Shown here in pieces: positions 1-64,000 of a DNA stretch of 64,000 nt. The stretch is from the NCBI GenBank assembly GCA_963772455.1, contig CAVYXJ010000007.1, positions 160,001 to 224,000 on the forward strand, read 5' to 3'. A program made the position numbers and the translations under genes. How positions within the stretch are numbered: the stretch's first letter is position 1; each line of letters opens with the position of its first letter. Source of the DNA: Candidatus Bathyarchaeota archaeon. GTDB lineage: Archaea > Thermoproteota > Bathyarchaeia > Bathyarchaeales > Bathycorpusculaceae. The notes beneath the pieces are model-generated. The model was not told the origin of the DNA, searched no databases, and saw nothing but the letters and a program-made list of their open reading frames with translations.

Positions 1-100
1 GGTTAAGAAATCATATTTTTAATAACTGAATATTTACAAGAGTTGCTGAAGGTAAAGAATATAGAGTTGTCCGATATGGAAACCAGAAAATATTTTGCTC

Positions 101-649
101 TCATCGACTTTTTATGGCGATTTCTCGAGCCCAAGCTTCGATATTGTTCCAGTCACGTGTATCATGTATTTTGGTAGTATCTAGTCCATTTTTTCTCAAA
201 CTTCTTCGATTAACTCTAACCATGACATCAACAATTAAGCCGTGACTTTGACTAAAATCCAGGAACCCACCGAAGAAACCATAAGCAATCGGTTTTAGGG
301 CGTACCGTTCAGCTGTATCTTGCAGATATTGCTTTTTTGCTCTCTCTCTTATTTCTGGTTCTACTCGGTCAGCCATTTGGCAACTTACAAACAAAGCAGT
401 TTTTTTGTTTTGCAAAAGTTTTTCGTTTTTTTCAATAAAAAACAAAGTCTCTTTAGTCCACTTGTCAGCTCGCATCCCACTACCAATAACAAAAAGGTCA
501 TATGGCTCAAGCTTTTTTGGCGGCTTTTTGGCATTAATAACATCTACACTACATCCTCCTTGTGTAAGAGTTTGCCCTATTTTATTGGCTACTTCAGCTG
601 TACCACCCCAACGACTTCCGTAGATTACAAGAATATTCACTGGTTTCAC
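101..649 (-). CDS. Flavodoxin-domain protein (HemG/Flavodoxin_5-like)
   Basis: N-terminal FMN loop IYGSRWGGTAEVA, VIGSG motif and C-terminal DTRDWNNIEAWA typical of HemG-like long-chain flavodoxins. Confidence 0.8.
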   Translation of the reverse strand: MKPVNILVIYGSRWGGTAEVANKIGQTLTQGGCSVDVINAKKPPKKLEPYDLFVIGSGMRADKWTKETLFFIEKNEKLLQNKKTALFVSCQMADRVEPEIRERAKKQYLQDTAERYALKPIAYGFFGGFLDFSQSHGLIVDVMVRVNRRSLRKNGLDTTKIHDTRDWNNIEAWAREIAIKSR

Positions 650-773
650 TCTACAAGTAGCCGTTTATGTTAGGTCATTTATGAATTATGCTGAAAAGTA
701 ATCAATATCAATGTAATTAAACTGGAGTAATAAAAAAATGAAAAAAAGGAAGATAGTTTTTTTGAGTTCTACT

Positions 774-3512
774 TTATTTCTTCTTGATTATCAATAGTGT
801 TGCGATTGCAACGGCAATGATTATAGCGATTGTTGAGCCTACGAAGTACATTTCAACTGGAGCTGGTTCTGCTGCAATTGGTTGTGGTGATGGTGTGGGT
901 ATTGCTCCCATGACTGCGAATGATGTCTCTGCATGTGAGGGATAGTACGAGTTTGTGCCAGCGAAAGTTGCGAATACAGTGTATGTTCCTTCAATATCTG
1001 GTTTCCATGTGTAGCTGAACACTCCATTTGCATCACTGGTGGCTGTGCCGATGTTGCGGAAGTTGCCATTAGAGTCAAGGACATCTATTGAGATTGGTAC
1101 ACCGGTTGCACTCATAGGTATTGGTTTTTGCATGTAAACATATGCCATCCAATCACCCATGCTAGCATCTGACATTGCGGGTACTCCATTGGGGAAACGA
1201 GCGGCTTGCTCGTCTTGTTTTGTGCCTGCAGAGATATCAGTTATTGTACCGCGAATGACAATGGGTTGTCCGGATGCCGCTGCGAGATCAGGTGAAGTAA
1301 CAGTTAATTGGCTTGGTCCTTTGCCGATGCAGTAGATGCGACTATCATAGGAGTTGAGGGTTGTTAGATACCCATCAGCGACTGGTGCTTGACCACCATA
1401 CATTTGGTTACCATAGTCTATGAGGGTCCAGATTTCTTCTCCAGTGGTTGCGTTGATACAACGATAGAGTGCATCTTTGTAGAGCGGAGAGTTTGGTGAG
1501 TGCTCTGTGGTGTCCACATAGATTTTGCCGTCAGCTATTGTGCTTATAAAGATTGGGTACCGACCATATGGTGTTATAAAACCACTTACTGTACTGTTGC
1601 CTTCGCCACCGTTGCCGTAACTCCAAAGTTGTTCTCCCGTCTTTACATCGTATGCGTATAGTACTCCAGCGTAGCCTGAGACGTAGAGTTTGCCGTATGC
1701 AATTCTATCTAAACCTAACGCCATAAAGTTGTAGTCGATTGTGTTATCAGTTGGAGTATCAGTAACCCACATTTGTGTTCCATCAACTAGACTAATGCCA
1801 GTGTGTGTGATGCTTTCTTTTTCTCCAAAAACAAATACTCCATTGCTCGGATCCCAATCGGAAATGAGACGTGAGTTATTGCCTGGTGCTGGCTGATATG
1901 TTTGACTCCAGATGACTGATCCACGTGAAGACGACTTGAGACTAAGGGCTGTTATGTTTCCCGGGTCAATTGATACTGTTACACCGAAGTCACCTGGATG
2001 TCCGCCGAAGCCTCCTTGAACTAGTAGTATAATGTCGTCAACTGACACTAATGGAATAATGTTTAGATTCGCTACACCTACGTTCCAACCTGTAGTTTTT
2101 AGTGATGGAATAGATATGTTCCAGTCATAAGCAGGTGTGGATACTGCTGCATAGCCTTGTGCTGTCCTAACGGTAGTAGATACCCACATAGAACCGTTCC
2201 AGTTCATTCCGCCTGGGTTTGCTGGTGTTATCGGGCAGTTTGCCGGTGTATTTCCAGAATACCATCCGCCTACGCCAGTACCTGAAGCTCCACCAAACAC
2301 TCTAGATGAATTCCATTGGCTAAGATAGTAATTAGGGTTAGAGGTGTTTCCTAAGTTAGTCAAAGTGTATCGTAGTAATTCACCTGATGGACCTGCCACG
2401 CTTGTGCCTGAGGGGACATTGCTCACATTCATTGTTGTTAAGTACCCGGTACGTGCATCATATGCTCGCCAGACTGTGCCTAAACCTGTAACTGTTTGTG
2501 TTGCAACTAGTATACCGTTTGGAAGTACTCCATGTTGGTTTTCAGTTTCTAATGAATACATATAGCCGAATGAAGGTACAAGTGAAACACCTGTAGCAGA
2601 AGCATTTATGCGCCATTGCTCTTGCCCTGTTTGTAGATTAACTGCTATGTAGTCGCCATTGCCTCCTCCGTTGCCCCATGGTTCTTGGTAGTATAGCACT
2701 CCATTCATTATGATGGGGTTTGCAAATCTGGTGTTGTAAGATAGACCAGAGTAGAACATTTCGCCCAGGACTTTGGTGTCACTTCCTCCGACAACTCCAC
2801 CCCATTGTATTGGTTTTGCCCACATAACATGTGGACTGTTTGGAGCTGCGCCGTCAGGCTGAACTGCACCGGGTATACCATAACCAGCGCCTGCACCAAT
2901 GATATAGGGTGATCCAAGCCAGTTAGAGGCAATAGAGTACCAGTAGGTATTTTGACCTTCTATGGGACGTGTCCAATATTCAGTGGGCAAAGGGTAACTA
3001 TCAGGTGCAGCTGGGATTGGCTCTTCTTGAACAGTCAGAGTGATTGTTTTGCTTGCTGCACCCCAAGTGTCATTGGTGTATGCTGTATTAGCGCCAGGAG
3101 TACTCGAGGTCCAAGTGTAGGTCTGTTTTGGATAATCGAATTTCAAAGAATAATTGCCAACTTGGTCAGGAGTATACTGCAAGTATTGTACACTAGTTGT
3201 ATCGCTTACTATCGGCCAGTTTTTTGTCTCTACTTGTCCATTGGGCTGGGTAATAGTCAGTTTATAATCATGTCGTCGGATGTCGTTTGATACGGTTGCG
3301 CCTAGAAGAGGACCGTCTATCCACATAACAACAGCAACGGTTTGGCCCACACCGACAGGATTAGGCGAAGCAACAATGTAAGCATAAGAATCAAACGTCC
3401 AGATAGGTGTGTGTGCACCTGTATTTGGCAGAAATGCCATTGACGAAGTCATCGCTATTATTAGGAAAATCGCCGTTAAAATTGTAGCTTTTCTGTTTTT
3501 TAAAATTTGCAT
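774..3512 (-). CDS. Secreted, C-terminally anchored PQQ-type beta-propeller/Ig-fold surface protein
   Basis: Signal peptide; repeated propeller motifs (AVNLQTGQEQW, AYDVKTGEQLW, CINATTGEEIW); Pro/Thr linker; C-terminal TM plus KKK. Confidence 0.75.
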   Translation of the reverse strand: MQILKNRKATILTAIFLIIAMTSSMAFLPNTGAHTPIWTFDSYAYIVASPNPVGVGQTVAVVMWIDGPLLGATVSNDIRRHDYKLTITQPNGQVETKNWPIVSDTTSVQYLQYTPDQVGNYSLKFDYPKQTYTWTSSTPGANTAYTNDTWGAASKTITLTVQEEPIPAAPDSYPLPTEYWTRPIEGQNTYWYSIASNWLGSPYIIGAGAGYGIPGAVQPDGAAPNSPHVMWAKPIQWGGVVGGSDTKVLGEMFYSGLSYNTRFANPIIMNGVLYYQEPWGNGGGNGDYIAVNLQTGQEQWRINASATGVSLVPSFGYMYSLETENQHGVLPNGILVATQTVTGLGTVWRAYDARTGYLTTMNVSNVPSGTSVAGPSGELLRYTLTNLGNTSNPNYYLSQWNSSRVFGGASGTGVGGWYSGNTPANCPITPANPGGMNWNGSMWVSTTVRTAQGYAAVSTPAYDWNISIPSLKTTGWNVGVANLNIIPLVSVDDIILLVQGGFGGHPGDFGVTVSIDPGNITALSLKSSSRGSVIWSQTYQPAPGNNSRLISDWDPSNGVFVFGEKESITHTGISLVDGTQMWVTDTPTDNTIDYNFMALGLDRIAYGKLYVSGYAGVLYAYDVKTGEQLWSYGNGGEGNSTVSGFITPYGRYPIFISTIADGKIYVDTTEHSPNSPLYKDALYRCINATTGEEIWTLIDYGNQMYGGQAPVADGYLTTLNSYDSRIYCIGKGPSQLTVTSPDLAAASGQPIVIRGTITDISAGTKQDEQAARFPNGVPAMSDASMGDWMAYVYMQKPIPMSATGVPISIDVLDSNGNFRNIGTATSDANGVFSYTWKPDIEGTYTVFATFAGTNSYYPSHAETSFAVMGAIPTPSPQPIAAEPAPVEMYFVGSTIAIIIAVAIATLLIIKKK

Positions 3513-3795
3513 ATGTATTTTTTTCTCCTATTTAATTTTTTTGAACGAGGAGATATGAGATATCTCCACAATTCAATGCCCACTTCATCTGTATCATTTT
3601 GTTTATAAGACTTATGTAAAAACATTGCAACTAAAAAAAAATTCAAACTATGATTTTAGTTTTGAAGAATCTAAAAAAACCTACAAGCAAAAACCAGTAT
3701 TACATAATGAAAAAAAAATTATTAATTCTAAATTAAAGAAAATAAAGGAAAAAATTCCCAGTCAAATAAACAAGTGCCCACTGGGAACTTTAAGG

Positions 3796-5223
3796 TTATT
3801 CGCCCAGAATTCTTCTAAACGCCGGGAACATTTCTGCAGCGCGTTCACGCATTAGCAGTTCGTAGTATTGGTAGATTATACCCACTGACAGTAAGATGCC
3901 TGTGCCTGTTCCGAAGGCGCCAAAGAAGTCTGAAACACCCGCCACAAGCCCTACAATTATGCCTCCTAATACTGTAACTACTGGTATGTACCTTTTTAGG
4001 ATGGCTTCGATTGGTCTTCCCGATCGTCGGTATCCTGGTATTTGCATACCGCTGTCCATTAGTTGCTTTGCTACTTTTGCAGGTCCTAAGCCACCGACCT
4101 CTAGCCATATCAGCGAGAATATAGCGCAGAAAGCTATGATTATTGCCAAATAAACTGAAGCTTGTAAGGGTGCTGCAATGACTCCCTGTATGTTGCGGGG
4201 TGGAGTTACGAAGTATGCTAAGCCTCCTACAGGTGTAATGCTGCCAGAGGTTGCATTGTAACTATAGTCACCTATTATCTGGAAGAAAATGTTTGTTCCT
4301 GGAGCTGGCTTGTTAAACTGGCTCCATAGAAGTTGGCTGAAGAAGTAAACGTTTGCAAATAGTGCTGATGCAAAGATAACTGGCAAGTTTGAAACATATA
4401 GCAGTTTAATTGGGTATCTGCTTCGGAAACCTTTGTAGCCCGCATAGCTCATTGGAAGTTCTATTCTTATTCCTTGAAGGTAAATTACTATCAAGAAAAC
4501 CGCGATAGTAGCAATTAAACCTATTAGTGTTGGGTAAACGCCTCCAGCTGAGCCAAAAGCCCATTCGCCTAATGTTTGTTGGCCGCCTAAATAGGATGAG
4601 AGAGAACCCACAAATAAGCCTGTTGGCGGTGAAAATGTTGACCACAGAATAGTCTGTGCCACACCAGCCATTATGAATAAGCTGATTCCGCTACCTAGTC
4701 CCCAACCCTTCTGGACTAGTTCATCCATCAACATGATAATTACACCTGTAATTATCAACTGCAGGAAAATTACAAGTACCGTTGGCCCAGAAAGGTCTAC
4801 CCCAATTTGTCCGTACATGCCGCTTAGAATATACGCTCCTGCTTGGATACCTGTAAGTATAATTGTGAAGACTTTGCTTGCGGAAGTAAAGAGGCCTCTA
4901 TCTTCAGAGTTTGACATGTCACATTTGATTATTGAAGAGCCTGCGAGTAGTTGGAGAATTAAACCTGCCGTGACTATAGGGCCAATTCCAAGTTCCATTA
5001 ATGTTCCGCGGTTAGAAGCGAAAATTACTCGCAATTGACCAAACTGGTCTGACGCTGACTGTGCAACCCCATAGAGTGGGATTTCAGTCATGACTAAGAA
5101 AATAACTAGAACAAGAGCTGTCCAGAAGATTTTTTCGTTAAAGCTAACTTTTCGCTCAGGTTTCTTTATTTCAGGTAGAACTCTTCCGATTGGTTTAAAG
5201 AGACTGAGGAATCTTCCGGGCAT
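3796..5223 (-). CDS. secY: Preprotein translocase SecY/Sec61alpha
   Basis: LMELGIGPIVTAG, GLGSGISLFI, YPIKLLYVSNLPVI, GTGILL motifs; end of r-protein cluster. Confidence 0.98.
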   Translation of the reverse strand: MPGRFLSLFKPIGRVLPEIKKPERKVSFNEKIFWTALVLVIFLVMTEIPLYGVAQSASDQFGQLRVIFASNRGTLMELGIGPIVTAGLILQLLAGSSIIKCDMSNSEDRGLFTSASKVFTIILTGIQAGAYILSGMYGQIGVDLSGPTVLVIFLQLIITGVIIMLMDELVQKGWGLGSGISLFIMAGVAQTILWSTFSPPTGLFVGSLSSYLGGQQTLGEWAFGSAGGVYPTLIGLIATIAVFLIVIYLQGIRIELPMSYAGYKGFRSRYPIKLLYVSNLPVIFASALFANVYFFSQLLWSQFNKPAPGTNIFFQIIGDYSYNATSGSITPVGGLAYFVTPPRNIQGVIAAPLQASVYLAIIIAFCAIFSLIWLEVGGLGPAKVAKQLMDSGMQIPGYRRSGRPIEAILKRYIPVVTVLGGIIVGLVAGVSDFFGAFGTGTGILLSVGIIYQYYELLMRERAAEMFPAFRRILGE

Positions 5224-5232
5224 TTAACAGCT

Positions 5233-5643
5233 TTACTCTCCGCGTGGTTGGGGAGCTACGATTTTTCCGCCTGCTTGTGTGACTTTTTCTTGGGCTGTTT
5301 TTGAGAAGGTTGCCACTTTTATGGTTAAGGCTTTAGTTATTTTTCCTGTTCCTAAAAGTTTGGTGTAGCCTAGTTCGGTTAAGTTTATTTCGCTGCCTTT
5401 TGCAAGTTGGTCAAGTTTGATTAGGTTGATTGGATTGTCGTTTGTGTGCAAGCTTTGGGGTGAGGTAAAGCCGTGTTTTCCGAAATAGTTGGGTTCAGAT
5501 GTGACAACTAAACTCCAGAGGTGTTTGTGTCTTCCTACTTTTCGGTGTCCTTTACTTCCGGAGTCTCGATGTTGACCTATTCTTCCGTAACCTTGTGTTC
5601 TTGAGCCTCTTGTTTTTCGGATTTTTCTAAGTTTATGTGGCAT
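5233..5643 (-). CDS. rpl15: 50S ribosomal protein uL15
   Basis: RGSRTQGYGRIGQHR, YFGKHGF, KLLGTGK; directly upstream of secY. Confidence 0.97.
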   Translation of the reverse strand: MPHKLRKIRKTRGSRTQGYGRIGQHRDSGSKGHRKVGRHKHLWSLVVTSEPNYFGKHGFTSPQSLHTNDNPINLIKLDQLAKGSEINLTELGYTKLLGTGKITKALTIKVATFSKTAQEKVTQAGGKIVAPQPRGE

Positions 5644-6076
5644 TTTGATCAGCTTCTTTGTCTATTGTTTCTGCCTTTTTTAGTTTGATTTCGAGCACGC
5701 CATTCTTGAATTTAGTGTGCATCGCGTTTGGAATCACTACCGTCGGAAGATTTAAACTTTTATAGTATCTTCGATCTTTTGATTTTGCCGACAGCGTAAG
5801 TTTCTGGTCTTTCACATTTATCTTGAGAGTTTCCTTATTAAAGCCTACTATTTCAGCTACAATTGTGATAAAACCGTTTTCTTGAAAGATATCAATTAAT
5901 GGCTTAGGATCTTCAAATTTGCGTTTAGCAAAACTCTTGGATGGGCGAAAATTTGTGTGCATTGGAATTGCTTTTACACGTTTAGTAGTTTGGGGTGTAT
6001 GGGGTTTTCTGTTTTTTAGATTGTTAAAATCTAGCCATTTTCGATTTTTACTGGTTCTCTTCCATCTTGCACTCAT
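5633..6076 (-). CDS. Hsp20/alpha-crystallin-domain protein with basic N-terminus
   Basis: PLIDIFQE...IVAEIVG...YYKSLNLP...FKNGVLEIKL; own TATA (TTTTATAA near 6123-6130) and GGAGG upstream. Confidence 0.8.
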   Translation of the reverse strand: MSARWKRTSKNRKWLDFNNLKNRKPHTPQTTKRVKAIPMHTNFRPSKSFAKRKFEDPKPLIDIFQENGFITIVAEIVGFNKETLKINVKDQKLTLSAKSKDRRYYKSLNLPTVVIPNAMHTKFKNGVLEIKLKKAETIDKEADQNAT

Positions 6077-6443
6077 TGTGTTCTTTCCCCCTCCAATTAA
6101 CTAACGCATCTGCCTGAGGACATTATAAAACATATCGCACATAAAGGGTTACAAAATACTTGAACAACAATCAGCAAAATACCAATGCAAACAGCGATTG
6201 CATGGTAGTTTGTGGTGGGAACCTGTTTTTTTTTGGTTGTCGATCGATCCTGAATGAAGGCTTTCCGTTTGAGGGAGCAAACTATGACGACTTTTCTTTT
6301 GTTGGTGTTTTTGGTTATTTTATATTAGGTTATGGCTATTATTGACTCTAAACAAGACAATAGCACGACAGCCAAAATCTATAGTCGATGTGAAATAGAA
6401 TTCTTTATGAAAAATTGATTATAAAATATTGAACGCTGGTTGT

Positions 6444-6932
6444 TTAAACCATGCGTTGTACTAATGCGTTTATTGCTTCTCCGCGGTAGCCTGCTTCGCC
6501 GCCGGCTTTGAAGCCTTTTTTGGTTTTGCCCTTGTAGCCTTTGCTTGGTGGATGTAATCTGAACCGCGCTTGTATATCGGGAAGTTTGCCATATTGTACT
6601 TTGTTGCTGAAAATTGCTTCTGCGAGGTCTTCGATATTTTTGTAGCCTATTTTGGTTATGTATTCTTCTGTTAGTTTTTTATCGCCTGCCAAGAGAGCGC
6701 GTTTCTGCAACATCATAACTATGGTTTCTTTTGTTGGTTCACCGTAGGTAACGTAGGAGTTTACTCTTTGCAGCATGCCTTTGTAGGCTGGTCGGCTATC
6801 GATTATAACTGCGTGGTTAGTGTGAGTTAAATGGAGCAGTTCAAGGGTTTCTCTAGCTTCGCGTTGTGCACTAACAGTTCCTCTAATTCTTACGACAACA
6901 AGAGGTTTGTATTCTTCTGTTTTCTGCGCCAT
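6444..6932 (-). CDS. rpl30: 50S ribosomal protein uL30
   Basis: VVRIRG, GMLQRVNSYVTYGE, FRLHPP, GYRGEAIN. Confidence 0.97.
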   Translation of the reverse strand: MAQKTEEYKPLVVVRIRGTVSAQREARETLELLHLTHTNHAVIIDSRPAYKGMLQRVNSYVTYGEPTKETIVMMLQKRALLAGDKKLTEEYITKIGYKNIEDLAEAIFSNKVQYGKLPDIQARFRLHPPSKGYKGKTKKGFKAGGEAGYRGEAINALVQRMV

Positions 6933-6933
6933 T

Positions 6934-7581
6934 TTACTTCACCCAGTCCACTGTGGTAATCAAATTATAAGTCTTCCTCAGTCCATCAAAGATTGCACAT
7001 GCATAAGATGGCACAGTTCTAGTTGATCCGAAGCTTCTCATCCAAAGGTCTTTAACGCCTGCTAATCCCAAAATGACTTTTGCAACTTCGCTAGAAACCA
7101 AGCCTAAGCCTCTTGGTCCTGGAACAATGATTACTCGGACACCGCCACATTTACCCTCCACTTCAAATGGCACCGAATGTGGTTTACCGCATCCGCATTC
7201 CCAACTTCCGCATCCCCGTTTAACTGGTATGATGTTTAAGCGGGCATTTACAGCTGCTTTTTCGATGGCATTTCTTACTTGGCTAGCCTTTCCCGAGCCT
7301 AAGCCTATATAGCCATCTCGGTTTCCTACTGCAACGATAGCTTTGAAACGAGATTTTTCGCCTGCGTCAGTTTGTTTTTGTACAAGGTTAACGTTTATGA
7401 CTTCTTCTTGTAAATCAGGAATCAGTGAGTCGACGATCTGTGATTCAGAAATTTTTATGCCGCTTAGGAAGACGTCTTCAATACTAGTTATTTTGCCTTC
7501 CTGAATCATTTTGCCCAGCCTGGTTTTGGGAATCCAGGTTTCTAAGTTAACTGTTCGTTTTTCTCTTGGATTTCTACTCAT
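6934..7581 (-). CDS. rps5: 30S ribosomal protein uS5
   Basis: WIPKTRLG, VQKQTDAGE, GCGSWEC, PGPRGLGLV. Confidence 0.98.
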   Translation of the reverse strand: MSRNPREKRTVNLETWIPKTRLGKMIQEGKITSIEDVFLSGIKISESQIVDSLIPDLQEEVINVNLVQKQTDAGEKSRFKAIVAVGNRDGYIGLGSGKASQVRNAIEKAAVNARLNIIPVKRGCGSWECGCGKPHSVPFEVEGKCGGVRVIIVPGPRGLGLVSSEVAKVILGLAGVKDLWMRSFGSTRTVPSYACAIFDGLRKTYNLITTVDWVK

Positions 7582-8462
7582 TCTTTCTTTCCACCTTTCT
7601 TAGTAACCTTTTTTTTGGGTGCCTTAACTTCAGTTTCGGTAGTTAGCTTGGAAGCTTTTTCTTTGGTTGCTTTTGCTTTTGGCACCTTTGCTTTTGAGAC
7701 TTTTGCTTTAGGTGCTTTAGCCACTGATTTTCCTTTAACGGGCTTTGCTGCTACCGGTTTTTCTTCTTTAACCTCAACTGGAGCTTCTTCTTTGATTGGT
7801 GCTTTAACTGCCGCTTTCGGAGCTTTCTCTTTTAAAGCAGCTTTCGGCGGTGCAGCCACTTCGGGCAACTTAGCACCCTTAGATACAGCTATGATATCAG
7901 CTTTAACTTTAGTAAAGTGTTCAACTATTTTTTCTGGAGTAACACCTTGAGCAGTGTATTGTGAGAATTTCGCGATGTATTCTTCTGAACCTGCACCCAA
8001 ATTTTTAGCGTATTTGGCTATGTGTTCACCTTTCATGCGTTCTTTAACGATTTTATCTTCACTGTGAGGTACTTCGACACCAGCATCAACAACTCCGCTT
8101 AAAACAGCAAAGATTTTTGAGCCTTTAGTGGGAGAAACCAAGCCTATGTCAAGGATTGCTTCTTTGATGCCTGCAGCCTTTGCCTTCACACCGCAAAGAA
8201 AACCTGTTAAGTAAGAGGCAGGAATGTTACCTGTTGGTGCTCTCCAACCATAAGATTTGATGAGTTCGCGGCTGTTTGCTGAAGCTAAAACCTCGTCTCC
8301 GTGGGGTTTAGCAATTATTATTTGAACTTCAACATTCTTTATTGATGCCCTTGTAACAAGCCTGGGCTTTCTTGAAGTAACCAAAGCTTTGCGAGCTTGG
8401 TAATCAGTTTTTCCTTCACGTCTTCGTCTTAAGTGTACTCGATAACTACTACCTTTTGCCAT
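7578..8462 (-). CDS. rpl18: 50S ribosomal protein uL18 with long K/A/P/E-rich C-terminal extension
   Basis: RRRREGKTDY, NIPASYLTG, AILDIG. Confidence 0.97.
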   Translation of the reverse strand: MAKGSSYRVHLRRRREGKTDYQARKALVTSRKPRLVTRASIKNVEVQIIIAKPHGDEVLASANSRELIKSYGWRAPTGNIPASYLTGFLCGVKAKAAGIKEAILDIGLVSPTKGSKIFAVLSGVVDAGVEVPHSEDKIVKERMKGEHIAKYAKNLGAGSEEYIAKFSQYTAQGVTPEKIVEHFTKVKADIIAVSKGAKLPEVAAPPKAALKEKAPKAAVKAPIKEEAPVEVKEEKPVAAKPVKGKSVAKAPKAKVSKAKVPKAKATKEKASKLTTETEVKAPKKKVTKKGGKKE

Positions 8463-8463
8463 C

Positions 8464-8919
8464 TTAACGTTTCCTCCATAAATCGTGCGCTTTCAAATTG
8501 CGTTCTAAATCAGCAATAGACTCAAACCTGCCGCTGCCTGCCATCCTGTAATATTGGCTGTAGGTGGTTTCAGCTATGACTTTTCTTGCTTTCAATTCTC
8601 TAAGTTTGCGTCTTAGAGAGCGAATCTTTATCATCCAAGCTTCCTTCTTGGTAACTTTTGCGCGGGCTGCACCTTTTATGCTTCCAGGACCACTACGTCT
8701 GCCCTTAAGTTTCTTAGCTCTAATAACCTTAGCTCTGGATCTGCTTACTCCTTGCTCAGGTAATGAAACTATGATTTTTTCATGAATGAGTTTTCTAACT
8801 TCTTGTCGTGTAATTGCGCCTTCAACATCGTCCATTCGTTCGGGATTAATCCAAACACGGTTCTGTCCGATCTTTAGAATTCGAGCAGCTAAACGTCTTT
8901 GTCCGGCTAAGTCAGTCAT
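8464..8919 (-). CDS. rpl19e: 50S ribosomal protein eL19
   Basis: QRRLAARILKIGQNRVWI, GSIKG, WMIKIRSLRR. Confidence 0.97.
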   Translation of the reverse strand: MTDLAGQRRLAARILKIGQNRVWINPERMDDVEGAITRQEVRKLIHEKIIVSLPEQGVSRSRAKVIRAKKLKGRRSGPGSIKGAARAKVTKKEAWMIKIRSLRRKLRELKARKVIAETTYSQYYRMAGSGRFESIADLERNLKAHDLWRKR

Positions 8920-9476
8920 TGTTTCTTTTCTCCCTTCTTCTTTGGTTTAGGTTTTTTGGTTGCTTTCTTTTTGGTTTCTTTCTTGGGTTTTTTCTCTTCT
9001 TTCTTGACTTTCGTTTCTTCGGTTTTTGTCGTTGCTTCTTCGCCTTCAGCAGTTTCTTCTGTTTTCTCTTCAGCTTCTTTTGTTACTTTGAGGTTTAAGA
9101 TTTTGATGTTAAGGTTCTTTGCTTCTGCGATGATTTGAGCGCGTTTTCTTTTACCGACGGTATGAGAGATTCGTGCAGCTTGAGTGTTAGGATCCATAAG
9201 TGATAAGCCTTGAACATTGAAGACTATTACTTCGCGGTATCCAGATGGATGTAGGAAACGGGCAACTTTGGGTCCTTTGTAACCCACACTAACTCCTGCG
9301 GGCCAACCTTTAATTTTCCGACGGATCTTGTTGTCTAATCCGCGTGGTCGTCTCCAGCTTAAGCTAAAGCGATCATATTTCCAACTTTCTGCCCTAATGA
9401 ATTTGGGTTTCTTATTCTTTGCGCGCGCTCTAAGTTTGAGGGCTTCGCGTGATAATGATGGTTTCTTTTCGGACAT
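8916..9476 (-). CDS. rpl32e: 50S ribosomal protein eL32 with charged C-terminal extension
   Basis: WRRPRGLDNKIR, HPSGYREV. Confidence 0.97.
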   Translation of the reverse strand: MSEKKPSLSREALKLRARAKNKKPKFIRAESWKYDRFSLSWRRPRGLDNKIRRKIKGWPAGVSVGYKGPKVARFLHPSGYREVIVFNVQGLSLMDPNTQAARISHTVGKRKRAQIIAEAKNLNIKILNLKVTKEAEEKTEETAEGEEATTKTEETKVKKEEKKPKKETKKKATKKPKPKKKGEKKQ

Positions 9477-10021
9477 TATGCCATTCCTTCGTTTCTTTCA
9501 TATACGAAAATACCGTCAAGGAAAACACGTGGGTCCTTGTTTCGGACGCGTGTGGACTGTTCAATGTTGGCGGCAGTTTGGCTGACTTCTTCTAAATCTG
9601 TACCTTCAACGATGATGTCGTCTGTTTCTATTTTTACTTTAACGCTGCCGATTATTCCTATTTTTCGAGGTCTTCGTTCGCCTGTAAAGTTTTCAATCAA
9701 GACGGATTTATCTTGGATCTTTACTGAGATTGGGAAGTGGGAGAATACGATTTTGAGTTTGTATTGATAACCTTTTGTTACGCCAATAATCATGTTTTGT
9801 ATATGGGAGTAGATTGTTCCTACTAGAGCAGCTTCCTTTTTGCGTGGCCATTTTGCCCAAATTCGCACGTTTTTGCCTTCACCTTCTATTGATATTGGAG
9901 CAAACGAGAAGTCGCGTGTTAATGTTCCTTTGGCACCTTTAACGTTGATCTTTTTGTCATTAATGCTTAAGGTTACGTTGTCTGGAACTTGAACTGTTTT
10001 TGATACTTCTGGAAGCCGCAT
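9476..10021 (-). CDS. rpl6: 50S ribosomal protein uL6
   Basis: SHFPI, ENFTGER, KDPRVFLDGIFV. Confidence 0.98.
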   Translation of the reverse strand: MRLPEVSKTVQVPDNVTLSINDKKINVKGAKGTLTRDFSFAPISIEGEGKNVRIWAKWPRKKEAALVGTIYSHIQNMIIGVTKGYQYKLKIVFSHFPISVKIQDKSVLIENFTGERRPRKIGIIGSVKVKIETDDIIVEGTDLEEVSQTAANIEQSTRVRNKDPRVFLDGIFVYERNEGMA

Positions 10022-10032
10022 ATGTTACACTC

Positions 10033-10416
10033 CTAATACACGAAGGCTAAGAGCCTTCCTCCAAGGTTTTTCGTTTCGGCATCTTTATGTGCAATAACGC
10101 CTTTTGAAGTTGAAACAACCATTATGCCGACATCTCGGGATGGTAAGAATTTCTTTTCCCATTCTTCGAAATCGCCGACTTTCACTGCAAATCTTGGTTT
10201 AACTGGACCACATTTGTTTATTCTGCCTAGTAGTTGAACCTTGAATTTTCCAGAGCGACCATCGTCAATAAATTCGAATTCTCCGATAAAGCCGTTAAGT
10301 TGCATAATGCGAAGGACGCGTCCCAAAAGTTTAGAGGCAGGGCTAATTATGCATTCACGCTTGTTGCGTGTTTCATTATTTTTGATAGTTATCAAACCAT
10401 TTGTTAAGGTATCCAT
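10033..10416 (-). CDS. rps8: 30S ribosomal protein uS8
   Basis: IDDGRSGK, LLGRINKCG, VSTSKG, GGRLLAFVY. Confidence 0.98.
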   Translation of the reverse strand: MDTLTNGLITIKNNETRNKRECIISPASKLLGRVLRIMQLNGFIGEFEFIDDGRSGKFKVQLLGRINKCGPVKPRFAVKVGDFEEWEKKFLPSRDVGIMVVSTSKGVIAHKDAETKNLGGRLLAFVY

Positions 10417-10432
10417 TGTTTTTCTTTAGCTC

Positions 10433-10597
10433 CTACTCGTATTTTTTGAACCCTAATTTTGGGGCTGCTTCTCTAAAACAGCATCTACATAGATATAAAT
10501 TGTAACGTCGAATGACTGGACCATAACCGCCACATCTAACACATGGGCGTGAACCTTTGCCATATTTTCTTACTTTCTTAACTTGCTCTTTTCCCAT
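10433..10597 (-). CDS. rps14: 30S ribosomal protein uS14, zinc type (54 aa, absent from ORF track)
   Basis: Hand translation [54 protein letters not shown]; expected position between rpl5 and rps8. Confidence 0.97.
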
Positions 10598-10612
10598 AAA
10601 TTCACTCTCAGT

Positions 10613-11152
10613 TTAGACGATTTCGACTCCCAAGGTTTGTTTTATGAATACGATTGATTCTTCAGGTGTTAACAGATGTTTTGGACCGACCGACTGCTTT
10701 TGTTTCCTACGAATTTTCACTCTTTGTCCAGGGCGATTAACAGATACACAGACATCCATTCCGAAAATCCCTATTTCAGGATCATATTTTACACCTGGAA
10801 TTTCAATGTGTTCTTTTAGACCGAATGAAAAGTTGCCTCTTATATCGAAGGATTTCTTTGAAACTTTGTTATCGACTACAGGCAATATTTTCTTTAGGAA
10901 ATCAACTGCTTTTTGCTTTCGCAAAGTTACAACTACAGCAATTGATTCACCCTCGCGAATACCAAAATCTCTGATGGTTTTCTTAGCCTTTCTCTTTACC
11001 GGTGTTTGACCTGTAATTTCTTTAAGGACCGAGTTGGCTTTTTCAAGTGGTTCGCCTGATTTTCCAACGTTTAAGTTTACAACGACTTTATCAATTCTAG
11101 GTCGTAGCATTGGATGCTGTTCCCAATTTTTAATTAGTGCTTCTTCAGACAA
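10613..11152 (-). CDS. rpl5: 50S ribosomal protein uL5
   Basis: KVVVNLNVG, TIRDFGIR, YDPEIGIFGMD. Confidence 0.98.
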   Translation of the reverse strand: MSEEALIKNWEQHPMLRPRIDKVVVNLNVGKSGEPLEKANSVLKEITGQTPVKRKAKKTIRDFGIREGESIAVVVTLRKQKAVDFLKKILPVVDNKVSKKSFDIRGNFSFGLKEHIEIPGVKYDPEIGIFGMDVCVSVNRPGQRVKIRRKQKQSVGPKHLLTPEESIVFIKQTLGVEIV

Positions 11153-11909
11153 CTACAGGTGCCTCCAGTGATGTTATGAGTGGTTCTGTTTCGCCTATTG
11201 AAAATATGAAGTCCATGATTGTTTGATATCGTGCACCTTCGGAGTCTTCGATGAGTACAAGAGCTTGGCGACGTTTTTTTGCAACTGTTTTTTCGATTTC
11301 AACTATTTTGCCTTGTTTGCCAATGTTCTTTCCGCCTGTAATTATTGCCAAGTTTCCTTCTTTAGTTTTAAGGGTTTGAACTACCTGTTTATCTGGATAG
11401 GTTATTTTTATGATATCAAATGTTTCGTATGTAACTTCTACAGGATTTTTTGGGTCCGCAACTTTTATCAAAATATTTGTGCCGTCGTGTAGTGCGATTT
11501 GTACTCCGTTATGAACAGTGGACTTGTCTTCAACTCTTGCCAATTTAATATTGGATTGTTCTTTGCTTATTGGAGTCAGAACTAAACCCTTGTGTGATGG
11601 CATCACACGGAAGTATTTGTCCATGTCAGGTATTGAGATAATATCCATTAACCCGACTGGAGAATCATCTTTTTTCGCTAACTTACCGTTAACTAGAACT
11701 TTGCCTTGAGCGAGTATGAATTGACCTTCTTTTCTTGTCTGTGCAACACCGAGAATGTCCCTTAGAACTAACGTTAAAGGTAGACACTCTTCAAGTGAAT
11801 GTGAACCTGACGAGGGTTTTGCTACCCACGGTAATTCTTTTCTGTGAATTGGCCAGAATGCTGGAGCTGGCTTACGTTTCAGCCTTGCGGTTTTTCCTTT
11901 TTTACCCAT
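11145..11909 (-). CDS. rps4e: 30S ribosomal protein eS4
   Basis: LKRKPAPAFWPI, PVGLMD, ITGGKNIG. Confidence 0.97.
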   Translation of the reverse strand: MGKKGKTARLKRKPAPAFWPIHRKELPWVAKPSSGSHSLEECLPLTLVLRDILGVAQTRKEGQFILAQGKVLVNGKLAKKDDSPVGLMDIISIPDMDKYFRVMPSHKGLVLTPISKEQSNIKLARVEDKSTVHNGVQIALHDGTNILIKVADPKNPVEVTYETFDIIKITYPDKQVVQTLKTKEGNLAIITGGKNIGKQGKIVEIEKTVAKKRRQALVLIEDSEGARYQTIMDFIFSIGETEPLITSLEAPVVV

Positions 11910-11910
11910 T

Positions 11911-12603
11911 TTATTGTTCTCCTTTGGTTTTTTCTGAGGTTTTTGATTTAGCTCGCTGTTTAGGCGTAGCTTCTTTTTCCTCAGTCTTATTTGCTGCTAG
12001 TTCTTTCTTTGCAGCTGCCTTTGGTTTAGCTTCTTTTTTAATAGCAGATTTCTTAAGTTCCAGTGGTTCTTCGGCTGCCACATCAATTGATTGTTTTTCT
12101 GGAACTTTAGACGCCACTTTTTCTTTAACTGATATTACTTTTACAGGTTTTTCTTCTTTGACTTCTTCAACCTTTACTTGAGCTTTTTCTGCTTTCTTTG
12201 TTAGCTTAGCTTTTGGTTTTGCAGGTTGTGCAGTTGCCTTCTTTCTTTCAAGGATGTTTTTTCGCCATTTATCGTCAAGGTTGAGGCTTCGTATCTCAAC
12301 TTTTGATGGATGAATTGGAAGGAAAATGTTTGTTCCATCAACTTTTTCGCGTGTTAACCCTTCAATATAAATGCGGTATGCTTTTAAGTCAACTCGTGAA
12401 ATTTTGCCTTCGAATCCTTTGTTGTCTCCCCGTTTGATGAGAATAGTATCGCCCTTTCTCACTGGAAGAGTTTTTGCGCCTTTTGAAGCAGTTAACTCAT
12501 GCGATAGTGGTGCTGACATAAGTTTGTGGCGTATGTGAGCCGGAGCGTTAAACATTCTTTTTCTTTGTTTCTTAGGGTTCTTTACTCGTTTTGTATCTTG
12601 CAT
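11911..12603 (-). CDS. rpl24: 50S ribosomal protein uL24 with long K/E/A-rich C-terminal extension
   Basis: KQRKRMFNAPAH, PVRKGD, PIHPSKV. Confidence 0.96.
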   Translation of the reverse strand: MQDTKRVKNPKKQRKRMFNAPAHIRHKLMSAPLSHELTASKGAKTLPVRKGDTILIKRGDNKGFEGKISRVDLKAYRIYIEGLTREKVDGTNIFLPIHPSKVEIRSLNLDDKWRKNILERKKATAQPAKPKAKLTKKAEKAQVKVEEVKEEKPVKVISVKEKVASKVPEKQSIDVAAEEPLELKKSAIKKEAKPKAAAKKELAANKTEEKEATPKQRAKSKTSEKTKGEQ

Positions 12604-12613
12604 TATTGTACAC

Positions 12614-13057
12614 CTAAACTATTATACTGGAGGCACTTGCGATTCTTGGCCATCTCTCGGCTGCCTCTCTTGCTACTGGACCTCGAATTTCTGAACCCTT
12701 CATCTCGCCGTCTGGAGTGATGATTACTGCGGCGTTATCTTCAAATTGAACCCAAACACCGTCAACCCGTCTGAAGGTTTTCCTTTGTCGTACGATTACT
12801 GCTTGGAAAATCTTCTTGCGCATATCGGGTGATCCTTGACGTACTGATACTGTAACTTTGTCTCCGACGGTTGCGGATGGGTATCTTCTTAGTCTTCCTT
12901 TGTATCCCATGGCTTGGATTAAGCGTAATACTCGTGCACCTGTGTTATCAGTGCATCTGAGTTCTGAACCTGCTAATAGTCCTCGGCTGATTTTTTGACC
13001 GTGTGAAGCCATACCTTTTGATGTTAGAGCTCTCTGCTTTGCCTTAGCTGCACACAT
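12614..13057 (-). CDS. rpl14: 50S ribosomal protein uL14
   Basis: DNTGA, FEDNAAVI, GPVAREAAERWPRIAS. Confidence 0.98.
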   Translation of the reverse strand: MCAAKAKQRALTSKGMASHGQKISRGLLAGSELRCTDNTGARVLRLIQAMGYKGRLRRYPSATVGDKVTVSVRQGSPDMRKKIFQAVIVRQRKTFRRVDGVWVQFEDNAAVIITPDGEMKGSEIRGPVAREAAERWPRIASASSIIV

Positions 13058-13058
13058 A

Positions 13059-13379
13059 TTATCTTTCCTCTCCTAGTTTTTCTACTACAACAAATGATAC
13101 TGTTTTGCTGACTGGGCGACATTCTGCGATTTTTACGCGGTCGCCTTCCTTAACGTCAATACATGGTGGATTATGTGACGGGATGTGCCCATGTCGTCTT
13201 TCGTAACGTACGAATTTTGATGAGAATTGAAGGAATTCTCTGTCCACAATAACTGTTTTATCCATTTTTGATGTATGAACGACGCCTTCTAGTACACGTC
13301 CTCGAACTGCTAGTTCGCCGTGGAATGGGCAATTTCGATCGTTACATGTCTTTTTTGGTTTCTTGAAAGTCATTGACAT
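13059..13379 (-). CDS. rps17: 30S ribosomal protein uS17
   Basis: CPFHG, KMDKTV, AECRPVSKT. Confidence 0.98.
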   Translation of the reverse strand: MSMTFKKPKKTCNDRNCPFHGELAVRGRVLEGVVHTSKMDKTVIVDREFLQFSSKFVRYERRHGHIPSHNPPCIDVKEGDRVKIAECRPVSKTVSFVVVEKLGEER

Positions 13380-13380
13380 A

Positions 13381-13662
13381 TTACCATAACCTCTTTACAC
13401 TTTTCTTTAACCTGTCTTCAGATCTACCGACCAATAGTTTACCGTCAATGTTTACTGTTGTGCCATCGTTAAACTCGAAGTCAAAAGATGCTAAGTCTTT
13501 TATAACGCTTTTAGGTTGACCTTGATGAATTAGAGTTAATGTGTTTTTTGATTCTGCGATTACTGGACCAGCTAATCCAAGATAACCGATATGAGTGCTC
13601 TGAGCGATTCTCGCATGTGTGCCAATAAACTCATAACGGATAATATCTGGGGTTATTTTCAT
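13381..13662 (-). CDS. rnp1: RNase P protein component 1 (Rpp29/POP4)
   Basis: EFIG...G.VIAESKNTL...IDGKLLVGRSEDRLK; conserved position. Confidence 0.93.
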   Translation of the reverse strand: MKITPDIIRYEFIGTHARIAQSTHIGYLGLAGPVIAESKNTLTLIHQGQPKSVIKDLASFDFEFNDGTTVNIDGKLLVGRSEDRLKKSVKRLW

Positions 13663-13949
13663 TTTGAAACATTCTCCTTGGCTTGTTTTTTAGCTTTGGC
13701 TGGTTTTGCAGCTTTCTTTTCTATTTTTTCTTTTTTCTCTTCAGCGGGTTGATTAATACCCAGTTTCTTTTCGTTTTGTATTGTTAATATTTGAGCTATA
13801 GTTCTACGCAAATTTCTAATTCTTGTCGGGTTTTCTACGGCGCCGCCTGCGTTAACCATAGTTCTGATACGTGCTAATTCAATACGTAAATCAGCAAGCT
13901 TGCTTGCTCTATCTTCAACAGATAGTGCAGTGATTTCTTTTACACGCAT
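13659..13949 (-). CDS. rpl29: 50S ribosomal protein uL29 with basic tail
   Basis: ENPTRIRNLRRTIAQILT. Confidence 0.96.
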   Translation of the reverse strand: MRVKEITALSVEDRASKLADLRIELARIRTMVNAGGAVENPTRIRNLRRTIAQILTIQNEKKLGINQPAEEKKEKIEKKAAKPAKAKKQAKENVSK

Positions 13950-14716
13950 TATTCTTTCGTCTCCTCAGGTTTTGATTCTGCAACAGGCTTTGGTTCGTCA
14001 GCTACTTCTTTTGCTTGCACTTCTGGTTCTGGTTCGGGTTCTGCTTCAGGTTTGGGTAAAACCGGTGCTGGCGTTTGGGGAGCTTGGGGTGGTGGAGATA
14101 CTACTTGTTCTTCTTCTGGTGCTGGTTCCATAATTGTTACTTTGTCAGGGAAATATGCGTCTGGAGGCATGATTTTTACACGTACGCCGATAATACCTGG
14201 TTTAAGTTGGATATGGGCGTCGGCTGTTTTCATGGCTCGTAATGCTGGTTCGCCAACAATTGGAAAGTGACCTGCTTTGAATTTTTCAAAACGTGCTCTC
14301 TCAGTTGTAAGTTTGCCGCTGATAACTATTTCTGCACCAAGGGCGCCTGCTTCCATAACTTGGTTTAGTGCCCAAAAACCTGCTCTTCTAAAGTGAACTC
14401 CCCTCTCGAGAGCTGATGCAACGCGGTTTGCGACTACATGAGCGTTAAATTCAGGAACTTCGATTTCTGAAACACTTATTTGAGGATTGGAAACTTTGAA
14501 GTTTTGTTCTAAGGCTGAGGCAAGTTCTTTTATAGTTTCTCCTCCTCTGCCGATAACTAAGCCTGGACGCATTGCATAGATAACTACGTGGGTGCCTAGT
14601 GGTGTTTTGGATAGGTTTACTCCACCGTATCCTGCACGTTCAAGCTTCTTTTGTAAAAACTCGTCTATTTCTGTTCTTTTAATTGATTCTGTGATAAAAC
14701 GTTTGACTATGCTCAT
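13949..14716 (-). CDS. rps3: 30S ribosomal protein uS3 with Pro/Glu-rich tail
   Basis: KH motif RPGLVIGRGG, GAEIVISGKL, GIIGVRVKI. Confidence 0.98.
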   Translation of the reverse strand: MSIVKRFITESIKRTEIDEFLQKKLERAGYGGVNLSKTPLGTHVVIYAMRPGLVIGRGGETIKELASALEQNFKVSNPQISVSEIEVPEFNAHVVANRVASALERGVHFRRAGFWALNQVMEAGALGAEIVISGKLTTERARFEKFKAGHFPIVGEPALRAMKTADAHIQLKPGIIGVRVKIMPPDAYFPDKVTIMEPAPEEEQVVSPPPQAPQTPAPVLPKPEAEPEPEPEVQAKEVADEPKPVAESKPEETKE

Positions 14717-15202
14717 TTATTGCTCTCCTTGAGTCTGTTTCTCTTCTAAGACAATTTCGACGTGTGTTGTTTTGTCGAATTTTGGTGAGGCTCTGCCGTG
14801 TGCTCTTGGCATGAAACGCTTAAGTTTTATGCCTTGGTATGCAGCTGCATGCATTATTCGAAGCCGATCTACATCTAAGCCTTTGTTTTCAGCGTTAGCT
14901 TGGGCTGCTTCTATAACGTGGAGGATTTGTTTTGCGCATTTAATTGGGAACCTGCCTACGCAGTGATGCTCTAATCCGCGTTTATGTCCTAGCTTTTTAG
15001 TGTACCTAGAATATGGAACAGCTTTTTTCTTAATCATTACATCGCGTAAAAAATCTTTGGATTGAACAAGATTCATGCCCTTAACAGCTCTACAGACTTC
15101 CCGTGCGGCTTTATGGGATACTTTTAGTTCTCTACCGCTGGCTTTCGCTGTTTTTTCTGGATTGAGCATTTCTTCAATTATTGAGTATCCCGATTTTGGC
15201 AT
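14717..15202 (-). CDS. rpl22: 50S ribosomal protein uL22
   Basis: SHKAAREVC, GRFPIK, NAENKGL, PRAHGRA; start taken at MPKSGY (ORF track begins 15223). Confidence 0.96.
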   Translation of the reverse strand: MPKSGYSIIEEMLNPEKTAKASGRELKVSHKAAREVCRAVKGMNLVQSKDFLRDVMIKKKAVPYSRYTKKLGHKRGLEHHCVGRFPIKCAKQILHVIEAAQANAENKGLDVDRLRIMHAAAYQGIKLKRFMPRAHGRASPKFDKTTHVEIVLEEKQTQGEQ

Positions 15203-15618
15203 TATAATTTCTCCAGTGCGCATTCAAACACGTAAAAGCAATTTATATGGCTTTCCGTATCACAACTAAGATTTTACTCTTAATAGACTAAGTGGGTGTT
15301 CCTGCGAAGGAACTATTCGAACGCGTGAGGTGTACAGTTTTGGGATTGCGTTTAAGCATTTATAGTTTACCCAAGAAACTCACAGAAAAAATAAATCAGC
15401 GAGATAGGTTCCTGCGTCTGCCGCTATCGACTTTGCCTTTTTCTGAAAATACATTTGGAACAAGTCGGACAAAAATTAGTGATTTTGTTGTTCACCCTAT
15501 ATGTTAAGCGATGCTTTATCGCTAAAATAACCAAATATTTAGTATTAAGTGCGATGTGTTTATTTTTCACGTTTAAGGTAGTCTATTTAGCTAAAAATCT
15601 AAAGGAGATTATCATTCG

Positions 15619-16683
15619 ATGGACAAAGCCGAGAAAATTACTATGTTACATGGCGCGGGCGGCTCAGTTATGCATGATCTGGTTAAGAACGTCATTGTAA
15701 AGTATTTTGGTGGTTTGAGTAATGAAGCTGAAGTTCCGTTGGAAGCCATGGATGACGCTGCAGTCATCGGCGACATAGTTTTCAAAAGCGACTCCCATGC
15801 TGTGAAACCCATCTTCTTTCCAGGAGGAGACATCGGGCGACTCTCGATTTCGGGAACAGTTAACGATATTTCATGTTTAGGTGCTGAGCCTTATGCATTA
15901 GCTTGTGGACTTATTTTAGAAGAGGGTTTGTTGCTGTCCGATTTAGAGAAAATTCTAGCCTCCATGCACCAGGCATGTGTTGAGGCTGGTGTGGGTATAG
16001 TAACGGGCGACACAAAAGTGGTGGAGAGGGGCAGTTTAGGTGGTTGCGTTATGAACGTTTCAGGTATTGGCAGAAGAACCCCAGCCCTAGAAAGCAATCT
16101 TGCTGTTTCCAGGAAATATCGAGAACTTAAAGCTCGCTGGGCACTTGACTCCAATCTTGCGGTTGGTGACAAAATCATATTATCAGGCACGATAGGCGAT
16201 CATGGCTTGGCGGTTCTTTCTGCTCAGCAGGGCTTAAAGTTTGGCAGTCAAATTCTCTCCGACGTAAAGCCGCTTAACCGAATGATTCAAAACATGCTGG
16301 GTAAGGTTGGCGGTGTTGTAGCTATGAAGGACCCTACTCGGGGAGGATTAGCAGATGCACTCAACGAGTGGACAGAAAAATCCAAAGTCGGCATACTGAT
16401 TCAAGAAGATAAAGTGCCCATCCACCAAGACGTGCAGACAGCTTGCGAAATGCTCGGTTTAGATCCGCTCGAAATTGGCAATGAAGGCAAAATCATAATT
16501 GGCGCAGTTCCAGAGAAAGCAGAGGAAATCCTTCATTTTCTAAAGCAAACATCTGAAGGTAAAGAGGCCCAAATAATTGGGGAAGCCACCATGCAATTCA
16601 AGGGTGTAGCTATGCAGACATTGGTGGGGGGCAAAAGAATAATTGCAAAGCCAGTAGGCGACCCCGTACCAAGAATCTGCTAA
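15619..16683 (+). CDS. hypE: Hydrogenase maturation protein HypE
   Basis: HGAGG, FPGGDIG, TGDTKVV, KDPTRGG, C-terminal PRIC. Confidence 0.97.
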   Translation: MDKAEKITMLHGAGGSVMHDLVKNVIVKYFGGLSNEAEVPLEAMDDAAVIGDIVFKSDSHAVKPIFFPGGDIGRLSISGTVNDISCLGAEPYALACGLILEEGLLLSDLEKILASMHQACVEAGVGIVTGDTKVVERGSLGGCVMNVSGIGRRTPALESNLAVSRKYRELKARWALDSNLAVGDKIILSGTIGDHGLAVLSAQQGLKFGSQILSDVKPLNRMIQNMLGKVGGVVAMKDPTRGGLADALNEWTEKSKVGILIQEDKVPIHQDVQTACEMLGLDPLEIGNEGKIIIGAVPEKAEEILHFLKQTSEGKEAQIIGEATMQFKGVAMQTLVGGKRIIAKPVGDPVPRIC

Positions 16684-17768
16684 CCTTGTGCGGCGACGTT
16701 TTTTGCCCAGACGCGGCAAGTGCCTTCGCTACTGACCATGCAGGCGCCCACGGGTTTGGCGGGTGTGCAGGTTTTGAGGAATAGTGGGCATTCTTTGGGT
16801 TTGATTTTTCCTATAATGACAAGGTGGCATTCGCATCCAAAGTTGATGTCTTTGCCTTCTTTAACGTGAACATTGAATTTTTCCCGGGCATCAAACTGGA
16901 CAAGCGACGTGCGCAATTGCAAAGCTGATTCGGGAAGTCTGCCGATACCTCGCCAGTTTCCAGCTGTAACTTTGAAGGCTTTTTCTATCATTTCAATGGC
17001 TTTTGGGTTGCCTTCGGGTTTTACTACACGTGAATACTCATTTTCCAGCTGAGCGTCATTTTCGCTGACCTGTTTTAGAAGCATGTAAATAGACATTAAC
17101 ACGTCGTTAGGTTCAAAACCAGCCACAACCGTGGGCATGAGGTATACACGGGTAAAGAGCTCGTAAGGTTTTAAGCCGATGATTGCGCTTACGTGTCCAG
17201 GCGCGATAAACCCATCGATATGAAGATCGCCCACACCAAGCAAAAGCTCCATTGCTGGGGGGATTAATCGGTGGGAAACTAGGAAGCTGAAGTTTTTGGG
17301 TAAGTCACCTAGAGCTTCAACTGCCGTAATGGGCGCAGTGGTTTCGAACCCTACAGCATGAAATACAAATTCTTTTTGGGGCTCGCTTCTAGCCATTTCA
17401 ACCGCGTCGGAAACCGCATACACGATTCTGACGTCGGCTCCAGATGCTTTGGCTTCCAAGAGCGAGGATTGGCTACCTGGCACGCGCAACAAATCGCCAA
17501 AACAAGTTAATACGACGCCCTTCTGGGCCAACTGCAAGGCTTCGTCGATTTCAGCCGCTGGAACAATACAAACTGGGCAACCTGGTCCTGCGATAACTTC
17601 AACATTTTCAGGTAACAAACTGCGCAGACCAAAGTGAGTTATTGTCCATTCGTGGGTTCCGCAAACATGGCAAAACTTTACCTGCCCCTTTTTGGGTGTA
17701 ACAATCTTGATTTTTTCAGCTATACTATGTGCCAATTCTGGGTTTCGGAACCTTAGGTTATCAACCAT
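16680..17768 (-). CDS. hypD: Hydrogenase maturation protein HypD
   Basis: CGTH, GPGCPVC, GFETT, PGHVS, GACMVSSEGTC. Confidence 0.97.
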   Translation of the reverse strand: MVDNLRFRNPELAHSIAEKIKIVTPKKGQVKFCHVCGTHEWTITHFGLRSLLPENVEVIAGPGCPVCIVPAAEIDEALQLAQKGVVLTCFGDLLRVPGSQSSLLEAKASGADVRIVYAVSDAVEMARSEPQKEFVFHAVGFETTAPITAVEALGDLPKNFSFLVSHRLIPPAMELLLGVGDLHIDGFIAPGHVSAIIGLKPYELFTRVYLMPTVVAGFEPNDVLMSIYMLLKQVSENDAQLENEYSRVVKPEGNPKAIEMIEKAFKVTAGNWRGIGRLPESALQLRTSLVQFDAREKFNVHVKEGKDINFGCECHLVIIGKIKPKECPLFLKTCTPAKPVGACMVSSEGTCRVWAKNVAAQG

Positions 17769-17789
17769 GCTTTTCCGCTCAACTGCCGT

Positions 17790-18014
17790 TTATTCTTCTC
17801 CAGCTGCTAAAACATCGTTCCAAAGGCTTAGAGTCTCTAATGCTTCTTTTTCTTCCAAAACCTGAATCGCATAACCTGCATGAACCAGTACATATTCGCC
17901 GACTTTAACATTTACAAGCGATACATTTACTTCTCTTGAAACACCTTGACCAAAGTCTACATAAGCTTTGGTCCCTTCAAGGCTCAGAATCTTTGCAGGA
18001 ATCGCTAAACACAT
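17790..18014 (-). CDS. hypC: Hydrogenase maturation chaperone HypC
   Basis: MCLAIP N-terminus, YVLVHAGYAI. Confidence 0.97.
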   Translation of the reverse strand: MCLAIPAKILSLEGTKAYVDFGQGVSREVNVSLVNVKVGEYVLVHAGYAIQVLEEKEALETLSLWNDVLAAGEE

Positions 18015-18064
18015 AATAATCAGTCAGAATAAAACGCGTTGAAGGACGATAAAAACAGATTGGT

Positions 18065-20347
18065 CTAGAATTTGGAAAATCCAGCAACGACTGCTTGACC
18101 AAAAGATACCCCTCCGTCGCCCGCTGGAACCGCTTCGTGTACAAAAAACCTCAGCCCCGCAGACTCAATTGAATCGCAAATGAGCTTAGCGAGAATTTGA
18201 TTGCATGCTGCTCCACCTGAAAAACCTATATTTTTGACGTTTTTCGTTTTTGCACCTTGAATTGCCAATGCCGCCAAGCCTTTAGCTAAATATGAATGAG
18301 CACTATAGGCTAAATCTGCAGCAGAAACCCTATCTAAATTGTCAAAAACTGCTTGCATCATGTAAGTTGTATCCAAAATATTTCCCTTAATCAGAGGCTG
18401 AATCTGCAACTTATCCTTGCCTTCCAGAGCTATTGACTCAAGTTTAATGGCAGGCTCACCCTCATAACTCCGCTCAAAACATATACCTAAAACTGCCGAA
18501 ACCGCATCCAGAACTCGCCCGCAACTCGTCGTTTCAATGGCATCCTTACCGACTTTAATCTGCTGCAAAATTATTTTAGCTTCAGTTACTCCATGAGGCA
18601 AATGATTACTTTTTTGAATTAACCAATCTTCAACATTTGCACCTGACTTTCGAAGTATCCCTGCTGCCAAACGCAAGGGGTACCGACTTGCCAAGTCGCC
18701 ACCTAACAACGGCTGAGATTCCAAATGCCCAAGGCGCGCAAATTCCTTTGATTCTATTGTGCAATGAATGATTTCACCGCCCCATGCTCCGCCGTCGCCG
18801 CCATAACCGTAGCCGTCACAAACAACTGCCATGATCTCATCCAAGCCATGCTCTGCCATTAAAGCAGCCGCATGGGCATGATGATGTTGCACCTGAACCA
18901 GCGGTGATCCATCCGCCTCAGCCATTTCCTGAGCCAAAACAGTAGTGGTGAATTTGGGGTGTAAATCACAAGCAACCATCTCCCCCTTACAATTAGTTAA
19001 ATGTTGAAGATGATTTGTAGCTTCTTGAAGAAACCCGCGGGTTTCAACGTTTTCGACATCCCCTATATGTTGGCTAATAAAGGCTTTATCATCAAGCAAA
19101 ACGGTGGAAGTGTTGTTTAGCTCACCACCTAACGCTACGACACAACGTTTCGATTTTCGTTTTAGTCTAATCGGTACTGGAGCGTAACCTCTGCTTCGCC
19201 TAAGGAACACGTGCCGGTCGCCGTGGACACGCATAACGGAGTCATCGCAGCGATTTGCAATTTTGCGGTTGTGAAACAAGAAATAATCCACTGTTTCCCC
19301 AAGTATTTTGAGGGCTTGCTCGTTGTCATTTATGATAGGTTGGTTTGGCGGGTTGGCGCTGGTCATTACAAACGCCTCGTCGACAACTTGGTCGAAAAGC
19401 ATGTAATGCAACCCTGTGTAAGGCAACATAACGCCGACGTTATGTAAATGTGGCGCAATTAATGGAGAAAGATTGTAATTTGGGCTTTTGGTCAGCAACA
19501 CAACTGGACGTGCAGGAGAAGTTAGCAGTTCTAGTTCCCTCGAGCCTAAAGCTCCAAATCTTTCTGCCACCTCGAAGCTTCTTGCCATGATGGCGAAGGG
19601 TTTCTCGCGTCGATGCTTCGTAACTCGGAGCCTAATAAGAGGTTGCTCAAGAATGGTAGACGCTGAAATGTGGAAGCCTCCGTACCCCTTCACTGCAAGA
19701 ATATTGCCTTCCGATAGCAGTTTCCCGGCCAATCGCACAGGGTCTTTAGTTTGGACTGGTTCACCCGTGTTTGTTGTCAGATACGCTTGGGGTCCGCATG
19801 TTGGGCACGCAACGGTTTGAGCATGGAATCGCCGATTCAATGGGTCCTCGTACTCTTTTTGGCAGAAACCACAAAGGGGAAACTCAGACATGGTGGTGTT
19901 TTCTCGGTCGTAGGGCAGTCGCTCGATGATAGTAAAACGTGGACCGCAGTCGGTGCAGGTAATAAAGAAGTACTCAAAACGGGGGTTTTTTGGGTCTCGC
20001 ATTTCTTTGAGGCATTGGTTGCAGATAGCTATGTCTGGCGGGATGATGGAGCCTGAGGATTCGGCTTCTTGGGAACTCTTGCAAATCATGAAGTTCCGGA
20101 ATTCGTTTTTTCCCGAAAGCTCAACGGATTTTATTTTTTCTATTTGAGCTAGCTGTGGCTTCTCTTCAGTTAAGTCCAAAATAAAACTTTGAATTTTTTT
20201 CGCTTCGCCCTCAAGCAGCACCTCAACCCCGGCGTCGCCCCTGTTCCGCACGTATCCTGCCAAGTCGTTACGCAATGCTATACGGTAAACGAACGGGCGA
20301 AAGCCGACGCCCTGAACAATCCCTGTAATATTAAGTTTCACACGCAA
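18065..20347 (-). CDS. hypF: Carbamoyltransferase HypF
   Basis: Acylphosphatase GIVQGVGFRPF, Zn fingers CTDCGPRF/CPTCGP, DLHP, QHHHAH, GDGGVSFGQ. Confidence 0.97.
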   Translation of the reverse strand: MRVKLNITGIVQGVGFRPFVYRIALRNDLAGYVRNRGDAGVEVLLEGEAKKIQSFILDLTEEKPQLAQIEKIKSVELSGKNEFRNFMICKSSQEAESSGSIIPPDIAICNQCLKEMRDPKNPRFEYFFITCTDCGPRFTIIERLPYDRENTTMSEFPLCGFCQKEYEDPLNRRFHAQTVACPTCGPQAYLTTNTGEPVQTKDPVRLAGKLLSEGNILAVKGYGGFHISASTILEQPLIRLRVTKHRREKPFAIMARSFEVAERFGALGSRELELLTSPARPVVLLTKSPNYNLSPLIAPHLHNVGVMLPYTGLHYMLFDQVVDEAFVMTSANPPNQPIINDNEQALKILGETVDYFLFHNRKIANRCDDSVMRVHGDRHVFLRRSRGYAPVPIRLKRKSKRCVVALGGELNNTSTVLLDDKAFISQHIGDVENVETRGFLQEATNHLQHLTNCKGEMVACDLHPKFTTTVLAQEMAEADGSPLVQVQHHHAHAAALMAEHGLDEIMAVVCDGYGYGGDGGAWGGEIIHCTIESKEFARLGHLESQPLLGGDLASRYPLRLAAGILRKSGANVEDWLIQKSNHLPHGVTEAKIILQQIKVGKDAIETTSCGRVLDAVSAVLGICFERSYEGEPAIKLESIALEGKDKLQIQPLIKGNILDTTYMMQAVFDNLDRVSAADLAYSAHSYLAKGLAALAIQGAKTKNVKNIGFSGGAACNQILAKLICDSIESAGLRFFVHEAVPAGDGGVSFGQAVVAGFSKF

Positions 20348-20447
20348 TCAGTGAGCCTTCGCTTAATTGTGAACAGAGGTTTTCTCTTATACATTTCTAA
20401 AAATAATTTGACAAAGCTTAAACCAAACAATTTCCGATTAAGATTGC

Positions 20448-20681
20448 ATGAAGTGGGTTACCTTTGCTGTCTCATTTCTTTTGACAGTTGCATTAGTTAT
20501 AGCAGGCGTCGCCCTTTATCCGGAAGTTTTAGGGAAAGCGGCAACTGCCAGCAACGATTTTGTTTTTGCGCTCTTTTTGGGTCCCTTCTTTGTTGTTTTG
20601 TTTTTTGCCTGGATGGGAGAAAAAGTAGTGCTTAGGCTTTGGAAGAAAAAAGAGTATGTTAGGAACTTTGAGTCGCCTTAA
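20448..20681 (+). CDS. Small two-TM membrane protein, unknown function
   Basis: Two hydrophobic segments plus basic tail; divergent from hypF. Confidence 0.6.
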   Translation: MKWVTFAVSFLLTVALVIAGVALYPEVLGKAATASNDFVFALFLGPFFVVLFFAWMGEKVVLRLWKKKEYVRNFESP

Positions 20682-20966
20682 ATTATTAATGTTGAGGCAA
20701 GAAACTCGAAATATACCGCAAAATTAGGGGCGCAACATGCTTTCTAGCCACATCCCATCCACACCAACATGAGATAACATCGAATTCCATTCAAGAATTC
20801 AACTTCCACCATCCCAACAGCAACTGGAAAACAACCCAAACCAAAAAAGCAAAAACCCCCTCAACCAAAGATGGGATGGTAACACATCCAAACCAACCAT
20901 CCCCACAAAGAAAGAAAACAGAAATAGGACTAGCTTGCGATTGTTTTTTAGGAAGCAAATTTAAAT

Positions 20967-22580
20967 TTAGGACTTTTCCTGGAGCAGTCGCTTCAAGACT
21001 TTACCCGCTGCGCTGAGGGGTAGTTCTTTTCTGAATTCGACTTCTCGTATTGCTTTGTAGGAAGCTACTTTGCCGTTGACGAAAGACATAATTTCTTCCC
21101 CCGAGGCGACCATGCCTTCTTTGAGCACTATGAAAGCCTTTGGAACCTCACCTGCCAAAACGTCAGATTTGCCCACAACCGCGGAGAGCTTCACCAATGG
21201 ATGCTCATCGAGAACCGCTTCTAGTTCTCGCGGGTAAACGCTGTAATCCTTGGTTTTGATAAGGTCTTTTTTGCGGTCAGTAATGTAGAAGTAGCCGTCA
21301 GCGTCCATGCAGGCGATGTCTCCTGTCAAAAGCCACCCGCCACGAAGCACCAAGGCGGTTTCTTGGGGCTTATGCCAATATCCTTTCATGATTTGTGGTC
21401 CTTTCACTGCCAATTCTCCCCTCTCGCCTTGACCAAGGGTTTTTTCACCTGTCTCAGCATCAACAATTTTGGCTTCCGTATCTGGCATCGGCAAACCGAT
21501 GGAGCCAACCTTCACCGTCCGCATAGACCTATCAACTGGGCTGCAATGTGTAACTGGCGATGCCTCAGTTAACCCGTAGCCTTCAGCTAAAAGCCCACCT
21601 GTGACCTGCATGAACTGCTTTTGAACCTTTGGCGGCAAAGAAGATGCACCTGATATGCAAACTCGGATTGAAGTTAAATCGTATTTCCGAAGTTCAGAAC
21701 TGGCAAGAAGCGCTTGATACATGGTTGGGACCCCGCAGAAAACTGTGACTTTGTACTTTTGAATTGCTTGCAGGACTTTGGCTGGCTCAAACCTTGGCAA
21801 CAACACCATTTTGGCGGCTAGGCTGATGGGCACTGTCATACTGGTTGTCATGCCGTAGATATGGAAAAGAGGCAAGGCAGTTAGGAACGTTTCTCTGGCT
21901 TCTGTGCCACGTATCCATATGGCAAAAGCAAGGGCGTTTGAGAGCAGGTTGCTGTGTGTCAGCATCGCACCTTTAGCAGTTCCTGTGGTGCCACCCGTGT
22001 ACTGTAACGCAGCTAAATCTTCATGCGGGTTAACCTTAACTTTTGGAGGTGTTATTGGGCTGTTTTCAAGTAAATTGTCGTAAATCAAGGCGTTTGGAAA
22101 TCTCGAAGATTGGACTTTTTCGGTTAACCCGGTAATTATTACTTGTTTAACCAGTGTTTTTTCCCTAACTTTCTCTACAATCGGATAAAGCGAATCCAGC
22201 ACTACCATGGTTTCGGCGCCAGAATCTACCAGTTGATACAATACTTCTCGTTCCCGATGCAGCGGGCTAATCGCAGTTACAACCGCGCCTGTTTTAAGAG
22301 CCCCAAAATAAGCGATGATAAATTGAGGGATATTTGGCAAAAAAACAGCCACCCTACCGCCCTTTTTCACTTCTAACTTGATTAGTACGTTGGCAAACTG
22401 GTTTGAGAGCGCTTCCAGTTGAGAGTAGCTTATTTCTTGTTCGCAATAGACTATAGCGGTTTTTTCTGGATAAGCCTCAGCGGTTTTTTTTAGGATTTCC
22501 TGCAAAGGAACCGTAGGATACTCCATTTGTTTGGGCACTCCAGCAGGCCAACATTTGAACCAAGCTGCATCATTTTTCAT
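20967..22580 (-). CDS. Long-chain fatty-acid-CoA ligase (FadD-like AMP-binding enzyme)
   Basis: YTGGTTGTAKG, EGYGLTEASP, TGD, C-terminal SAAGKVLK. Confidence 0.92.
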   Translation of the reverse strand: MKNDAAWFKCWPAGVPKQMEYPTVPLQEILKKTAEAYPEKTAIVYCEQEISYSQLEALSNQFANVLIKLEVKKGGRVAVFLPNIPQFIIAYFGALKTGAVVTAISPLHREREVLYQLVDSGAETMVVLDSLYPIVEKVREKTLVKQVIITGLTEKVQSSRFPNALIYDNLLENSPITPPKVKVNPHEDLAALQYTGGTTGTAKGAMLTHSNLLSNALAFAIWIRGTEARETFLTALPLFHIYGMTTSMTVPISLAAKMVLLPRFEPAKVLQAIQKYKVTVFCGVPTMYQALLASSELRKYDLTSIRVCISGASSLPPKVQKQFMQVTGGLLAEGYGLTEASPVTHCSPVDRSMRTVKVGSIGLPMPDTEAKIVDAETGEKTLGQGERGELAVKGPQIMKGYWHKPQETALVLRGGWLLTGDIACMDADGYFYITDRKKDLIKTKDYSVYPRELEAVLDEHPLVKLSAVVGKSDVLAGEVPKAFIVLKEGMVASGEEIMSFVNGKVASYKAIREVEFRKELPLSAAGKVLKRLLQEKS

Positions 22581-22792
22581 CGGGTTTTATCTCGGGTAAA
22601 CATTTGGTAATAGAGGTAAAAACTGTTGCGTCATTAAAGCTTTTTTCAGTTTCCGTTGAATAATAATCTTGTCAGATTATTGTCTGATAGAAGTAGCACT
22701 TGTAATCTTTCTGGAAGAGCACATGGTTTGTTTTCTGTCACTTTGTTTCAATGAACTTATGAAAAGGGTCATTTGTAGAAGCAAGAAGAAAT

Positions 22793-22901
22793 TGGTGCCG
22801 GGGACGGGATTCGAGCCCGCGACTTCTGGGCATAGGGCGATGGCCCCTTTTGCACTCCAGATTATGAGTCTGGCGCCCTAGCCAGGCTAGGCTACCCCGG
22901 C
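22793..22901 (-). tRNA. tRNA-Met(CAT), elongator type, CCA encoded, 31-nt intron at 22824-22854 (position 45/46)
   Basis: Acceptor GCCGGGG/CCCCGGC-ACCA; anticodon arm CCAGA-CTCATAA-TCTGG; removing the BHB-defined intron restores variable loop AGGTC; T arm GCGGG-CTCGAAT-CCCGT. Confidence 0.9.
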
Positions 22902-23286
22902 ACATTGCCTCTCGGTTTTATGCCGATGCCATTTTAGTTTATCTGCCTTCATTTAAACCTTAAGATTTCCCAACAAAATATCCAGATTGAGCAAAATAAG
23001 TTTCATCCCAAAATCAATGAAAGTCCTTGAAACCGCATACAAACTATTTATTTAAGAAATAAAAAAAACAATCTGCTTTGTTTGCCATGTTTAAAAATAA
23101 TTACTATGATAGGGTTATTCCTTATTTGTTTTAGAAAAAGTACATTTTGTGAACTATGTTATTCAACCGCTTTTCTTATGCTACGACTCTACCTTAAAGC
23201 TAATTATGATTCAAAGTTTAGAGGAAAGAGACCAAGAAAAACTCTTCTTTAAGCTATCGCACAAGAATACAGAAATCTTTGCAGTA

Positions 23287-23400
23287 TCAGCTTACGTATT
23301 CTTTTCGTTTGTTTTGAGTTTGTTTCGAATTTGCTACTAAGGCAGCTTCGAACATTATTTCATCGACATTGTCGAAGGTTTGTTTTACGGCAAGGTTCAT
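23287..23400 (-). CDS. Putative 37-aa small protein
   Basis: MNLAVKQTFDNVDEIMFEAALVANSKQTQNKRKEYVS; TTTAAAA box about 30 nt upstream. Confidence 0.4.
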   Translation of the reverse strand: MNLAVKQTFDNVDEIMFEAALVANSKQTQNKRKEYVS

Positions 23401-23753
23401 TTGAGTCAAGCTTTAATTCACCAATGGATGTTTTAAACTAATTTTGACTGCAAATATTCAAATTCAAAAAATTCTCATAATTTCTGGAATGCTACTTTTA
23501 CTTTTCTCAAAATTGTTAATATACCTATGTGGTTTCGTGAGTACAACAACAAAATATCGGTTTATACCAATTATTCTGTAGAAAATATTTGTATGAATAC
23601 ATCAATATTGATAGTTTTAAGCAATTAAATGAATAACTATAGAGAAATATTTTTAAGAAAAAGTAATGTTTTCAAAATTCAATTTGTCGCAAAAATCCTT
23701 CGATGATGTTTGTTACAATAAATTTATTGGATTGAAGCCCCAATTATGGATGA

Positions 23754-24359
23754 GTGATTTGTTTGTCTTCAGATAATGACGATACTCCTGAATGGTTCAA
23801 GAAACGCCGAAGTACCTCTAAGGACCCTTTCAGCAACATAGATGATATGTTTCGCGAAATGGAGAAGATGATGGATGAAGAACTCAAAAGTTTCACCCAA
23901 AAAGTTCCCAAGGAATACGTTAAAGAACGCAAGTTACCAGACGGAAGCACCGTTAAGGAAATGGGACCTTTCGTCTACGGTTATAGCATGAAGATTGGCC
24001 CTGATGGTAAACCAGAAATCCAAGAGTTTGGAAACATCAAAAAAGGGCTCAAAGGTACCCCTCAAGTTAAGGAAGAACGAGAACCACTTGTGGACATAGT
24101 CGAAACTAATGATGACATTCATGTTGTAGCCGAGTTACCGGGTGTAGAAAAAACTGACATAAAACTTCATGGCACTGAAGATTCTCTGACAATTTCAGTA
24201 GATACACCCAATTACAAGTACTACAAAGAAGCTACCCTGCCCGTAGTAGTAAGAGTAAAAGAAGCAAAATCCAGCTACAAAAACGGTGTTTTAGAAGTCA
24301 TTATTCCAAAAGCCGAAGTTTCAAATAAACCGAAAGGTGAACCAATCGACATAAACTAA
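23754..24359 (+). CDS. hsp20: Archaeal small heat-shock protein Hsp20
   Basis: GPFVYGYSMKIGPDGKP..EFGN, EREPLVD, AELPGV, YKNGVLEV, C-terminal IDI. Confidence 0.93.
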   Translation: MICLSSDNDDTPEWFKKRRSTSKDPFSNIDDMFREMEKMMDEELKSFTQKVPKEYVKERKLPDGSTVKEMGPFVYGYSMKIGPDGKPEIQEFGNIKKGLKGTPQVKEEREPLVDIVETNDDIHVVAELPGVEKTDIKLHGTEDSLTISVDTPNYKYYKEATLPVVVRVKEAKSSYKNGVLEVIIPKAEVSNKPKGEPIDIN

Positions 24360-24408
24360 AAACCTAAACACCCACCTTAAAATTAATCCTTGAGCAGTTA
24401 ATGTAACA

Positions 24409-24861
24409 ATGAACGATACCTCAGAAAACGACACGATAAACACCATTTGTAAAGAAGCAAAAACAGCGGGCAAACTATCAGGTAACAACCTAACAGAGCT
24501 CTACGAGCTCTTTGGATCAAGATTCACCAAAGCACTAGATACCCTAAAAGAAGGAAGAGTAAAAAAATATGTTTTTAAACCAAGTGGCAGAACCGTTTGG
24601 ATTGTGGTCGGCAGAGAACGGGATTACTTGATTCTACCCGAAGCAGAATTTTGCCCCTGCGAAGACTTTTACTTTCGGGTATTAGACAAAAAAGTCCACA
24701 TGTGCTACCATTTGTTAACGCAGAAAATAGCCCAAAACTTGGGCTGGTTTAACCCTATTGAGGAAAATGACGAATGCTTTGAAATGTTGATGAAGGATTG
24801 GAAAAAAGCTGACGCCAAAACAACGTTTAATTCTGAAAAGAATTGCGATCACGATTACTGA
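24409..24861 (+). CDS. SWIM zinc-finger protein
   Basis: WIVVG..RDY..FCPCEDF...CYH (CxC..CxH). Confidence 0.75.
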   Translation: MNDTSENDTINTICKEAKTAGKLSGNNLTELYELFGSRFTKALDTLKEGRVKKYVFKPSGRTVWIVVGRERDYLILPEAEFCPCEDFYFRVLDKKVHMCYHLLTQKIAQNLGWFNPIEENDECFEMLMKDWKKADAKTTFNSEKNCDHDY

Positions 24862-25047
24862 CAATTTAAAATTATGTTATAAATGTTTTTTTGCAAATTG
24901 CATAAATTTTTTAAGGTCAATGTTTCGTTAGCCATTGTTGAATAATGCTTGCAAAAAAGAAGGCTGAATAATAGTTAGCCATTTCATCTTTAGATTTAAA
25001 TATGAAGACGCTACAACAATAGGTAAATACACAAGGAGAACCTCACG

Positions 25048-25170
25048 ATGGAAACAGGCGCATACTTCGTAACACTCCAATATGTCCTGATGGGCTCAGT
25101 ATTTATTGCTCTATTACTCGTCTTCCTGTATGCTTATTATGGAAAGGATGATGAGAAAACAAAAGATTAA
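25048..25170 (+). CDS. Putative 40-aa single-TM small protein
   Basis: METGAYFVTLQYVLMGSVFIALLLVFLYAYYGKDDEKTKD; AGGAG RBS and TTTAAATA box upstream. Confidence 0.65.
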   Translation: METGAYFVTLQYVLMGSVFIALLLVFLYAYYGKDDEKTKD

Positions 25171-25183
25171 CTTTTTTTAAAAA

Positions 25184-25474
25184 CTATTTTCGTCTCGATC
25201 GCTTATTCAAAATTATAAACAAGGCTAAACTTGCAACAGTTAGAATTAAGCTAATTGCAATTAGCCAACCTGCATCAGGTCCCGAACCGAAAACAATCGG
25301 AATTGGACCAATCAAAATTATACCTCCAACACTTCCTGACCCACTTAAAACAATGGAAGCAACCACCAAAACTACTATCCCGACAAAAACCAAAACTATT
25401 CCTAAAAGCAAAAAACCAAGCAATCGACCTGAAATATTGATTCCGTAATCTTGAAATTCTTCATCACTCGACAT
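25184..25474 (-). CDS. DUF131/TIGR00304 membrane protein
   Basis: GGIILIGPIPIVFGS signature. Confidence 0.85.
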   Translation of the reverse strand: MSSDEEFQDYGINISGRLLGFLLLGIVLVFVGIVVLVVASIVLSGSGSVGGIILIGPIPIVFGSGPDAGWLIAISLILTVASLALFIILNKRSRRK

Positions 25475-25478
25475 AGCT

Positions 25479-25739
25479 TTAACTCAACAACCAATAGTAT
25501 AGAACAGTAATAATTAAAACTACAATCGTAAGAGATAAGGTAAGAGCTAACACAGATTTAACGGATTTTTTATCTGTGCCAAAAATTATCGGGATAGGAC
25601 CAATCATGATCACACCCGCGCCACGAACCTTGCTCTTTTTGGAACTACCTAAGGAGGAAAGAATAATCGCGGTCACAATAACTATGACTCCAACAATGAC
25701 TATTGCTATTCCGATTACATAAAAAATCGCAGATTCCAT
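25479..25739 (-). CDS. DUF131/TIGR00304 membrane protein (tandem paralog)
   Basis: GVIMIGPIPIIFGTD signature. Confidence 0.85.
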   Translation of the reverse strand: MESAIFYVIGIAIVIVGVIVIVTAIILSSLGSSKKSKVRGAGVIMIGPIPIIFGTDKKSVKSVLALTLSLTIVVLIITVLYYWLLS

Positions 25740-25860
25740 CGAGTTGCCTCCAACAAGCCCAACCTAAGAGGAAACACCGTTTTTAATAAACACAGACGGG
25801 CAATCCTTAGAAATGCAAAAAATTAAAAGCCCCCATACTTCTTTATCGTGTCAGCTCAAA

Positions 25861-27017
25861 ATGACAACCCAAGACATAATTCAAGAGATTCTTCAGAAAA
25901 ACCCGCTAATCACCCATGAGCAAATCGTAGAAAAACTGAATGCTGAAAAAGTCAGAACAGGCGGCTTACTTGGTGAAGAAACATTGTTGCGGTTGATTGC
26001 CGCTAAATTCGGCGTTCAAGTACAGCAAAACACTATTCAAAACAGCGGAATCTTATCAACAAACCGTTTGTTTGCAGGCTTATATGATGTTACGGTCGCA
26101 GGTCGATTAATTGCCGTATTCCCTGCCAAAACCTTTCAGGGCGCTGAAAAATCAGGCAAACTCGCAACAATAATGCTTGCTGACAAAGAGGGACTTATAC
26201 GAGTAGTTCTATGGAATGAAAAAGCAGAGTTGGTTGAGAGAGGCGAACTTAAAGCTGGGCAAACTGTGAGGCTGGTTCATGGGTACACTAAGCAAGATAA
26301 GTTTGGCAAAACCGAACTGCATCTTGGAGCGAAAAGCCAAATCGAATTTGAACCCATGGCAAAAGAAGAAATTCTCACAATTGAAAATTTCACAACAAAA
26401 ATCAACACATTAAATATCAATTCAGGCAACGTTCACCTTTCAGGAGAAGTGAAAGAAGTTTTAGGCGAAAGCACTTTCATTCGAAGTGACACAAGCGTAG
26501 GTACAGTTACACGCCTATCTCTAATCGATGATTCAGGTTTGGTAAATGTGGTTTTTTGGAACGAGAAGGCAACTGAATTGGGAAGCGCGCTTAAAGCAAA
26601 CGCACGTTTACTATTGGTTAATGCAAAAGTGAAAGAGGGCCAAAACGGCAGCATAGAAGTGCACGTTGACTCAAACACGTTCATCGATGTTCAAACCGCC
26701 AAAGTGAAGTATACCCAAATTGCTGGTTTAACTGAAGATCAAATAGTAAACTTTGAAGGAATTGTATGCGAAGTGCGTGAAAACAGAGAAGTTACAACAT
26801 CCAAAGGCGAAACGATCAAACTCTCAGTTTTTGACTTAAAAGATGACCACGGCATTGTTCGTGTTTCAGCTTGGAGGGAGCACTGCGGAAACCTTCAAGG
26901 ACTTAAAAATCGGTGATAAAGTTGTTTTGCAAAATATTTACGTGAAGAAAGGGATTTGGTGGTAAAATAGAATTATCCACCCGAAATGCAACAGTAGCAT
27001 CTGTTGTTAAAGTTTGA
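25861..27017 (+). CDS. rpa: Replication protein A / multi-OB-fold ssDNA-binding protein (two +1 frameshifts near 26884 and 26951)
   Basis: Three OB folds with D.G.IRVVLW-type motifs; the frame-corrected tail reads ..DLKIGDKVVLQNIYVKKGFGGKIELSTR.. Confidence 0.8.
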
Positions 27018-27190
27018 GATGGACTACAATGCTTTTGATATTTCGCTTGTAGCTGCAATACCGCTCAAGTCTGTTGTACTGACTTTAGCTTCTTTTGACA
27101 CATCGATCAATGGTTTCGATTTTTCCTACAGTTTTTTCATCGAACTAATCACATATCATTGTATCTGGCTCTATATGAAAAAAGTTTGAG

Positions 27191-27721
27191 CTAAATCTTG
27201 TATTCCTGATCTACATACAGTTGCTTCAAATTTCGATATTTCTTGAATTCATCATCTTTATTTTCGTAGCGCCTCATTGTTGCAGCATTGGTTTTCACGC
27301 GTTCAAAACGTTTTTGACAATTACTTCGCTCTTGAAGCATAATAACATCACGAGGCTTGCTAAAACATTCTGTTTTACCATCTTCACGTTTACGTTCGAT
27401 CTTTATGCAGTCGTTCACCATGCAATTAAGTACGCAAGCACCGCAGTAAACACACAAATCCTCAGTTATTCCAACTTTTCCATTACCCCAATACAACGCG
27501 TTTGTAGGACATGCTTTAATGCATAGTTTACATTGTCCCCCAACGCATGTGAACTCGTTGATCTTAATTTTACCTTCTTTAAAGAGTTCTTTAACGCCTG
27601 TAGGTTCAAGAAGTTCTTTTCGCAGCCGTTGCTTTTCCGCTTCTTCGTCAACCTGTTCGCTGTTTTCTTCATCCATCAGTTCGTATGTCGAAGGCGTTTT
27701 AGATGGCATATCAGGAATCAC
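27191..27721 (-). CDS. 4Fe-4S dicluster protein
   Basis: CVGGQCKLCIKACP and CVYCGACVLNC. Confidence 0.8.
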   Translation of the reverse strand: MIPDMPSKTPSTYELMDEENSEQVDEEAEKQRLRKELLEPTGVKELFKEGKIKINEFTCVGGQCKLCIKACPTNALYWGNGKVGITEDLCVYCGACVLNCMVNDCIKIERKREDGKTECFSKPRDVIMLQERSNCQKRFERVKTNAATMRRYENKDDEFKKYRNLKQLYVDQEYKI

Positions 27722-27753
27722 GATTAAGTTAGGTTTGCTTCAAAATAGGCTTT

Positions 27754-29325
27754 ATGAATTATAATACTTATCTTACCGTTTCTTCGATTTATGCCAATCA
27801 GGTTTATAAAATTCATTTTTTTATTAAAGAAAGCTATCGTCTTGAAAGAGGCATTTTCCTGAGTCAACCTCAATCATTAAGCAAACCAGTTTCCCATTCA
27901 ATAAAACACAGTCGAATAATACTGGCAATCATAGTACTTGGAACACTAATGGGCGCATTAGACAGCACTATTGTGTTGTTAGCTTTCCCAGTCATTAATG
28001 ACAGCCTTCATTCAGACTTCGTCATTACAATATGGATAATCCTCGCTTATTTGCTCGTACTTGCTGTTGCAACAACTCAGATGGGTAGAATTGGCGACAT
28101 CTATGGCAGAAGCAAAATTTTTAACATGGGCTTTATAATCTTCACCCTCGGCTCTGCGTTATGCGGTTTCTCAACCAACATTTATCTCTTAATCACTTTC
28201 AGGATTGTTCAAGCCATAGGCGGAGCAATTTTACAAGCCACAAGTGGGGCTATAATCGCGGATGTTTTTCCAAAAGAAGTGCGCGGCAAAGCTTACGGTT
28301 ACAATTCGCTCGGTTATACAAGCGGCGCTATGATAGGCATTGTTTTAGGCGGAATCCTTACTACTTTTGTCAATTGGCAATTCATTTTCTTCCTCAACAT
28401 CCCAATAGGAGTAGTCGCTGTCATCATCGGTTTAAAGTATCTTAAAGACACCACAAAAAACCCTGCAAAAATGGACATTGGCGGTATGGCACTTTTAGCT
28501 TTGGCACTTGTAATTCTCTCATTGGGATTAATTGACTTTGCATCATTAGGTCTTAACTTAATTAACGGTATTTTGATTGTCGTTGGTACTTTACTTGTTC
28601 CATTGTTCATTTGGTACGACCGCAAGCAAGAGAGCCCAATGATTGATTTTGAAGCCTTCAAAAACAGGATCCTGAGAAACTCAATCTTCTCAGCGTTCTT
28701 AGTAAGCCTTGGATACTTCTCAGTCGTTTTCTTAGTCATCATGTATTTGCAGGGTATAAGAGGGCTATCACCTCTTGACGCTTCCTTATTGCTGGTGCCA
28801 GGATACGTTGCAGGAAGTTTTCTGGGACCAATAATGGGCAGGCTCTCGGACAAGTACGGTTCACGAGAACTAGCAACCATAGGCATATTCATCATAGCCG
28901 TCGCCATATCGATTTATTTGACCATGAGCGTTGACTCCTCACTCTACATTGTCCTTGTAGCTTCAGCAATAACAGGTTTAGGAACCTCCATGTTCTTCCC
29001 CGCCAACAACAGCGCGGTCATGGCGAATGCGAGAACAGGTTCATACGGCAGCATATCAGGCGTCCTAAGAACAGTACAGAACATAGGCATATTGGGCAGT
29101 TTTGTACTTGCAATTTCCGTTGCATCCGCTTCAGTTCCAAGAGAAGTTGCTTTCCAAGTGTTTATTGGAACAAACCAACTCAGCGGCGGAGTTAGCCAAG
29201 CGTTCTTAGTAGGGATCCACAACGCCCTCTACGTTTCGATAGTCATTCTTGTTTTTGCATCAGTGTTGTCGTTTATCCGAGGAAAAGAATTAAGAAAAGA
29301 AAAAGCGATCAAACCTAAAGCCTAA
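27754..29325 (+). CDS. MFS drug/H+ antiporter (DHA2/EmrB-QacA-like, 14 TM); true start probably about 100 nt downstream
   Basis: LDSTIV, GRIGDIYGR motif A, WQFIFFLNIPIG. Confidence 0.9.
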   Translation: MNYNTYLTVSSIYANQVYKIHFFIKESYRLERGIFLSQPQSLSKPVSHSIKHSRIILAIIVLGTLMGALDSTIVLLAFPVINDSLHSDFVITIWIILAYLLVLAVATTQMGRIGDIYGRSKIFNMGFIIFTLGSALCGFSTNIYLLITFRIVQAIGGAILQATSGAIIADVFPKEVRGKAYGYNSLGYTSGAMIGIVLGGILTTFVNWQFIFFLNIPIGVVAVIIGLKYLKDTTKNPAKMDIGGMALLALALVILSLGLIDFASLGLNLINGILIVVGTLLVPLFIWYDRKQESPMIDFEAFKNRILRNSIFSAFLVSLGYFSVVFLVIMYLQGIRGLSPLDASLLLVPGYVAGSFLGPIMGRLSDKYGSRELATIGIFIIAVAISIYLTMSVDSSLYIVLVASAITGLGTSMFFPANNSAVMANARTGSYGSISGVLRTVQNIGILGSFVLAISVASASVPREVAFQVFIGTNQLSGGVSQAFLVGIHNALYVSIVILVFASVLSFIRGKELRKEKAIKPKA

Positions 29326-29373
29326 TACTGCCAACCGCCAAATAGTAATTGAGCTCTTGATGGGAGGATTGGC

Positions 29374-30328
29374 TTGGGCAAACTTAAATTCGGCGTATTC
29401 TTACCTTTCTACTCTTTCCAAACCAAAACCCCTAACGAATACTATGAGCAACTTAAAACTATTGTTTTGGAATGTGAACGTTTAGGTTATGATTCGGTTT
29501 GGCTTGATGATCACTTAATGTATAATAATTGGCCAATCTTTGAGCCTTGGATAACTCTCTCTGCACTCTCATTCGTTAACTAGCAAGATACGACTGGGAA
29601 CTATGGTTACATGCAATGCCCATAGAGAGCCAGCCCTACTCGCAAAAACCACCGCTACCCTTGATGTCCTTTCGAATGGGAGATTAGAATTCGGGGTTGG
29701 CGCAGGTTGCCAGAGAAGCTGAGCATTTGGCTTATGGTTATGATTTTCCTAAAGCAAACATCAGAATTGAAAACTTAGGTGAAGCTTTGGAAGTGATAAG
29801 GCAACTATGGACTCAAGAGAGATCAAACTACCAAGGAAAATATTACAGCCTCAAAGATGCGGTTTGTGAGCCAAAACCGTTGCAGAAACCGCATCCACCC
29901 ATAACCGTTGGCGGAGGAGGCGAGAAACTAACAATGAAAATTACAGCGAAGTATGCTGACAGGTTTGATTGGGGTTCTCTTGTCATCTGAAGATGATTAT
30001 AAGCGTAAAATTGAGTTGTTACAAGAACAATGTAAAGTCACTGGCAGAGACTTTGACGAGATTGAGCGTTCCTGCTGGCCTGGAGGGCAAGTGTTGATTG
30101 CTCAGAACCATAAGAGAATTAGAAGAAATGATTTCTCTTCGCAAACCTGCAAGTTTGCCTATGGATGAATTCAGGAAGGGCAATTTGTCTGGCACTCCAA
30201 ACGAATGTAGAAAGCAGTTGCAGGTTTATGTTGATTTAGGTGTGACTTATTTTATGCTGTACTTCGCAGATTTGCCAAGCACAGATGGGTTAAAGTTGTT
30301 TTCTGAAGAGGTCATCAAGAAAATATAG
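29374..30328 (+). CDS. LLM-class (probably F420-dependent) oxidoreductase, split by four +1 frameshifts
   Basis: GYDSVWLDDH, RLGTMV, LDVLSNGRLEFGVGAG, PKPLQKPHPPITVGGGGE across frames; true pseudogene not excluded. Confidence 0.8.
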
Positions 30329-30679
30329 TTAGAGATCTCCCCTCGAAATATGCGACAACTCATGAACAATGATTTCATCCAAGCTGTGATAAGGATTCTT
30401 CCTTACTAGAATAATATAGTCGGCATCGTCGGTTTCCTCACCGTTAAATACACATGCATCTGTGCCATGGGTTGAAAGAATCCGTCCCCACTCTTCTATT
30501 TCTCGAAAATCATCTTCGATGCATTGGCGGCGCTGTAGAACACGGTTAAAATCGTCATCGCTTAACCTTAGCGCTTTAACTTTTGGCATTGGCTTGCTAC
30601 TCAGCGTTTTCCATGCATCGGTAAGATGCCTTTTGGAAATGCGCTCGGCTTTCATCTCGATTCCTTCGACTAAACCCAA
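30329..30679 (-). CDS. Small hypothetical protein with C-terminal HExxH (minimal zincin-like)
   Basis: IIVHELSHI nine residues from the C-terminus region; start may be 30655. Confidence 0.55.
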   Translation of the reverse strand: MGLVEGIEMKAERISKRHLTDAWKTLSSKPMPKVKALRLSDDDFNRVLQRRQCIEDDFREIEEWGRILSTHGTDACVFNGEETDDADYIILVRKNPYHSLDEIIVHELSHISRGDL

Positions 30680-30706
30680 ATAAAAACCCCTTATTTTCAG
30701 TTTCGG

Positions 30707-30734
30707 AAAAAAGACTCGCCGCTCAAAGCAAGTC
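30707..30734 (-). terminator. Hairpin plus U6 between cimA and the HExxH gene
   Basis: Minus strand GACTTGC-TTTGAGCG-GCGAGTC-TTTTTT; the G-U pair works only on the minus strand. Confidence 0.5.
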
Positions 30735-30829
30735 GCTACAAAATTTAACGGGTTTTACTGTAAAAGGATTTGCAGTAGTTGCAATACTACCACAAACGAT
30801 TTTCTATTTAAATAAGGAAGAATAGCACC

Positions 30830-32351
30830 CTATTGTGTTTTGTTGTTGTAGTCGGTTGTCAGTACGTTCATGCCGCTCAGGACTGCTTCCATACTTGCTT
30901 TAACGATGTCTTCGCGGACCCCCGTTGCGGTGACTTTTCGGTCGCCTTTGCGCATATGCACGACGACTTCAACCATCGCATCTGTTCCGCCAGTAATTGC
31001 TTTAACATTGTATTGTTCTAGCGTGATGGGCTCGGTTTCTGCGATAGCGTCTTTAACCGCGTTTATCGTGGCGTCCACTGGTCCAACGCCCACCGCGGCG
31101 CCCCAAACGACCTTACCGTTTAGTTTCAAGCGAACTGAAGCAGTCGAAGTAACTTTGTCGCCGCCAACGTATGTCATTTCTTCAAGCTGTATAGGTTTAG
31201 CTTTATCCAAGCCCATGACAGCTTCAGCGATAGCCAGCACATCTGCATCCATAACAGTTTTGCCTTTGTCACCCAATTCTTTGATTCGTTTTAAGATTTC
31301 TTTGAACTGTGTTTCTGTGGGTTTTAGTCCCATGTTTGCTAAGTCTGCTCGTATGGCGTTGGATCCTGAGTGTTTTCCTGGGGCAATGCGCCTTGTGCAT
31401 CCTACAAGTTCAGGAGCAATGGGCTCATAAGTCAAAGGATTTGCAAGTACACCTTGAGTGTGTATGCCTGATTCGTGGGTAAATGCATTTTCTCCCACGA
31501 TTGCCTTGTTAGGTTGTGTGTAAACGCCCGTTAAACGTGAAACCAATTGCGATGTGCCGTAGAGGAGTTCAGTTTTGATGTTTAAGTCCAGTTTGTAGAG
31601 CGAGCGAAGTGTTATCACTATTTCTTCGAGCGCTGCGTTGCCTGCCCGTTCCCCTAAACCGTTTATTGTAGCGTGGCATTCGTCTGCGCCTGAGCTTAAA
31701 GCGGCAACTGTGTTGGCGACTGCCATTCCGAAGTCGTTGTGACAATGCACAGCGATGGGCACCTTGAGTTTTTTTTTCAGGTTGGAAAAGAACTCGGCGG
31801 TGCGTTCAGGAGTTAAAACTCCCACGGTATCGCATGGAGTCACCCTATCCACTCCAGCATCTGAAGCGGCTAAGAAAACCTTAGTTAAATAATCGAAGTC
31901 TGATCGGGTAGCGTCCTCAGCCAACAACTCAACCGTTAAGCCATGATCTTTTGCATACTGCACGCATTCCTCCGTGGCTTTAAGAACCTGCTCGCGGGTC
32001 TTTCGCAGTTTACATTCAATATGCAAATCAGATGTCGGAATGATCATGGATATTCCGGATGAACCGCTCTTTAAAACGGCGTCGATGTCGCCCTTTGTTC
32101 CTCTGGCCGCACTGTACACTTTAGCCCGCAAACCCTGCTTTGCGATGAGTTTGACGGATTCCATTTCGCCGTCAGAAACAGCCGCGAACCCAGCTTCGAT
32201 AACATCCACGCCCAATTCGTCTAGCCTCTGGGCTATGCGCAGTTTATTTTCAGGAACAAGAGATACTCCGGGTGTTTGTTCACCATCACGCAGGGTGGTG
32301 TCTAAAAATCTTACAGACTTAGGGAAGCGGTTGAATAAAGCAATACCCCAT
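30830..32351 (-). CDS. cimA: (R)-citramalate synthase (LeuA/CimA family); start restored by removing one G from GGGG near 32346
   Basis: [12 protein letters not shown] lies upstream of the track ORF; [12 protein letters not shown] and [10 protein letters not shown] resemble archaeal CimA more than LeuA; HCHNDFG; regulatory domain present. Confidence 0.75.
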
Positions 32352-32420
32352 TTAAATCACATTCATTTTCAAGGGGGCAAGCGCAAATATAAGAATTATG
32401 GTATTGGGATACATTGCTAA

Positions 32421-33083
32421 CTATTGCATCTGGTTAGTGGAAGCTTCTTTTTCAATGAAGCTAAAACTTCCATCCTTCGGATAGTACACAATGTTGAGAC
32501 AAATCTGTATTTCCCGACACTGCTTGTATTTACCTTTATACGCTTCAATTTCGTCATCAATTTCCTGTTCGAATTTGGTCCATTCCTCTGCAGACCTTTT
32601 GTCTTTCAGCTTTAATTCGGCTATTATTGCGTCCTTGGAATGTGTACCTATCATTTTGCGACGGAGTGTGCCACCAGCCATCTTACGGTAACTATAACCC
32701 TCATGGAGATAGGGGGCATCTGCAAAACCCATAGGTCTGAGAGCTTCTGCGACTGCACTTGGAAGTACCTCCCAGTCGGGATAAGGTAGAAATTCATATG
32801 GCTCGGGTTTGTCGTTTTTGTTTTTAGGTTTGGGGGTTCTCCAAATCCAAGGCTTATGGTTAGGAAGCCCAGAAGTGCCTGATTCTTCGCTTTCTGGTTC
32901 CGCAGAGGATTTTATCATTCCCTGCTGTGGCTCATAGACATCGCCCTTTCGAAGAAGAAAACGCAGAGCACCCTGATCCGGGACTTTAACAGATTCAAAC
33001 ATGCCTTCACCGCTTGCTTTCTGCTCTCTCTGAATCCAGCTCAGTGTTTCTTTTGCCCGTTCAGAGATTGATTTTTCTGACAT
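32421..33083 (-). CDS. Hypothetical protein, possible N-terminal winged helix
   Basis: 220-aa ORF with GGGTGG RBS; LLRKGDVYEPQQGMIK resembles the MCM C-terminal wH signature. Confidence 0.5.
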   Translation of the reverse strand: MSEKSISERAKETLSWIQREQKASGEGMFESVKVPDQGALRFLLRKGDVYEPQQGMIKSSAEPESEESGTSGLPNHKPWIWRTPKPKNKNDKPEPYEFLPYPDWEVLPSAVAEALRPMGFADAPYLHEGYSYRKMAGGTLRRKMIGTHSKDAIIAELKLKDKRSAEEWTKFEQEIDDEIEAYKGKYKQCREIQICLNIVYYPKDGSFSFIEKEASTNQMQ

Positions 33084-33432
33084 AATCTGCCACCCTGCTT
33101 ACCGTCTCAATCGAGGATTTATTATTGCCGCAATAATAATGCCTGCGATTGGCCTATTCCATTTTGCTGTGCATTCTTTCTGTCGCTGTTCATGAGCATT
33201 ACGCTTTTTTGGGTAGCTCACCAATGCATCAAGCATCTACCGTTGAAACAATAAAAGAGGTCGATACCTAAGGTGGGTAGACTTTATTTTCGTTTTCAGT
33301 GCTCATTAGCATATTGAACCCAGACTTAATACAAAAACACCGTTACCAAACAAGCTGCTTTTGGAGGCAGCCGCAAAAAATTTAACAGCAACACGTGCAA
33401 TAGTCTCCGAGTGTTCATTGAGGTATTTGATT

Positions 33433-35061
33433 ATGCGAAGCGACGAAATAAGAAAAGGGATTGAAAAAGCGCCTCATCGCGCTCTACTAAAATCACTCGG
33501 TTTACAGGACGATGACATTGCAAAGCCGCTAATCGGCGTAGCAAACAGCTATACAAACATCGTTCCAGGGCACATTCATCTTCGAACAATTGGAGAAGCA
33601 GTTAAAGAAGGCATCCTTTCGGCAGGCGGTACACCGTTTGAATTCAGCACAATAGCGGTTTGCGACGGCATCGCAATGGGACATGAAGGTATGCGGTATT
33701 CCCTGCCTTCACGGGAAATAGTTGCTGATTCCGTGGAGATTATGCTTCAAGCCCACAGCTTAGATGGGTTGGTTATGATTTCGAATTGTGACAAGATCAC
33801 TCCTGGCATGCTTATGGCAGCTGCACGAGTGGATATCCCAGCTATAATGGTTACAGGCGGACCTATGGCGGCAGGACGACACCATGGCAAAAAAATAAGC
33901 TATTCTTCAATGCCGGAAGCGCTCGGGCAAGTTGCTGCAGGGAAAATGACTGAAGGCGAACTGTGTGAACTGGAAGAAAACGCTTGCCCAGGATGCGGCT
34001 CTTGTAGCGGAATGTTCACCGCCAATACTATGGCATGCATGACTGAAGCTTTGGGCATGTCACTGCCTTACTGCGCAACATCGCTTGCGAACAGCGCATT
34101 TAAACTTCGATTAGCAAGAGCCACTGGCAAACAAATCATCAAACTAATCAAAGATGGCCTAAAACCTTCACAAATTCTCACTAAGGAAGCCTTCGAAAAC
34201 GCCATTGCACTCGACATGGCTCTTGGCGGCTCAACCAACACCACACTTCATCTGCCAGCAATCGCCAAAGAAGCAGGCCTAACCTTACCCCTGTCAACTT
34301 TCGATGTAATCGGCAGAAAAGTTCCCCACTTATGCAGTATGATTCCAAGCGGGTCTTATGCACTTGAGGATCTGGATGCAGCTGGAGGAGTTCCTGCTGT
34401 CATGAATGAACTCAAAAGCCTGCTCCACCTAACGCTGCCCACAGTTTCGGGTAAAACGGTTGGCGAGAACATCAAAGATGCAGTGGTCTTAGATAGAGAA
34501 GTCATTCACAGTTTAACAAACCCTGTCCACAAAGAAGGCGGCATCGCCATCTTAACAGGTAACCTTGCGCCGAAAGGCTCAGTCATTAAAACCGCAGGCG
34601 TCTCACCAAAAATGCAAAAGCACACTGGTCCAGCAAAAGTCTACGACTCAGAAAAAGAAGCACTTACAGCCATTCGCGGCAACGAAATCAAGCCTGGCGA
34701 CGTGGTCGTCATACGATATGAAGGACCAAGAGGCGGACCCGGAATGCCTGAAATGCTATTCCCAACCGCAACTATTGCGGGCATGGGTCTTAGTGAAAGT
34801 GTTGCCTTAATCACCGATGGTCGCTTCTCAGGCGCTACACACGGAGGAAGTATTGGACATGTTGCTCCAGAAGCATTCGAAGGCGGACCCATCGCAGCAC
34901 TGAAAAACGGTGATATAATAACAATCGACATCCCCAACCGCACCTTAAAAGTAGAATTATCCGACAAAGAACTCAAAACACGTTTAGCTGCTTGGAAACC
35001 AAGAGAACCCAAAATAAAAAAGGGCATACTATCACGCTATAAGCCAACGCCAACAGAATAA
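33433..35061 (+). CDS. ilvD: Dihydroxy-acid dehydratase
   Basis: [46 protein letters not shown]. Confidence 0.97.
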
Positions 35062-35218
35062 AAATATAACCGTAAAGAGGAAAGAAGGAGGTTAGATACT
35101 TTGATACTGGTTCCTACCATTAACGTCCACTCCTCATACCCATGCCAGCTTGACTTTGTTTAATATGATTTCTTCTTTTGGGTAAATATTTTGTTTTTCA
35201 ACACTTGGTAAATCATTA

Positions 35219-35256
35219 GAAGTAGTCGTCTTTGGAATTTGCAGGACGACTACTTC
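35219..35256. promoter_or_regulatory. 12-bp perfect inverted repeat in the ilvD-ilvB spacer
   Basis: GAAGTAGTCGTC (35219-35230) and GACGACTACTTC (35245-35256); function unknown. Confidence 0.6.
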
Positions 35257-35578
35257 AAGTTAAGACAACTAATTGGCTCCAAACACCAAATAATTTTAAG
35301 AACATTAACCGGTATAATCTCCAAATTGTTTTACTCTCAACTGTAAATGGATTAACTATACACCGTAAACTTTTTATTTGCACTGTTGATTCTTTTTAAA
35401 GAACGGAGTTAAAAGAGGCAAGAATATGAGGGATCGTCACCTCCATAGCCGGGATCGTCGGGTACAACTTTTCTAATTCACCCAGGTTAACCTCTCAACA
35501 AACTACCGAAAAAATCTCGCAAGCAACTTTTCGAGACGACAGTATATTTAATTCAACATACAGGAGACAGAATTGAAA

Positions 35579-37287
35579 ATGGCAAAAATGACTGGTGCAC
35601 GAGCACTCTTAGAATCCCTTGAACATCAAAAAGTTGAAGTTATATTCGGCATCTTAGGCGGCGCCATCCTCCCGGTATACGATGAGTTATGCAGTAACAA
35701 GAAAATCCGCCACATACTCGCAAGACATGAGCAGTGTGCAGCCCACGAAGCCGAAGGCTATGCACGAGCAAGCGGAAGAGCAGGCGTTTGCATGGCAACC
35801 AGCGGTCCAGGAGCAACTAACTTAGTTACTGGAATTGCTAACGCCTACATGGACTCCTCACCAATGATTGCGTTAACTGGTCAAATTCCAGCTTCAGGGG
35901 TTAACACCAGTTACATGATTGGCAAAGATGCCTTTCAAGAAGCAGACATCATCGGCATCACCACCGCGATCACAAAATACAGTTATCAACCTCGAACAGT
36001 CGCCGAAATTCCATTAACGGTTAACAACGCCTTCTACATAGCAACAACCGGAAGACCTGGACCAGTTTTGATTGATTTACCCAAGAACGTTCAAGCAGGA
36101 ATCGAGGATGTCGAATTCACAAATAAAATTGATATACGCGGCTACAAACTACCATCCGAACCAAACCCAACAAAAATCAGCGAAGCCGCAGATCTCTTAG
36201 CCCAAGCAGAATGTCCAATCATTCTGGCAGGAGGCGGAGTCATTACTTCTGGTGCATCAGATGAATTGGTCCAAATGTCAGACTTACTGATGGCCCCAGT
36301 CGCTACAACGTTCATGGGAAAAGGAGCATTCCCAGAAAACAATCCACTATCACTTGGAAGCATCGGCATGCATGGCAACCCCGCTGCAAACAAGCTTATG
36401 GGTGAAGCAGACGTCTTGCTGGCAGTCGGTACAAGATTCTCTGACCGAGCAACTGCAAACTTGGATAGCTTTGCACCGAACGCTAAAAAAATCCATATAG
36501 ACATCGACAACGCAGAAATTAACAAGAACATCGAAATTGACATTCCAATTGTAGCAGATGCAAAAGCCTCAATGAAAATGCTCAACATCTGCCGTAACTC
36601 AAAAGCTTCAGAAGGGAGAAGGCAAAGCATGGACAAAACGAGTGAAAGAAGCCAAAGAACAACTAAGCCCACTTGCTCAAAGAAATGCCAAAAGACTTAG
36701 TGCCTAAATCACTATTAATAGAACTAAGAAAACTGTTGAAGGAAAACGACATAGTCACAACAGAAGTTGGACAAAACCAAATGTGGTCAGCCCTATACTT
36801 CAAAGCATTAAAACCACGTACATTCATCAGCTCAGGCGGCCTTGGAACCATGGGCTTTGGTTTCCCAGCAGCAATAGGAGCAAAAGTCGCATGCCCAGAC
36901 CGAGCAGTCGTGGACATAGCGGGTGATGGCAGCTTCATAATGTCCGAACAAGAACTAGCATGCTCAGTAAACGAGAACATCCCAGTTACCGTCATAGTGC
37001 TAAACAACTCAATCCTTGGTATGGTTGCGCAATGGCAAAGGATGCTCTACAAACGACGTTACATGGCAGTTCACTTAGGCAAAACACCCGACTTCGTTAA
37101 GCTGGCAGAAGCTTACGGAGCACAGGGATTGCGAGCGACCTCTATCGAGGAGTTCCACAAAGCAGTTAAGACAGCACTAACTAGTAAAGTAACAACGGTA
37201 ATCGATGTGCCTATTGGTTCAGAGACCGATGTCGTTCCCTTTGTACCTCCAGGCTGCGGTTTACCGCAACAGATAGGTGACTACTAA
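35579..37287 (+). CDS. ilvB: Acetolactate synthase large subunit (two +1 frameshifts near 36584 and 36672)
   Basis: RHEQ, TSGPGATN, DAFQE, GMHG, SGGLGTMGFG, GDGSF..NN TPP motif. Confidence 0.93.
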
Positions 37288-37799
37288 TGGAAAATGGAAA
37301 AACCAAAGTAATCAGCGTCTTAGTCGAAAACAAACCTGGTGTCCTCCACACAATCGCAAACCTATTCCGCCGAAGAAACTTTAACATCGAAAGCATCACC
37401 GTCGGTCCAACCCAACAGCAAGACATATCCCGCATGACCATAACCATCAACGGAGACGAAAAAACAATCGACCAAGTCGTCAAACAAGTCGCAAAACAAA
37501 TCGACGTCCTCAAAGTAAGCGAACTCGAACAAGGAAACTTTGTCATGCGAGAACTAGCCTTGATAAAAGTAAACGTTCCAAGCGCTAAAGAACGCTCAGA
37601 CATAATCAACTGCGTAGACGTATTTCGATGCAGAATAATCGATGTTTCAACCGACAGCTTAACTGTTGAAATCACAGGAACCCCCGAAAAAATCGACGCC
37701 TTCCTAAACCTCATGAACAGCTATGGAGTCATAGAAATCGCAAGAACAGGTATAACAGCCCTAGCACGAGGCGCAAAATCAATAAGAATCGACGAATAA
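37287..37799 (+). CDS. ilvN: Acetolactate synthase small subunit
   Basis: ENKPGVL, FRRRNFNIESITVG, EIARTG. Confidence 0.95.
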   Translation: MENGKTKVISVLVENKPGVLHTIANLFRRRNFNIESITVGPTQQQDISRMTITINGDEKTIDQVVKQVAKQIDVLKVSELEQGNFVMRELALIKVNVPSAKERSDIINCVDVFRCRIIDVSTDSLTVEITGTPEKIDAFLNLMNSYGVIEIARTGITALARGAKSIRIDE

Positions 37800-37898
37800 A
37801 CAGCATTGACTAAGTGGAAATACTTAATTGTCTGTTCTTTAAAATTTTTCCAATTATCTTAAGAGTATTTAGGTTAATTCAAGGATAAGCGAAAAACA

Positions 37899-39167
37899 AT
37901 GAATATTACAGAAAAAATCTTAGCAAAAGCCGCAGGAAAAAAAGCTGTGCATCCAGGAGAAATCGTTGACGCAAACGTCGACATGGTAATGGTGCACGAC
38001 TTAACTGGACCCTTAGCGGTTGAAGCATTCAAAAAAATAGGTGTTCCAAAAGTTTGGAATAACAAAAAAGTAGTGGTAATTCTGGACCATCAAGTTCCAG
38101 CAGAATCAGTTAAAGCAGCAGAACTGCACAAAACCATGAGGCAATTTGCCAAAGACCAAAACTTACAAATCTACGATGTAGGCAAAGGCGGAATATGCCA
38201 CCAAGTTATGCCTGATAAAGGACACGTAGTTCCAGGAACCATCATTGTAGGCGCTGACTCACACACATGCACTTACGGAGCTTTTGGAGCTTTTGCAACA
38301 GGCATCGGTTCAACAGAAGCAGCCGCAGTTATGGCTACAGGAAAAATCTGGCTAAAAGTCCCCGAAGCAATAAAAGTAAACGTTAAAGGCAAATTCAAAC
38401 CAAACGTAACACCCAAAGACCTGGTTTTAGCGATAACAGGCAAGCTGGGCGTAGACGGCGCAATTTACAAGAGTTTAGAATTTACTGGCCCAACCATCCA
38501 AAACATGACCGCATCAGGCCGTATGACCTTATGCAACATGGCAGTTGAGATGGGCGCAAAAAACGGCATAGTTGAACCCGACCAAACCACCCGCAAATAC
38601 TTAGAAGACAAAATCAAAAAAATGCCCGACTTAGACACCCTGAAAAGTGATGATGACGCAAAATACAGTCAAACTGTCGAATTCGACGTTTCCACCATGG
38701 AACCCCAAGTAGCTTGCCCCTCATCCGTGGATAACGTAAAACCAGTCAGCAAAGTCGGCAATGTAAAAATTGACCAAGCCTTTATCGGCTCTTGCACAAA
38801 CGGCAGACTAGAAGATCTGCAGTTAGCTGCAAAAATAATGAAGGGCAAAAAAGTCGCAGACGGCGTCCGTGCATTAGTCATTCCCGCATCTCAGGAAATC
38901 TATCAGCAAGCCGACAAAGAAGGATTACTGCAGATTTTCACCGAGGCAGGTGCAATCGTTTGCGGTTCCGCTTGTGGACCATGCTTAGGCGGACACATCG
39001 GGTTGTTAGCAGCAGGCGAAACATGCGTAAGCACTTCTAACCGCAACTTTATCGGAAGAATGGGCAGCACCCAAGCCAACGTCTACTTAGCTTCACCTGC
39101 AACAGTAGCAGCTTCAGCAATAACAGGAAAAATCACAGACCCCACAACACTGGAGACAAAAGCATGA
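37899..39167 (+). CDS. leuC: 3-isopropylmalate dehydratase large subunit (type 2)
   Basis: DH, GICHQ, DSHTCTYG, GSCTNGR, CGPCLG, SNRNF. Confidence 0.93.
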   Translation: MNITEKILAKAAGKKAVHPGEIVDANVDMVMVHDLTGPLAVEAFKKIGVPKVWNNKKVVVILDHQVPAESVKAAELHKTMRQFAKDQNLQIYDVGKGGICHQVMPDKGHVVPGTIIVGADSHTCTYGAFGAFATGIGSTEAAAVMATGKIWLKVPEAIKVNVKGKFKPNVTPKDLVLAITGKLGVDGAIYKSLEFTGPTIQNMTASGRMTLCNMAVEMGAKNGIVEPDQTTRKYLEDKIKKMPDLDTLKSDDDAKYSQTVEFDVSTMEPQVACPSSVDNVKPVSKVGNVKIDQAFIGSCTNGRLEDLQLAAKIMKGKKVADGVRALVIPASQEIYQQADKEGLLQIFTEAGAIVCGSACGPCLGGHIGLLAAGETCVSTSNRNFIGRMGSTQANVYLASPATVAASAITGKITDPTTLETKA

Positions 39168-39664
39168 ACAGCAAAATAAAAGCCCCAGCCATAACGTTCG
39201 GCAACAACATTGACACAGACGTTATTCTGCCAGGAAAATACCTAATCTTAGTTGATCCCTGCGAGTTAGCAAAGCATGCGTTAGAAAGCTTAGACACCAC
39301 ATTCCCAGACAAAGCCAAAAAAGGAATAATCATCATTGGCGGCAAAAACTTTGGTTGCGGCTCAAGCAGAGAACAAGCACCATTAGCCCTAAAGTACTCA
39401 GGTGTAAAATGCGTTATCGCCGAATCTTTTGCCAGAATCTTCTTCAGAAACTCCATAAACATAGGCTTACCAGTCCTCGAATGCAAAGGCATCTCAGACG
39501 CTGTCAAAACAGGCGACACCTTAGCTGTGGATTTTGAAGCGGGCAAGATAGAAAACACTTCCAACGGCAAAAAGTTTCAAGTAGACAAGCTTCCACCATT
39601 CATCTTAGAAATTTTAGCAGATGGCGGATTAATCGAAAACCTACGAAGGAAAATGAAAAAATGA
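39164..39664 (+). CDS. leuD: 3-isopropylmalate dehydratase small subunit
   Basis: IDTDVI, NFGCGSSREQA, SFARIFFRN. Confidence 0.93.
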   Translation: MNSKIKAPAITFGNNIDTDVILPGKYLILVDPCELAKHALESLDTTFPDKAKKGIIIIGGKNFGCGSSREQAPLALKYSGVKCVIAESFARIFFRNSINIGLPVLECKGISDAVKTGDTLAVDFEAGKIENTSNGKKFQVDKLPPFILEILADGGLIENLRRKMKK

Positions 39665-40698
39665 CAGAATACAAAATATCCCTCATTCCAGGAGATGGCA
39701 TCGGACCAGAATTAACCGAAGCCACCCTAAAAGTCCTAGACGCAGTTCAGAAAAAATTCGGAGTAAAACTTCAGATTATCGAAGCTGAAGCAGGCGACGT
39801 CGCACTTGAGAGAGTAGGCGCCGCATTGCCAGCAGACACAGTGGAGAAAATTAAGAATTCCCACGCTTGCCTAAAAGGTCCAGTAGGCGAATCTGCAGCC
39901 GACGTCATAGTGAAGCTCAGAGTCATGTTCGATTTATACGCTAATTTGCGTCCACTGAAAGCTTACCCAAACGTTCCAGTTGCCCGCCCAGACATCGACA
40001 TGATGTTTGTCCGCGAGAACACTGAGGACGTTTACAAAGGCTTAGAATTCACCATAGGCAACGACACCACCCTTTGCCTAAGAGTTATAACACGCAAAGC
40101 CTGCGAACGCATCGCCAAAAAAGCCTTCGACATCGCACGCCTACGCAACGGCAAAAAGAAAGTTACCGCTATCCACAAAGCAAACGTCATGCGCATAACC
40201 GACGGCTTATTCGCCAGCGTCTGCCGCGAAACCGCAAAACAGTACCCCGACATCGCATTCAACGAACTCTACGTTGATGCAGCATCCATGCGCTTAATCA
40301 AGGAACCAGAAATATTCGATGTCTTCTGCACATGTAACATGTTCGGCGACATCCTATCTGACGAAGCAGCACAGCAAATCGGCGGTTTAGGAATGGCTCC
40401 AGGCGCAAACATAGGCGACACCTTTGCTCTCTTCGAACCAATCCACGGCTCAGCACCAAACCGAAAAGGAAAACACACCGCCAACCCAATCTCCATGATA
40501 CTTTCTGCAAAAATGATGCTTGAGTGGCTGGGAGAAAAATACAACGACAAAAAATGTTTACAAGCAGGCGCAGCCATAGAGAACGGAGTAGTGTACGCGT
40601 TAACTAACCGTCAATCTGTTCCCGACTGCGGCGGCACCACAACGACGGTGGGCATGGCTGAAGCCATCGCTGCAGCCTTAACCGTGAAAACTGGTTGA
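39661..40698 (+). CDS. leuB: 3-isopropylmalate dehydrogenase
   Basis: GDGIGPE, RENTE, HKAN, NMFGDILSD, EPIHGSAP; operon context. Confidence 0.88.
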   Translation: MTEYKISLIPGDGIGPELTEATLKVLDAVQKKFGVKLQIIEAEAGDVALERVGAALPADTVEKIKNSHACLKGPVGESAADVIVKLRVMFDLYANLRPLKAYPNVPVARPDIDMMFVRENTEDVYKGLEFTIGNDTTLCLRVITRKACERIAKKAFDIARLRNGKKKVTAIHKANVMRITDGLFASVCRETAKQYPDIAFNELYVDAASMRLIKEPEIFDVFCTCNMFGDILSDEAAQQIGGLGMAPGANIGDTFALFEPIHGSAPNRKGKHTANPISMILSAKMMLEWLGEKYNDKKCLQAGAAIENGVVYALTNRQSVPDCGGTTTTVGMAEAIAAALTVKTG

Positions 40699-40702
40699 AA
40701 GT

Positions 40703-42226
40703 ATGACAAATAAAACCGCAAGAAGAATCCGAATTTTTGACACAACATTAAGAGATGGGGAACAAACCCCTGGAGTTTCTTTAACTGCAGATGATAAGAT
40801 GGAGATTGCACGTCAACTAAGCAAGTTGGGCGTTGACACCATCGAAGCTGGTTTTCCAAGTTCTTCAGAGGGCGAAAAAAAAATCGTCCGAGACATTGCT
40901 AAAGCAGGCTTAACCTCAGAAGTTTGCGCACTATCCCGTGCAACTAGGGGTGACATCGATGCAGCCTTAGATTGCGAAGTTGGCTTAATCCACGTTTTCA
41001 TCCCAACCTCAGATGTCCAGATGAAGTACGCTGTCAATTTGACGCCTGAGCAAGTGCTGGCTGCAACGGTAGACTCGATTTCTTACGTAAAGAAGCATGG
41101 AGTCAAATGCGAATTCTCACCCATGGACGCTACACGCTCAGACATAACTTTCCTAAAGCAAGTCTGTAAAGCCGCACAAGACGCAGGAATGGACAGCCTA
41201 AACGTTCCAGACACCGTCGGCATAATGATTCCCAAAACAACCTTCAAACTAATTGAGGAACTAAAAACCGTAGTCAGCGTCCCAATAAGCACTCACTGCC
41301 ACGACGACTTCGGTTTAGCAGTTGCCAACAGCTTAGCCGCTGTCGAAGCAGGCGCCGACCAAGTACACGTTGCCGTCAACGGCTTAGGTGAACGTGCTGG
41401 CAACGCTTCACTCGAAGAAGTAGTTATGGCACTGCACATGATTTACAAATACAAAACAAACGTAAACTCACGCTTACTCTACAGCACCTCTCGACTGGTT
41501 GCATCATTAACAGGTATTAATGTGCAAGCAAACAAGGCAATTGTTGGCGAGAACGCGTTTGCCCATGAATCAGGTATCCACACCCGAGGAGTAACAGAAA
41601 AACCACTTACCTTCGAACCTATTAACCCAGAATTAGTAGGACGCACAAGAAAATTGGTCGCTGGCAAATTAGCGGGAACCCGAGGTATCAAGGCTGAACT
41701 TGAAGAAATCGGAATTCACCCAACTGAGGAACAACTAAAAGAAATCGTTCAGCGCGTCAAAGATTTAGGCGACAAAGGCAAAATGGTCACAGATGCCGAT
41801 CTGATAGCGTTAACTTCGGCTGTAATGGGTGAAGTAATTGGGGAAGAAAAAATAATCGACTTATGCGACATGGCTGTCGTAACAGGCATCAAAGTTATCC
41901 CAACCGCATCCGTTCGACTAACGCTTAATGGCAAAGAATACGTTGCCGCCGAAACAGGAGTTGGACCTGTAGATGCAGTTTTGAAGGCCATTCAGAAGTT
42001 AACCAGCAGCATAGAAAACATCCGCCTTAGCGAATACCGTCTTGCAGCTATAACTGGAGGTTCAAATGCAGTAGCCGAAGTTATAATAAAAGTCGAAGAT
42101 GAAAAAGGCAACATCGTCTCAGCACGGGCAGCACGAGAAGACATAGTTATGGCAAGCGTTGAAGCAATGATAAATGGTATAAACAAGCTTTTGGTTAAGA
42201 ATCATAAGCAGGGAAACAAAAAGTGA
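40703..42226 (+). CDS. leuA: 2-isopropylmalate synthase
   Basis: [32 protein letters not shown]; in leuCDB operon. Confidence 0.82.
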
Positions 42227-43038
42227 CAAATGTAGCCTTCCAAGGCGAACCCGGCGCATACAGCGAGAACGCAGTGTACCAGTTCTTCGGCTCAAATGTG
42301 CAGGTGAAGCCGTGCAGAGACTTCAGAGACGTCTTTGAAAGCGTAAAATGTCAGGTTGTGGAGGCTGGTGTGGTACCAGTTGAGAATTCCCTTGAAGGCA
42401 GTGTTAACCAGAACTACGATTTGTTCTTCAGTTATGACCTCAAAGTGTGTGGCGAAGTCATTGTCAAAGTTGAGCATTGCTTTATCGTTAATCCAGGCAC
42501 AACTTTGGATTCCGTCAAAACCGTTTACTCTCACCCGCAAGCGTTAGCGCAGTGCCGCAGTTTTCTGGAGCACCTAAAATACGAGTTGGTTCCAACTTAT
42601 GACACGGCTGGAAGCGTTAAACTAATCAAAGAACAAAAACTGCTAACCGCGGCAGCCATCGCAAGCGAGAGAGCAGCCGAACTCTATGGCATGGAAATCC
42701 TTGCCCGAGACATCGCTGACAACAAAGAAAATTACACACGCTTCTTCGTACTATCTAAAGAGGATTCGCCGGTAACAGGCAAAGACAAAACCTCAATTAT
42801 CTTCTCAGCCAAACACGAACCAGGCTCACTCTACAAAGCTCTGGGAGAATTCGCCAAACGCAAAATCAACTTAACTCGAATCGAATCAAGACCAACAAAA
42901 AAAACCGCCTGGGAATACAACTTCTACCTAGACTTCGAGGGACACCGAACTGAACAGAAATGTGCCGAAACACTCAAAGCACTGGAAAAATATGCCACAT
43001 TCATCAAAATCTTAGGTTCTTACCCTAAAGCCATCTAA
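42223..43038 (+). CDS. pheA: Prephenate dehydratase (PDT-ACT)
   Basis: FQGEPGAYSE, PVENS, SHPQALAQC, NYTRF, IESRP. Confidence 0.95.
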   Translation: MTNVAFQGEPGAYSENAVYQFFGSNVQVKPCRDFRDVFESVKCQVVEAGVVPVENSLEGSVNQNYDLFFSYDLKVCGEVIVKVEHCFIVNPGTTLDSVKTVYSHPQALAQCRSFLEHLKYELVPTYDTAGSVKLIKEQKLLTAAAIASERAAELYGMEILARDIADNKENYTRFFVLSKEDSPVTGKDKTSIIFSAKHEPGSLYKALGEFAKRKINLTRIESRPTKKTAWEYNFYLDFEGHRTEQKCAETLKALEKYATFIKILGSYPKAI

Positions 43039-43103
43039 ACCCTAATTTTAATTTTTTAGTCCCATCTTTTTCGCATGTTTAAATGTGCATGATTTTTTTC
43101 GTG

Positions 43104-43955
43104 TCAGGATAATTTTGCTGGTTTAGTAGTTTTGATAAATGTGCCTTCGTCAAGTTCGTCATACGCCTTTTCTAATTCTTCTTCAGTATTCATTACAATA
43201 GGTCCTCCCCAAGCCACGGGTTCCTTCAAAGGTTCTCCTGAGACAAATAGAAAGTGAGCACCCTTTTTTGAGCCAATCTTAACTAACTCGCCTTCACTAA
43301 AAACAGCACAATTCCCTAACGTGACTATTTTGTCATGAACTTCTATAGATCCATCGACAACGTATGCAAAGACTGTGTTGTTCCTATTTGTAGCGTGTTC
43401 GAATGTTTTGGCTTCAGCCAGCTCGACATCAAAATATTCTATGTCAATTACAAGGTCACAAACTGGCCCTTCTGTCTCATCGATCTTTCCTGCTATCACT
43501 TTGATTTTTATTCCGTCTTTCTGGATGGTTGGGATTTGTTCTTTTTCGATTCCTCGGTATTTCGGATCAATCATCTTCTTTTTTGCAGGCAAGTTTATCC
43601 ATAATTGAAAGCCCTGCATTAAACCTTCATATTTTCTGGGCATTTCTTGATGAATTATGCCTGAGCCTGCAGTCATCCATTGTAATTCTCCGGATTTGAT
43701 TACACCTTTGTTGCCCATGCTGTCACCGTGAGCAACTTCGCCAGTCCACATGTAAGTGACAGTTTCTATTCCTCTGTGAGGATGCCAAGGGAACCCTTTG
43801 ATGTAATCCTTAGGGTCGTCTGAACCGAAATGGTCAAGAAGCAAAAAAGGGTCAAGAGAAGAGTTTTTGTCGTTGCCTAAAACGCGTTTGAGCCTAACAC
43901 CTGCGCCCTCAATCGTTGGCTGTCTTTCTAAAATCTTTTCCACTTTTCTTTCCAT
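43104..43955 (-). CDS. Pirin family protein
   Basis: DPFLLLDH, HPHRGIETVTY, WMTAGSGIIHQE, GPIVMN. Confidence 0.95.
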   Translation of the reverse strand: MERKVEKILERQPTIEGAGVRLKRVLGNDKNSSLDPFLLLDHFGSDDPKDYIKGFPWHPHRGIETVTYMWTGEVAHGDSMGNKGVIKSGELQWMTAGSGIIHQEMPRKYEGLMQGFQLWINLPAKKKMIDPKYRGIEKEQIPTIQKDGIKIKVIAGKIDETEGPVCDLVIDIEYFDVELAEAKTFEHATNRNNTVFAYVVDGSIEVHDKIVTLGNCAVFSEGELVKIGSKKGAHFLFVSGEPLKEPVAWGGPIVMNTEEELEKAYDELDEGTFIKTTKPAKLS

Positions 43956-44036
43956 AAAACATCTACCCATATTGCTTATGCCTCAAGGACAATATAATTA
44001 TACTGTGAAAAGGAAAAAGCAAGTTTTTTAAAAAAA

Positions 44037-44912
44037 TTATTTCTCTGTAGACTCTAACATTTTGTACATGATGTCATATGAGTCTGCGAAATCGCTGTCA
44101 GCTGCGGATAGCTTCTTCTTTAGCTGTTCCATACGTTCAACGATTGCTTTTTGGTCTTTGTTTTTGATTAAGGCCAGCAGTTCTTGGGCTTTAGCAATGA
44201 ACAAATCCTCGATCTCGCCTAAGTTAGCCAAATTCGTTTGTACGCTTGCGTAGAGGTCTGGGGTTTCCAGCGCTGTTGCTTCAGCTAAGGTGAACAGCAT
44301 TCTATAAGTGGTGCCTGCAACTTTTTTGGTTTCTGGCAGGTTCTTCTGTTCCAAGAGTGTTTCGCATGCTACTAAACCAAGGAAATGCGGCAACCCCAAA
44401 ACGACTGACATTAGTTCGTCGTGCTTTTTTGGAGTCATGACGAATACGTGTGCTTCTTCCTTTTCCAACCAATGCTTGAATTGCTCAGCGAACTCTTGCT
44501 CCTTAGCGTTGGTTGGGGTTAAAACGTATGCTTTGTATTTGACTCCGTTGCTTCCTGGACCAAAAACTGGGTGCGTTCCTAAAACCGTGGCTCCCTTGAT
44601 GTATTGGTGCATAGTTTTGACTGGGGCTTCTTTGATTGAGCAAATATCCATAACAACCTGTCCCTCGTGGAGTAAGGGGCTGATCGCTTTAGCAACTTCT
44701 TCAATGGCGTTTATTGATATACAGAGCAGGATTTGGTCGGCATCTTTGACTGCTTCCTCAAAACTGGTTGTCAAGTCAACTAGTAAGTCTTTTTGCGCCT
44801 CAAGCTTCGCTTTCTTACGGTCAGCTAAAATAACGTCGTAATCTTTGGACATGAAAAATTTTGCGAACCAAACACCCATCTTTCCAGCGCCGATTACGGC
44901 AATCTTCATCAA
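44037..44912 (-). CDS. tyrA: Prephenate dehydrogenase
   Basis: GAGKMG Rossmann fold, DICSIK, HPVFGP, HDELMSVVLGLPH. Confidence 0.9.
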   Translation of the reverse strand: MMKIAVIGAGKMGVWFAKFFMSKDYDVILADRKKAKLEAQKDLLVDLTTSFEEAVKDADQILLCISINAIEEVAKAISPLLHEGQVVMDICSIKEAPVKTMHQYIKGATVLGTHPVFGPGSNGVKYKAYVLTPTNAKEQEFAEQFKHWLEKEEAHVFVMTPKKHDELMSVVLGLPHFLGLVACETLLEQKNLPETKKVAGTTYRMLFTLAEATALETPDLYASVQTNLANLGEIEDLFIAKAQELLALIKNKDQKAIVERMEQLKKKLSAADSDFADSYDIMYKMLESTEK

Positions 44913-45985
44913 GCTGCCTCACTGATTTTTTCCAACGCGACCTTAATGTCAGCATCTGGAGCAGTCAAGGAGATTCGGAAGTGTTCTCTGTAATCGCCAA
45001 ATGATGTACCTGGAGCAACTGCTACGCCTTTTTCGAGCAGGTCTAGAGTGAATTTTTCAGAGTCTAAGCCGTCAAGTTTGGGGAATATGTAGAAAGGTGC
45101 TTCGGGTTTGGTGAATTTGAAGCCTGCCGCAGAGAGTTTGGTGCTTGCCATATCTGCGCGTTGTTTGTATTTGGCTTTGATGGCGGAAGCGATTTGTTTG
45201 TGGAGTTCTAAGCCTTTGAGTGCAGCGTCTTGGATGAAAACAGGGACATTGTTTATGGTGATTTGGTTTAGTTTGGTTATGTTGTCGATTAAGGGTTTGT
45301 TAGCGATTAAGTAACCGATTCGCCAACCAGTCATTGTGAATGTTTTTGAGAAGCCGTTGCTTAAGATGTGCATGCAGTCTTTGTCGTAATCTAAGATGCT
45401 TTTTGTTTTTGTGAAGGCTATCGTAGCATAGACTTCGTCGGATAATATCGTGATTTTTTTCTTGTTTGCGATTTCTACAATCTTCTCAAGGGTTTCTGCA
45501 TTCATGACTTTGCTTGTGGGGTTGTTGGGGTTGTTGAGTATAATCATGCGTGTATCTTTGTCAATTAATTTTTCCAGATTATCTAAATCGACTTTCCAAT
45601 CGTTTTCAAGCTCAGTTCGCAACAGTTTGGTTTTGGCGCCTAGACTTTTAGCTATTAAATCGTAAGCTGTCCAATAAGGAGTTGGAATAATGACGTTTCC
45701 GCCGTTTCTTAGCATCAAGAACATTGTGGCGAATATGCCCCATTTAGAACCAGGCGTAATAACAACGTTCTCAGCTTTAACTCCATGAACCTGAGCGATT
45801 TTTTGTCTCAGCTTTAACTCGCCATAAGAAGAGGAATACTTGGTTTTACCCGCCTTCATAGATGCGTACGCGGCTTCCACTATTTCAGGCGGGGTAGCTA
45901 AGTCTGGATCTCCAAGGTTTAAGCGGATTATTTTTTTTCCTTCGCTTTCAAGTTTAAGAGCTTTCTCGTTTATCTCGTAGAGCAT
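44909..45985 (-). CDS. Class I/II PLP aminotransferase (probably aromatic)
   Basis: NNPNNPT, SDEVY, SKTFTMTGWRIGY; between chorismate mutase and tyrA. Confidence 0.88.
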   Translation of the reverse strand: MLYEINEKALKLESEGKKIIRLNLGDPDLATPPEIVEAAYASMKAGKTKYSSSYGELKLRQKIAQVHGVKAENVVITPGSKWGIFATMFLMLRNGGNVIIPTPYWTAYDLIAKSLGAKTKLLRTELENDWKVDLDNLEKLIDKDTRMIILNNPNNPTSKVMNAETLEKIVEIANKKKITILSDEVYATIAFTKTKSILDYDKDCMHILSNGFSKTFTMTGWRIGYLIANKPLIDNITKLNQITINNVPVFIQDAALKGLELHKQIASAIKAKYKQRADMASTKLSAAGFKFTKPEAPFYIFPKLDGLDSEKFTLDLLEKGVAVAPGTSFGDYREHFRISLTAPDADIKVALEKISEAA

Positions 45986-46012
45986 ATCTTTGGACTCTCC
46001 GTTAAGAGCGTT

Positions 46013-46273
46013 TTATTCTTGAACAGCACTGCACATATTAACTATTTCGCGATAAACCGCTTCAACCTGACTTGCATTAAGACCGAGTTTGATACCTTTC
46101 GCACGTATCCTCTTGTAAACCTCGTTCTCCCGTGCAACATCTCGAATTGGTTTGCCCTGCATTTTCTTGGCTAAACCGATTTCCTCACATACCTTTACTC
46201 GTACACACAGTGCCATTAGGATTTGGTCGTCGATTTCATCAATTCTTTGCCTAAGCTTTAGAATTTCAGCCAT
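46013..46273 (-). CDS. Chorismate mutase (AroQ type II)
   Basis: LRQRIDEIDDQI..R...IG..K...RD.ARE. Confidence 0.9.
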   Translation of the reverse strand: MAEILKLRQRIDEIDDQILMALCVRVKVCEEIGLAKKMQGKPIRDVARENEVYKRIRAKGIKLGLNASQVEAVYREIVNMCSAVQE

Positions 46274-46275
46274 TG

Positions 46276-47382
46276 TTACTGCCTCTTTAGAATACGCGGT
46301 ATAAACCCTGCTCTAATCATATGGTCAGCTAAAGTTATTGCAACTGCGGCTTCAATTGCGGGTACAGCTTTAGGAACAACGCAAGGATCATGTCTGCCCT
46401 TTATGCTTAAGGCTGCATTTTCCATTTTCTCTAGATTGACTGTTTTCTGTTCTTTTGCGATGGAAGGAGTTGGTTTAATCGCCACTCGAATCATAACGGG
46501 CATGCCGTTAGATAAACCTCCTAAAACGCCTCCAGCATTATCGGTTGAAGTTACAACTTGTCCCTTTTGAATTTGATAAGCGTCATTGTTCTGCGATCCT
46601 TTCACCAACGCAGCTTCAAAACCCATTCCAAACTCGACTCCTTTAACGGCTGGAACCGAAAAAATAGATTTAGCCAAATCTGCATCTAACGAATCAAACA
46701 AAGGCTCACCAACCCCAACGGGTATACCGAGCACAAGACACTCAATTATTCCGCCAAGACTGTCGCCTTCTTTTTTAGCGTTCACTATAGCTTCCTCCAT
46801 TCGCTCTCCACAAATTAAGTCAGGGCACCTTGTTGATGCGGCGTAACGGTTTTTGCGTATTTCGTCGGAAGTGAATTTTTTATCAGTCTTAACCTGCCCA
46901 ATCGCCGAAGTATAAGCCAACACATCAACATCAAAGCGACTGAGCATTTTTTTAGCGACTGTGCCAGCCATAATAATTGCTACGGTAACTCTACCTGAGA
47001 AACGTCCTCCACCACGATAATCGTTCAAGCCACCAAATTTGATTCGTGCTGGGTAATCTGAGTGCCCAGGTCTTGGCAGACCTTTCATCTCTTCGTAATC
47101 GCTTGAGTCTGTTTCCTTGTTTTCAACCAACACGGATATTGGAGCCCCAGTTGTTAATCCGTTAAAAATTCCTGAAAGAACCTTAACAATATCTTTCTCA
47201 ATACGTGCAGAAACAATCTTTAACTCAGCTGGGATCCTGCGGTCAAGTTCTATTTGGAAATCACTTTCAGAAAGAGGCAAACCTGATGGACACCCATCCA
47301 CAACTACGCCAACGACTTTGCCGTGACTCTCGCCAAAAGTGGTAACTGTAAATTCTTTACCGATCGAATTTCCCGCCAACAA
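46276..47382 (-). CDS. aroC: Chorismate synthase
   Basis: FGESHG, RPGHSD, GGGRFSGR, KPTPSI, GRHDPCV. Confidence 0.97.
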   Translation of the reverse strand: MLAGNSIGKEFTVTTFGESHGKVVGVVVDGCPSGLPLSESDFQIELDRRIPAELKIVSARIEKDIVKVLSGIFNGLTTGAPISVLVENKETDSSDYEEMKGLPRPGHSDYPARIKFGGLNDYRGGGRFSGRVTVAIIMAGTVAKKMLSRFDVDVLAYTSAIGQVKTDKKFTSDEIRKNRYAASTRCPDLICGERMEEAIVNAKKEGDSLGGIIECLVLGIPVGVGEPLFDSLDADLAKSIFSVPAVKGVEFGMGFEAALVKGSQNNDAYQIQKGQVVTSTDNAGGVLGGLSNGMPVMIRVAIKPTPSIAKEQKTVNLEKMENAALSIKGRHDPCVVPKAVPAIEAAVAITLADHMIRAGFIPRILKRQ

Positions 47383-48655
47383 CCTCAGCTCCTATTTGTC
47401 TTAGATGAGTGAAGAACTGCGGATAAGACTTTCTGACGCAATCAGCGTTTTGGATTGTAGTTTGTCCTTCTGCCCCTAAAGCGGCAACTGCGCAAGCCAT
47501 TGCGATTCGGTGGTCGTTATGGGGATCTATTATAGCGCCGTGTAAAGGTGAACCTCCTTCTATGATTAAGCCATCGTTCTTGATGGTAATTTGTGCACCC
47601 ATCTTTTTTAACTCAAGGTAAAGCGATTCGAGACGGTCAGATTCTTTAAGTTTAAGCCTACTTGCACCAAAAATATGGGATGTACCCTTTGCATAACACA
47701 TCATAACTGCTATAGCTGGAACAAGATCAGGAATGTGCTTTGCATCAACTTCACCTGTTCTAAGTAAACTTCCGGAACCTTCAATCTCAACGTTGTCCGC
47801 GCAAACTTGTCCATTAACGCCCATATGTTTTAGGATACCTATTATCGCCTTGTCTCCTTGAAGGCTATCATAATCAAGGTTATTTATTTGGACTTTAGAC
47901 TGAGTTATAGCTGCTCCTGCAAGAAGAAAAGCGGATGAGGAGAAGTCGCCTGGAACCTTGCTGTCAGCCGAAGTGTAGATTTGGTTTGCTGGAATATGTA
48001 TGTGATTTTCATGTGTAGGCACTTTAACTCCATGATTGGCAAGAACAGCTTCAGTCATTTTAACGTAACCTTCAGACTCCAACGGAGAAGACAGCATTAT
48101 TTCACTGTCCACTTGAGCCTTTGGGCATGCAAACATCAAACCTGAAATAAATTGTGAGCTCACGTTACCCAGAATTGATGTTTCACCTCCAGCAATGCCG
48201 CCACCCTCAACGAAAACCGCGTCTTTATTGCCGACATTACCGATATGGGTTTTAGCACCAAGTTCGGCGAGGCTTGTCAGTAATGGTTCCATGGGTCGCT
48301 TTTCAATTGAACCATTAAAAACTAGAATCGAAGACCCTTTTGCCAGGGCAGCTACTGGAACCATGAAACGCAATGTAGCTCCTGATTCACCACAGTCGAT
48401 TGGCTCTTTTGCAGCTTTAAGTGTATTAGGTCCTTTGATAATCCAGCAGCCCTCTATTTCATTCACTTCTGCACCCAAAGCAGTTACGGCGCGAAGCGTT
48501 GCTTGGGTATCACCGGAGAAAAGAGGAGCAGAAACTTTAGATAACCCACTAGATAATGCAGCGGCAATAACCATCCTCTGGGTAAAAGACTTGGACGACG
48601 GTGCACAAACTTGACCACTTAGCTTCACCGTTTTTTTAACAATTACATCCGCCAT
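47357..48655 (-). CDS. aroA: EPSP synthase
   Basis: SKS, CGESGATLR, SSQFISG, KESDR, DHRIAM, KSYP. Confidence 0.96.
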   Translation of the reverse strand: MADVIVKKTVKLSGQVCAPSSKSFTQRMVIAAALSSGLSKVSAPLFSGDTQATLRAVTALGAEVNEIEGCWIIKGPNTLKAAKEPIDCGESGATLRFMVPVAALAKGSSILVFNGSIEKRPMEPLLTSLAELGAKTHIGNVGNKDAVFVEGGGIAGGETSILGNVSSQFISGLMFACPKAQVDSEIMLSSPLESEGYVKMTEAVLANHGVKVPTHENHIHIPANQIYTSADSKVPGDFSSSAFLLAGAAITQSKVQINNLDYDSLQGDKAIIGILKHMGVNGQVCADNVEIEGSGSLLRTGEVDAKHIPDLVPAIAVMMCYAKGTSHIFGASRLKLKESDRLESLYLELKKMGAQITIKNDGLIIEGGSPLHGAIIDPHNDHRIAMACAVAALGAEGQTTIQNADCVRKSYPQFFTHLRQIGAEVVGGKFDR

Positions 48656-48658
48656 TAG

Positions 48659-49528
48659 TTAGAGCACCTTAGCTTTCTCACAATTCAATTTAGCCTGCAA
48701 TATTTCACCGTCATATTTCTGCAAAGCAGCTTTCACTAAATCAACTTTATCCTTTGAAACCACAGCTGTAACCGCTGGTCCTTTGCCACACAGCCCAGCA
48801 GCTATCGCGCCAGCAACTAATGCATCGATAGCGATTGCAGTATTGAGGTTGGAAGCTGAAGAATAAATTAATCCATTAAGTGTTAATGCCTCCCAGATTT
48901 TGCCATCTAAAACTTTCTCGAAGGCGATTTCCACGAGAGGTTTGAGCGTTTTGAGCCTATTTACGTTGCAGTCGATTGTGTAAGCTTTTTGGGGGGGCAC
49001 ATGGAAAAGCACATCTAAATCTTCAGGCAATGGATATTGTTTGATTATTTCTTGTTTCAAGTTGTCAGTGATTTGTAATCCGCCAAAGTAAGAGGCGCAA
49101 GCATCGTCAAATGCGCCTGTTACGGTAACTTTCGCGTCAAAAGCTGCTTCAACACCTAACTTTATGATGTCTATATCATCAAGAGTTTTTCCCAGTGCCT
49201 TTGTGGTTGCTAGAGCTGTTGCGTTTGCAGCTACACTACTGCTCTTAAGCCCTCGTGCAATGGGAATGTTGGATATGGTTTTTATTTTTACTCCAAAACT
49301 CTTCTCTAAATTAAATCTTCTTAGGACTCTTGTAGCAGTTTTTTCTATAAGAAGCGTACTTTCTTTTGGGTCAGAAACTATCTCAGCTCTAATAACGCCT
49401 GCTTCATCGGTTATGTTAACTTCAGCTCTAGTCCACAAGTCAATCCCAAACGCAGCACCCTTTCCCAACGCAATTGCGTTAACGATTGTTGCTGCCCCAT
49501 GAGCAATAGCTACTGCTTTACCTGTCAA
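48659..49528 (-). CDS. aroK: Archaeal shikimate kinase (GHMP)
   Basis: HGAATIVNAIA, IPIARGLKSSS, TGAFDDACAS. Confidence 0.93.
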   Translation of the reverse strand: MTGKAVAIAHGAATIVNAIALGKGAAFGIDLWTRAEVNITDEAGVIRAEIVSDPKESTLLIEKTATRVLRRFNLEKSFGVKIKTISNIPIARGLKSSSVAANATALATTKALGKTLDDIDIIKLGVEAAFDAKVTVTGAFDDACASYFGGLQITDNLKQEIIKQYPLPEDLDVLFHVPPQKAYTIDCNVNRLKTLKPLVEIAFEKVLDGKIWEALTLNGLIYSSASNLNTAIAIDALVAGAIAAGLCGKGPAVTAVVSKDKVDLVKAALQKYDGEILQAKLNCEKAKVL

Positions 49529-49530
49529 TT

Positions 49531-50397
49531 TTACACCTTCGTTAAATGATTTAGCGCTGCCTGCCTCATAACATCAACAGGTGCAGACTTACCCGTCCAG
49601 ATTTCAAAAGAAGCCGCACCTTGATAGATTAACATCTCAACACCACTAACCACTTTCGCACCAGCCGCCTTCGCGTCTTTAGCCAGTCTAGTTTCAATTG
49701 GGTTATAGACTATGTCCATGACAGCTAAATTTGGTCGTAAAAGTTTAGGCGCTACTGGGGTTTCCTCACCTTTCGGTTTCATCCCCACTGATGTAGCATT
49801 GATTAAAACGTCTGAGTCTTGAAGATTTTGTTGTATTTCTTTCGGCGAAAGTGATCCTGAAACAATTTTCTTATTTGCGATCTTCTCAAGAAGTTTGGCT
49901 AAGTCTTGAGCTGGTTTTAGGGAGCGATTCAACACTGCCAACTCGTCAGCTTCTTTAGCCATTGTGTATGCTATGGCTCTAGCTGCGCCTCCTGCACCTA
50001 ACAATAGAACCTTTCGCCCCTTCAATTCAACCCCGTTTTCTCGGAGAGCTTTCAATGCACCAACTCCATCGGTGTTGAAACCAAAGAGTTTGTTATCTCT
50101 GTTTAAGATAGTATTAACTGAATTGATAATTTGAGCAGATAAGTCGGTTCTATCAAGAAACTTTAAAATTGGAGTTTTATGAGGCATTGTTACATTTAAG
50201 CCGCGTATGTTTAGAGCTCGCATGCCGTTGACTGCATTTTCAATTTCTGCAGGCTTCACCTTGAAAGCTAAAAACACATAGTCGAGGTTTAGGGCATTGA
50301 ATGCTGCGTTGTGCATGATTGGGCTTAATGTGTGTTCTATAGGATCCCCGATAACCCCGCAAACCCTTGTTTTTCCAGATATACCCATATCATCCAT
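49531..50397 (-). CDS. aroE: Shikimate dehydrogenase
   Basis: SPIMHN, NVTMPHK, NTDG, GAGGAA, MLIYQG. Confidence 0.96.
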   Translation of the reverse strand: MDDMGISGKTRVCGVIGDPIEHTLSPIMHNAAFNALNLDYVFLAFKVKPAEIENAVNGMRALNIRGLNVTMPHKTPILKFLDRTDLSAQIINSVNTILNRDNKLFGFNTDGVGALKALRENGVELKGRKVLLLGAGGAARAIAYTMAKEADELAVLNRSLKPAQDLAKLLEKIANKKIVSGSLSPKEIQQNLQDSDVLINATSVGMKPKGEETPVAPKLLRPNLAVMDIVYNPIETRLAKDAKAAGAKVVSGVEMLIYQGAASFEIWTGKSAPVDVMRQAALNHLTKV

Positions 50398-51073
50398 TCC
50401 CCAACAGAGAATAAGCAGTCTTCATTTCATTTATGCCCATTTGTCCCGCAGCAGTTTCACTGCCATCGCCGAGTGAGGCAAAAGTGAAAAAAGCCCCAAA
50501 CAAAGGCGATAGAACTCTCGAAACTCTGCCATGTTCACCCATACAGAAACAAACGATCTTAGCCTTGCTGGAAGAAAGCGAAATAAAGCTCAAAACAGGC
50601 AAGTTGTCCGCTATCTGTAAAGCAGTTGTCACAATCTTACAGACGAAAGCGCCGCTGGCAAGTTCTTCATCTAGAATCGCCGTCATCGCTAAAACGTTGA
50701 GTGCACCGTCGAACTTGTGGTAGGAAACAATGGGTTTCACCCCTAACATTTTAATCTGACTGATAATTTCTTTGTGTTTTGGACATGATAAATCTATATC
50801 AACATATTCAAAGCCGCTTTTAGCCGCATTCAAAAGAGTTTGTTGACGTTCAGATTCTATTCCAGAAAAAAATCCTTTTTCGCTTAGGAGTCTGTTTGTG
50901 GCAATTAAGGGAACTTTCGTGCTTGCTGACAATTCGGACAAATTGCGGGATGTCTCAAGGCAGTCAAGCCTAACTTCTATAATGTCAGCTTTGGTTAACT
51001 CTGCTTTTTCAATGAGGTTTAAAGCTTCACTGTTGTTTTTTGGGAGAATCGAGACACAGATCCTCGGGGTCAC
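50390..51073 (-). CDS. aroD: Type I 3-dehydroquinate dehydratase
   Basis: EVRLD, SYH, KIV, MGE.GR.SR, TAAGQ. Confidence 0.9.
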   Translation of the reverse strand: MTPRICVSILPKNNSEALNLIEKAELTKADIIEVRLDCLETSRNLSELSASTKVPLIATNRLLSEKGFFSGIESERQQTLLNAAKSGFEYVDIDLSCPKHKEIISQIKMLGVKPIVSYHKFDGALNVLAMTAILDEELASGAFVCKIVTTALQIADNLPVLSFISLSSSKAKIVCFCMGEHGRVSRVLSPLFGAFFTFASLGDGSETAAGQMGINEMKTAYSLLGNG

Positions 51074-52110
51074 TTTTCAATCACCGTTTCTTCAGGTACA
51101 GATATGCCAAAGTGCCTTCCTCCCTTCGCAGCTATGTGCACTAATACTTCGTCGTTTGGCTTTAATTCTGTAACTGGTTTTGATGCTTGGGGAGTGACTA
51201 GGCGGATAGTTTCAGCGTTCTGCAAAATGGTTTTAATTTTGGTGTCGTCTGCTTGGGCTTCAATGAGTATTAGGGGGCGAAACTCGATTTTGGATCTTCC
51301 CACGTTTGTCAACCTAACTTTGCCTTCTCGGTTAACAATTAAGACCTCATCTCCTGCCTTGAGCTCAGAGAGGTACCTAGTGCTCTGTGTTGATGTCAAA
51401 GTGTAATGTGAGGCAGGTCCAGCGTTAACCCTGAAAGGTCGAGATTGCACATAGGGATTCTCATTGACTTCAGCTTCAACAAGGAAAAAACCCGCTGATT
51501 GACAACCTACAAGCATGCCTTCTCCTGGAACCATCAAATCAATAGTGTCAACGCAAACTCTCGCGCCCGAACCAATGGGCTTAATTGACAAAATCTTCGC
51601 TGGCTTTATCACCATTTTTTGGACTTGTGAGTTAATGAATTTAATTGTTTTTTCCAGTTCGTTTGGGCTTCCAGTTTTAAGAAGCACACCATCAGTTCCA
51701 AGTTCAAGCGCTTCCAAAACCACCTTCGCATCTTCAGAGGTTATGACTTCAGCGATTAAGGAGCTTTTTCCTCTACCTTTCGCAATCAAGTTTTCAAGCG
51801 GAATCACTCGCCAATCGATGCAATTTATAATCACATAGTCAACGCCGAGATCTCCGGCTTTAGCGGCTTTGTTTTCATCCTCTTTGCCCTGAATAGTAAC
51901 TCTAAGGGCAGTTTTTTTTCCTTCTTTCTTTAATTGAGCAATCTTTTTCTCGTTTAAATCAGTTATGAAAACTATATCGAGTTTGCCGGTCCTATTGCTA
52001 GCTTGGTCCCCTTCAAGGATTACATCCACGTTTTCATGTGAAATGCTAAGCAAACTCTCTTTTTCTTGAACTGAAGCTTTTGGATCAATTTCTATCCAGA
52101 GTTCCTTCAA
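51070..52110 (-). CDS. 3-dehydroquinate synthase II (AroB')
   Basis: WRVIPLENLIA, RVCVDT, RPFRVNAG, QNAETIRL, GRHFG. Confidence 0.95.
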   Translation of the reverse strand: MKELWIEIDPKASVQEKESLLSISHENVDVILEGDQASNRTGKLDIVFITDLNEKKIAQLKKEGKKTALRVTIQGKEDENKAAKAGDLGVDYVIINCIDWRVIPLENLIAKGRGKSSLIAEVITSEDAKVVLEALELGTDGVLLKTGSPNELEKTIKFINSQVQKMVIKPAKILSIKPIGSGARVCVDTIDLMVPGEGMLVGCQSAGFFLVEAEVNENPYVQSRPFRVNAGPASHYTLTSTQSTRYLSELKAGDEVLIVNREGKVRLTNVGRSKIEFRPLILIEAQADDTKIKTILQNAETIRLVTPQASKPVTELKPNDEVLVHIAAKGGRHFGISVPEETVIEK

Positions 52111-52898
52111 CGCTTTTCACCCAGGAGTCTAAGCGCTTGCTCCACCGATAAGTTTTCGTGAACTATAGCTGCGAGCGCTTTGACGATTTGAGTTGGGTTT
52201 TCGCATTGAAACACATTTCGTCCTATCGAAAGTCCAGCGGCTCCAGCTTTAAGTGAATCATATGTCGTTTGGAGGATTTCTTGGTTAGTTTTGCATTTTG
52301 GTCCACCAGCGATGACCACTGGAACAGGGCAGCTTTCAACTACAGTTTTGAAGGTTTCAATGTCGCCTGTATAGTTGGTTTTGATAATGTCTGCGCCAAG
52401 TTCTGCACCGATTCTTGCTGCGTGCGCCACCACTTCGGGTGAGTGTTCGTTTTGGATTTTTGGTCCACGCGGATACATCATTGCAAGCAATGGCAGACCG
52501 AAGAGATCACATTCTTCGGAGACTTTACCGAGATTTTGAAGCATTTTGTCTTCGTCTTGGGCTCCAACGTTAACGTGTACAGAGACTGCGTCTGCGCCGA
52601 TGCGTATTGCTTCTTGAACGGAACAGACTTGTACTTTGGCGTTTAAGTTAGGACTAAGATTTGACATGCCTGACAACATAACAATTAGTCCTGCTTGTCC
52701 CGTATCGATGCGTTTAGCTATGCCTTTGTGGACGAGGATAGCGTCTGCATTTCCTTTCACTAACTTTGTGGTTATTTCCTGCATGTTGGTTATGCCTTGG
52801 ATAGGTCCGATTGTAACACCATGATCCATGGGCACGATTACTGTGCGGTTGTCTTGCTGCATGATTCTTCTTAATCTACGGGTTTTTCCATTATTCAT
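52107..52898 (-). CDS. 2-amino-3,7-dideoxy-D-threo-hept-6-ulosonate (ADH) synthase (AroA')
   Basis: PMDHG, MMYPRG, GADIIKT, AGG, GRNVFQ; adjacent to DHQ synthase II. Confidence 0.92.
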   Translation of the reverse strand: MNNGKTRRLRRIMQQDNRTVIVPMDHGVTIGPIQGITNMQEITTKLVKGNADAILVHKGIAKRIDTGQAGLIVMLSGMSNLSPNLNAKVQVCSVQEAIRIGADAVSVHVNVGAQDEDKMLQNLGKVSEECDLFGLPLLAMMYPRGPKIQNEHSPEVVAHAARIGAELGADIIKTNYTGDIETFKTVVESCPVPVVIAGGPKCKTNQEILQTTYDSLKAGAAGLSIGRNVFQCENPTQIVKALAAIVHENLSVEQALRLLGEKR

Positions 52899-52910
52899 CG
52901 TTCTTCCACC

Positions 52911-54146
52911 TTAACGTGTTTTAAGTGAGTTTTTAATTAGTTTTAATGCTTTTTCTCTCTCATTCCAATCCACAAACAGCAGAATACTTGAGGTGATGGT
53001 TAGTATTCCTGAGATGTTTATTCCGTTGACTCGCAGATCTTCGCTTATTCTGCCAATTATACCATGGGTTTCTTCCAATCCCACCCCACTGGTTTGTATA
53101 AACACCAAATCTTTTTTGACTGCCATAGCAATAGTTTCTTTGTTGCTTGTAGTTATTTTGTGAATTTGATTGAAAAGGACTTCGATATTTTTTTCTTGCG
53201 GGACATAGAGAATAATGGAATTCGTATTCATTGACATGCCTAAAAGCATCGAGTTTTCCTTTACTTTCTCAACCATTTCAGTAATGACTTGGGGGTTTGC
53301 GGAGATACCTTTTCCAATCACAGTTATTTCCGAGACTGGCGTTTGATGAGCTATTTCTGCGCCCAATTCTGAAATTAATTCACCCTTTATCAAAGTGCCT
53401 TCACTGCTTAAGTCGCCTTGCGAATTGCTTATGACTTTAACATCGATGTTTTTTGGTTTGTACTTAAGGGCTTTACTGTGGATAAACTTGGCTCCTGAAT
53501 CCGCTAGACCCACAAGTGTGTTAACGTCGATTTCTTTAAGCCTCTGAGGATTCGTAATGATTTTTGGGTCACCCGACATGATGCCATCAGCATCTGTAAC
53601 TAAAACAACTTGATCCGCACATAACGCTTCAGCTAAAATGAATGCGGTAGTATCGCTTCCACCTCTGCCTAAAGTTGTGACTTTGCCTTCTTTGGTTTTA
53701 CCAAGAAACCCTGCTATGACGGGTATAGTGCCTTGTTCAACTATTGGGAGGATGCATTCTTTGATGTTTTTTTCACATTCTTTAAGAATTGGGTTGGCGT
53801 TTTGAAATGCTGCATCTGTAATTATTGGCCAGTTACAATCGATTGGGTCGAAGTAACAGGAGTTTGCTCCATTGCTTTTTAGGGCAGCTGAAAATATTCG
53901 CACGCTGGTCCGTTCACCCATGGAGAGAATATCATCTAAATCGTGTTTCTCTAATTTCCCGTTCGAAGTATTTTTGGCTGTAGACATGAGAACATCGGTT
54001 GTTTTACCCATAGCGGAAACTACAACAGCGATCTTGATACCTTTCTTGGATTCGTTAACCACAGCAACTACTGCTTTTAGGAGTCGTTCGTGATCGGCAA
54101 GGCTAGAGCCACCGAATTTTACAACAATTCTTTTGTTATCTGCCAT
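52911..54146 (-). CDS. Aspartate kinase with ACT domains, first gene of the aro operon
   Basis: VVKFGGSSL, VVSAMG.TTD, TTLGRGGSDTTA, TDADG. Confidence 0.92.
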   Translation of the reverse strand: MADNKRIVVKFGGSSLADHERLLKAVVAVVNESKKGIKIAVVVSAMGKTTDVLMSTAKNTSNGKLEKHDLDDILSMGERTSVRIFSAALKSNGANSCYFDPIDCNWPIITDAAFQNANPILKECEKNIKECILPIVEQGTIPVIAGFLGKTKEGKVTTLGRGGSDTTAFILAEALCADQVVLVTDADGIMSGDPKIITNPQRLKEIDVNTLVGLADSGAKFIHSKALKYKPKNIDVKVISNSQGDLSSEGTLIKGELISELGAEIAHQTPVSEITVIGKGISANPQVITEMVEKVKENSMLLGMSMNTNSIILYVPQEKNIEVLFNQIHKITTSNKETIAMAVKKDLVFIQTSGVGLEETHGIIGRISEDLRVNGINISGILTITSSILLFVDWNEREKALKLIKNSLKTR

Positions 54147-54164
54147 CTAGTACACCCGTATTTC

Positions 54165-54200
54165 GCCCAGAACCGCTCAAAAAAGTTTTCAGTTCTGGGC
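54165..54200 (-). promoter_or_regulatory. Leader hairpin with internal U6 (candidate attenuator)
   Basis: GCCCAGAACTG / CGGTTCTGGGC stem (11 bp, one G-U), loop AAAACTTTTTTGAG; begins at the base after the leader stop codon. Confidence 0.7.
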
Positions 54201-54287
54201 CTAAGGAAAATGGTAATAATAAAAATAGTAGTCGAAGCTAAGGAACGGTGATAAATTAGCGCCGTTTTTACTTTTGAAATGTGACAT
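54201..54287 (-). CDS. Putative Tyr/Phe-rich leader peptide (28 aa)
   Basis: MSHFKSKNGANLSPFLSFDYYFYYYHFP; TTATATTT box near 54323-54330 upstream. Confidence 0.7.
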   Translation of the reverse strand: MSHFKSKNGANLSPFLSFDYYFYYYHFP

Positions 54288-54367
54288 TTGCTTCGAACCT
54301 GTTCAATCAGTCACATCCCAAAAAATATAAGCGTTTCGGATTCAGGCTATTGTTTAATTGTTCAATA

Positions 54368-55078
54368 CTACTCTGGCGCCTCTACTTTGATGATCTGCGG
54401 AATTTTCCCAGCAGTCCCAACTTGCCCCTTATATAATATAAGCACTCCTTCAACACCTTCAATCGACAAACCTCTTTTGATGCCCGCATTAATCCCAACC
54501 TGTCCATCATCGCCTTTCACTACATTACAAACGGCTGTAGCGGCTGCATCTGACAAAGCAGCATTTTTGCAGAAAACTATTGCTGCTTCGGCATCCCCAA
54601 AACTAAAAGCGTGACTGAATCGTCCTGAACTAGTGGCAATCCCAATTGGAAATTCAGTTAGCCTAAACCCGAAGCGTCTTGAGAGAGGTTCCTCTCCTGC
54701 CGCAACTGCTACATTAATTGGCTGGTTTGAGAATGCTGAAATTTCGCCGCCATTCTCCACAACCGCCACTTCGCAACCCACCCGTTTCATATCCTCAACG
54801 GCTAAATCTGCTAAAGCTCCTGCAACGGCCGCCATTGGTCCAACATTTGCTGTTTGGGCTGCTATCGCCATTAAATTTGCTACAAGAGGCTTTTCTGGCA
54901 AAGCAATTGGCTCAAAGGTATAAAGAAACTTTGGATTAGCCCTAACATAAAGCTCCAATTCTTGACGGTTCCGCTTGATGGATGCTATAGCCGAGTCGAT
55001 ACCTTGTTGTCTATCAGAAAGAATTGTGCATTGAGTCTCTTTTAGGGAAAAACTTTCTTTAAAAAGTTGACTTGTCAC
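54368..55078 (-). CDS. UPF0280/ApbE-like protein (COG2122)
   Basis: VGPMAAVAGA, VENGGEI, GIATSSG, SFGDA, DAAATAVCN. Confidence 0.88.
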   Translation of the reverse strand: MTSQLFKESFSLKETQCTILSDRQQGIDSAIASIKRNRQELELYVRANPKFLYTFEPIALPEKPLVANLMAIAAQTANVGPMAAVAGALADLAVEDMKRVGCEVAVVENGGEISAFSNQPINVAVAAGEEPLSRRFGFRLTEFPIGIATSSGRFSHAFSFGDAEAAIVFCKNAALSDAAATAVCNVVKGDDGQVGINAGIKRGLSIEGVEGVLILYKGQVGTAGKIPQIIKVEAPE

Positions 55079-55510
55079 CGTTTCTTTTCCCTATTAACGG
55101 AGGTACCATTGTTGTTTGGTTTAATCGATTTTATGGCGCGAGCGGGGCATGCATCAACACAAACACTACAGGTACTACCAACACATTTCTCTTTATCAAA
55201 CTGAACAGTTGAATCTTGGGCTAATGTTATTGCTTCCACTGGGCAAAGTGCAATGCAGCTGCCACAACTAAAGCATTTGTCCGAGTCAACTTCAATTAAT
55301 TTGGGAACGGTTACTGAGATACCTCTATTGCGGAAAGCATTAACAACTTTTTCGAGTATGTCGTCAGGGACTTCAGACTAGGATTTCTCCACCTTTTGAA
55401 TTTATATGTGCGGACAAAATTGCCATTGGCACTTTGTATTCAATAATTATTTGGGATGCTATGGGCTCTGATACTTGGTCTTCATTGAATCTTATTAGAA
55501 TTCTTCCCAT
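55075..55510 (-). CDS. NIL-domain plus 2x[4Fe-4S] ferredoxin protein (one +1 frameshift near 55375; absent from ORF track)
   Basis: Hand translation MGRILIRFNEDQVSEPIASQII...CFSCGSCIALCP...CVGSTCSVCVDACP. Confidence 0.85.
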
Positions 55511-55514
55511 TTAA

Positions 55515-57017
55515 TTACCGTCCTAACAATCTGGAAACGTCCTCTGAAGTAATTATACCCAAAACTTTTCGTTCAATATCAATCACGGGCAAAGCAGAGA
55601 TGTTGTTTTGAGCCATTCGTTTAGAAGCAATTTCGAGTGGTTCATCGGGTTTTGCAGTTACTACATTGTGGGATTCTATGTCTGCCAACGATTTTTTGCT
55701 TTCAGCCATGGCGCGAGTGATGTCCCATGAAGTCACTATTCCTTTTAGTTTGCCAGTTTCATCCACAACCACGATGTGGTTGACTGATTTGGTGACTATG
55801 CGTTTTGCAATGGCTTGTATTTCCTCAGCCTCAGTGCATGTTACAGCAGGATGCATTACGTTATAAACGAATGGGATTTCTTCGGTCTGCCGCATTGGTT
55901 TGAAGATTGTGTTAGTTGGCAACCTCTCTACAGGTGAAGTCAAAAGGAATTTGCCCTCATCAATCCATGATTTGAGGGTTTGGGAAACTTTCTTCGCCAT
56001 CTTTAGGCTTGAGAGCGAACTGACTCGGATTTTTTTTCCGTTGACTGTTATGGAGCCAGATTTGAGTTCTTTGTAGCTGACTTGCCCGAACTTGGGGCGG
56101 TCACGTCGTGGGACACTGTAATCCACTATGTCAGTTAGAATGTCTTTATCTTGAATCGCCGTTTTCTTCGCTAAACCCTCATTTAATATAGGGATCGGAA
56201 CACCTAAACCAACATATAGGGATGTCCCATATCCCGTGAAGGCCGCGCCTTGAAGAAATTCTGGCGACATTTTTTTTGCATCACCCTTTACCATGAGTGT
56301 TCCATTTAGGTTCTTGGGGCTATGCTGCGTTCCCTCCCCGATAATGTATCCTTGAGCTCCCCCAAGAAATATGCGGGTTCCCATTCCCATGGTCTCGTAG
56401 TCTGGATCGTTCATGAGGGGGTTAAGTTCTCCAGCGCCCGAGAATGTTGCATTACGGAAACGGGGCAATAGTTTGCTCATATATGTGTAGATTATTTCGT
56501 CGCTGCTATTGACGGCGCAGTTGTATCGTTGGTAGCAATTGCGGAAATTTAGCAGGTAAAATTGGTTTAAATCATCTTTAGTTAAAGTTGTTTTAACTGA
56601 AGTTCTGGGGTAACAATCTGTGCCATATGCTGTGGCTCTAAGTTCTACTTCATTTCCAGCCACTAAGTCTTGAATAACATGTCCTCCGCCATACTCAAAG
56701 GGCAACTTCTCAGACATGTTCGTGGCACCAATAAACAGGTCTACTGCAGCCCCCGGATGGCATACTTCTACGTTGTTAATCCACGCCTTTTCAATCTTAA
56801 TCGGCGGATCTGAGTGCCCAAGGTTTACAACTGCACCAGATGAACACATAGCCCCAAAAGTTCCTGTGGTAACTACATCTACTTCTTTGAAGGCAACTTC
56901 AACACCGCTGCTCTCAACTAGCTTCTTCATTTCCTCTGCAGTCAAAACTTGAGCGTCGCCCTTGCAGATTTTCTGGTTAATCTCATCTATTGTCCGAGTC
57001 TTAGCTTGGTTAGACAA
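55515..57017 (-). CDS. DUF39-CBS homocysteine biosynthesis protein (aspartate-semialdehyde sulfurtransferase, MA1821-like)
   Basis: VDVVTTGTFGAMCSSG, GTDCYPR, GEGTQH plus a C-terminal CBS pair. Confidence 0.9.
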   Translation of the reverse strand: MSNQAKTRTIDEINQKICKGDAQVLTAEEMKKLVESSGVEVAFKEVDVVTTGTFGAMCSSGAVVNLGHSDPPIKIEKAWINNVEVCHPGAAVDLFIGATNMSEKLPFEYGGGHVIQDLVAGNEVELRATAYGTDCYPRTSVKTTLTKDDLNQFYLLNFRNCYQRYNCAVNSSDEIIYTYMSKLLPRFRNATFSGAGELNPLMNDPDYETMGMGTRIFLGGAQGYIIGEGTQHSPKNLNGTLMVKGDAKKMSPEFLQGAAFTGYGTSLYVGLGVPIPILNEGLAKKTAIQDKDILTDIVDYSVPRRDRPKFGQVSYKELKSGSITVNGKKIRVSSLSSLKMAKKVSQTLKSWIDEGKFLLTSPVERLPTNTIFKPMRQTEEIPFVYNVMHPAVTCTEAEEIQAIAKRIVTKSVNHIVVVDETGKLKGIVTSWDITRAMAESKKSLADIESHNVVTAKPDEPLEIASKRMAQNNISALPVIDIERKVLGIITSEDVSRLLGR

Positions 57018-57232
57018 AGTAGATTACCTTAATGCTCAATCGAAAAGGCTGGGCAAGAATATAATATTTGCGCAAAAAATAGCTTTGTGTCCCAAATATT
57101 TGGGAAGCCTCAAACACCCAATAAATATTTGTAATTAATGAAATGGTCAAACATTGTAAAACGATGCATGATGTAGGTTATTACTTGAGTTTTAGTGCTT
57201 TGGATAAGAGGAGGTCGAAGAAAGCTGCAGAT

Positions 57233-60200
57233 TTACCACTGCTTCCAAGGTAAGGCGTCCATATACTCGTTTAATGAGCGAATGGAATTGCCGTTTTGTC
57301 CTTTCTGCTTTAGCACTTCAACTAATGCAGCTGCGAGTTGCAGGTTAGTAATGACCGGGATGTTGAATTCTACTGCTTGGCGCCGTATGATGTAGCCGTC
57401 GGTTAGAATGTCGGAGATGCTTGAGCGTCGGTTAGCCATCGGCACATTTATTACTAGGTCGATTTTGCGTTCTTGCAAATAATCCATTATATTAGGGCTA
57501 ACTTGAGCGTCCTTGACCTTGTACAGTACAGTGGCACTTACTTCGTGGGCATTGAGTACGTCGGCTGTGTGTTGAGTCGCGTAGATTTTAAATCCCATTT
57601 CAGCAAGTGCTTTGGCAATCGGCACAACCCGCGCCTTTCTTGCTTCATCGCCGCCGACGCTGATGAACACTTTGCCGTCTTTGGGAGGAATCGTGAATTC
57701 GGCAGCCTGCAACGCCTTAGAGAATGCATCTGAAAAGTTTTCGCCAAGGCACGCTACTTCTCCAGTGCTAAGCATTTCTACGCCCAAAACTGGGTCAGCA
57801 CCGCTTAAACGCATGAAGCTAAACTGCGGAACCTTCACACCGACATGAGGTGCAACGGTCATTGGGGAGAGTTTGACTCCGTCGATTTTTTTGCCTAGCA
57901 TCGCCAAAGTCGCCAACTCAATCATGTTTATGCCCCGAGTCTTACTAACAAAAGGCATGGAACGTGAGGCTCTTAGGTTACATTCGATGACGTTAACTAC
58001 ATCGTCTTTGACGAGGTATTGTATGTTGTATGGTCCGTGAATTTGCAGCGCCTTAACTATGCTTTGGGTGCATTCTTCAATTTTCTTTTGAACCTCAATC
58101 TTTAGTGATTGAGGAGGAATTGTCATTGTTGCATCGCCGCTGTGGACGCCAGCGTTCTCAACATGCTCCATTATAGCACCGATGAAAACGTTTTCGCCGT
58201 CAGAGACACCGTCTACTTCGACTTCTTTGGCTTGAGTTATGAATTTACTGATAACTACTGGGTGATCGCGTGAAACTTTGGCAGCTAAGTTCAAAAAGTT
58301 TTCAAGCGCTACCTCGTTATAGGCAACACGCATGGCAGAACCCGACAGCACATAACTGGGTCTAACAAGAACGGGGTAACCGATTTTTTGGGCGAAACAT
58401 TTTGCATCATCAATCGATAAAAGTTTGCTCCAACTAGGTTGGCAAATACCAAGTTGGTCTAGGAGAGCACTAAATTTTGATCGGTCTTCAGCTAAATCCA
58501 CGTTCTCCGCTGAAGTGCCCAAAAGTTTTACTCCAGCCTTTGAGAGCGGCATAGCTAAATTATTGGGGATTTGTCCACCAACGCTGGTTATTACACCCAA
58601 CGGGTTTTCTTTCTCGTAAATATCCAAAATCCGTTCGATGGATAATTCTTCAAAATATAGTTTGTCCGAGACATCGTAGTCTGTGGAGACGGTTTCAGGG
58701 TTGTAGTTAACCATGATAGCTTCTTTTATGCCGTTCTTTTTTAGCGCCCAAATCGTGTTGACGCCGCACCAATCGAATTCCACACTTGACCCAATTCGGA
58801 AAACGCCTGCGCCAAGAACAATAACTTTGCTTGGGCTACTGGATAATTCTATGTCGTCCTCGTCTCCGCCATAGGTTAGATAGAGATAGTTGGTTTTTGC
58901 AGGCCACTCGGCTGCCAACGTGTCAATTTGTTTGATAACTGGAAGAATATTTGCATCTTTTCTAAATGCCCTAATCGTGAATTCATCGGTTTTTTGGCAT
59001 TGAGCGATTTGTTCATCTGAGAAACCGATGCGTTTAGCTTCACGAATTATTTCTGGGGCAGAGGTTTCTGCAAGGTTTAGGATACGAAGTTGCGTTTCCA
59101 TGTCTATTATATTTTGGATTTTGTGAAGGAAGAAAGGGTCTACACCGCTTAAACGATAGATTTCCTCGAACGGATATGCCCATCTTTAGGGCTTTAACAA
59201 GTTTGTAGAGGCGTTCGTCGGTTGGGTTGGCGATTTCGTCTCGTATGCGTTCTTCAGATTCGATTTCTGCGTCCTCTTCAGTATTGCAGACTAAACCAAT
59301 CTTTCCTGTATCTAACATACGTACGGCTTTTTGAAGTGCCTCTTCAAAACACCGTCCAATAGCCATAACTTCACCAACAGAACGCATCTGTGGACCGACA
59401 TGCCGATCAGCATTCTTGAATTTCTGAAGGTCCCACCTTGGGATCTTAACGGTTATGTAGTCAAGGGCTGGTTCAAAGCAAGCAGTGGTGACTTCGGTGA
59501 CTTTATTGATTAGTTCAGGTAGAGTATAGCCCAATGTGAGTTTAGTCGCTATGTAAGCTAGGGGATAGCCAGTAACTTTGCTAGCTAAGGCGGAACTACG
59601 GGACATACGTGAGTTAACTTCTATAACTCTGCATTCCTCGGATTGGGTGTTGAGAGCCCATTGAATGTTGCATTCGCCAACTATGCCCAAATGGCGGATT
59701 GCGTTTATTGAAATTGAGCGAATAAGGTGGTACTCGCGGTTTGACATGGTTTGCGATGGAGCAACTACAATTGAATCTCCAGTATGAACGCCCATGGGGT
59801 CAAAGTTTTCCATGTTGCAGACCGTTAAGCAGTTGTCTGCGTAGTCACGCATAACTTCGTATTCGACTTCTTTCCAGTGCCCTACGTATTCTTCAATTAG
59901 GATTTGACCAATTCGGCTTTGAGCTATTCCGCGGGTAGCGATTTCTTTTAATTCTGGAATGTTGTGGGCGACACCTGAACCTTTTCCACCCAAAGTGTAA
60001 GCTACTCGAACGATAACAGGATAACCGATTTCGTCAGCAACTTCCAAAGCGTACTTGACGCTTGTCGCCGATTTACTTTTTAGAGGTGGAACGCCAGCTT
60101 CAAGCATCGCTTGGCGAAAACGTTCACGGTCACCTGTGTCTTCGATAGCTTTTACGGGTGTACCTAAAACTTTAACATTATATTTTTGGAGGATACCTGT

Positions 60201-60503
60201 TTTTTCCAATTCTAAACCGCAGTTTAGAGCTGTTTGTCCGCCGAAACCAAGCAGAATGCCGTCTGGACGTTCTTTCTCAATAACTTTCTCTACGAACTCT
60301 GGGGTAACCGGGAGAAGGTAAACTTTACCTGAGAGCCTTGGGTCTGTCTGAATAGTTGCAATGTTAGGGTTAATTAAAACAGTTTCAATGCCTTCTTCTT
60401 GCAGAGCTTTGAGACATTGACTACCAGAATAATCGAATTCGGCTGCTTCTCCAATTTTAATGGCACCGCTACCAAGAACCATAACCTTCTTTAATCCAAT
60501 CAA
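57233..60503 (-). CDS. carB: Carbamoyl-phosphate synthase large subunit (one +1 frameshift near 59169)
   Basis: GEAAEFDYSG, HTGDS, EFDWC, RPSYVLSG, HSGDA, MGS domain. Confidence 0.95.
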
Positions 60504-60515
60504 ACTTTGGCATCC

Positions 60516-61662
60516 TTACTTGACCTCCAAGGTTTTAGCGAATTTATCAAAGAGCAGCTCAGTATCGTATGGTCCAGGCGAAGCTTCAGGATGCCATTGG
60601 ACAGCGAAAACTGGTTTATTTTTGTGTTTAACACCTTCGGTAGTTTTATCGTTGGGATTAATGAACCAAGGTTCCAAAGGTGTTTTCTTTAATGATTCTA
60701 AGTCAATAGCGTAGCCGTGGTTTTGAGTTGTGATGTAGCAGCGATTACTGTTTAAATCAAACGCAGGTTGATTTTGGGCGCGATGACCAAACTTAAGTTT
60801 GTAAGTATCTCCTCCCATTGCCAATGCCAATATTTGCGCCCCAAGACAGATACCCATGAGCGGGACTTTCTCAGATAATTCTCGAATAGCTTCAATTGTT
60901 TTTGTGCATTTCTTAGGGTCACCTGGACCATTACTTAAGAAAACTCCGTCTGGGTTGTAATTCATGATTTCGCTGGCTGAAGTATCATAAGGCACGCGCA
61001 CAACATCAATTCCCCGTTTAAGCAGATTTCGGATAATACTGTATTTGACCCCGCAGTCAATTAGCACAACAGTTTTTTTGCCATCAACGCTATACTTAAT
61101 AGGTTTTTTAACTGACACCTCATTAACCAAATCGGTTAAGTTTGGGTTAGCAATGTTTTTTCCATTCTTTAGGATTGAATCCAAATTGGGTTCTTCGCAT
61201 GCTTCAAAAACTTGCAATATACCCAACATAACACCGTAAGTTCGAAGTTTCTTTGTTAAGCGTCTTGTATCAACTCCATAGATTCCAGGGACACCTTCGT
61301 CCGCCAACCATTTATCAAGAGTTCTTGTGGAAGCCCAATGGAACGGCTCATGACATAATTCATGAATAATCAAACCTTGTACTTGGATATGGTCAGATTC
61401 GAAATAAAGTGGCATTCCGAGGTTTATTTCATTGGACGGAACACCATAGTTTCCTACCATTGGATAAGTGAAAGTGAGAACTTGCCCCTTATAGGACGGG
61501 TCAGTCAATGCTTCTGGATACCCAACCATTTGAGTTGAAAAAACAACTTCGCCAGAAATTTTTCCTGTGGCACCAAAACCTTTACCGATAAATGACGTTC
61601 CGTCTTCAAGAAGAAGTATCGCTTTTTTATTTTTGTTAGACGTGTCTAAATTGTGGGACCAA
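60516..61662 (-). CDS. carA: Carbamoyl-phosphate synthase small subunit; 5' end extends beyond the track ORF, start inferred with one +1 correction
   Basis: AILLLEDG..F.G.GFG upstream of the track ORF; LTDPSY, SNGPGDP, GICLG, QNHG, HPEASPGP. Confidence 0.93.
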
Positions 61663-61675
61663 AACCCTATTCAAC

Positions 61676-63179
61676 CTATAACTGTGAATTTTTAAGTTTT
61701 CCGTTTTTGGAAGATTCAATTTGAGAGAAGGATTTCACGGTCGAGTTAAGGGTTTTTTCTGCAATTGCGAGGTTTTCTTGGAGTTTTGTAATATTTGCTT
61801 CTAGTCTGTGTAAGGGTTTTATTGGTTGATGTGATTGCTCTTTCGACCTCTGCGGGTGATGGACCGCCTTGAACTTTATAGGTTTCGATTAGTTTGAGTG
61901 GATTTGTGCATTCAACTATGTCTGCTTTTTTGACCGTTAATTGGATTCCGACCGATTCCTTGGCTATTTTCGTAAGTAATTCAGGTGTGGCATCAAGTAA
62001 AGTCTGTTTCGAATCAATTAGCGTTTTGACTAAAGCACCAATTATCTTGTGAGAGGTTCGGAAAGCCACCCCATATTTTTGCACGAGCATATTCGCAAGT
62101 TCAGTTGCACCCACGAATCCTGCCGCAGCCTTGCTTTCAACGTTCGAAGAGACTTTCAAGTTAGGAATAAGTTTCACAAATATTCTAAGTGAAGCCGTGA
62201 GGTTGTCAGTTGATGACCAAAGCTTAGGAGTAATTTCTTGGAAATCAAGATTGTAAGTTGATGGCAAGCTTTTGAGGGCAGCAGCTGAAGCAACGAAATC
62301 GCCCAAAGCATAACTCGCTCGTGCACGGATGACCTCTAGGACCTCGGGGTTCTTCTTCTGAGGCATGATGCTACTGGTTGATGTGAATTCGTCTGGCAAC
62401 TCAACTGTGCCGAATTCGAGTGAACTCCAGATAATTAGGTCTTCAGCTAAACGGCTTAAGTTCACCGCGAGCAACGTTAATGCTGATTGAGTTTCGATTA
62501 TGAAATCTCGGCTGCCAACCGCATCGATCGAATTCTCCAATATTGAATCGAAGCCCAAAAGTTTGGCGGTAGTTTTGCGGTTTATTGGGAAGCTTGTGGT
62601 TGCTAATGCTCCAGCGCCCAAAGGACACAAGTTAACCCGATCATAATCACTCTGCAATCTCTGCAAGTCCCGCCCTAAAGCATCTACATGCGAGAGCAAG
62701 TAATGTGCGAAGGTGACTGGTTGAGCTGCTTGAAGGTGAGTATAAGCTAAGATGATGGTTTCGGTGTGTTTGCTAGCAGTTATTAGTAAACTTTCCTGCA
62801 TTTTGAGCACTTGCTGCATGATACTTAATAATTCATTTCGCAGCGCCATTCGAATGGCTGTTGTTACTTGATCGTTTCTGCTTTTAGCGATATGGAGGTT
62901 TCCGCCAACCTCAGGTCCAGTCTCAGCTAAAACGGCTTCTTCAACTGCCATATGAACGTCTTCAGCGTTTGGGTCGAGTTTTTTGCTATCTTGTTTTTGC
63001 AACGCTTGTAGGATTTTTGCACCGTCTTGCCGATTGATAATTTTCTGTTCCATCAACATAACTACGTGTGCCTTGTTAATCGCTAAAACAGCATCAGCTA
63101 ACCGCGAATCATCTTTACGTGAGGATGTAAAGTTAGCAACGTCTTCTCGAACATTGCCCAACCGTCCTCCATGCAGCAT
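61676..63179 (-). CDS. argH: Argininosuccinate lyase (+1 frameshift near 61795)
   Basis: EDVH, SRNDQV, YTHLQ.AQP, SSIMPQKKNPE. Confidence 0.95.
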
Positions 63180-63230
63180 CTTCGACGTTTCCGTTTGACC
63201 TCCTTCAAGTTAAGTTCTTTATTGAAAAAA

Positions 63231-64000
63231 TTAGGCTTTTTTTGCCTTTGGTTTCTTGCTAGCTTTCTTCAGGGTGTTGTACATTCTTGTTTGTAATCCC
63301 CAGAGTTCGATGAAGCCTTTAGAGTAGGATTGGTTAAAGCTGGTTTTGATGTTGTAGTTTGCCAAGTTTTTGTCGTAGAGCGAGTTTGGAGAGGAGCGCC
63401 CGATAATTTGTAGGCTGCCTTTGTAAAGTTTCAGCTTGACTTCGCCGGTGACGTTTTCTTGGGATTTGTTGATGAATGCGTCTAAGTCATCTTTGAGTGG
63501 GTCAACCCACAAACCTGCGTAAGCAAGAAATACCCATTCGGCATCGATTTGCTGCTTGAACAACACTTCATGTCGAGTCATGACCATCTTCTCGAGGTCT
63601 TTGTGGGCTTCGAGAATAACGGTGGCTGCTGGGCACTCGTAGACTTCACGTGATTTTATGCCGACTAAACGGTCTTCAATATGGTCGATGCGCCCAACAC
63701 CGTTCTTGCCAGCAATCTTGTTAACTTCTTCAATGAGCTCCAATGGCATCATGCTTTTACCATTAACCCCAACCGGAACTCCAACCTCAAACTGTATAGT
63801 AACAATTTCAGGTGTGTTAGGAGCTTTTTCTGGTGAAGTTGTCCACTCATAAGCGTCTTCTGGCGGCGCTTGACTTGCATCTTCAAGTAAACCGCATTCA
63901 ATAGCTCTTCCCCATACGCTCGCGTCGATACTATATTTTTTAGCAGCATTCGAAACGGGGATTCCTTTAGTTTTGGCGTAAGCTATTTCTTCGTCTCGTG
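63231..64000 (-). CDS. argG: Argininosuccinate synthase (5'-truncated by window edge)
   Basis: Open frame to the edge: YSIDASVWGRAIECG, GVGRIDHIEDRLVGIKSREVYE. Confidence 0.96.
   Translation of the reverse strand, partial: RDEEIAYAKTKGIPVSNAAKKYSIDASVWGRAIECGLLEDASQAPPEDAYEWTTSPEKAPNTPEIVTIQFEVGVPVGVNGKSMMPLELIEEVNKIAGKNGVGRIDHIEDRLVGIKSREVYECPAATVILEAHKDLEKMVMTRHEVLFKQQIDAEWVFLAYAGLWVDPLKDDLDAFINKSQENVTGEVKLKLYKGSLQIIGRSSPNSLYDKNLANYNIKTSFNQSYSKGFIELWGLQTRMYNTLKKASKKPKAKKA

Follow-up and report, generated by a model that had tools for sequence, protein, structure and literature searches.

The eleven-gene aromatic operon in the window, the 64,000-nucleotide stretch of Candidatus Bathyarchaeota archaeon DNA that we analysed, is preceded by a short open reading frame (ORF) that ends in a run of Tyr and Phe codons and whose stop codon directly abuts a hairpin. 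This ORF, its codon bias, its frame, the hairpin, the junction of hairpin and stop codon and the position of the promoter are all conserved, and we consider it probable that the leader is an aromatic-tRNA-sensing (Tyr/Phe) leader-peptide attenuator of some kind. In bacteria, attenuation by leader peptides is textbook knowledge and needs ribosomes following RNA polymerase; transcription-translation coupling is known in archaea. In the literature we searched, whose supplements may hold more, we found no archaeal precedent for leader-peptide attenuation, and it looks as though this kind of switch has so far been described only in bacteria.

On the minus strand, a BRE/TATA element is followed by the leader ORF, the hairpin, a Shine-Dalgarno (SD) sequence and the ATG of an aspartate kinase gene (Table 1). 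Direct reading confirmed the leader ORF, its six-codon aromatic run, the 11-bp hairpin with U6 in its loop, the GGGTG and the kinase ATG of the original prediction. Tyr and Phe, five of each, account for 10 of the 28 leader codons, upstream of a biosynthetic operon making the same end products, and 9 of the 14 C-terminal residues are aromatic. With eight aromatic residues in a ten-residue window, the leader is unique and top-ranked among the 1592 small intergenic ORFs that precede gene-like ORFs in the 2.45-Mb genome, in which the promoter word and the P2 hairpin each occur only once. The BRE/TATA element is almost unchanged across 23 sequences of the genus, and the 5′ UTR region is conserved at 90% or more within the genus. 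The sequence predicts a transcription start near 54300, about 15 nt ahead of the leader ATG. In 78 of 87 loci, compared with 8 of 85 control windows, a TATA-like hexamer precedes the leader start by 29–62 nt (median 46 nt).

Table 1 Features of the leader region and the operon, in window coordinates.
Feature	Position	Strand	Basis or remark
BRE-like CCGAAAC	54339-54333	−	Read directly from sequence
TATA box TTATATTT(TT)	TTATATTT, 54330-54323; BRE + TATA element, 54321..54339	−	
Predicted short 5′ UTR AGGTTCGAAGCAA	54288..54300	−	SD-like AGGT and conserved box GGTTCGAAGC
Candidate helix P1, 5′ strand UCGAAGC	54296-54290	−	RNAalifold
Leader ORF MSHFKSKNGANLSPFLSFDYYFYYYHFP, 28 codons + TAG	54201..54287	−	ATG 54287-54285, TAG 54203-54201
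Candidate helix P1, 3′ strand GCUUCGA (Ser-Phe-Asp codons)	54232..54238	−	RNAalifold
Aromatic sensor block F18...F27, TTC GAC TAC TAT TTT TAT TAT TAC CAT TTT	54207..54236	−	
Uninterrupted six-codon aromatic run TAC TAT TTT TAT TAT TAC	54230-54213	−	
Hairpin P2, directly 3′ of leader stop	54165..54200	−	MFE and RNAalifold
P2 arms	GCCCAGAAC, 54200-54192; GUUCUGGGC, 54173-54165	−	
U6 tract in P2 loop	54179..54184	−	Candidate termination or FttA-binding signal
Shine-Dalgarno GGGTG of first operon gene	54153..54157	−	
Aspartate kinase (AA_kinase + ACT), first operon gene	52911..54146	−	Pfam; ATG at 54146
Remaining ten operon genes	44037..52898	−	Pfam

The operon is of the ADH-synthase/DHQS-II aromatic type. 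Its first gene scores 384.9 against the aspartate kinase model NCBIfam NF005159 (cut-off 379), and the other ten encode ADH synthase (NCBIfam TIGR01949, score 348.6, cut-off 299), DHQ synthase II, DHQase I, shikimate dehydrogenase, GHMP shikimate kinase, EPSP synthase, chorismate synthase, chorismate mutase, an aminotransferase and prephenate dehydrogenase. Its products, chorismate, prephenate and Tyr, match the residues enriched in the leader. Linkage of the aspartate kinase gene with ADH synthase holds for 47 of 49 loci of the order and for every other family tested, and loci L028-L030 are kinase paralogues with no ADH synthase nearby.

We observed the same layout ahead of the orthologous operon in all 24 loci of the genus. 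Choosing at each locus the most aromatic ORF of the stretch scanned, a procedure that inflates the counts, and with related loci standing as non-independent samples throughout, we found a leader in all 27 loci with a first-gene identity of 52% or more and in each of 80 close named Bathyarchaeia records, against 1 of 80 when the opposite strand was read. Under the same procedure, of 40 loci drawn from other genera and families of the order, 37 had at least six aromatics in the last 14 residues, 36 of them correctly placed, and a leader was present in 18 of 39 usable loci from other orders and in 8 of 15 from other classes. Both the opposite-strand and the genome-wide controls for leader picking were low. 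Leaders thus selected span at least 16 coded families and several classes, and three families carry the operon with no leader detected (f26, 0/7; f35, 0/7; f52, 0/4).

It is the reading frame that is conserved. The original prediction had named orthologues lacking the ORF, or keeping its nucleotides without the frame, as evidence against itself; in the genus, the leader frame is open in 24 of 24 loci, while the alternative frames contain stops in 12 and 22 of the 24, the ATG is invariant and indels are multiples of three. Its expectation that an in-frame Tyr/Phe-codon run with synonymous changes and a covarying stem would be found among orthologues was borne out across many families. Among 137 unique leader tails, the Tyr/Phe/Trp fraction is 0.64–0.91 at codons 2–8 before the stop (0.81 at codon 2), 0.20 at the last codon and below 0.1 beyond codon 15; in frame it is 0.63, compared with 0.11 and 0.14 in the other two frames. 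In every one of these tails the final aromatic codon stands one to three codons before the stop, and both synonymous codons are in use (TAT 385, TAC 186, TTT 277, TTC 238). Only the aromatic composition of the tail is kept: the N-terminal half, the length and the residues between the aromatics all vary, a loose motif S-F-x-Y-x-F-Y recurs across clades with differing codons, and Pro, the most frequent last residue (49 of 144), recurs in distant clades. GC-rich clades retain the aromatic codons, there without a TATA-like run, so that the leader is more than a stretch rich in AT; chance or AT-richness as its origin is rejected on frame specificity, on these GC-rich clades and on the controls.

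The P2 hairpin, which pairs GCCCAGAAC(UG) with (CG)GUUCUGGGC through 11 pairs including one G.U in the MFE structure, recurs in the same place. Its start lies within 4 nt of the leader stop in 63 of 65 loci, and z-scores computed against mononucleotide shuffles are below −2 in 59 of the 65 (median dG −18.3). In alignment A4, 96.8% of P2 cells are paired, with a covariation of 0.209 compared with 0.128 in shuffles, a value reached by none of 500. Within clades the stem shows compensatory changes, and all eight one-sided changes give G.U pairs. Stem sequences are unrelated between clades, the arms GCCCAG...CUGGGC are conserved in sequence across families f1, f6 and f7, and arm spacing ranges from 12 to more than 30 nt. 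In all clades the hairpin ends 3–12 nt ahead of the SD, bringing the leader stop near it, and the SD itself (GGGTG, GGGGG or GGAGG) is conserved 6–12 nt ahead of the start. Support for the candidate helix P1 is modest: its seven predicted pairs are retained in 21–24 of 24 sequences through wobble changes only, with zero compensatory changes.

A bacterial switch was not evident in these structures. Only P1 and P2 were predicted, with no mutually exclusive terminator and antiterminator hairpins and no conserved alternative to P2; a terminator scan detected no hairpin-then-U intrinsic terminator in the window, and scans for bacterial-type terminators and sigma-70 promoters returned nothing meaningful. 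An Rfam cmscan of 53500-55200 with E up to 10 gave two chance matches, neither of them to a leader family such as the Phe, Trp, His, Thr and Leu leaders. For a reading of the hairpin as a frameshift stimulator, no canonical slippery heptamer was seen by eye. The conserved frame, codon run, stop-hairpin junction and upstream promoter strongly support the core of the original prediction, a ribosome-mediated attenuator of the operon. Its alternative pairings are rejected: ACCGTTC with GAGCGGT and CACCGT with the ribosome-binding site are present in the window, but they fall in codons 13–16, which vary even among congeners.

The placing of U6 in the hairpin loop, also part of that prediction, is correct for the window and not general. 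In 54 of 65 loci the hairpin encloses a T-run of at least four, as a raw count with no shuffle control, and within the genus this run sits at +16 to +22 past the stop; in the window, U6 is followed 6 nt on by the UU of the 3′ arm (54172-54171). Many clades have a U-run after the hairpin, and in f14, f7, f11, g20 and g52, U3–U6 stands directly 3′ of the 3′ arm and is followed by the SD.

We favour a mechanism in which the leader acts in cis as a sensor of charged Tyr and Phe tRNAs, and we infer its translation, stalling, direction of control and termination step as follows. Transcription would begin at the predicted site ahead of the leader ATG, and a ribosome following RNA polymerase would translate the ~26-codon leader. 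When Tyr- or Phe-tRNA is scarce, this ribosome would stall in the aromatic run, at codons 2–10 before the stop, with its leading edge short of the hairpin, which could then fold, and the operon would be expressed. When Tyr and Phe are plentiful, the ribosome would reach the stop, where its mRNA channel would occupy the 5′ arm and block the hairpin; the loop U-tract and the 3′ arm would be left single-stranded behind the polymerase, and the U-tract and FttA/aCPSF1 would bring about termination before or at the aspartate kinase start. Since a ribosome at the stop would block the hairpin, the hairpin would be the anti-terminator in this model, with no separate terminator hairpin.

The drop in aromatic frequency between the second-to-last and the last codon, together with a hairpin that starts at the stop, fits a stem that would be opened only by a ribosome at the stop; the ribosome footprint figures used here are those of bacterial ribosomes. 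The genome encodes an FttA of 644 amino acids. In one study FttA needs a nascent RNA of ~36 nt with U-rich sequence from −30 to −36 and a U at −23 (PMC11616081), and another describes binding of U-tracts by the FttA KH domains (PMC8716108). By sequence, U6 at 54184-54179 with the UU of the 3′ arm fits the quoted spacing, and U6 may serve in termination or FttA binding. The junction geometry and these published requirements fit the output step of the original prediction, in which the terminating ribosome would melt the stem and open the U-tract to FttA/aCPSF1, while stalling would let the stem form. The frequent last Pro also counts in favour of this output. The whole statement, from the charged-tRNA sensor through to the FttA/U-tract output, is tentative and falls just short of being probable. 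Against the favoured explanation stand the three families that have the operon but no such leader and the lack of cognate leaders elsewhere in this genome (see below); against its output, a ribosome occupies a stop codon only briefly, and a U-run placed after the 3′ arm would not be hidden by the hairpin. As many clades have such a U-run, the mechanism may differ between clades, or the favoured output may be wrong.

The favoured output shares with archaeal U-tract termination by FttA (aCPSF1) a nascent U-tract, a U ~7 nt downstream and the presence of FttA in the genome, and competition between ribosomes and FttA is a proposed explanation of archaeal polarity (PMC8716108, PMC11616081). Known FttA sites are at gene ends and unconditional, whereas the site proposed here would belong to a 5′ leader, with a ribosome-controlled hairpin as its gate. 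A further likeness is to tnaC/Rho attenuation, in which a ribosome at or near the leader stop also decides the access of a termination factor to the adjoining RNA. TnaC senses free Trp via specific residues, and its stalling blocks Rho and turns the operon on; the archaeal proposal has the opposite polarity and a codon-run sensor.

The closest bacterial counterparts are the attenuators of pheL-pheA, trpL, hisL, thrL and leuL, with which the leader shares a short 5′ ORF whose N-terminus is free to vary, a run of end-product codons and a structured spacer ahead of the first gene. The proposed sensing principle, in which the position of the ribosome reports tRNA charging, is the same. As expected of bacterial class-I attenuators, the ORF is kept in frame while non-regulatory codons drift. 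The systems differ in domain of life and transcription machinery; in place of the mutually exclusive 1:2/2:3/3:4 hairpins and the hairpin-then-U terminator of bacteria, the archaeal leader of the window has a single hairpin that starts from the base after the stop.

If the archaeal leader were nevertheless wired as in bacteria, the terminator or pause element would be the hairpin itself, together with the U-run found after it in many clades: a stalled ribosome would cover the 5′ base of the stem and permit read-through, while with plentiful Tyr/Phe the ribosome would finish and depart, the hairpin would fold and transcription would end. The order of stem, U3–U6 and SD in f14, f7, f11, g20 and g52 does resemble an intrinsic terminator, and because the last aromatic codon is never more than three codons from the stop, a stalled ribosome can reach the base of the stem. 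However, the window and its clade have no U-run after the stem, the best site for occlusion is the last codon, where aromatic frequency is minimal, and a starved ribosome should stall first at upstream aromatic codons, which are too distant for it to cover the stem. Archaeal terminators are, moreover, reported as U-tracts with no hairpin requirement (PMC8716108), and we regard this wiring as unlikely.

To the same degree unlikely is an output after transcription, in which the same sensor would alter how translation of the aspartate kinase begins or how stable the mRNA is, through SD access, hand-over of the terminating ribosome across the hairpin, or a stalled ribosome or hairpin blocking 5′-to-3′ decay. 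In the predicted mRNA the leader comes right at the 5′ end, and the short distances from hairpin to SD and from stop to SD would suit such an output. Such an output would be similar to that of the erm leaders, and there is also a precedent acting at translation in the mycobacterial polycysteine leaderless short ORFs, the ‘Cys ribulon’, which likewise form a cognate-rich first cistron and control operons by stalling without a classical terminator switch (bioRxiv 10.1101/834739). In that system stalled ribosomes unmask a sequestered ribosome-binding site, whereas predicted SD access in the archaeal leader is unchanged. In partition-function folding that kept the ribosome footprint unpaired, either at the stop or one or four codons before it, which is thermodynamic modelling only, mean SD accessibility was 0.41 with the ribosome at the stop and 0.42 four codons earlier (Wilcoxon p = 0.53, 66 loci). 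Predicted SD access did not change consistently among the three modelled positions, which makes an SD-sequestration switch less likely, and a conserved anti-SD was not found. Hand-over would raise expression when Tyr/Phe is plentiful, which is the wrong direction. The ORFs of the ‘Cys ribulon’ are leaderless; the archaeal mRNA is predicted to carry a short leader that includes an SD-like word, and its hairpin abuts the stop.

Somewhat more improbable is that the peptide itself acts, either as an arrest peptide sensing free Tyr/Phe in the tunnel, similar to TnaC or SpeFL, or as a small aromatic protein with its own function. The recurrence of S-F-x-Y-x-F-Y with differing codons points in this direction, as does the frequent C-terminal Pro. 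A Pro before the stop is found in both TnaC and pheL, the latter ending Phe-Pro-stop. Known ligand-sensing arrest peptides keep specific residues, in TnaC and SpeFL along the peptide, whereas here composition alone is conserved, in the tail; charging sensors are typically rich in the cognate residue, and a free-standing protein would leave the stop-hairpin junction without a role. Very improbable is a pair of untranslated DNA signals, with the hairpin a repressor operator palindrome, the codon run an AT-rich second promoter and the ORF a by-product: the GCCCAG...CUGGGC arms shared by three families and the TATA-like look of the Tyr/Phe codons in AT-rich genomes would suit it, but arm spacing varies, one-sided changes preserve pairing only in sense-strand RNA, other clades have unrelated stems, GC-rich clades keep the codons without a TATA-like run, and the frame evidence and invariant ATG oppose it.

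Returning to the favoured mechanism, the leader could show how translation controls a polymerase resembling RNA polymerase II and a termination factor resembling CPSF73. It also bears on how uncultured Bathyarchaeia regulate a costly aromatic pathway and provides a concrete, phylogenetically broad test case for archaeal attenuation. The broader proposal of an old and widespread archaeal attenuation wired unlike the bacterial one, in which a hairpin abutting the stop would be the anti-terminator and a ribosome completing the leader would remove it and hand U-rich RNA to FttA/aCPSF1, is more tentative again, and one that we would sooner doubt than assert. If true, this proposal would give conditional FttA termination gated by translation its first natural example, and functional transcription-translation coupling in archaeal gene control its direct genetic evidence.

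The original prediction had also proposed scanning other biosynthetic leaders for cognate-codon ORFs, and in this genome none was found ahead of the trp and his operons or of the gene string that contains pheA. In genome-wide scanning for small ORFs rich in one residue and for the leader architecture, 17 candidates had downstream genes unrelated to the enriched residue, and an Arg-rich ORF ahead of a LysX-type gene proved to be an out-of-frame reading of a lysW-like gene. One sediment metatranscriptome run contained 7% of the sampled words, and its contigs covered parts of the kinase and upstream genes, not 54147-54330. The architecture scan by itself was unspecific, passing 252 of 1594. ORFs as short as the leader are normally unannotated in archaeal genomes, and the leader offers a template for finding more amino-acid-sensing leaders among them.

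The aromatic operon is preceded by a small open reading frame (ORF), the leader, which lies in the intergenic stretch behind the upstream gene and ends directly at a hairpin. Direct reading confirms this arrangement, the central observation of the original prediction, together with its composition counts: five Tyr, five Phe, a run of six consecutive aromatic codons and nine aromatic residues among the last 14. RNAfold gives the hairpin a stem of 11 pairs.

Features of the leader locus and of genes mentioned in the text (positions on the window, unless a contig, C5, C7 or C21, of its genome G000 is named)
Feature	Position	Strand	Remark
Upstream gene	54368-55078	-	intergenic stretch runs from here to the operon's first gene
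BRE/TATA-like promoter, CCGAAAC-GC-TTATATTT	54339-54323	-	direct reading
Predicted 5' stretch AGGTTCGAAGCAA	54300-54288	-	direct reading
Leader ORF, ATG at 54287, 28 codons, encoding MSHFKSKNGANLSPFLSFDYYFYYYHFP	54287-54201	-	direct reading
Leader stop TAG	54203-54201	-	direct reading
Hairpin GCCCAGAAC(UG), loop with U6, (CG)GUUCUGGGC	54200-54165	-	begins on the base directly after the stop
SD GGGTG	54157-54153	-	seven bases 3' of the hairpin
Aspartate kinase ATG	54146	-	first operon gene
Aspartate kinase gene	52911-54146	-	with ACT domain
Gene string with prephenate dehydratase	35573-43038	+	
Prephenate dehydratase (Phe branch)	42223-43038	+	apart from the operon, converging on its end
LysW-type gene	G000 C7:260560-260730; locus L253 1290-1475	-	two CxxC pairs, C-terminal EDWGE
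Gene with a match to the T4 gp19 tail-tube family	G000 C21:67850-68302	-	small His-rich ORF upstream
Second trpA-like copy	G000 C5:141192-141972	-	four stop codons, split between frames
IGPD (hisB) match	G000 C7:436288-436774	-	split over two frames

The 11 genes of the operon specify aspartate kinase, ADH synthase, 3-dehydroquinate (DHQ) synthase II, dehydroquinase, shikimate dehydrogenase, GHMP-type shikimate kinase, EPSP synthase, chorismate synthase, chorismate mutase, aminotransferase and prephenate dehydrogenase; together they form the archaeal aspartate-semialdehyde route to chorismate, extended to Tyr. The kinase at the operon's head presumably supplies aspartate semialdehyde to ADH synthase; its gene neighbours those of ADH synthase and DHQ synthase II in 47 of the order's 49 loci, as it does in all other families checked. 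In other lineages a gene of ~1.1 kb often intervenes between kinase and ADH synthase (loci L223-L229, L232 and L234-L248), for which an aspartate-semialdehyde dehydrogenase identity would fit. The gene upstream of the leader has no Pfam family, matches NCBIfam PRK04334 'hypothetical protein' models below the cut-off (217 vs 262 bits) and is not kept beside the leader in other species.

Loci of relatives were anchored on aspartate kinase orthologues, present in 23 of the 24 other species of the genus and elsewhere in 163/301 genomes sampled from the order, 113/301 from the class and 38/301 from the phylum. Across 24 genus loci hardly any change is seen in the promoter, a box GGTTCGAAGC, the start codon ATG, the aromatic block, the stop codon, either hairpin arm or the SD; the first ~16 leader codons differ between loci, in length as well as sequence, and indels there are multiples of three. 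In all 24, frame 0 meets no stop between the ATG and the one at the hairpin; stops interrupt frame 1 in 12 and frame 2 in 22. For more distant loci, we scored as a leader the most aromatic ORF per window if it had at least six aromatics in its last 14 residues and ended 30-130 nt before the kinase match, a choice that makes the following counts, which are of related genomes and not independent samples, lean upward; opposite-strand values (mode 3, maximum 6) and genome-wide rank served as controls. A leader was present in all 27 loci with kinase identity of at least 52%, in 37 of 40 loci drawn from another 12 genera of the family plus another five families of the order (L098, among the 37, is misplaced and lacks a hairpin), in 18 of 39 usable loci in the remaining orders of the class and in 8 of 15 from other classes of the phylum. 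All 80 named records carry a leader, versus 1/80 on the opposite strand.

By coded family, the loci from other orders with leaders comprise f14 (3/3), f30 (4/4), f27 (3/3), f37 (2/3, the third having five aromatics) and single loci in f16, f19, f32, f34 and genus g24 of the home clade f1; those from other classes comprise f58 (3/3), f62 (2/2) and f47 (3/6), with f52 at 0/4. We rejected the eighteenth of the 18, the f17 locus L210 with six aromatics, as a real leader, since its kinase match is weak and it has no dense run; kinases of f17 and f31 match weakly, and the dense run is absent there. The same search found no leader in f26 (0/7) or f35 (0/7). Other conserved small ORFs precede the kinase-led aromatic operon in f26 (L182-L187, L217) and f35 (L197-L199, L216, L220), for example M-G-D-x-L-F-G-D-G-V-Y.., MGGHLYWHKPAPETLIQV and ..NFGGxIYGDRYWLAH..LFPN, and may represent a different, peptide-specific leader type. 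Judged from tails such as ..FYRYRYFFYR, ..FFTYFSGYYTTF, ..FFGSFGYFGYRG, ..PYYYYYYYCFF, ..FFDFFYYYFYFE and ..FGFFYGFYFYFYFGP, the conserved trait is the Tyr/Phe (sometimes Trp) content, not the intervening residues.

The Tyr/Phe codon run is kept in frame with mixed synonymous codons across many families, a comparison that the original prediction had called for. Among 137 unique tails, with codons numbered back from the stop, the aromatic fraction at codons 1-10 is 0.20, 0.81, 0.76, 0.64, 0.91, 0.84, 0.79, 0.75, 0.47 and 0.60, and falls below 0.1 beyond codon 15; for the last 12 codons together the in-frame value is 0.63, versus 0.11 and 0.14 for the other frames. The last aromatic codon stands one codon from the stop in 28 tails, two in 99 and three in 10. 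Both members of each synonymous pair are used (TAT 385, TAC 186; TTT 277, TTC 238; TGG 25). Since GC-rich relatives retain the aromatic codons, in a GC-rich context, the run is not merely an AT-rich or TATA-like stretch. Nor is it common within this genome: among 1592 small ORFs lying between gene-like ORFs and at most 200 nt upstream of one (2.45 Mb), the leader alone reaches eight aromatics per 10-residue window. The next most aromatic are two with seven and six with six, and four annotated runners-up (two with seven, two with six) sit before unrelated genes. The hairpin word and the promoter word each occur once genome-wide.

The hairpin forms a fixed junction with the leader stop. In 65 loci with a defined first-gene start, the stop-to-start spacer measures 35-72 nt and the first paired base falls within the stop codon or at most 4 nt past it in 63; the median folding energy is -18.3 kcal/mol, and 59/65 have z-scores below -2 against 100 mononucleotide shuffles. 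A stem GCCCAG../..CUGGGC is common to f1, f6 and f7, and other clades have unrelated stems (GCCGCGACCG, GGAGAAAUCAAGACA, GGAAGAGC, AAGCUUCGAAACC, AAGGGGACCG and others). In a 14-sequence family alignment 96.8% of cells pair. The original prediction had proposed a test for a covarying stem; here two inner pairs change in compensation, and the covariation score is 0.209 versus 0.128 +/- 0.020 for shuffles (0/500 reaching 0.209) and 0.02-0.05 when slid. All eight one-sided stem changes yield G.U, which pairs only in sense-strand RNA, and the loop ranges from 12 to more than 30 nt. This covariation, together with the G.U changes and the variable loop, argues for an RNA hairpin over a DNA operator.

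A second candidate helix, P1, would pair the predicted 5' end UCGAAGC (54296-54290) with GCUUCGA (54238-54232), the codons for Ser-Phe-Asp; 21-24 of the 24 genus sequences retain it, by invariance and wobble changes only, and we regard it as a lead. Its words GCUUCGAA and UUCGAAGC also build stop-abutting hairpin arms in f14 (L188-L190, AAGCUUCGAAACC..GGUUUCGAAGCUU), either by coincidence or as a shared recognition motif.

In 78 of 87 loci a TATA-like hexamer begins 29-62 nt 5' of where the leader starts (median distance 46 nt, interquartile range 43-48), compared with 8/85 control windows 70 nt further up. The usual archaeal TATA-to-start spacing places the predicted TSS ~15 nt upstream of the leader ATG, so that the operon mRNA is predicted to carry the leader as its first cistron. 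By eye, most clades have a purine-rich SD-like word between TSS and ATG. DNA 5' of the TATA box is unrelated between species, so the leader element moves together with the operon.

A codon run that matches the operon's end products, an N-terminus free to vary, a conserved frame and a structured spacer joined at a fixed point make it quite probable that the leader peptide reports tRNA charging through ribosome position, and conservation strongly supports this core interpretation as a leader-peptide sensor. Bacterial ribosomes have a footprint of ~12 nt ahead of the A site. A ribosome waiting at codons 2-10 before the stop would accordingly reach the stem's first bases at most, and one with the stop codon in its A site would cover the entire 5' arm; the aromatic drop at the last codon and the stem starting at the stop would fit a design that tells a ribosome at the stop apart from one still among the aromatic codons. 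Pro, the commonest final residue (49/144 tails), recurs in the home genus and, at a distance, in f58 and f62 (..FGP-stop); Pro before a stop is a slow-release context in bacterial work, which would lengthen the ribosome's stay on the hairpin arm.

Since a starved ribosome would leave the stem intact, the hairpin should be an ON-state element. Home-clade loops contain U4-U7 at +16 to +22 past the stop, and the U's of the 3' arm come another 6-8 nt on. Archaeal terminators are described, in part of PMC8716108, as U-tracts bound by the KH domains of the termination factor aCPSF1 (FttA), with no need for a hairpin. In passages of PMC11616081 the FttA-dependent terminator spans nascent RNA from -1 to -36, U-rich at -30 to -36 and with U at -23, and ribosome and FttA are proposed to be mutually exclusive on the elongation complex. 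An FttA gene is present in this genome; its 644-aa product has KH, metallo-beta-lactamase, beta-CASP and RMMBL domains. With Tyr/Phe plentiful, the ribosome would get to the stop and block the hairpin, leaving the U-tract and 3' arm single-stranded for termination; with Tyr/Phe scarce, it would stall, and the folded hairpin would allow read-through. This favoured output model, essentially that of the original prediction, is plausible; that the leader is translated, that ribosomes stall on it, which way control runs and how transcription ends are all inferred.

Bacterial-like wiring, with a stalled ribosome occluding a terminator hairpin, is a live rival because in f14, f7, f11 and several f1 genera a U-run lies 3' of the hairpin arm and abuts the SD (e.g. 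hairpin-UUUUU-AUGGAGG), where the hairpin cannot hide it; this stem followed by a U-run resembles a bacterial terminator, and wiring may differ among clades. Output at the translation level is possible. Folding calculations lend no support to a simple switch that unmasks the SD, with SD access at 0.41 vs 0.42 (p = 0.53).

In its proposed mode of action the element resembles two known systems, the pheL/trpL/hisL class of bacteria and the poly-Cys short ORFs of mycobacteria outlined in part of bioRxiv 10.1101/834739, but the defining structures of the bacterial leader families are absent: the window has neither alternative hairpins nor a stem-then-U terminator, and the locus has no Rfam match to leader families. 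A literature search, with subscription journals and supplements outside its coverage, found no report of leader-peptide attenuation in archaea, and neither "attenuat" nor "leader peptide" occurs in the text of a review on archaeal transcription-translation coupling (PMC8116511). The element matters as a widespread, sharply defined and directly testable one.

A scan for sibling leaders, which the original prediction had proposed, found none at the sites covered: no cognate-rich leader lies upstream of the trp operon, the his operon or the prephenate dehydratase gene string of this genome, the last lacking a Phe-rich one, and the 17 other small ORFs scored as residue-rich all stand before genes from outside the cognate pathway. 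In this organism the leader thus seems confined to the aromatic operon. An Arg-rich ORF before a LysX/RimK-type gene proved to be an out-of-frame reading of a LysW-type carrier gene, which lies directly upstream of this LysX/RimK-type ATP-grasp gene. Another gene, preceded by a small His-rich ORF, has a Pfam match to the T4 gp19 tail-tube family (E = 8e-41) and may be part of a contractile injection system or provirus. The split trpA-like and hisB matches are possible pseudogenes, frameshifts or assembly errors.
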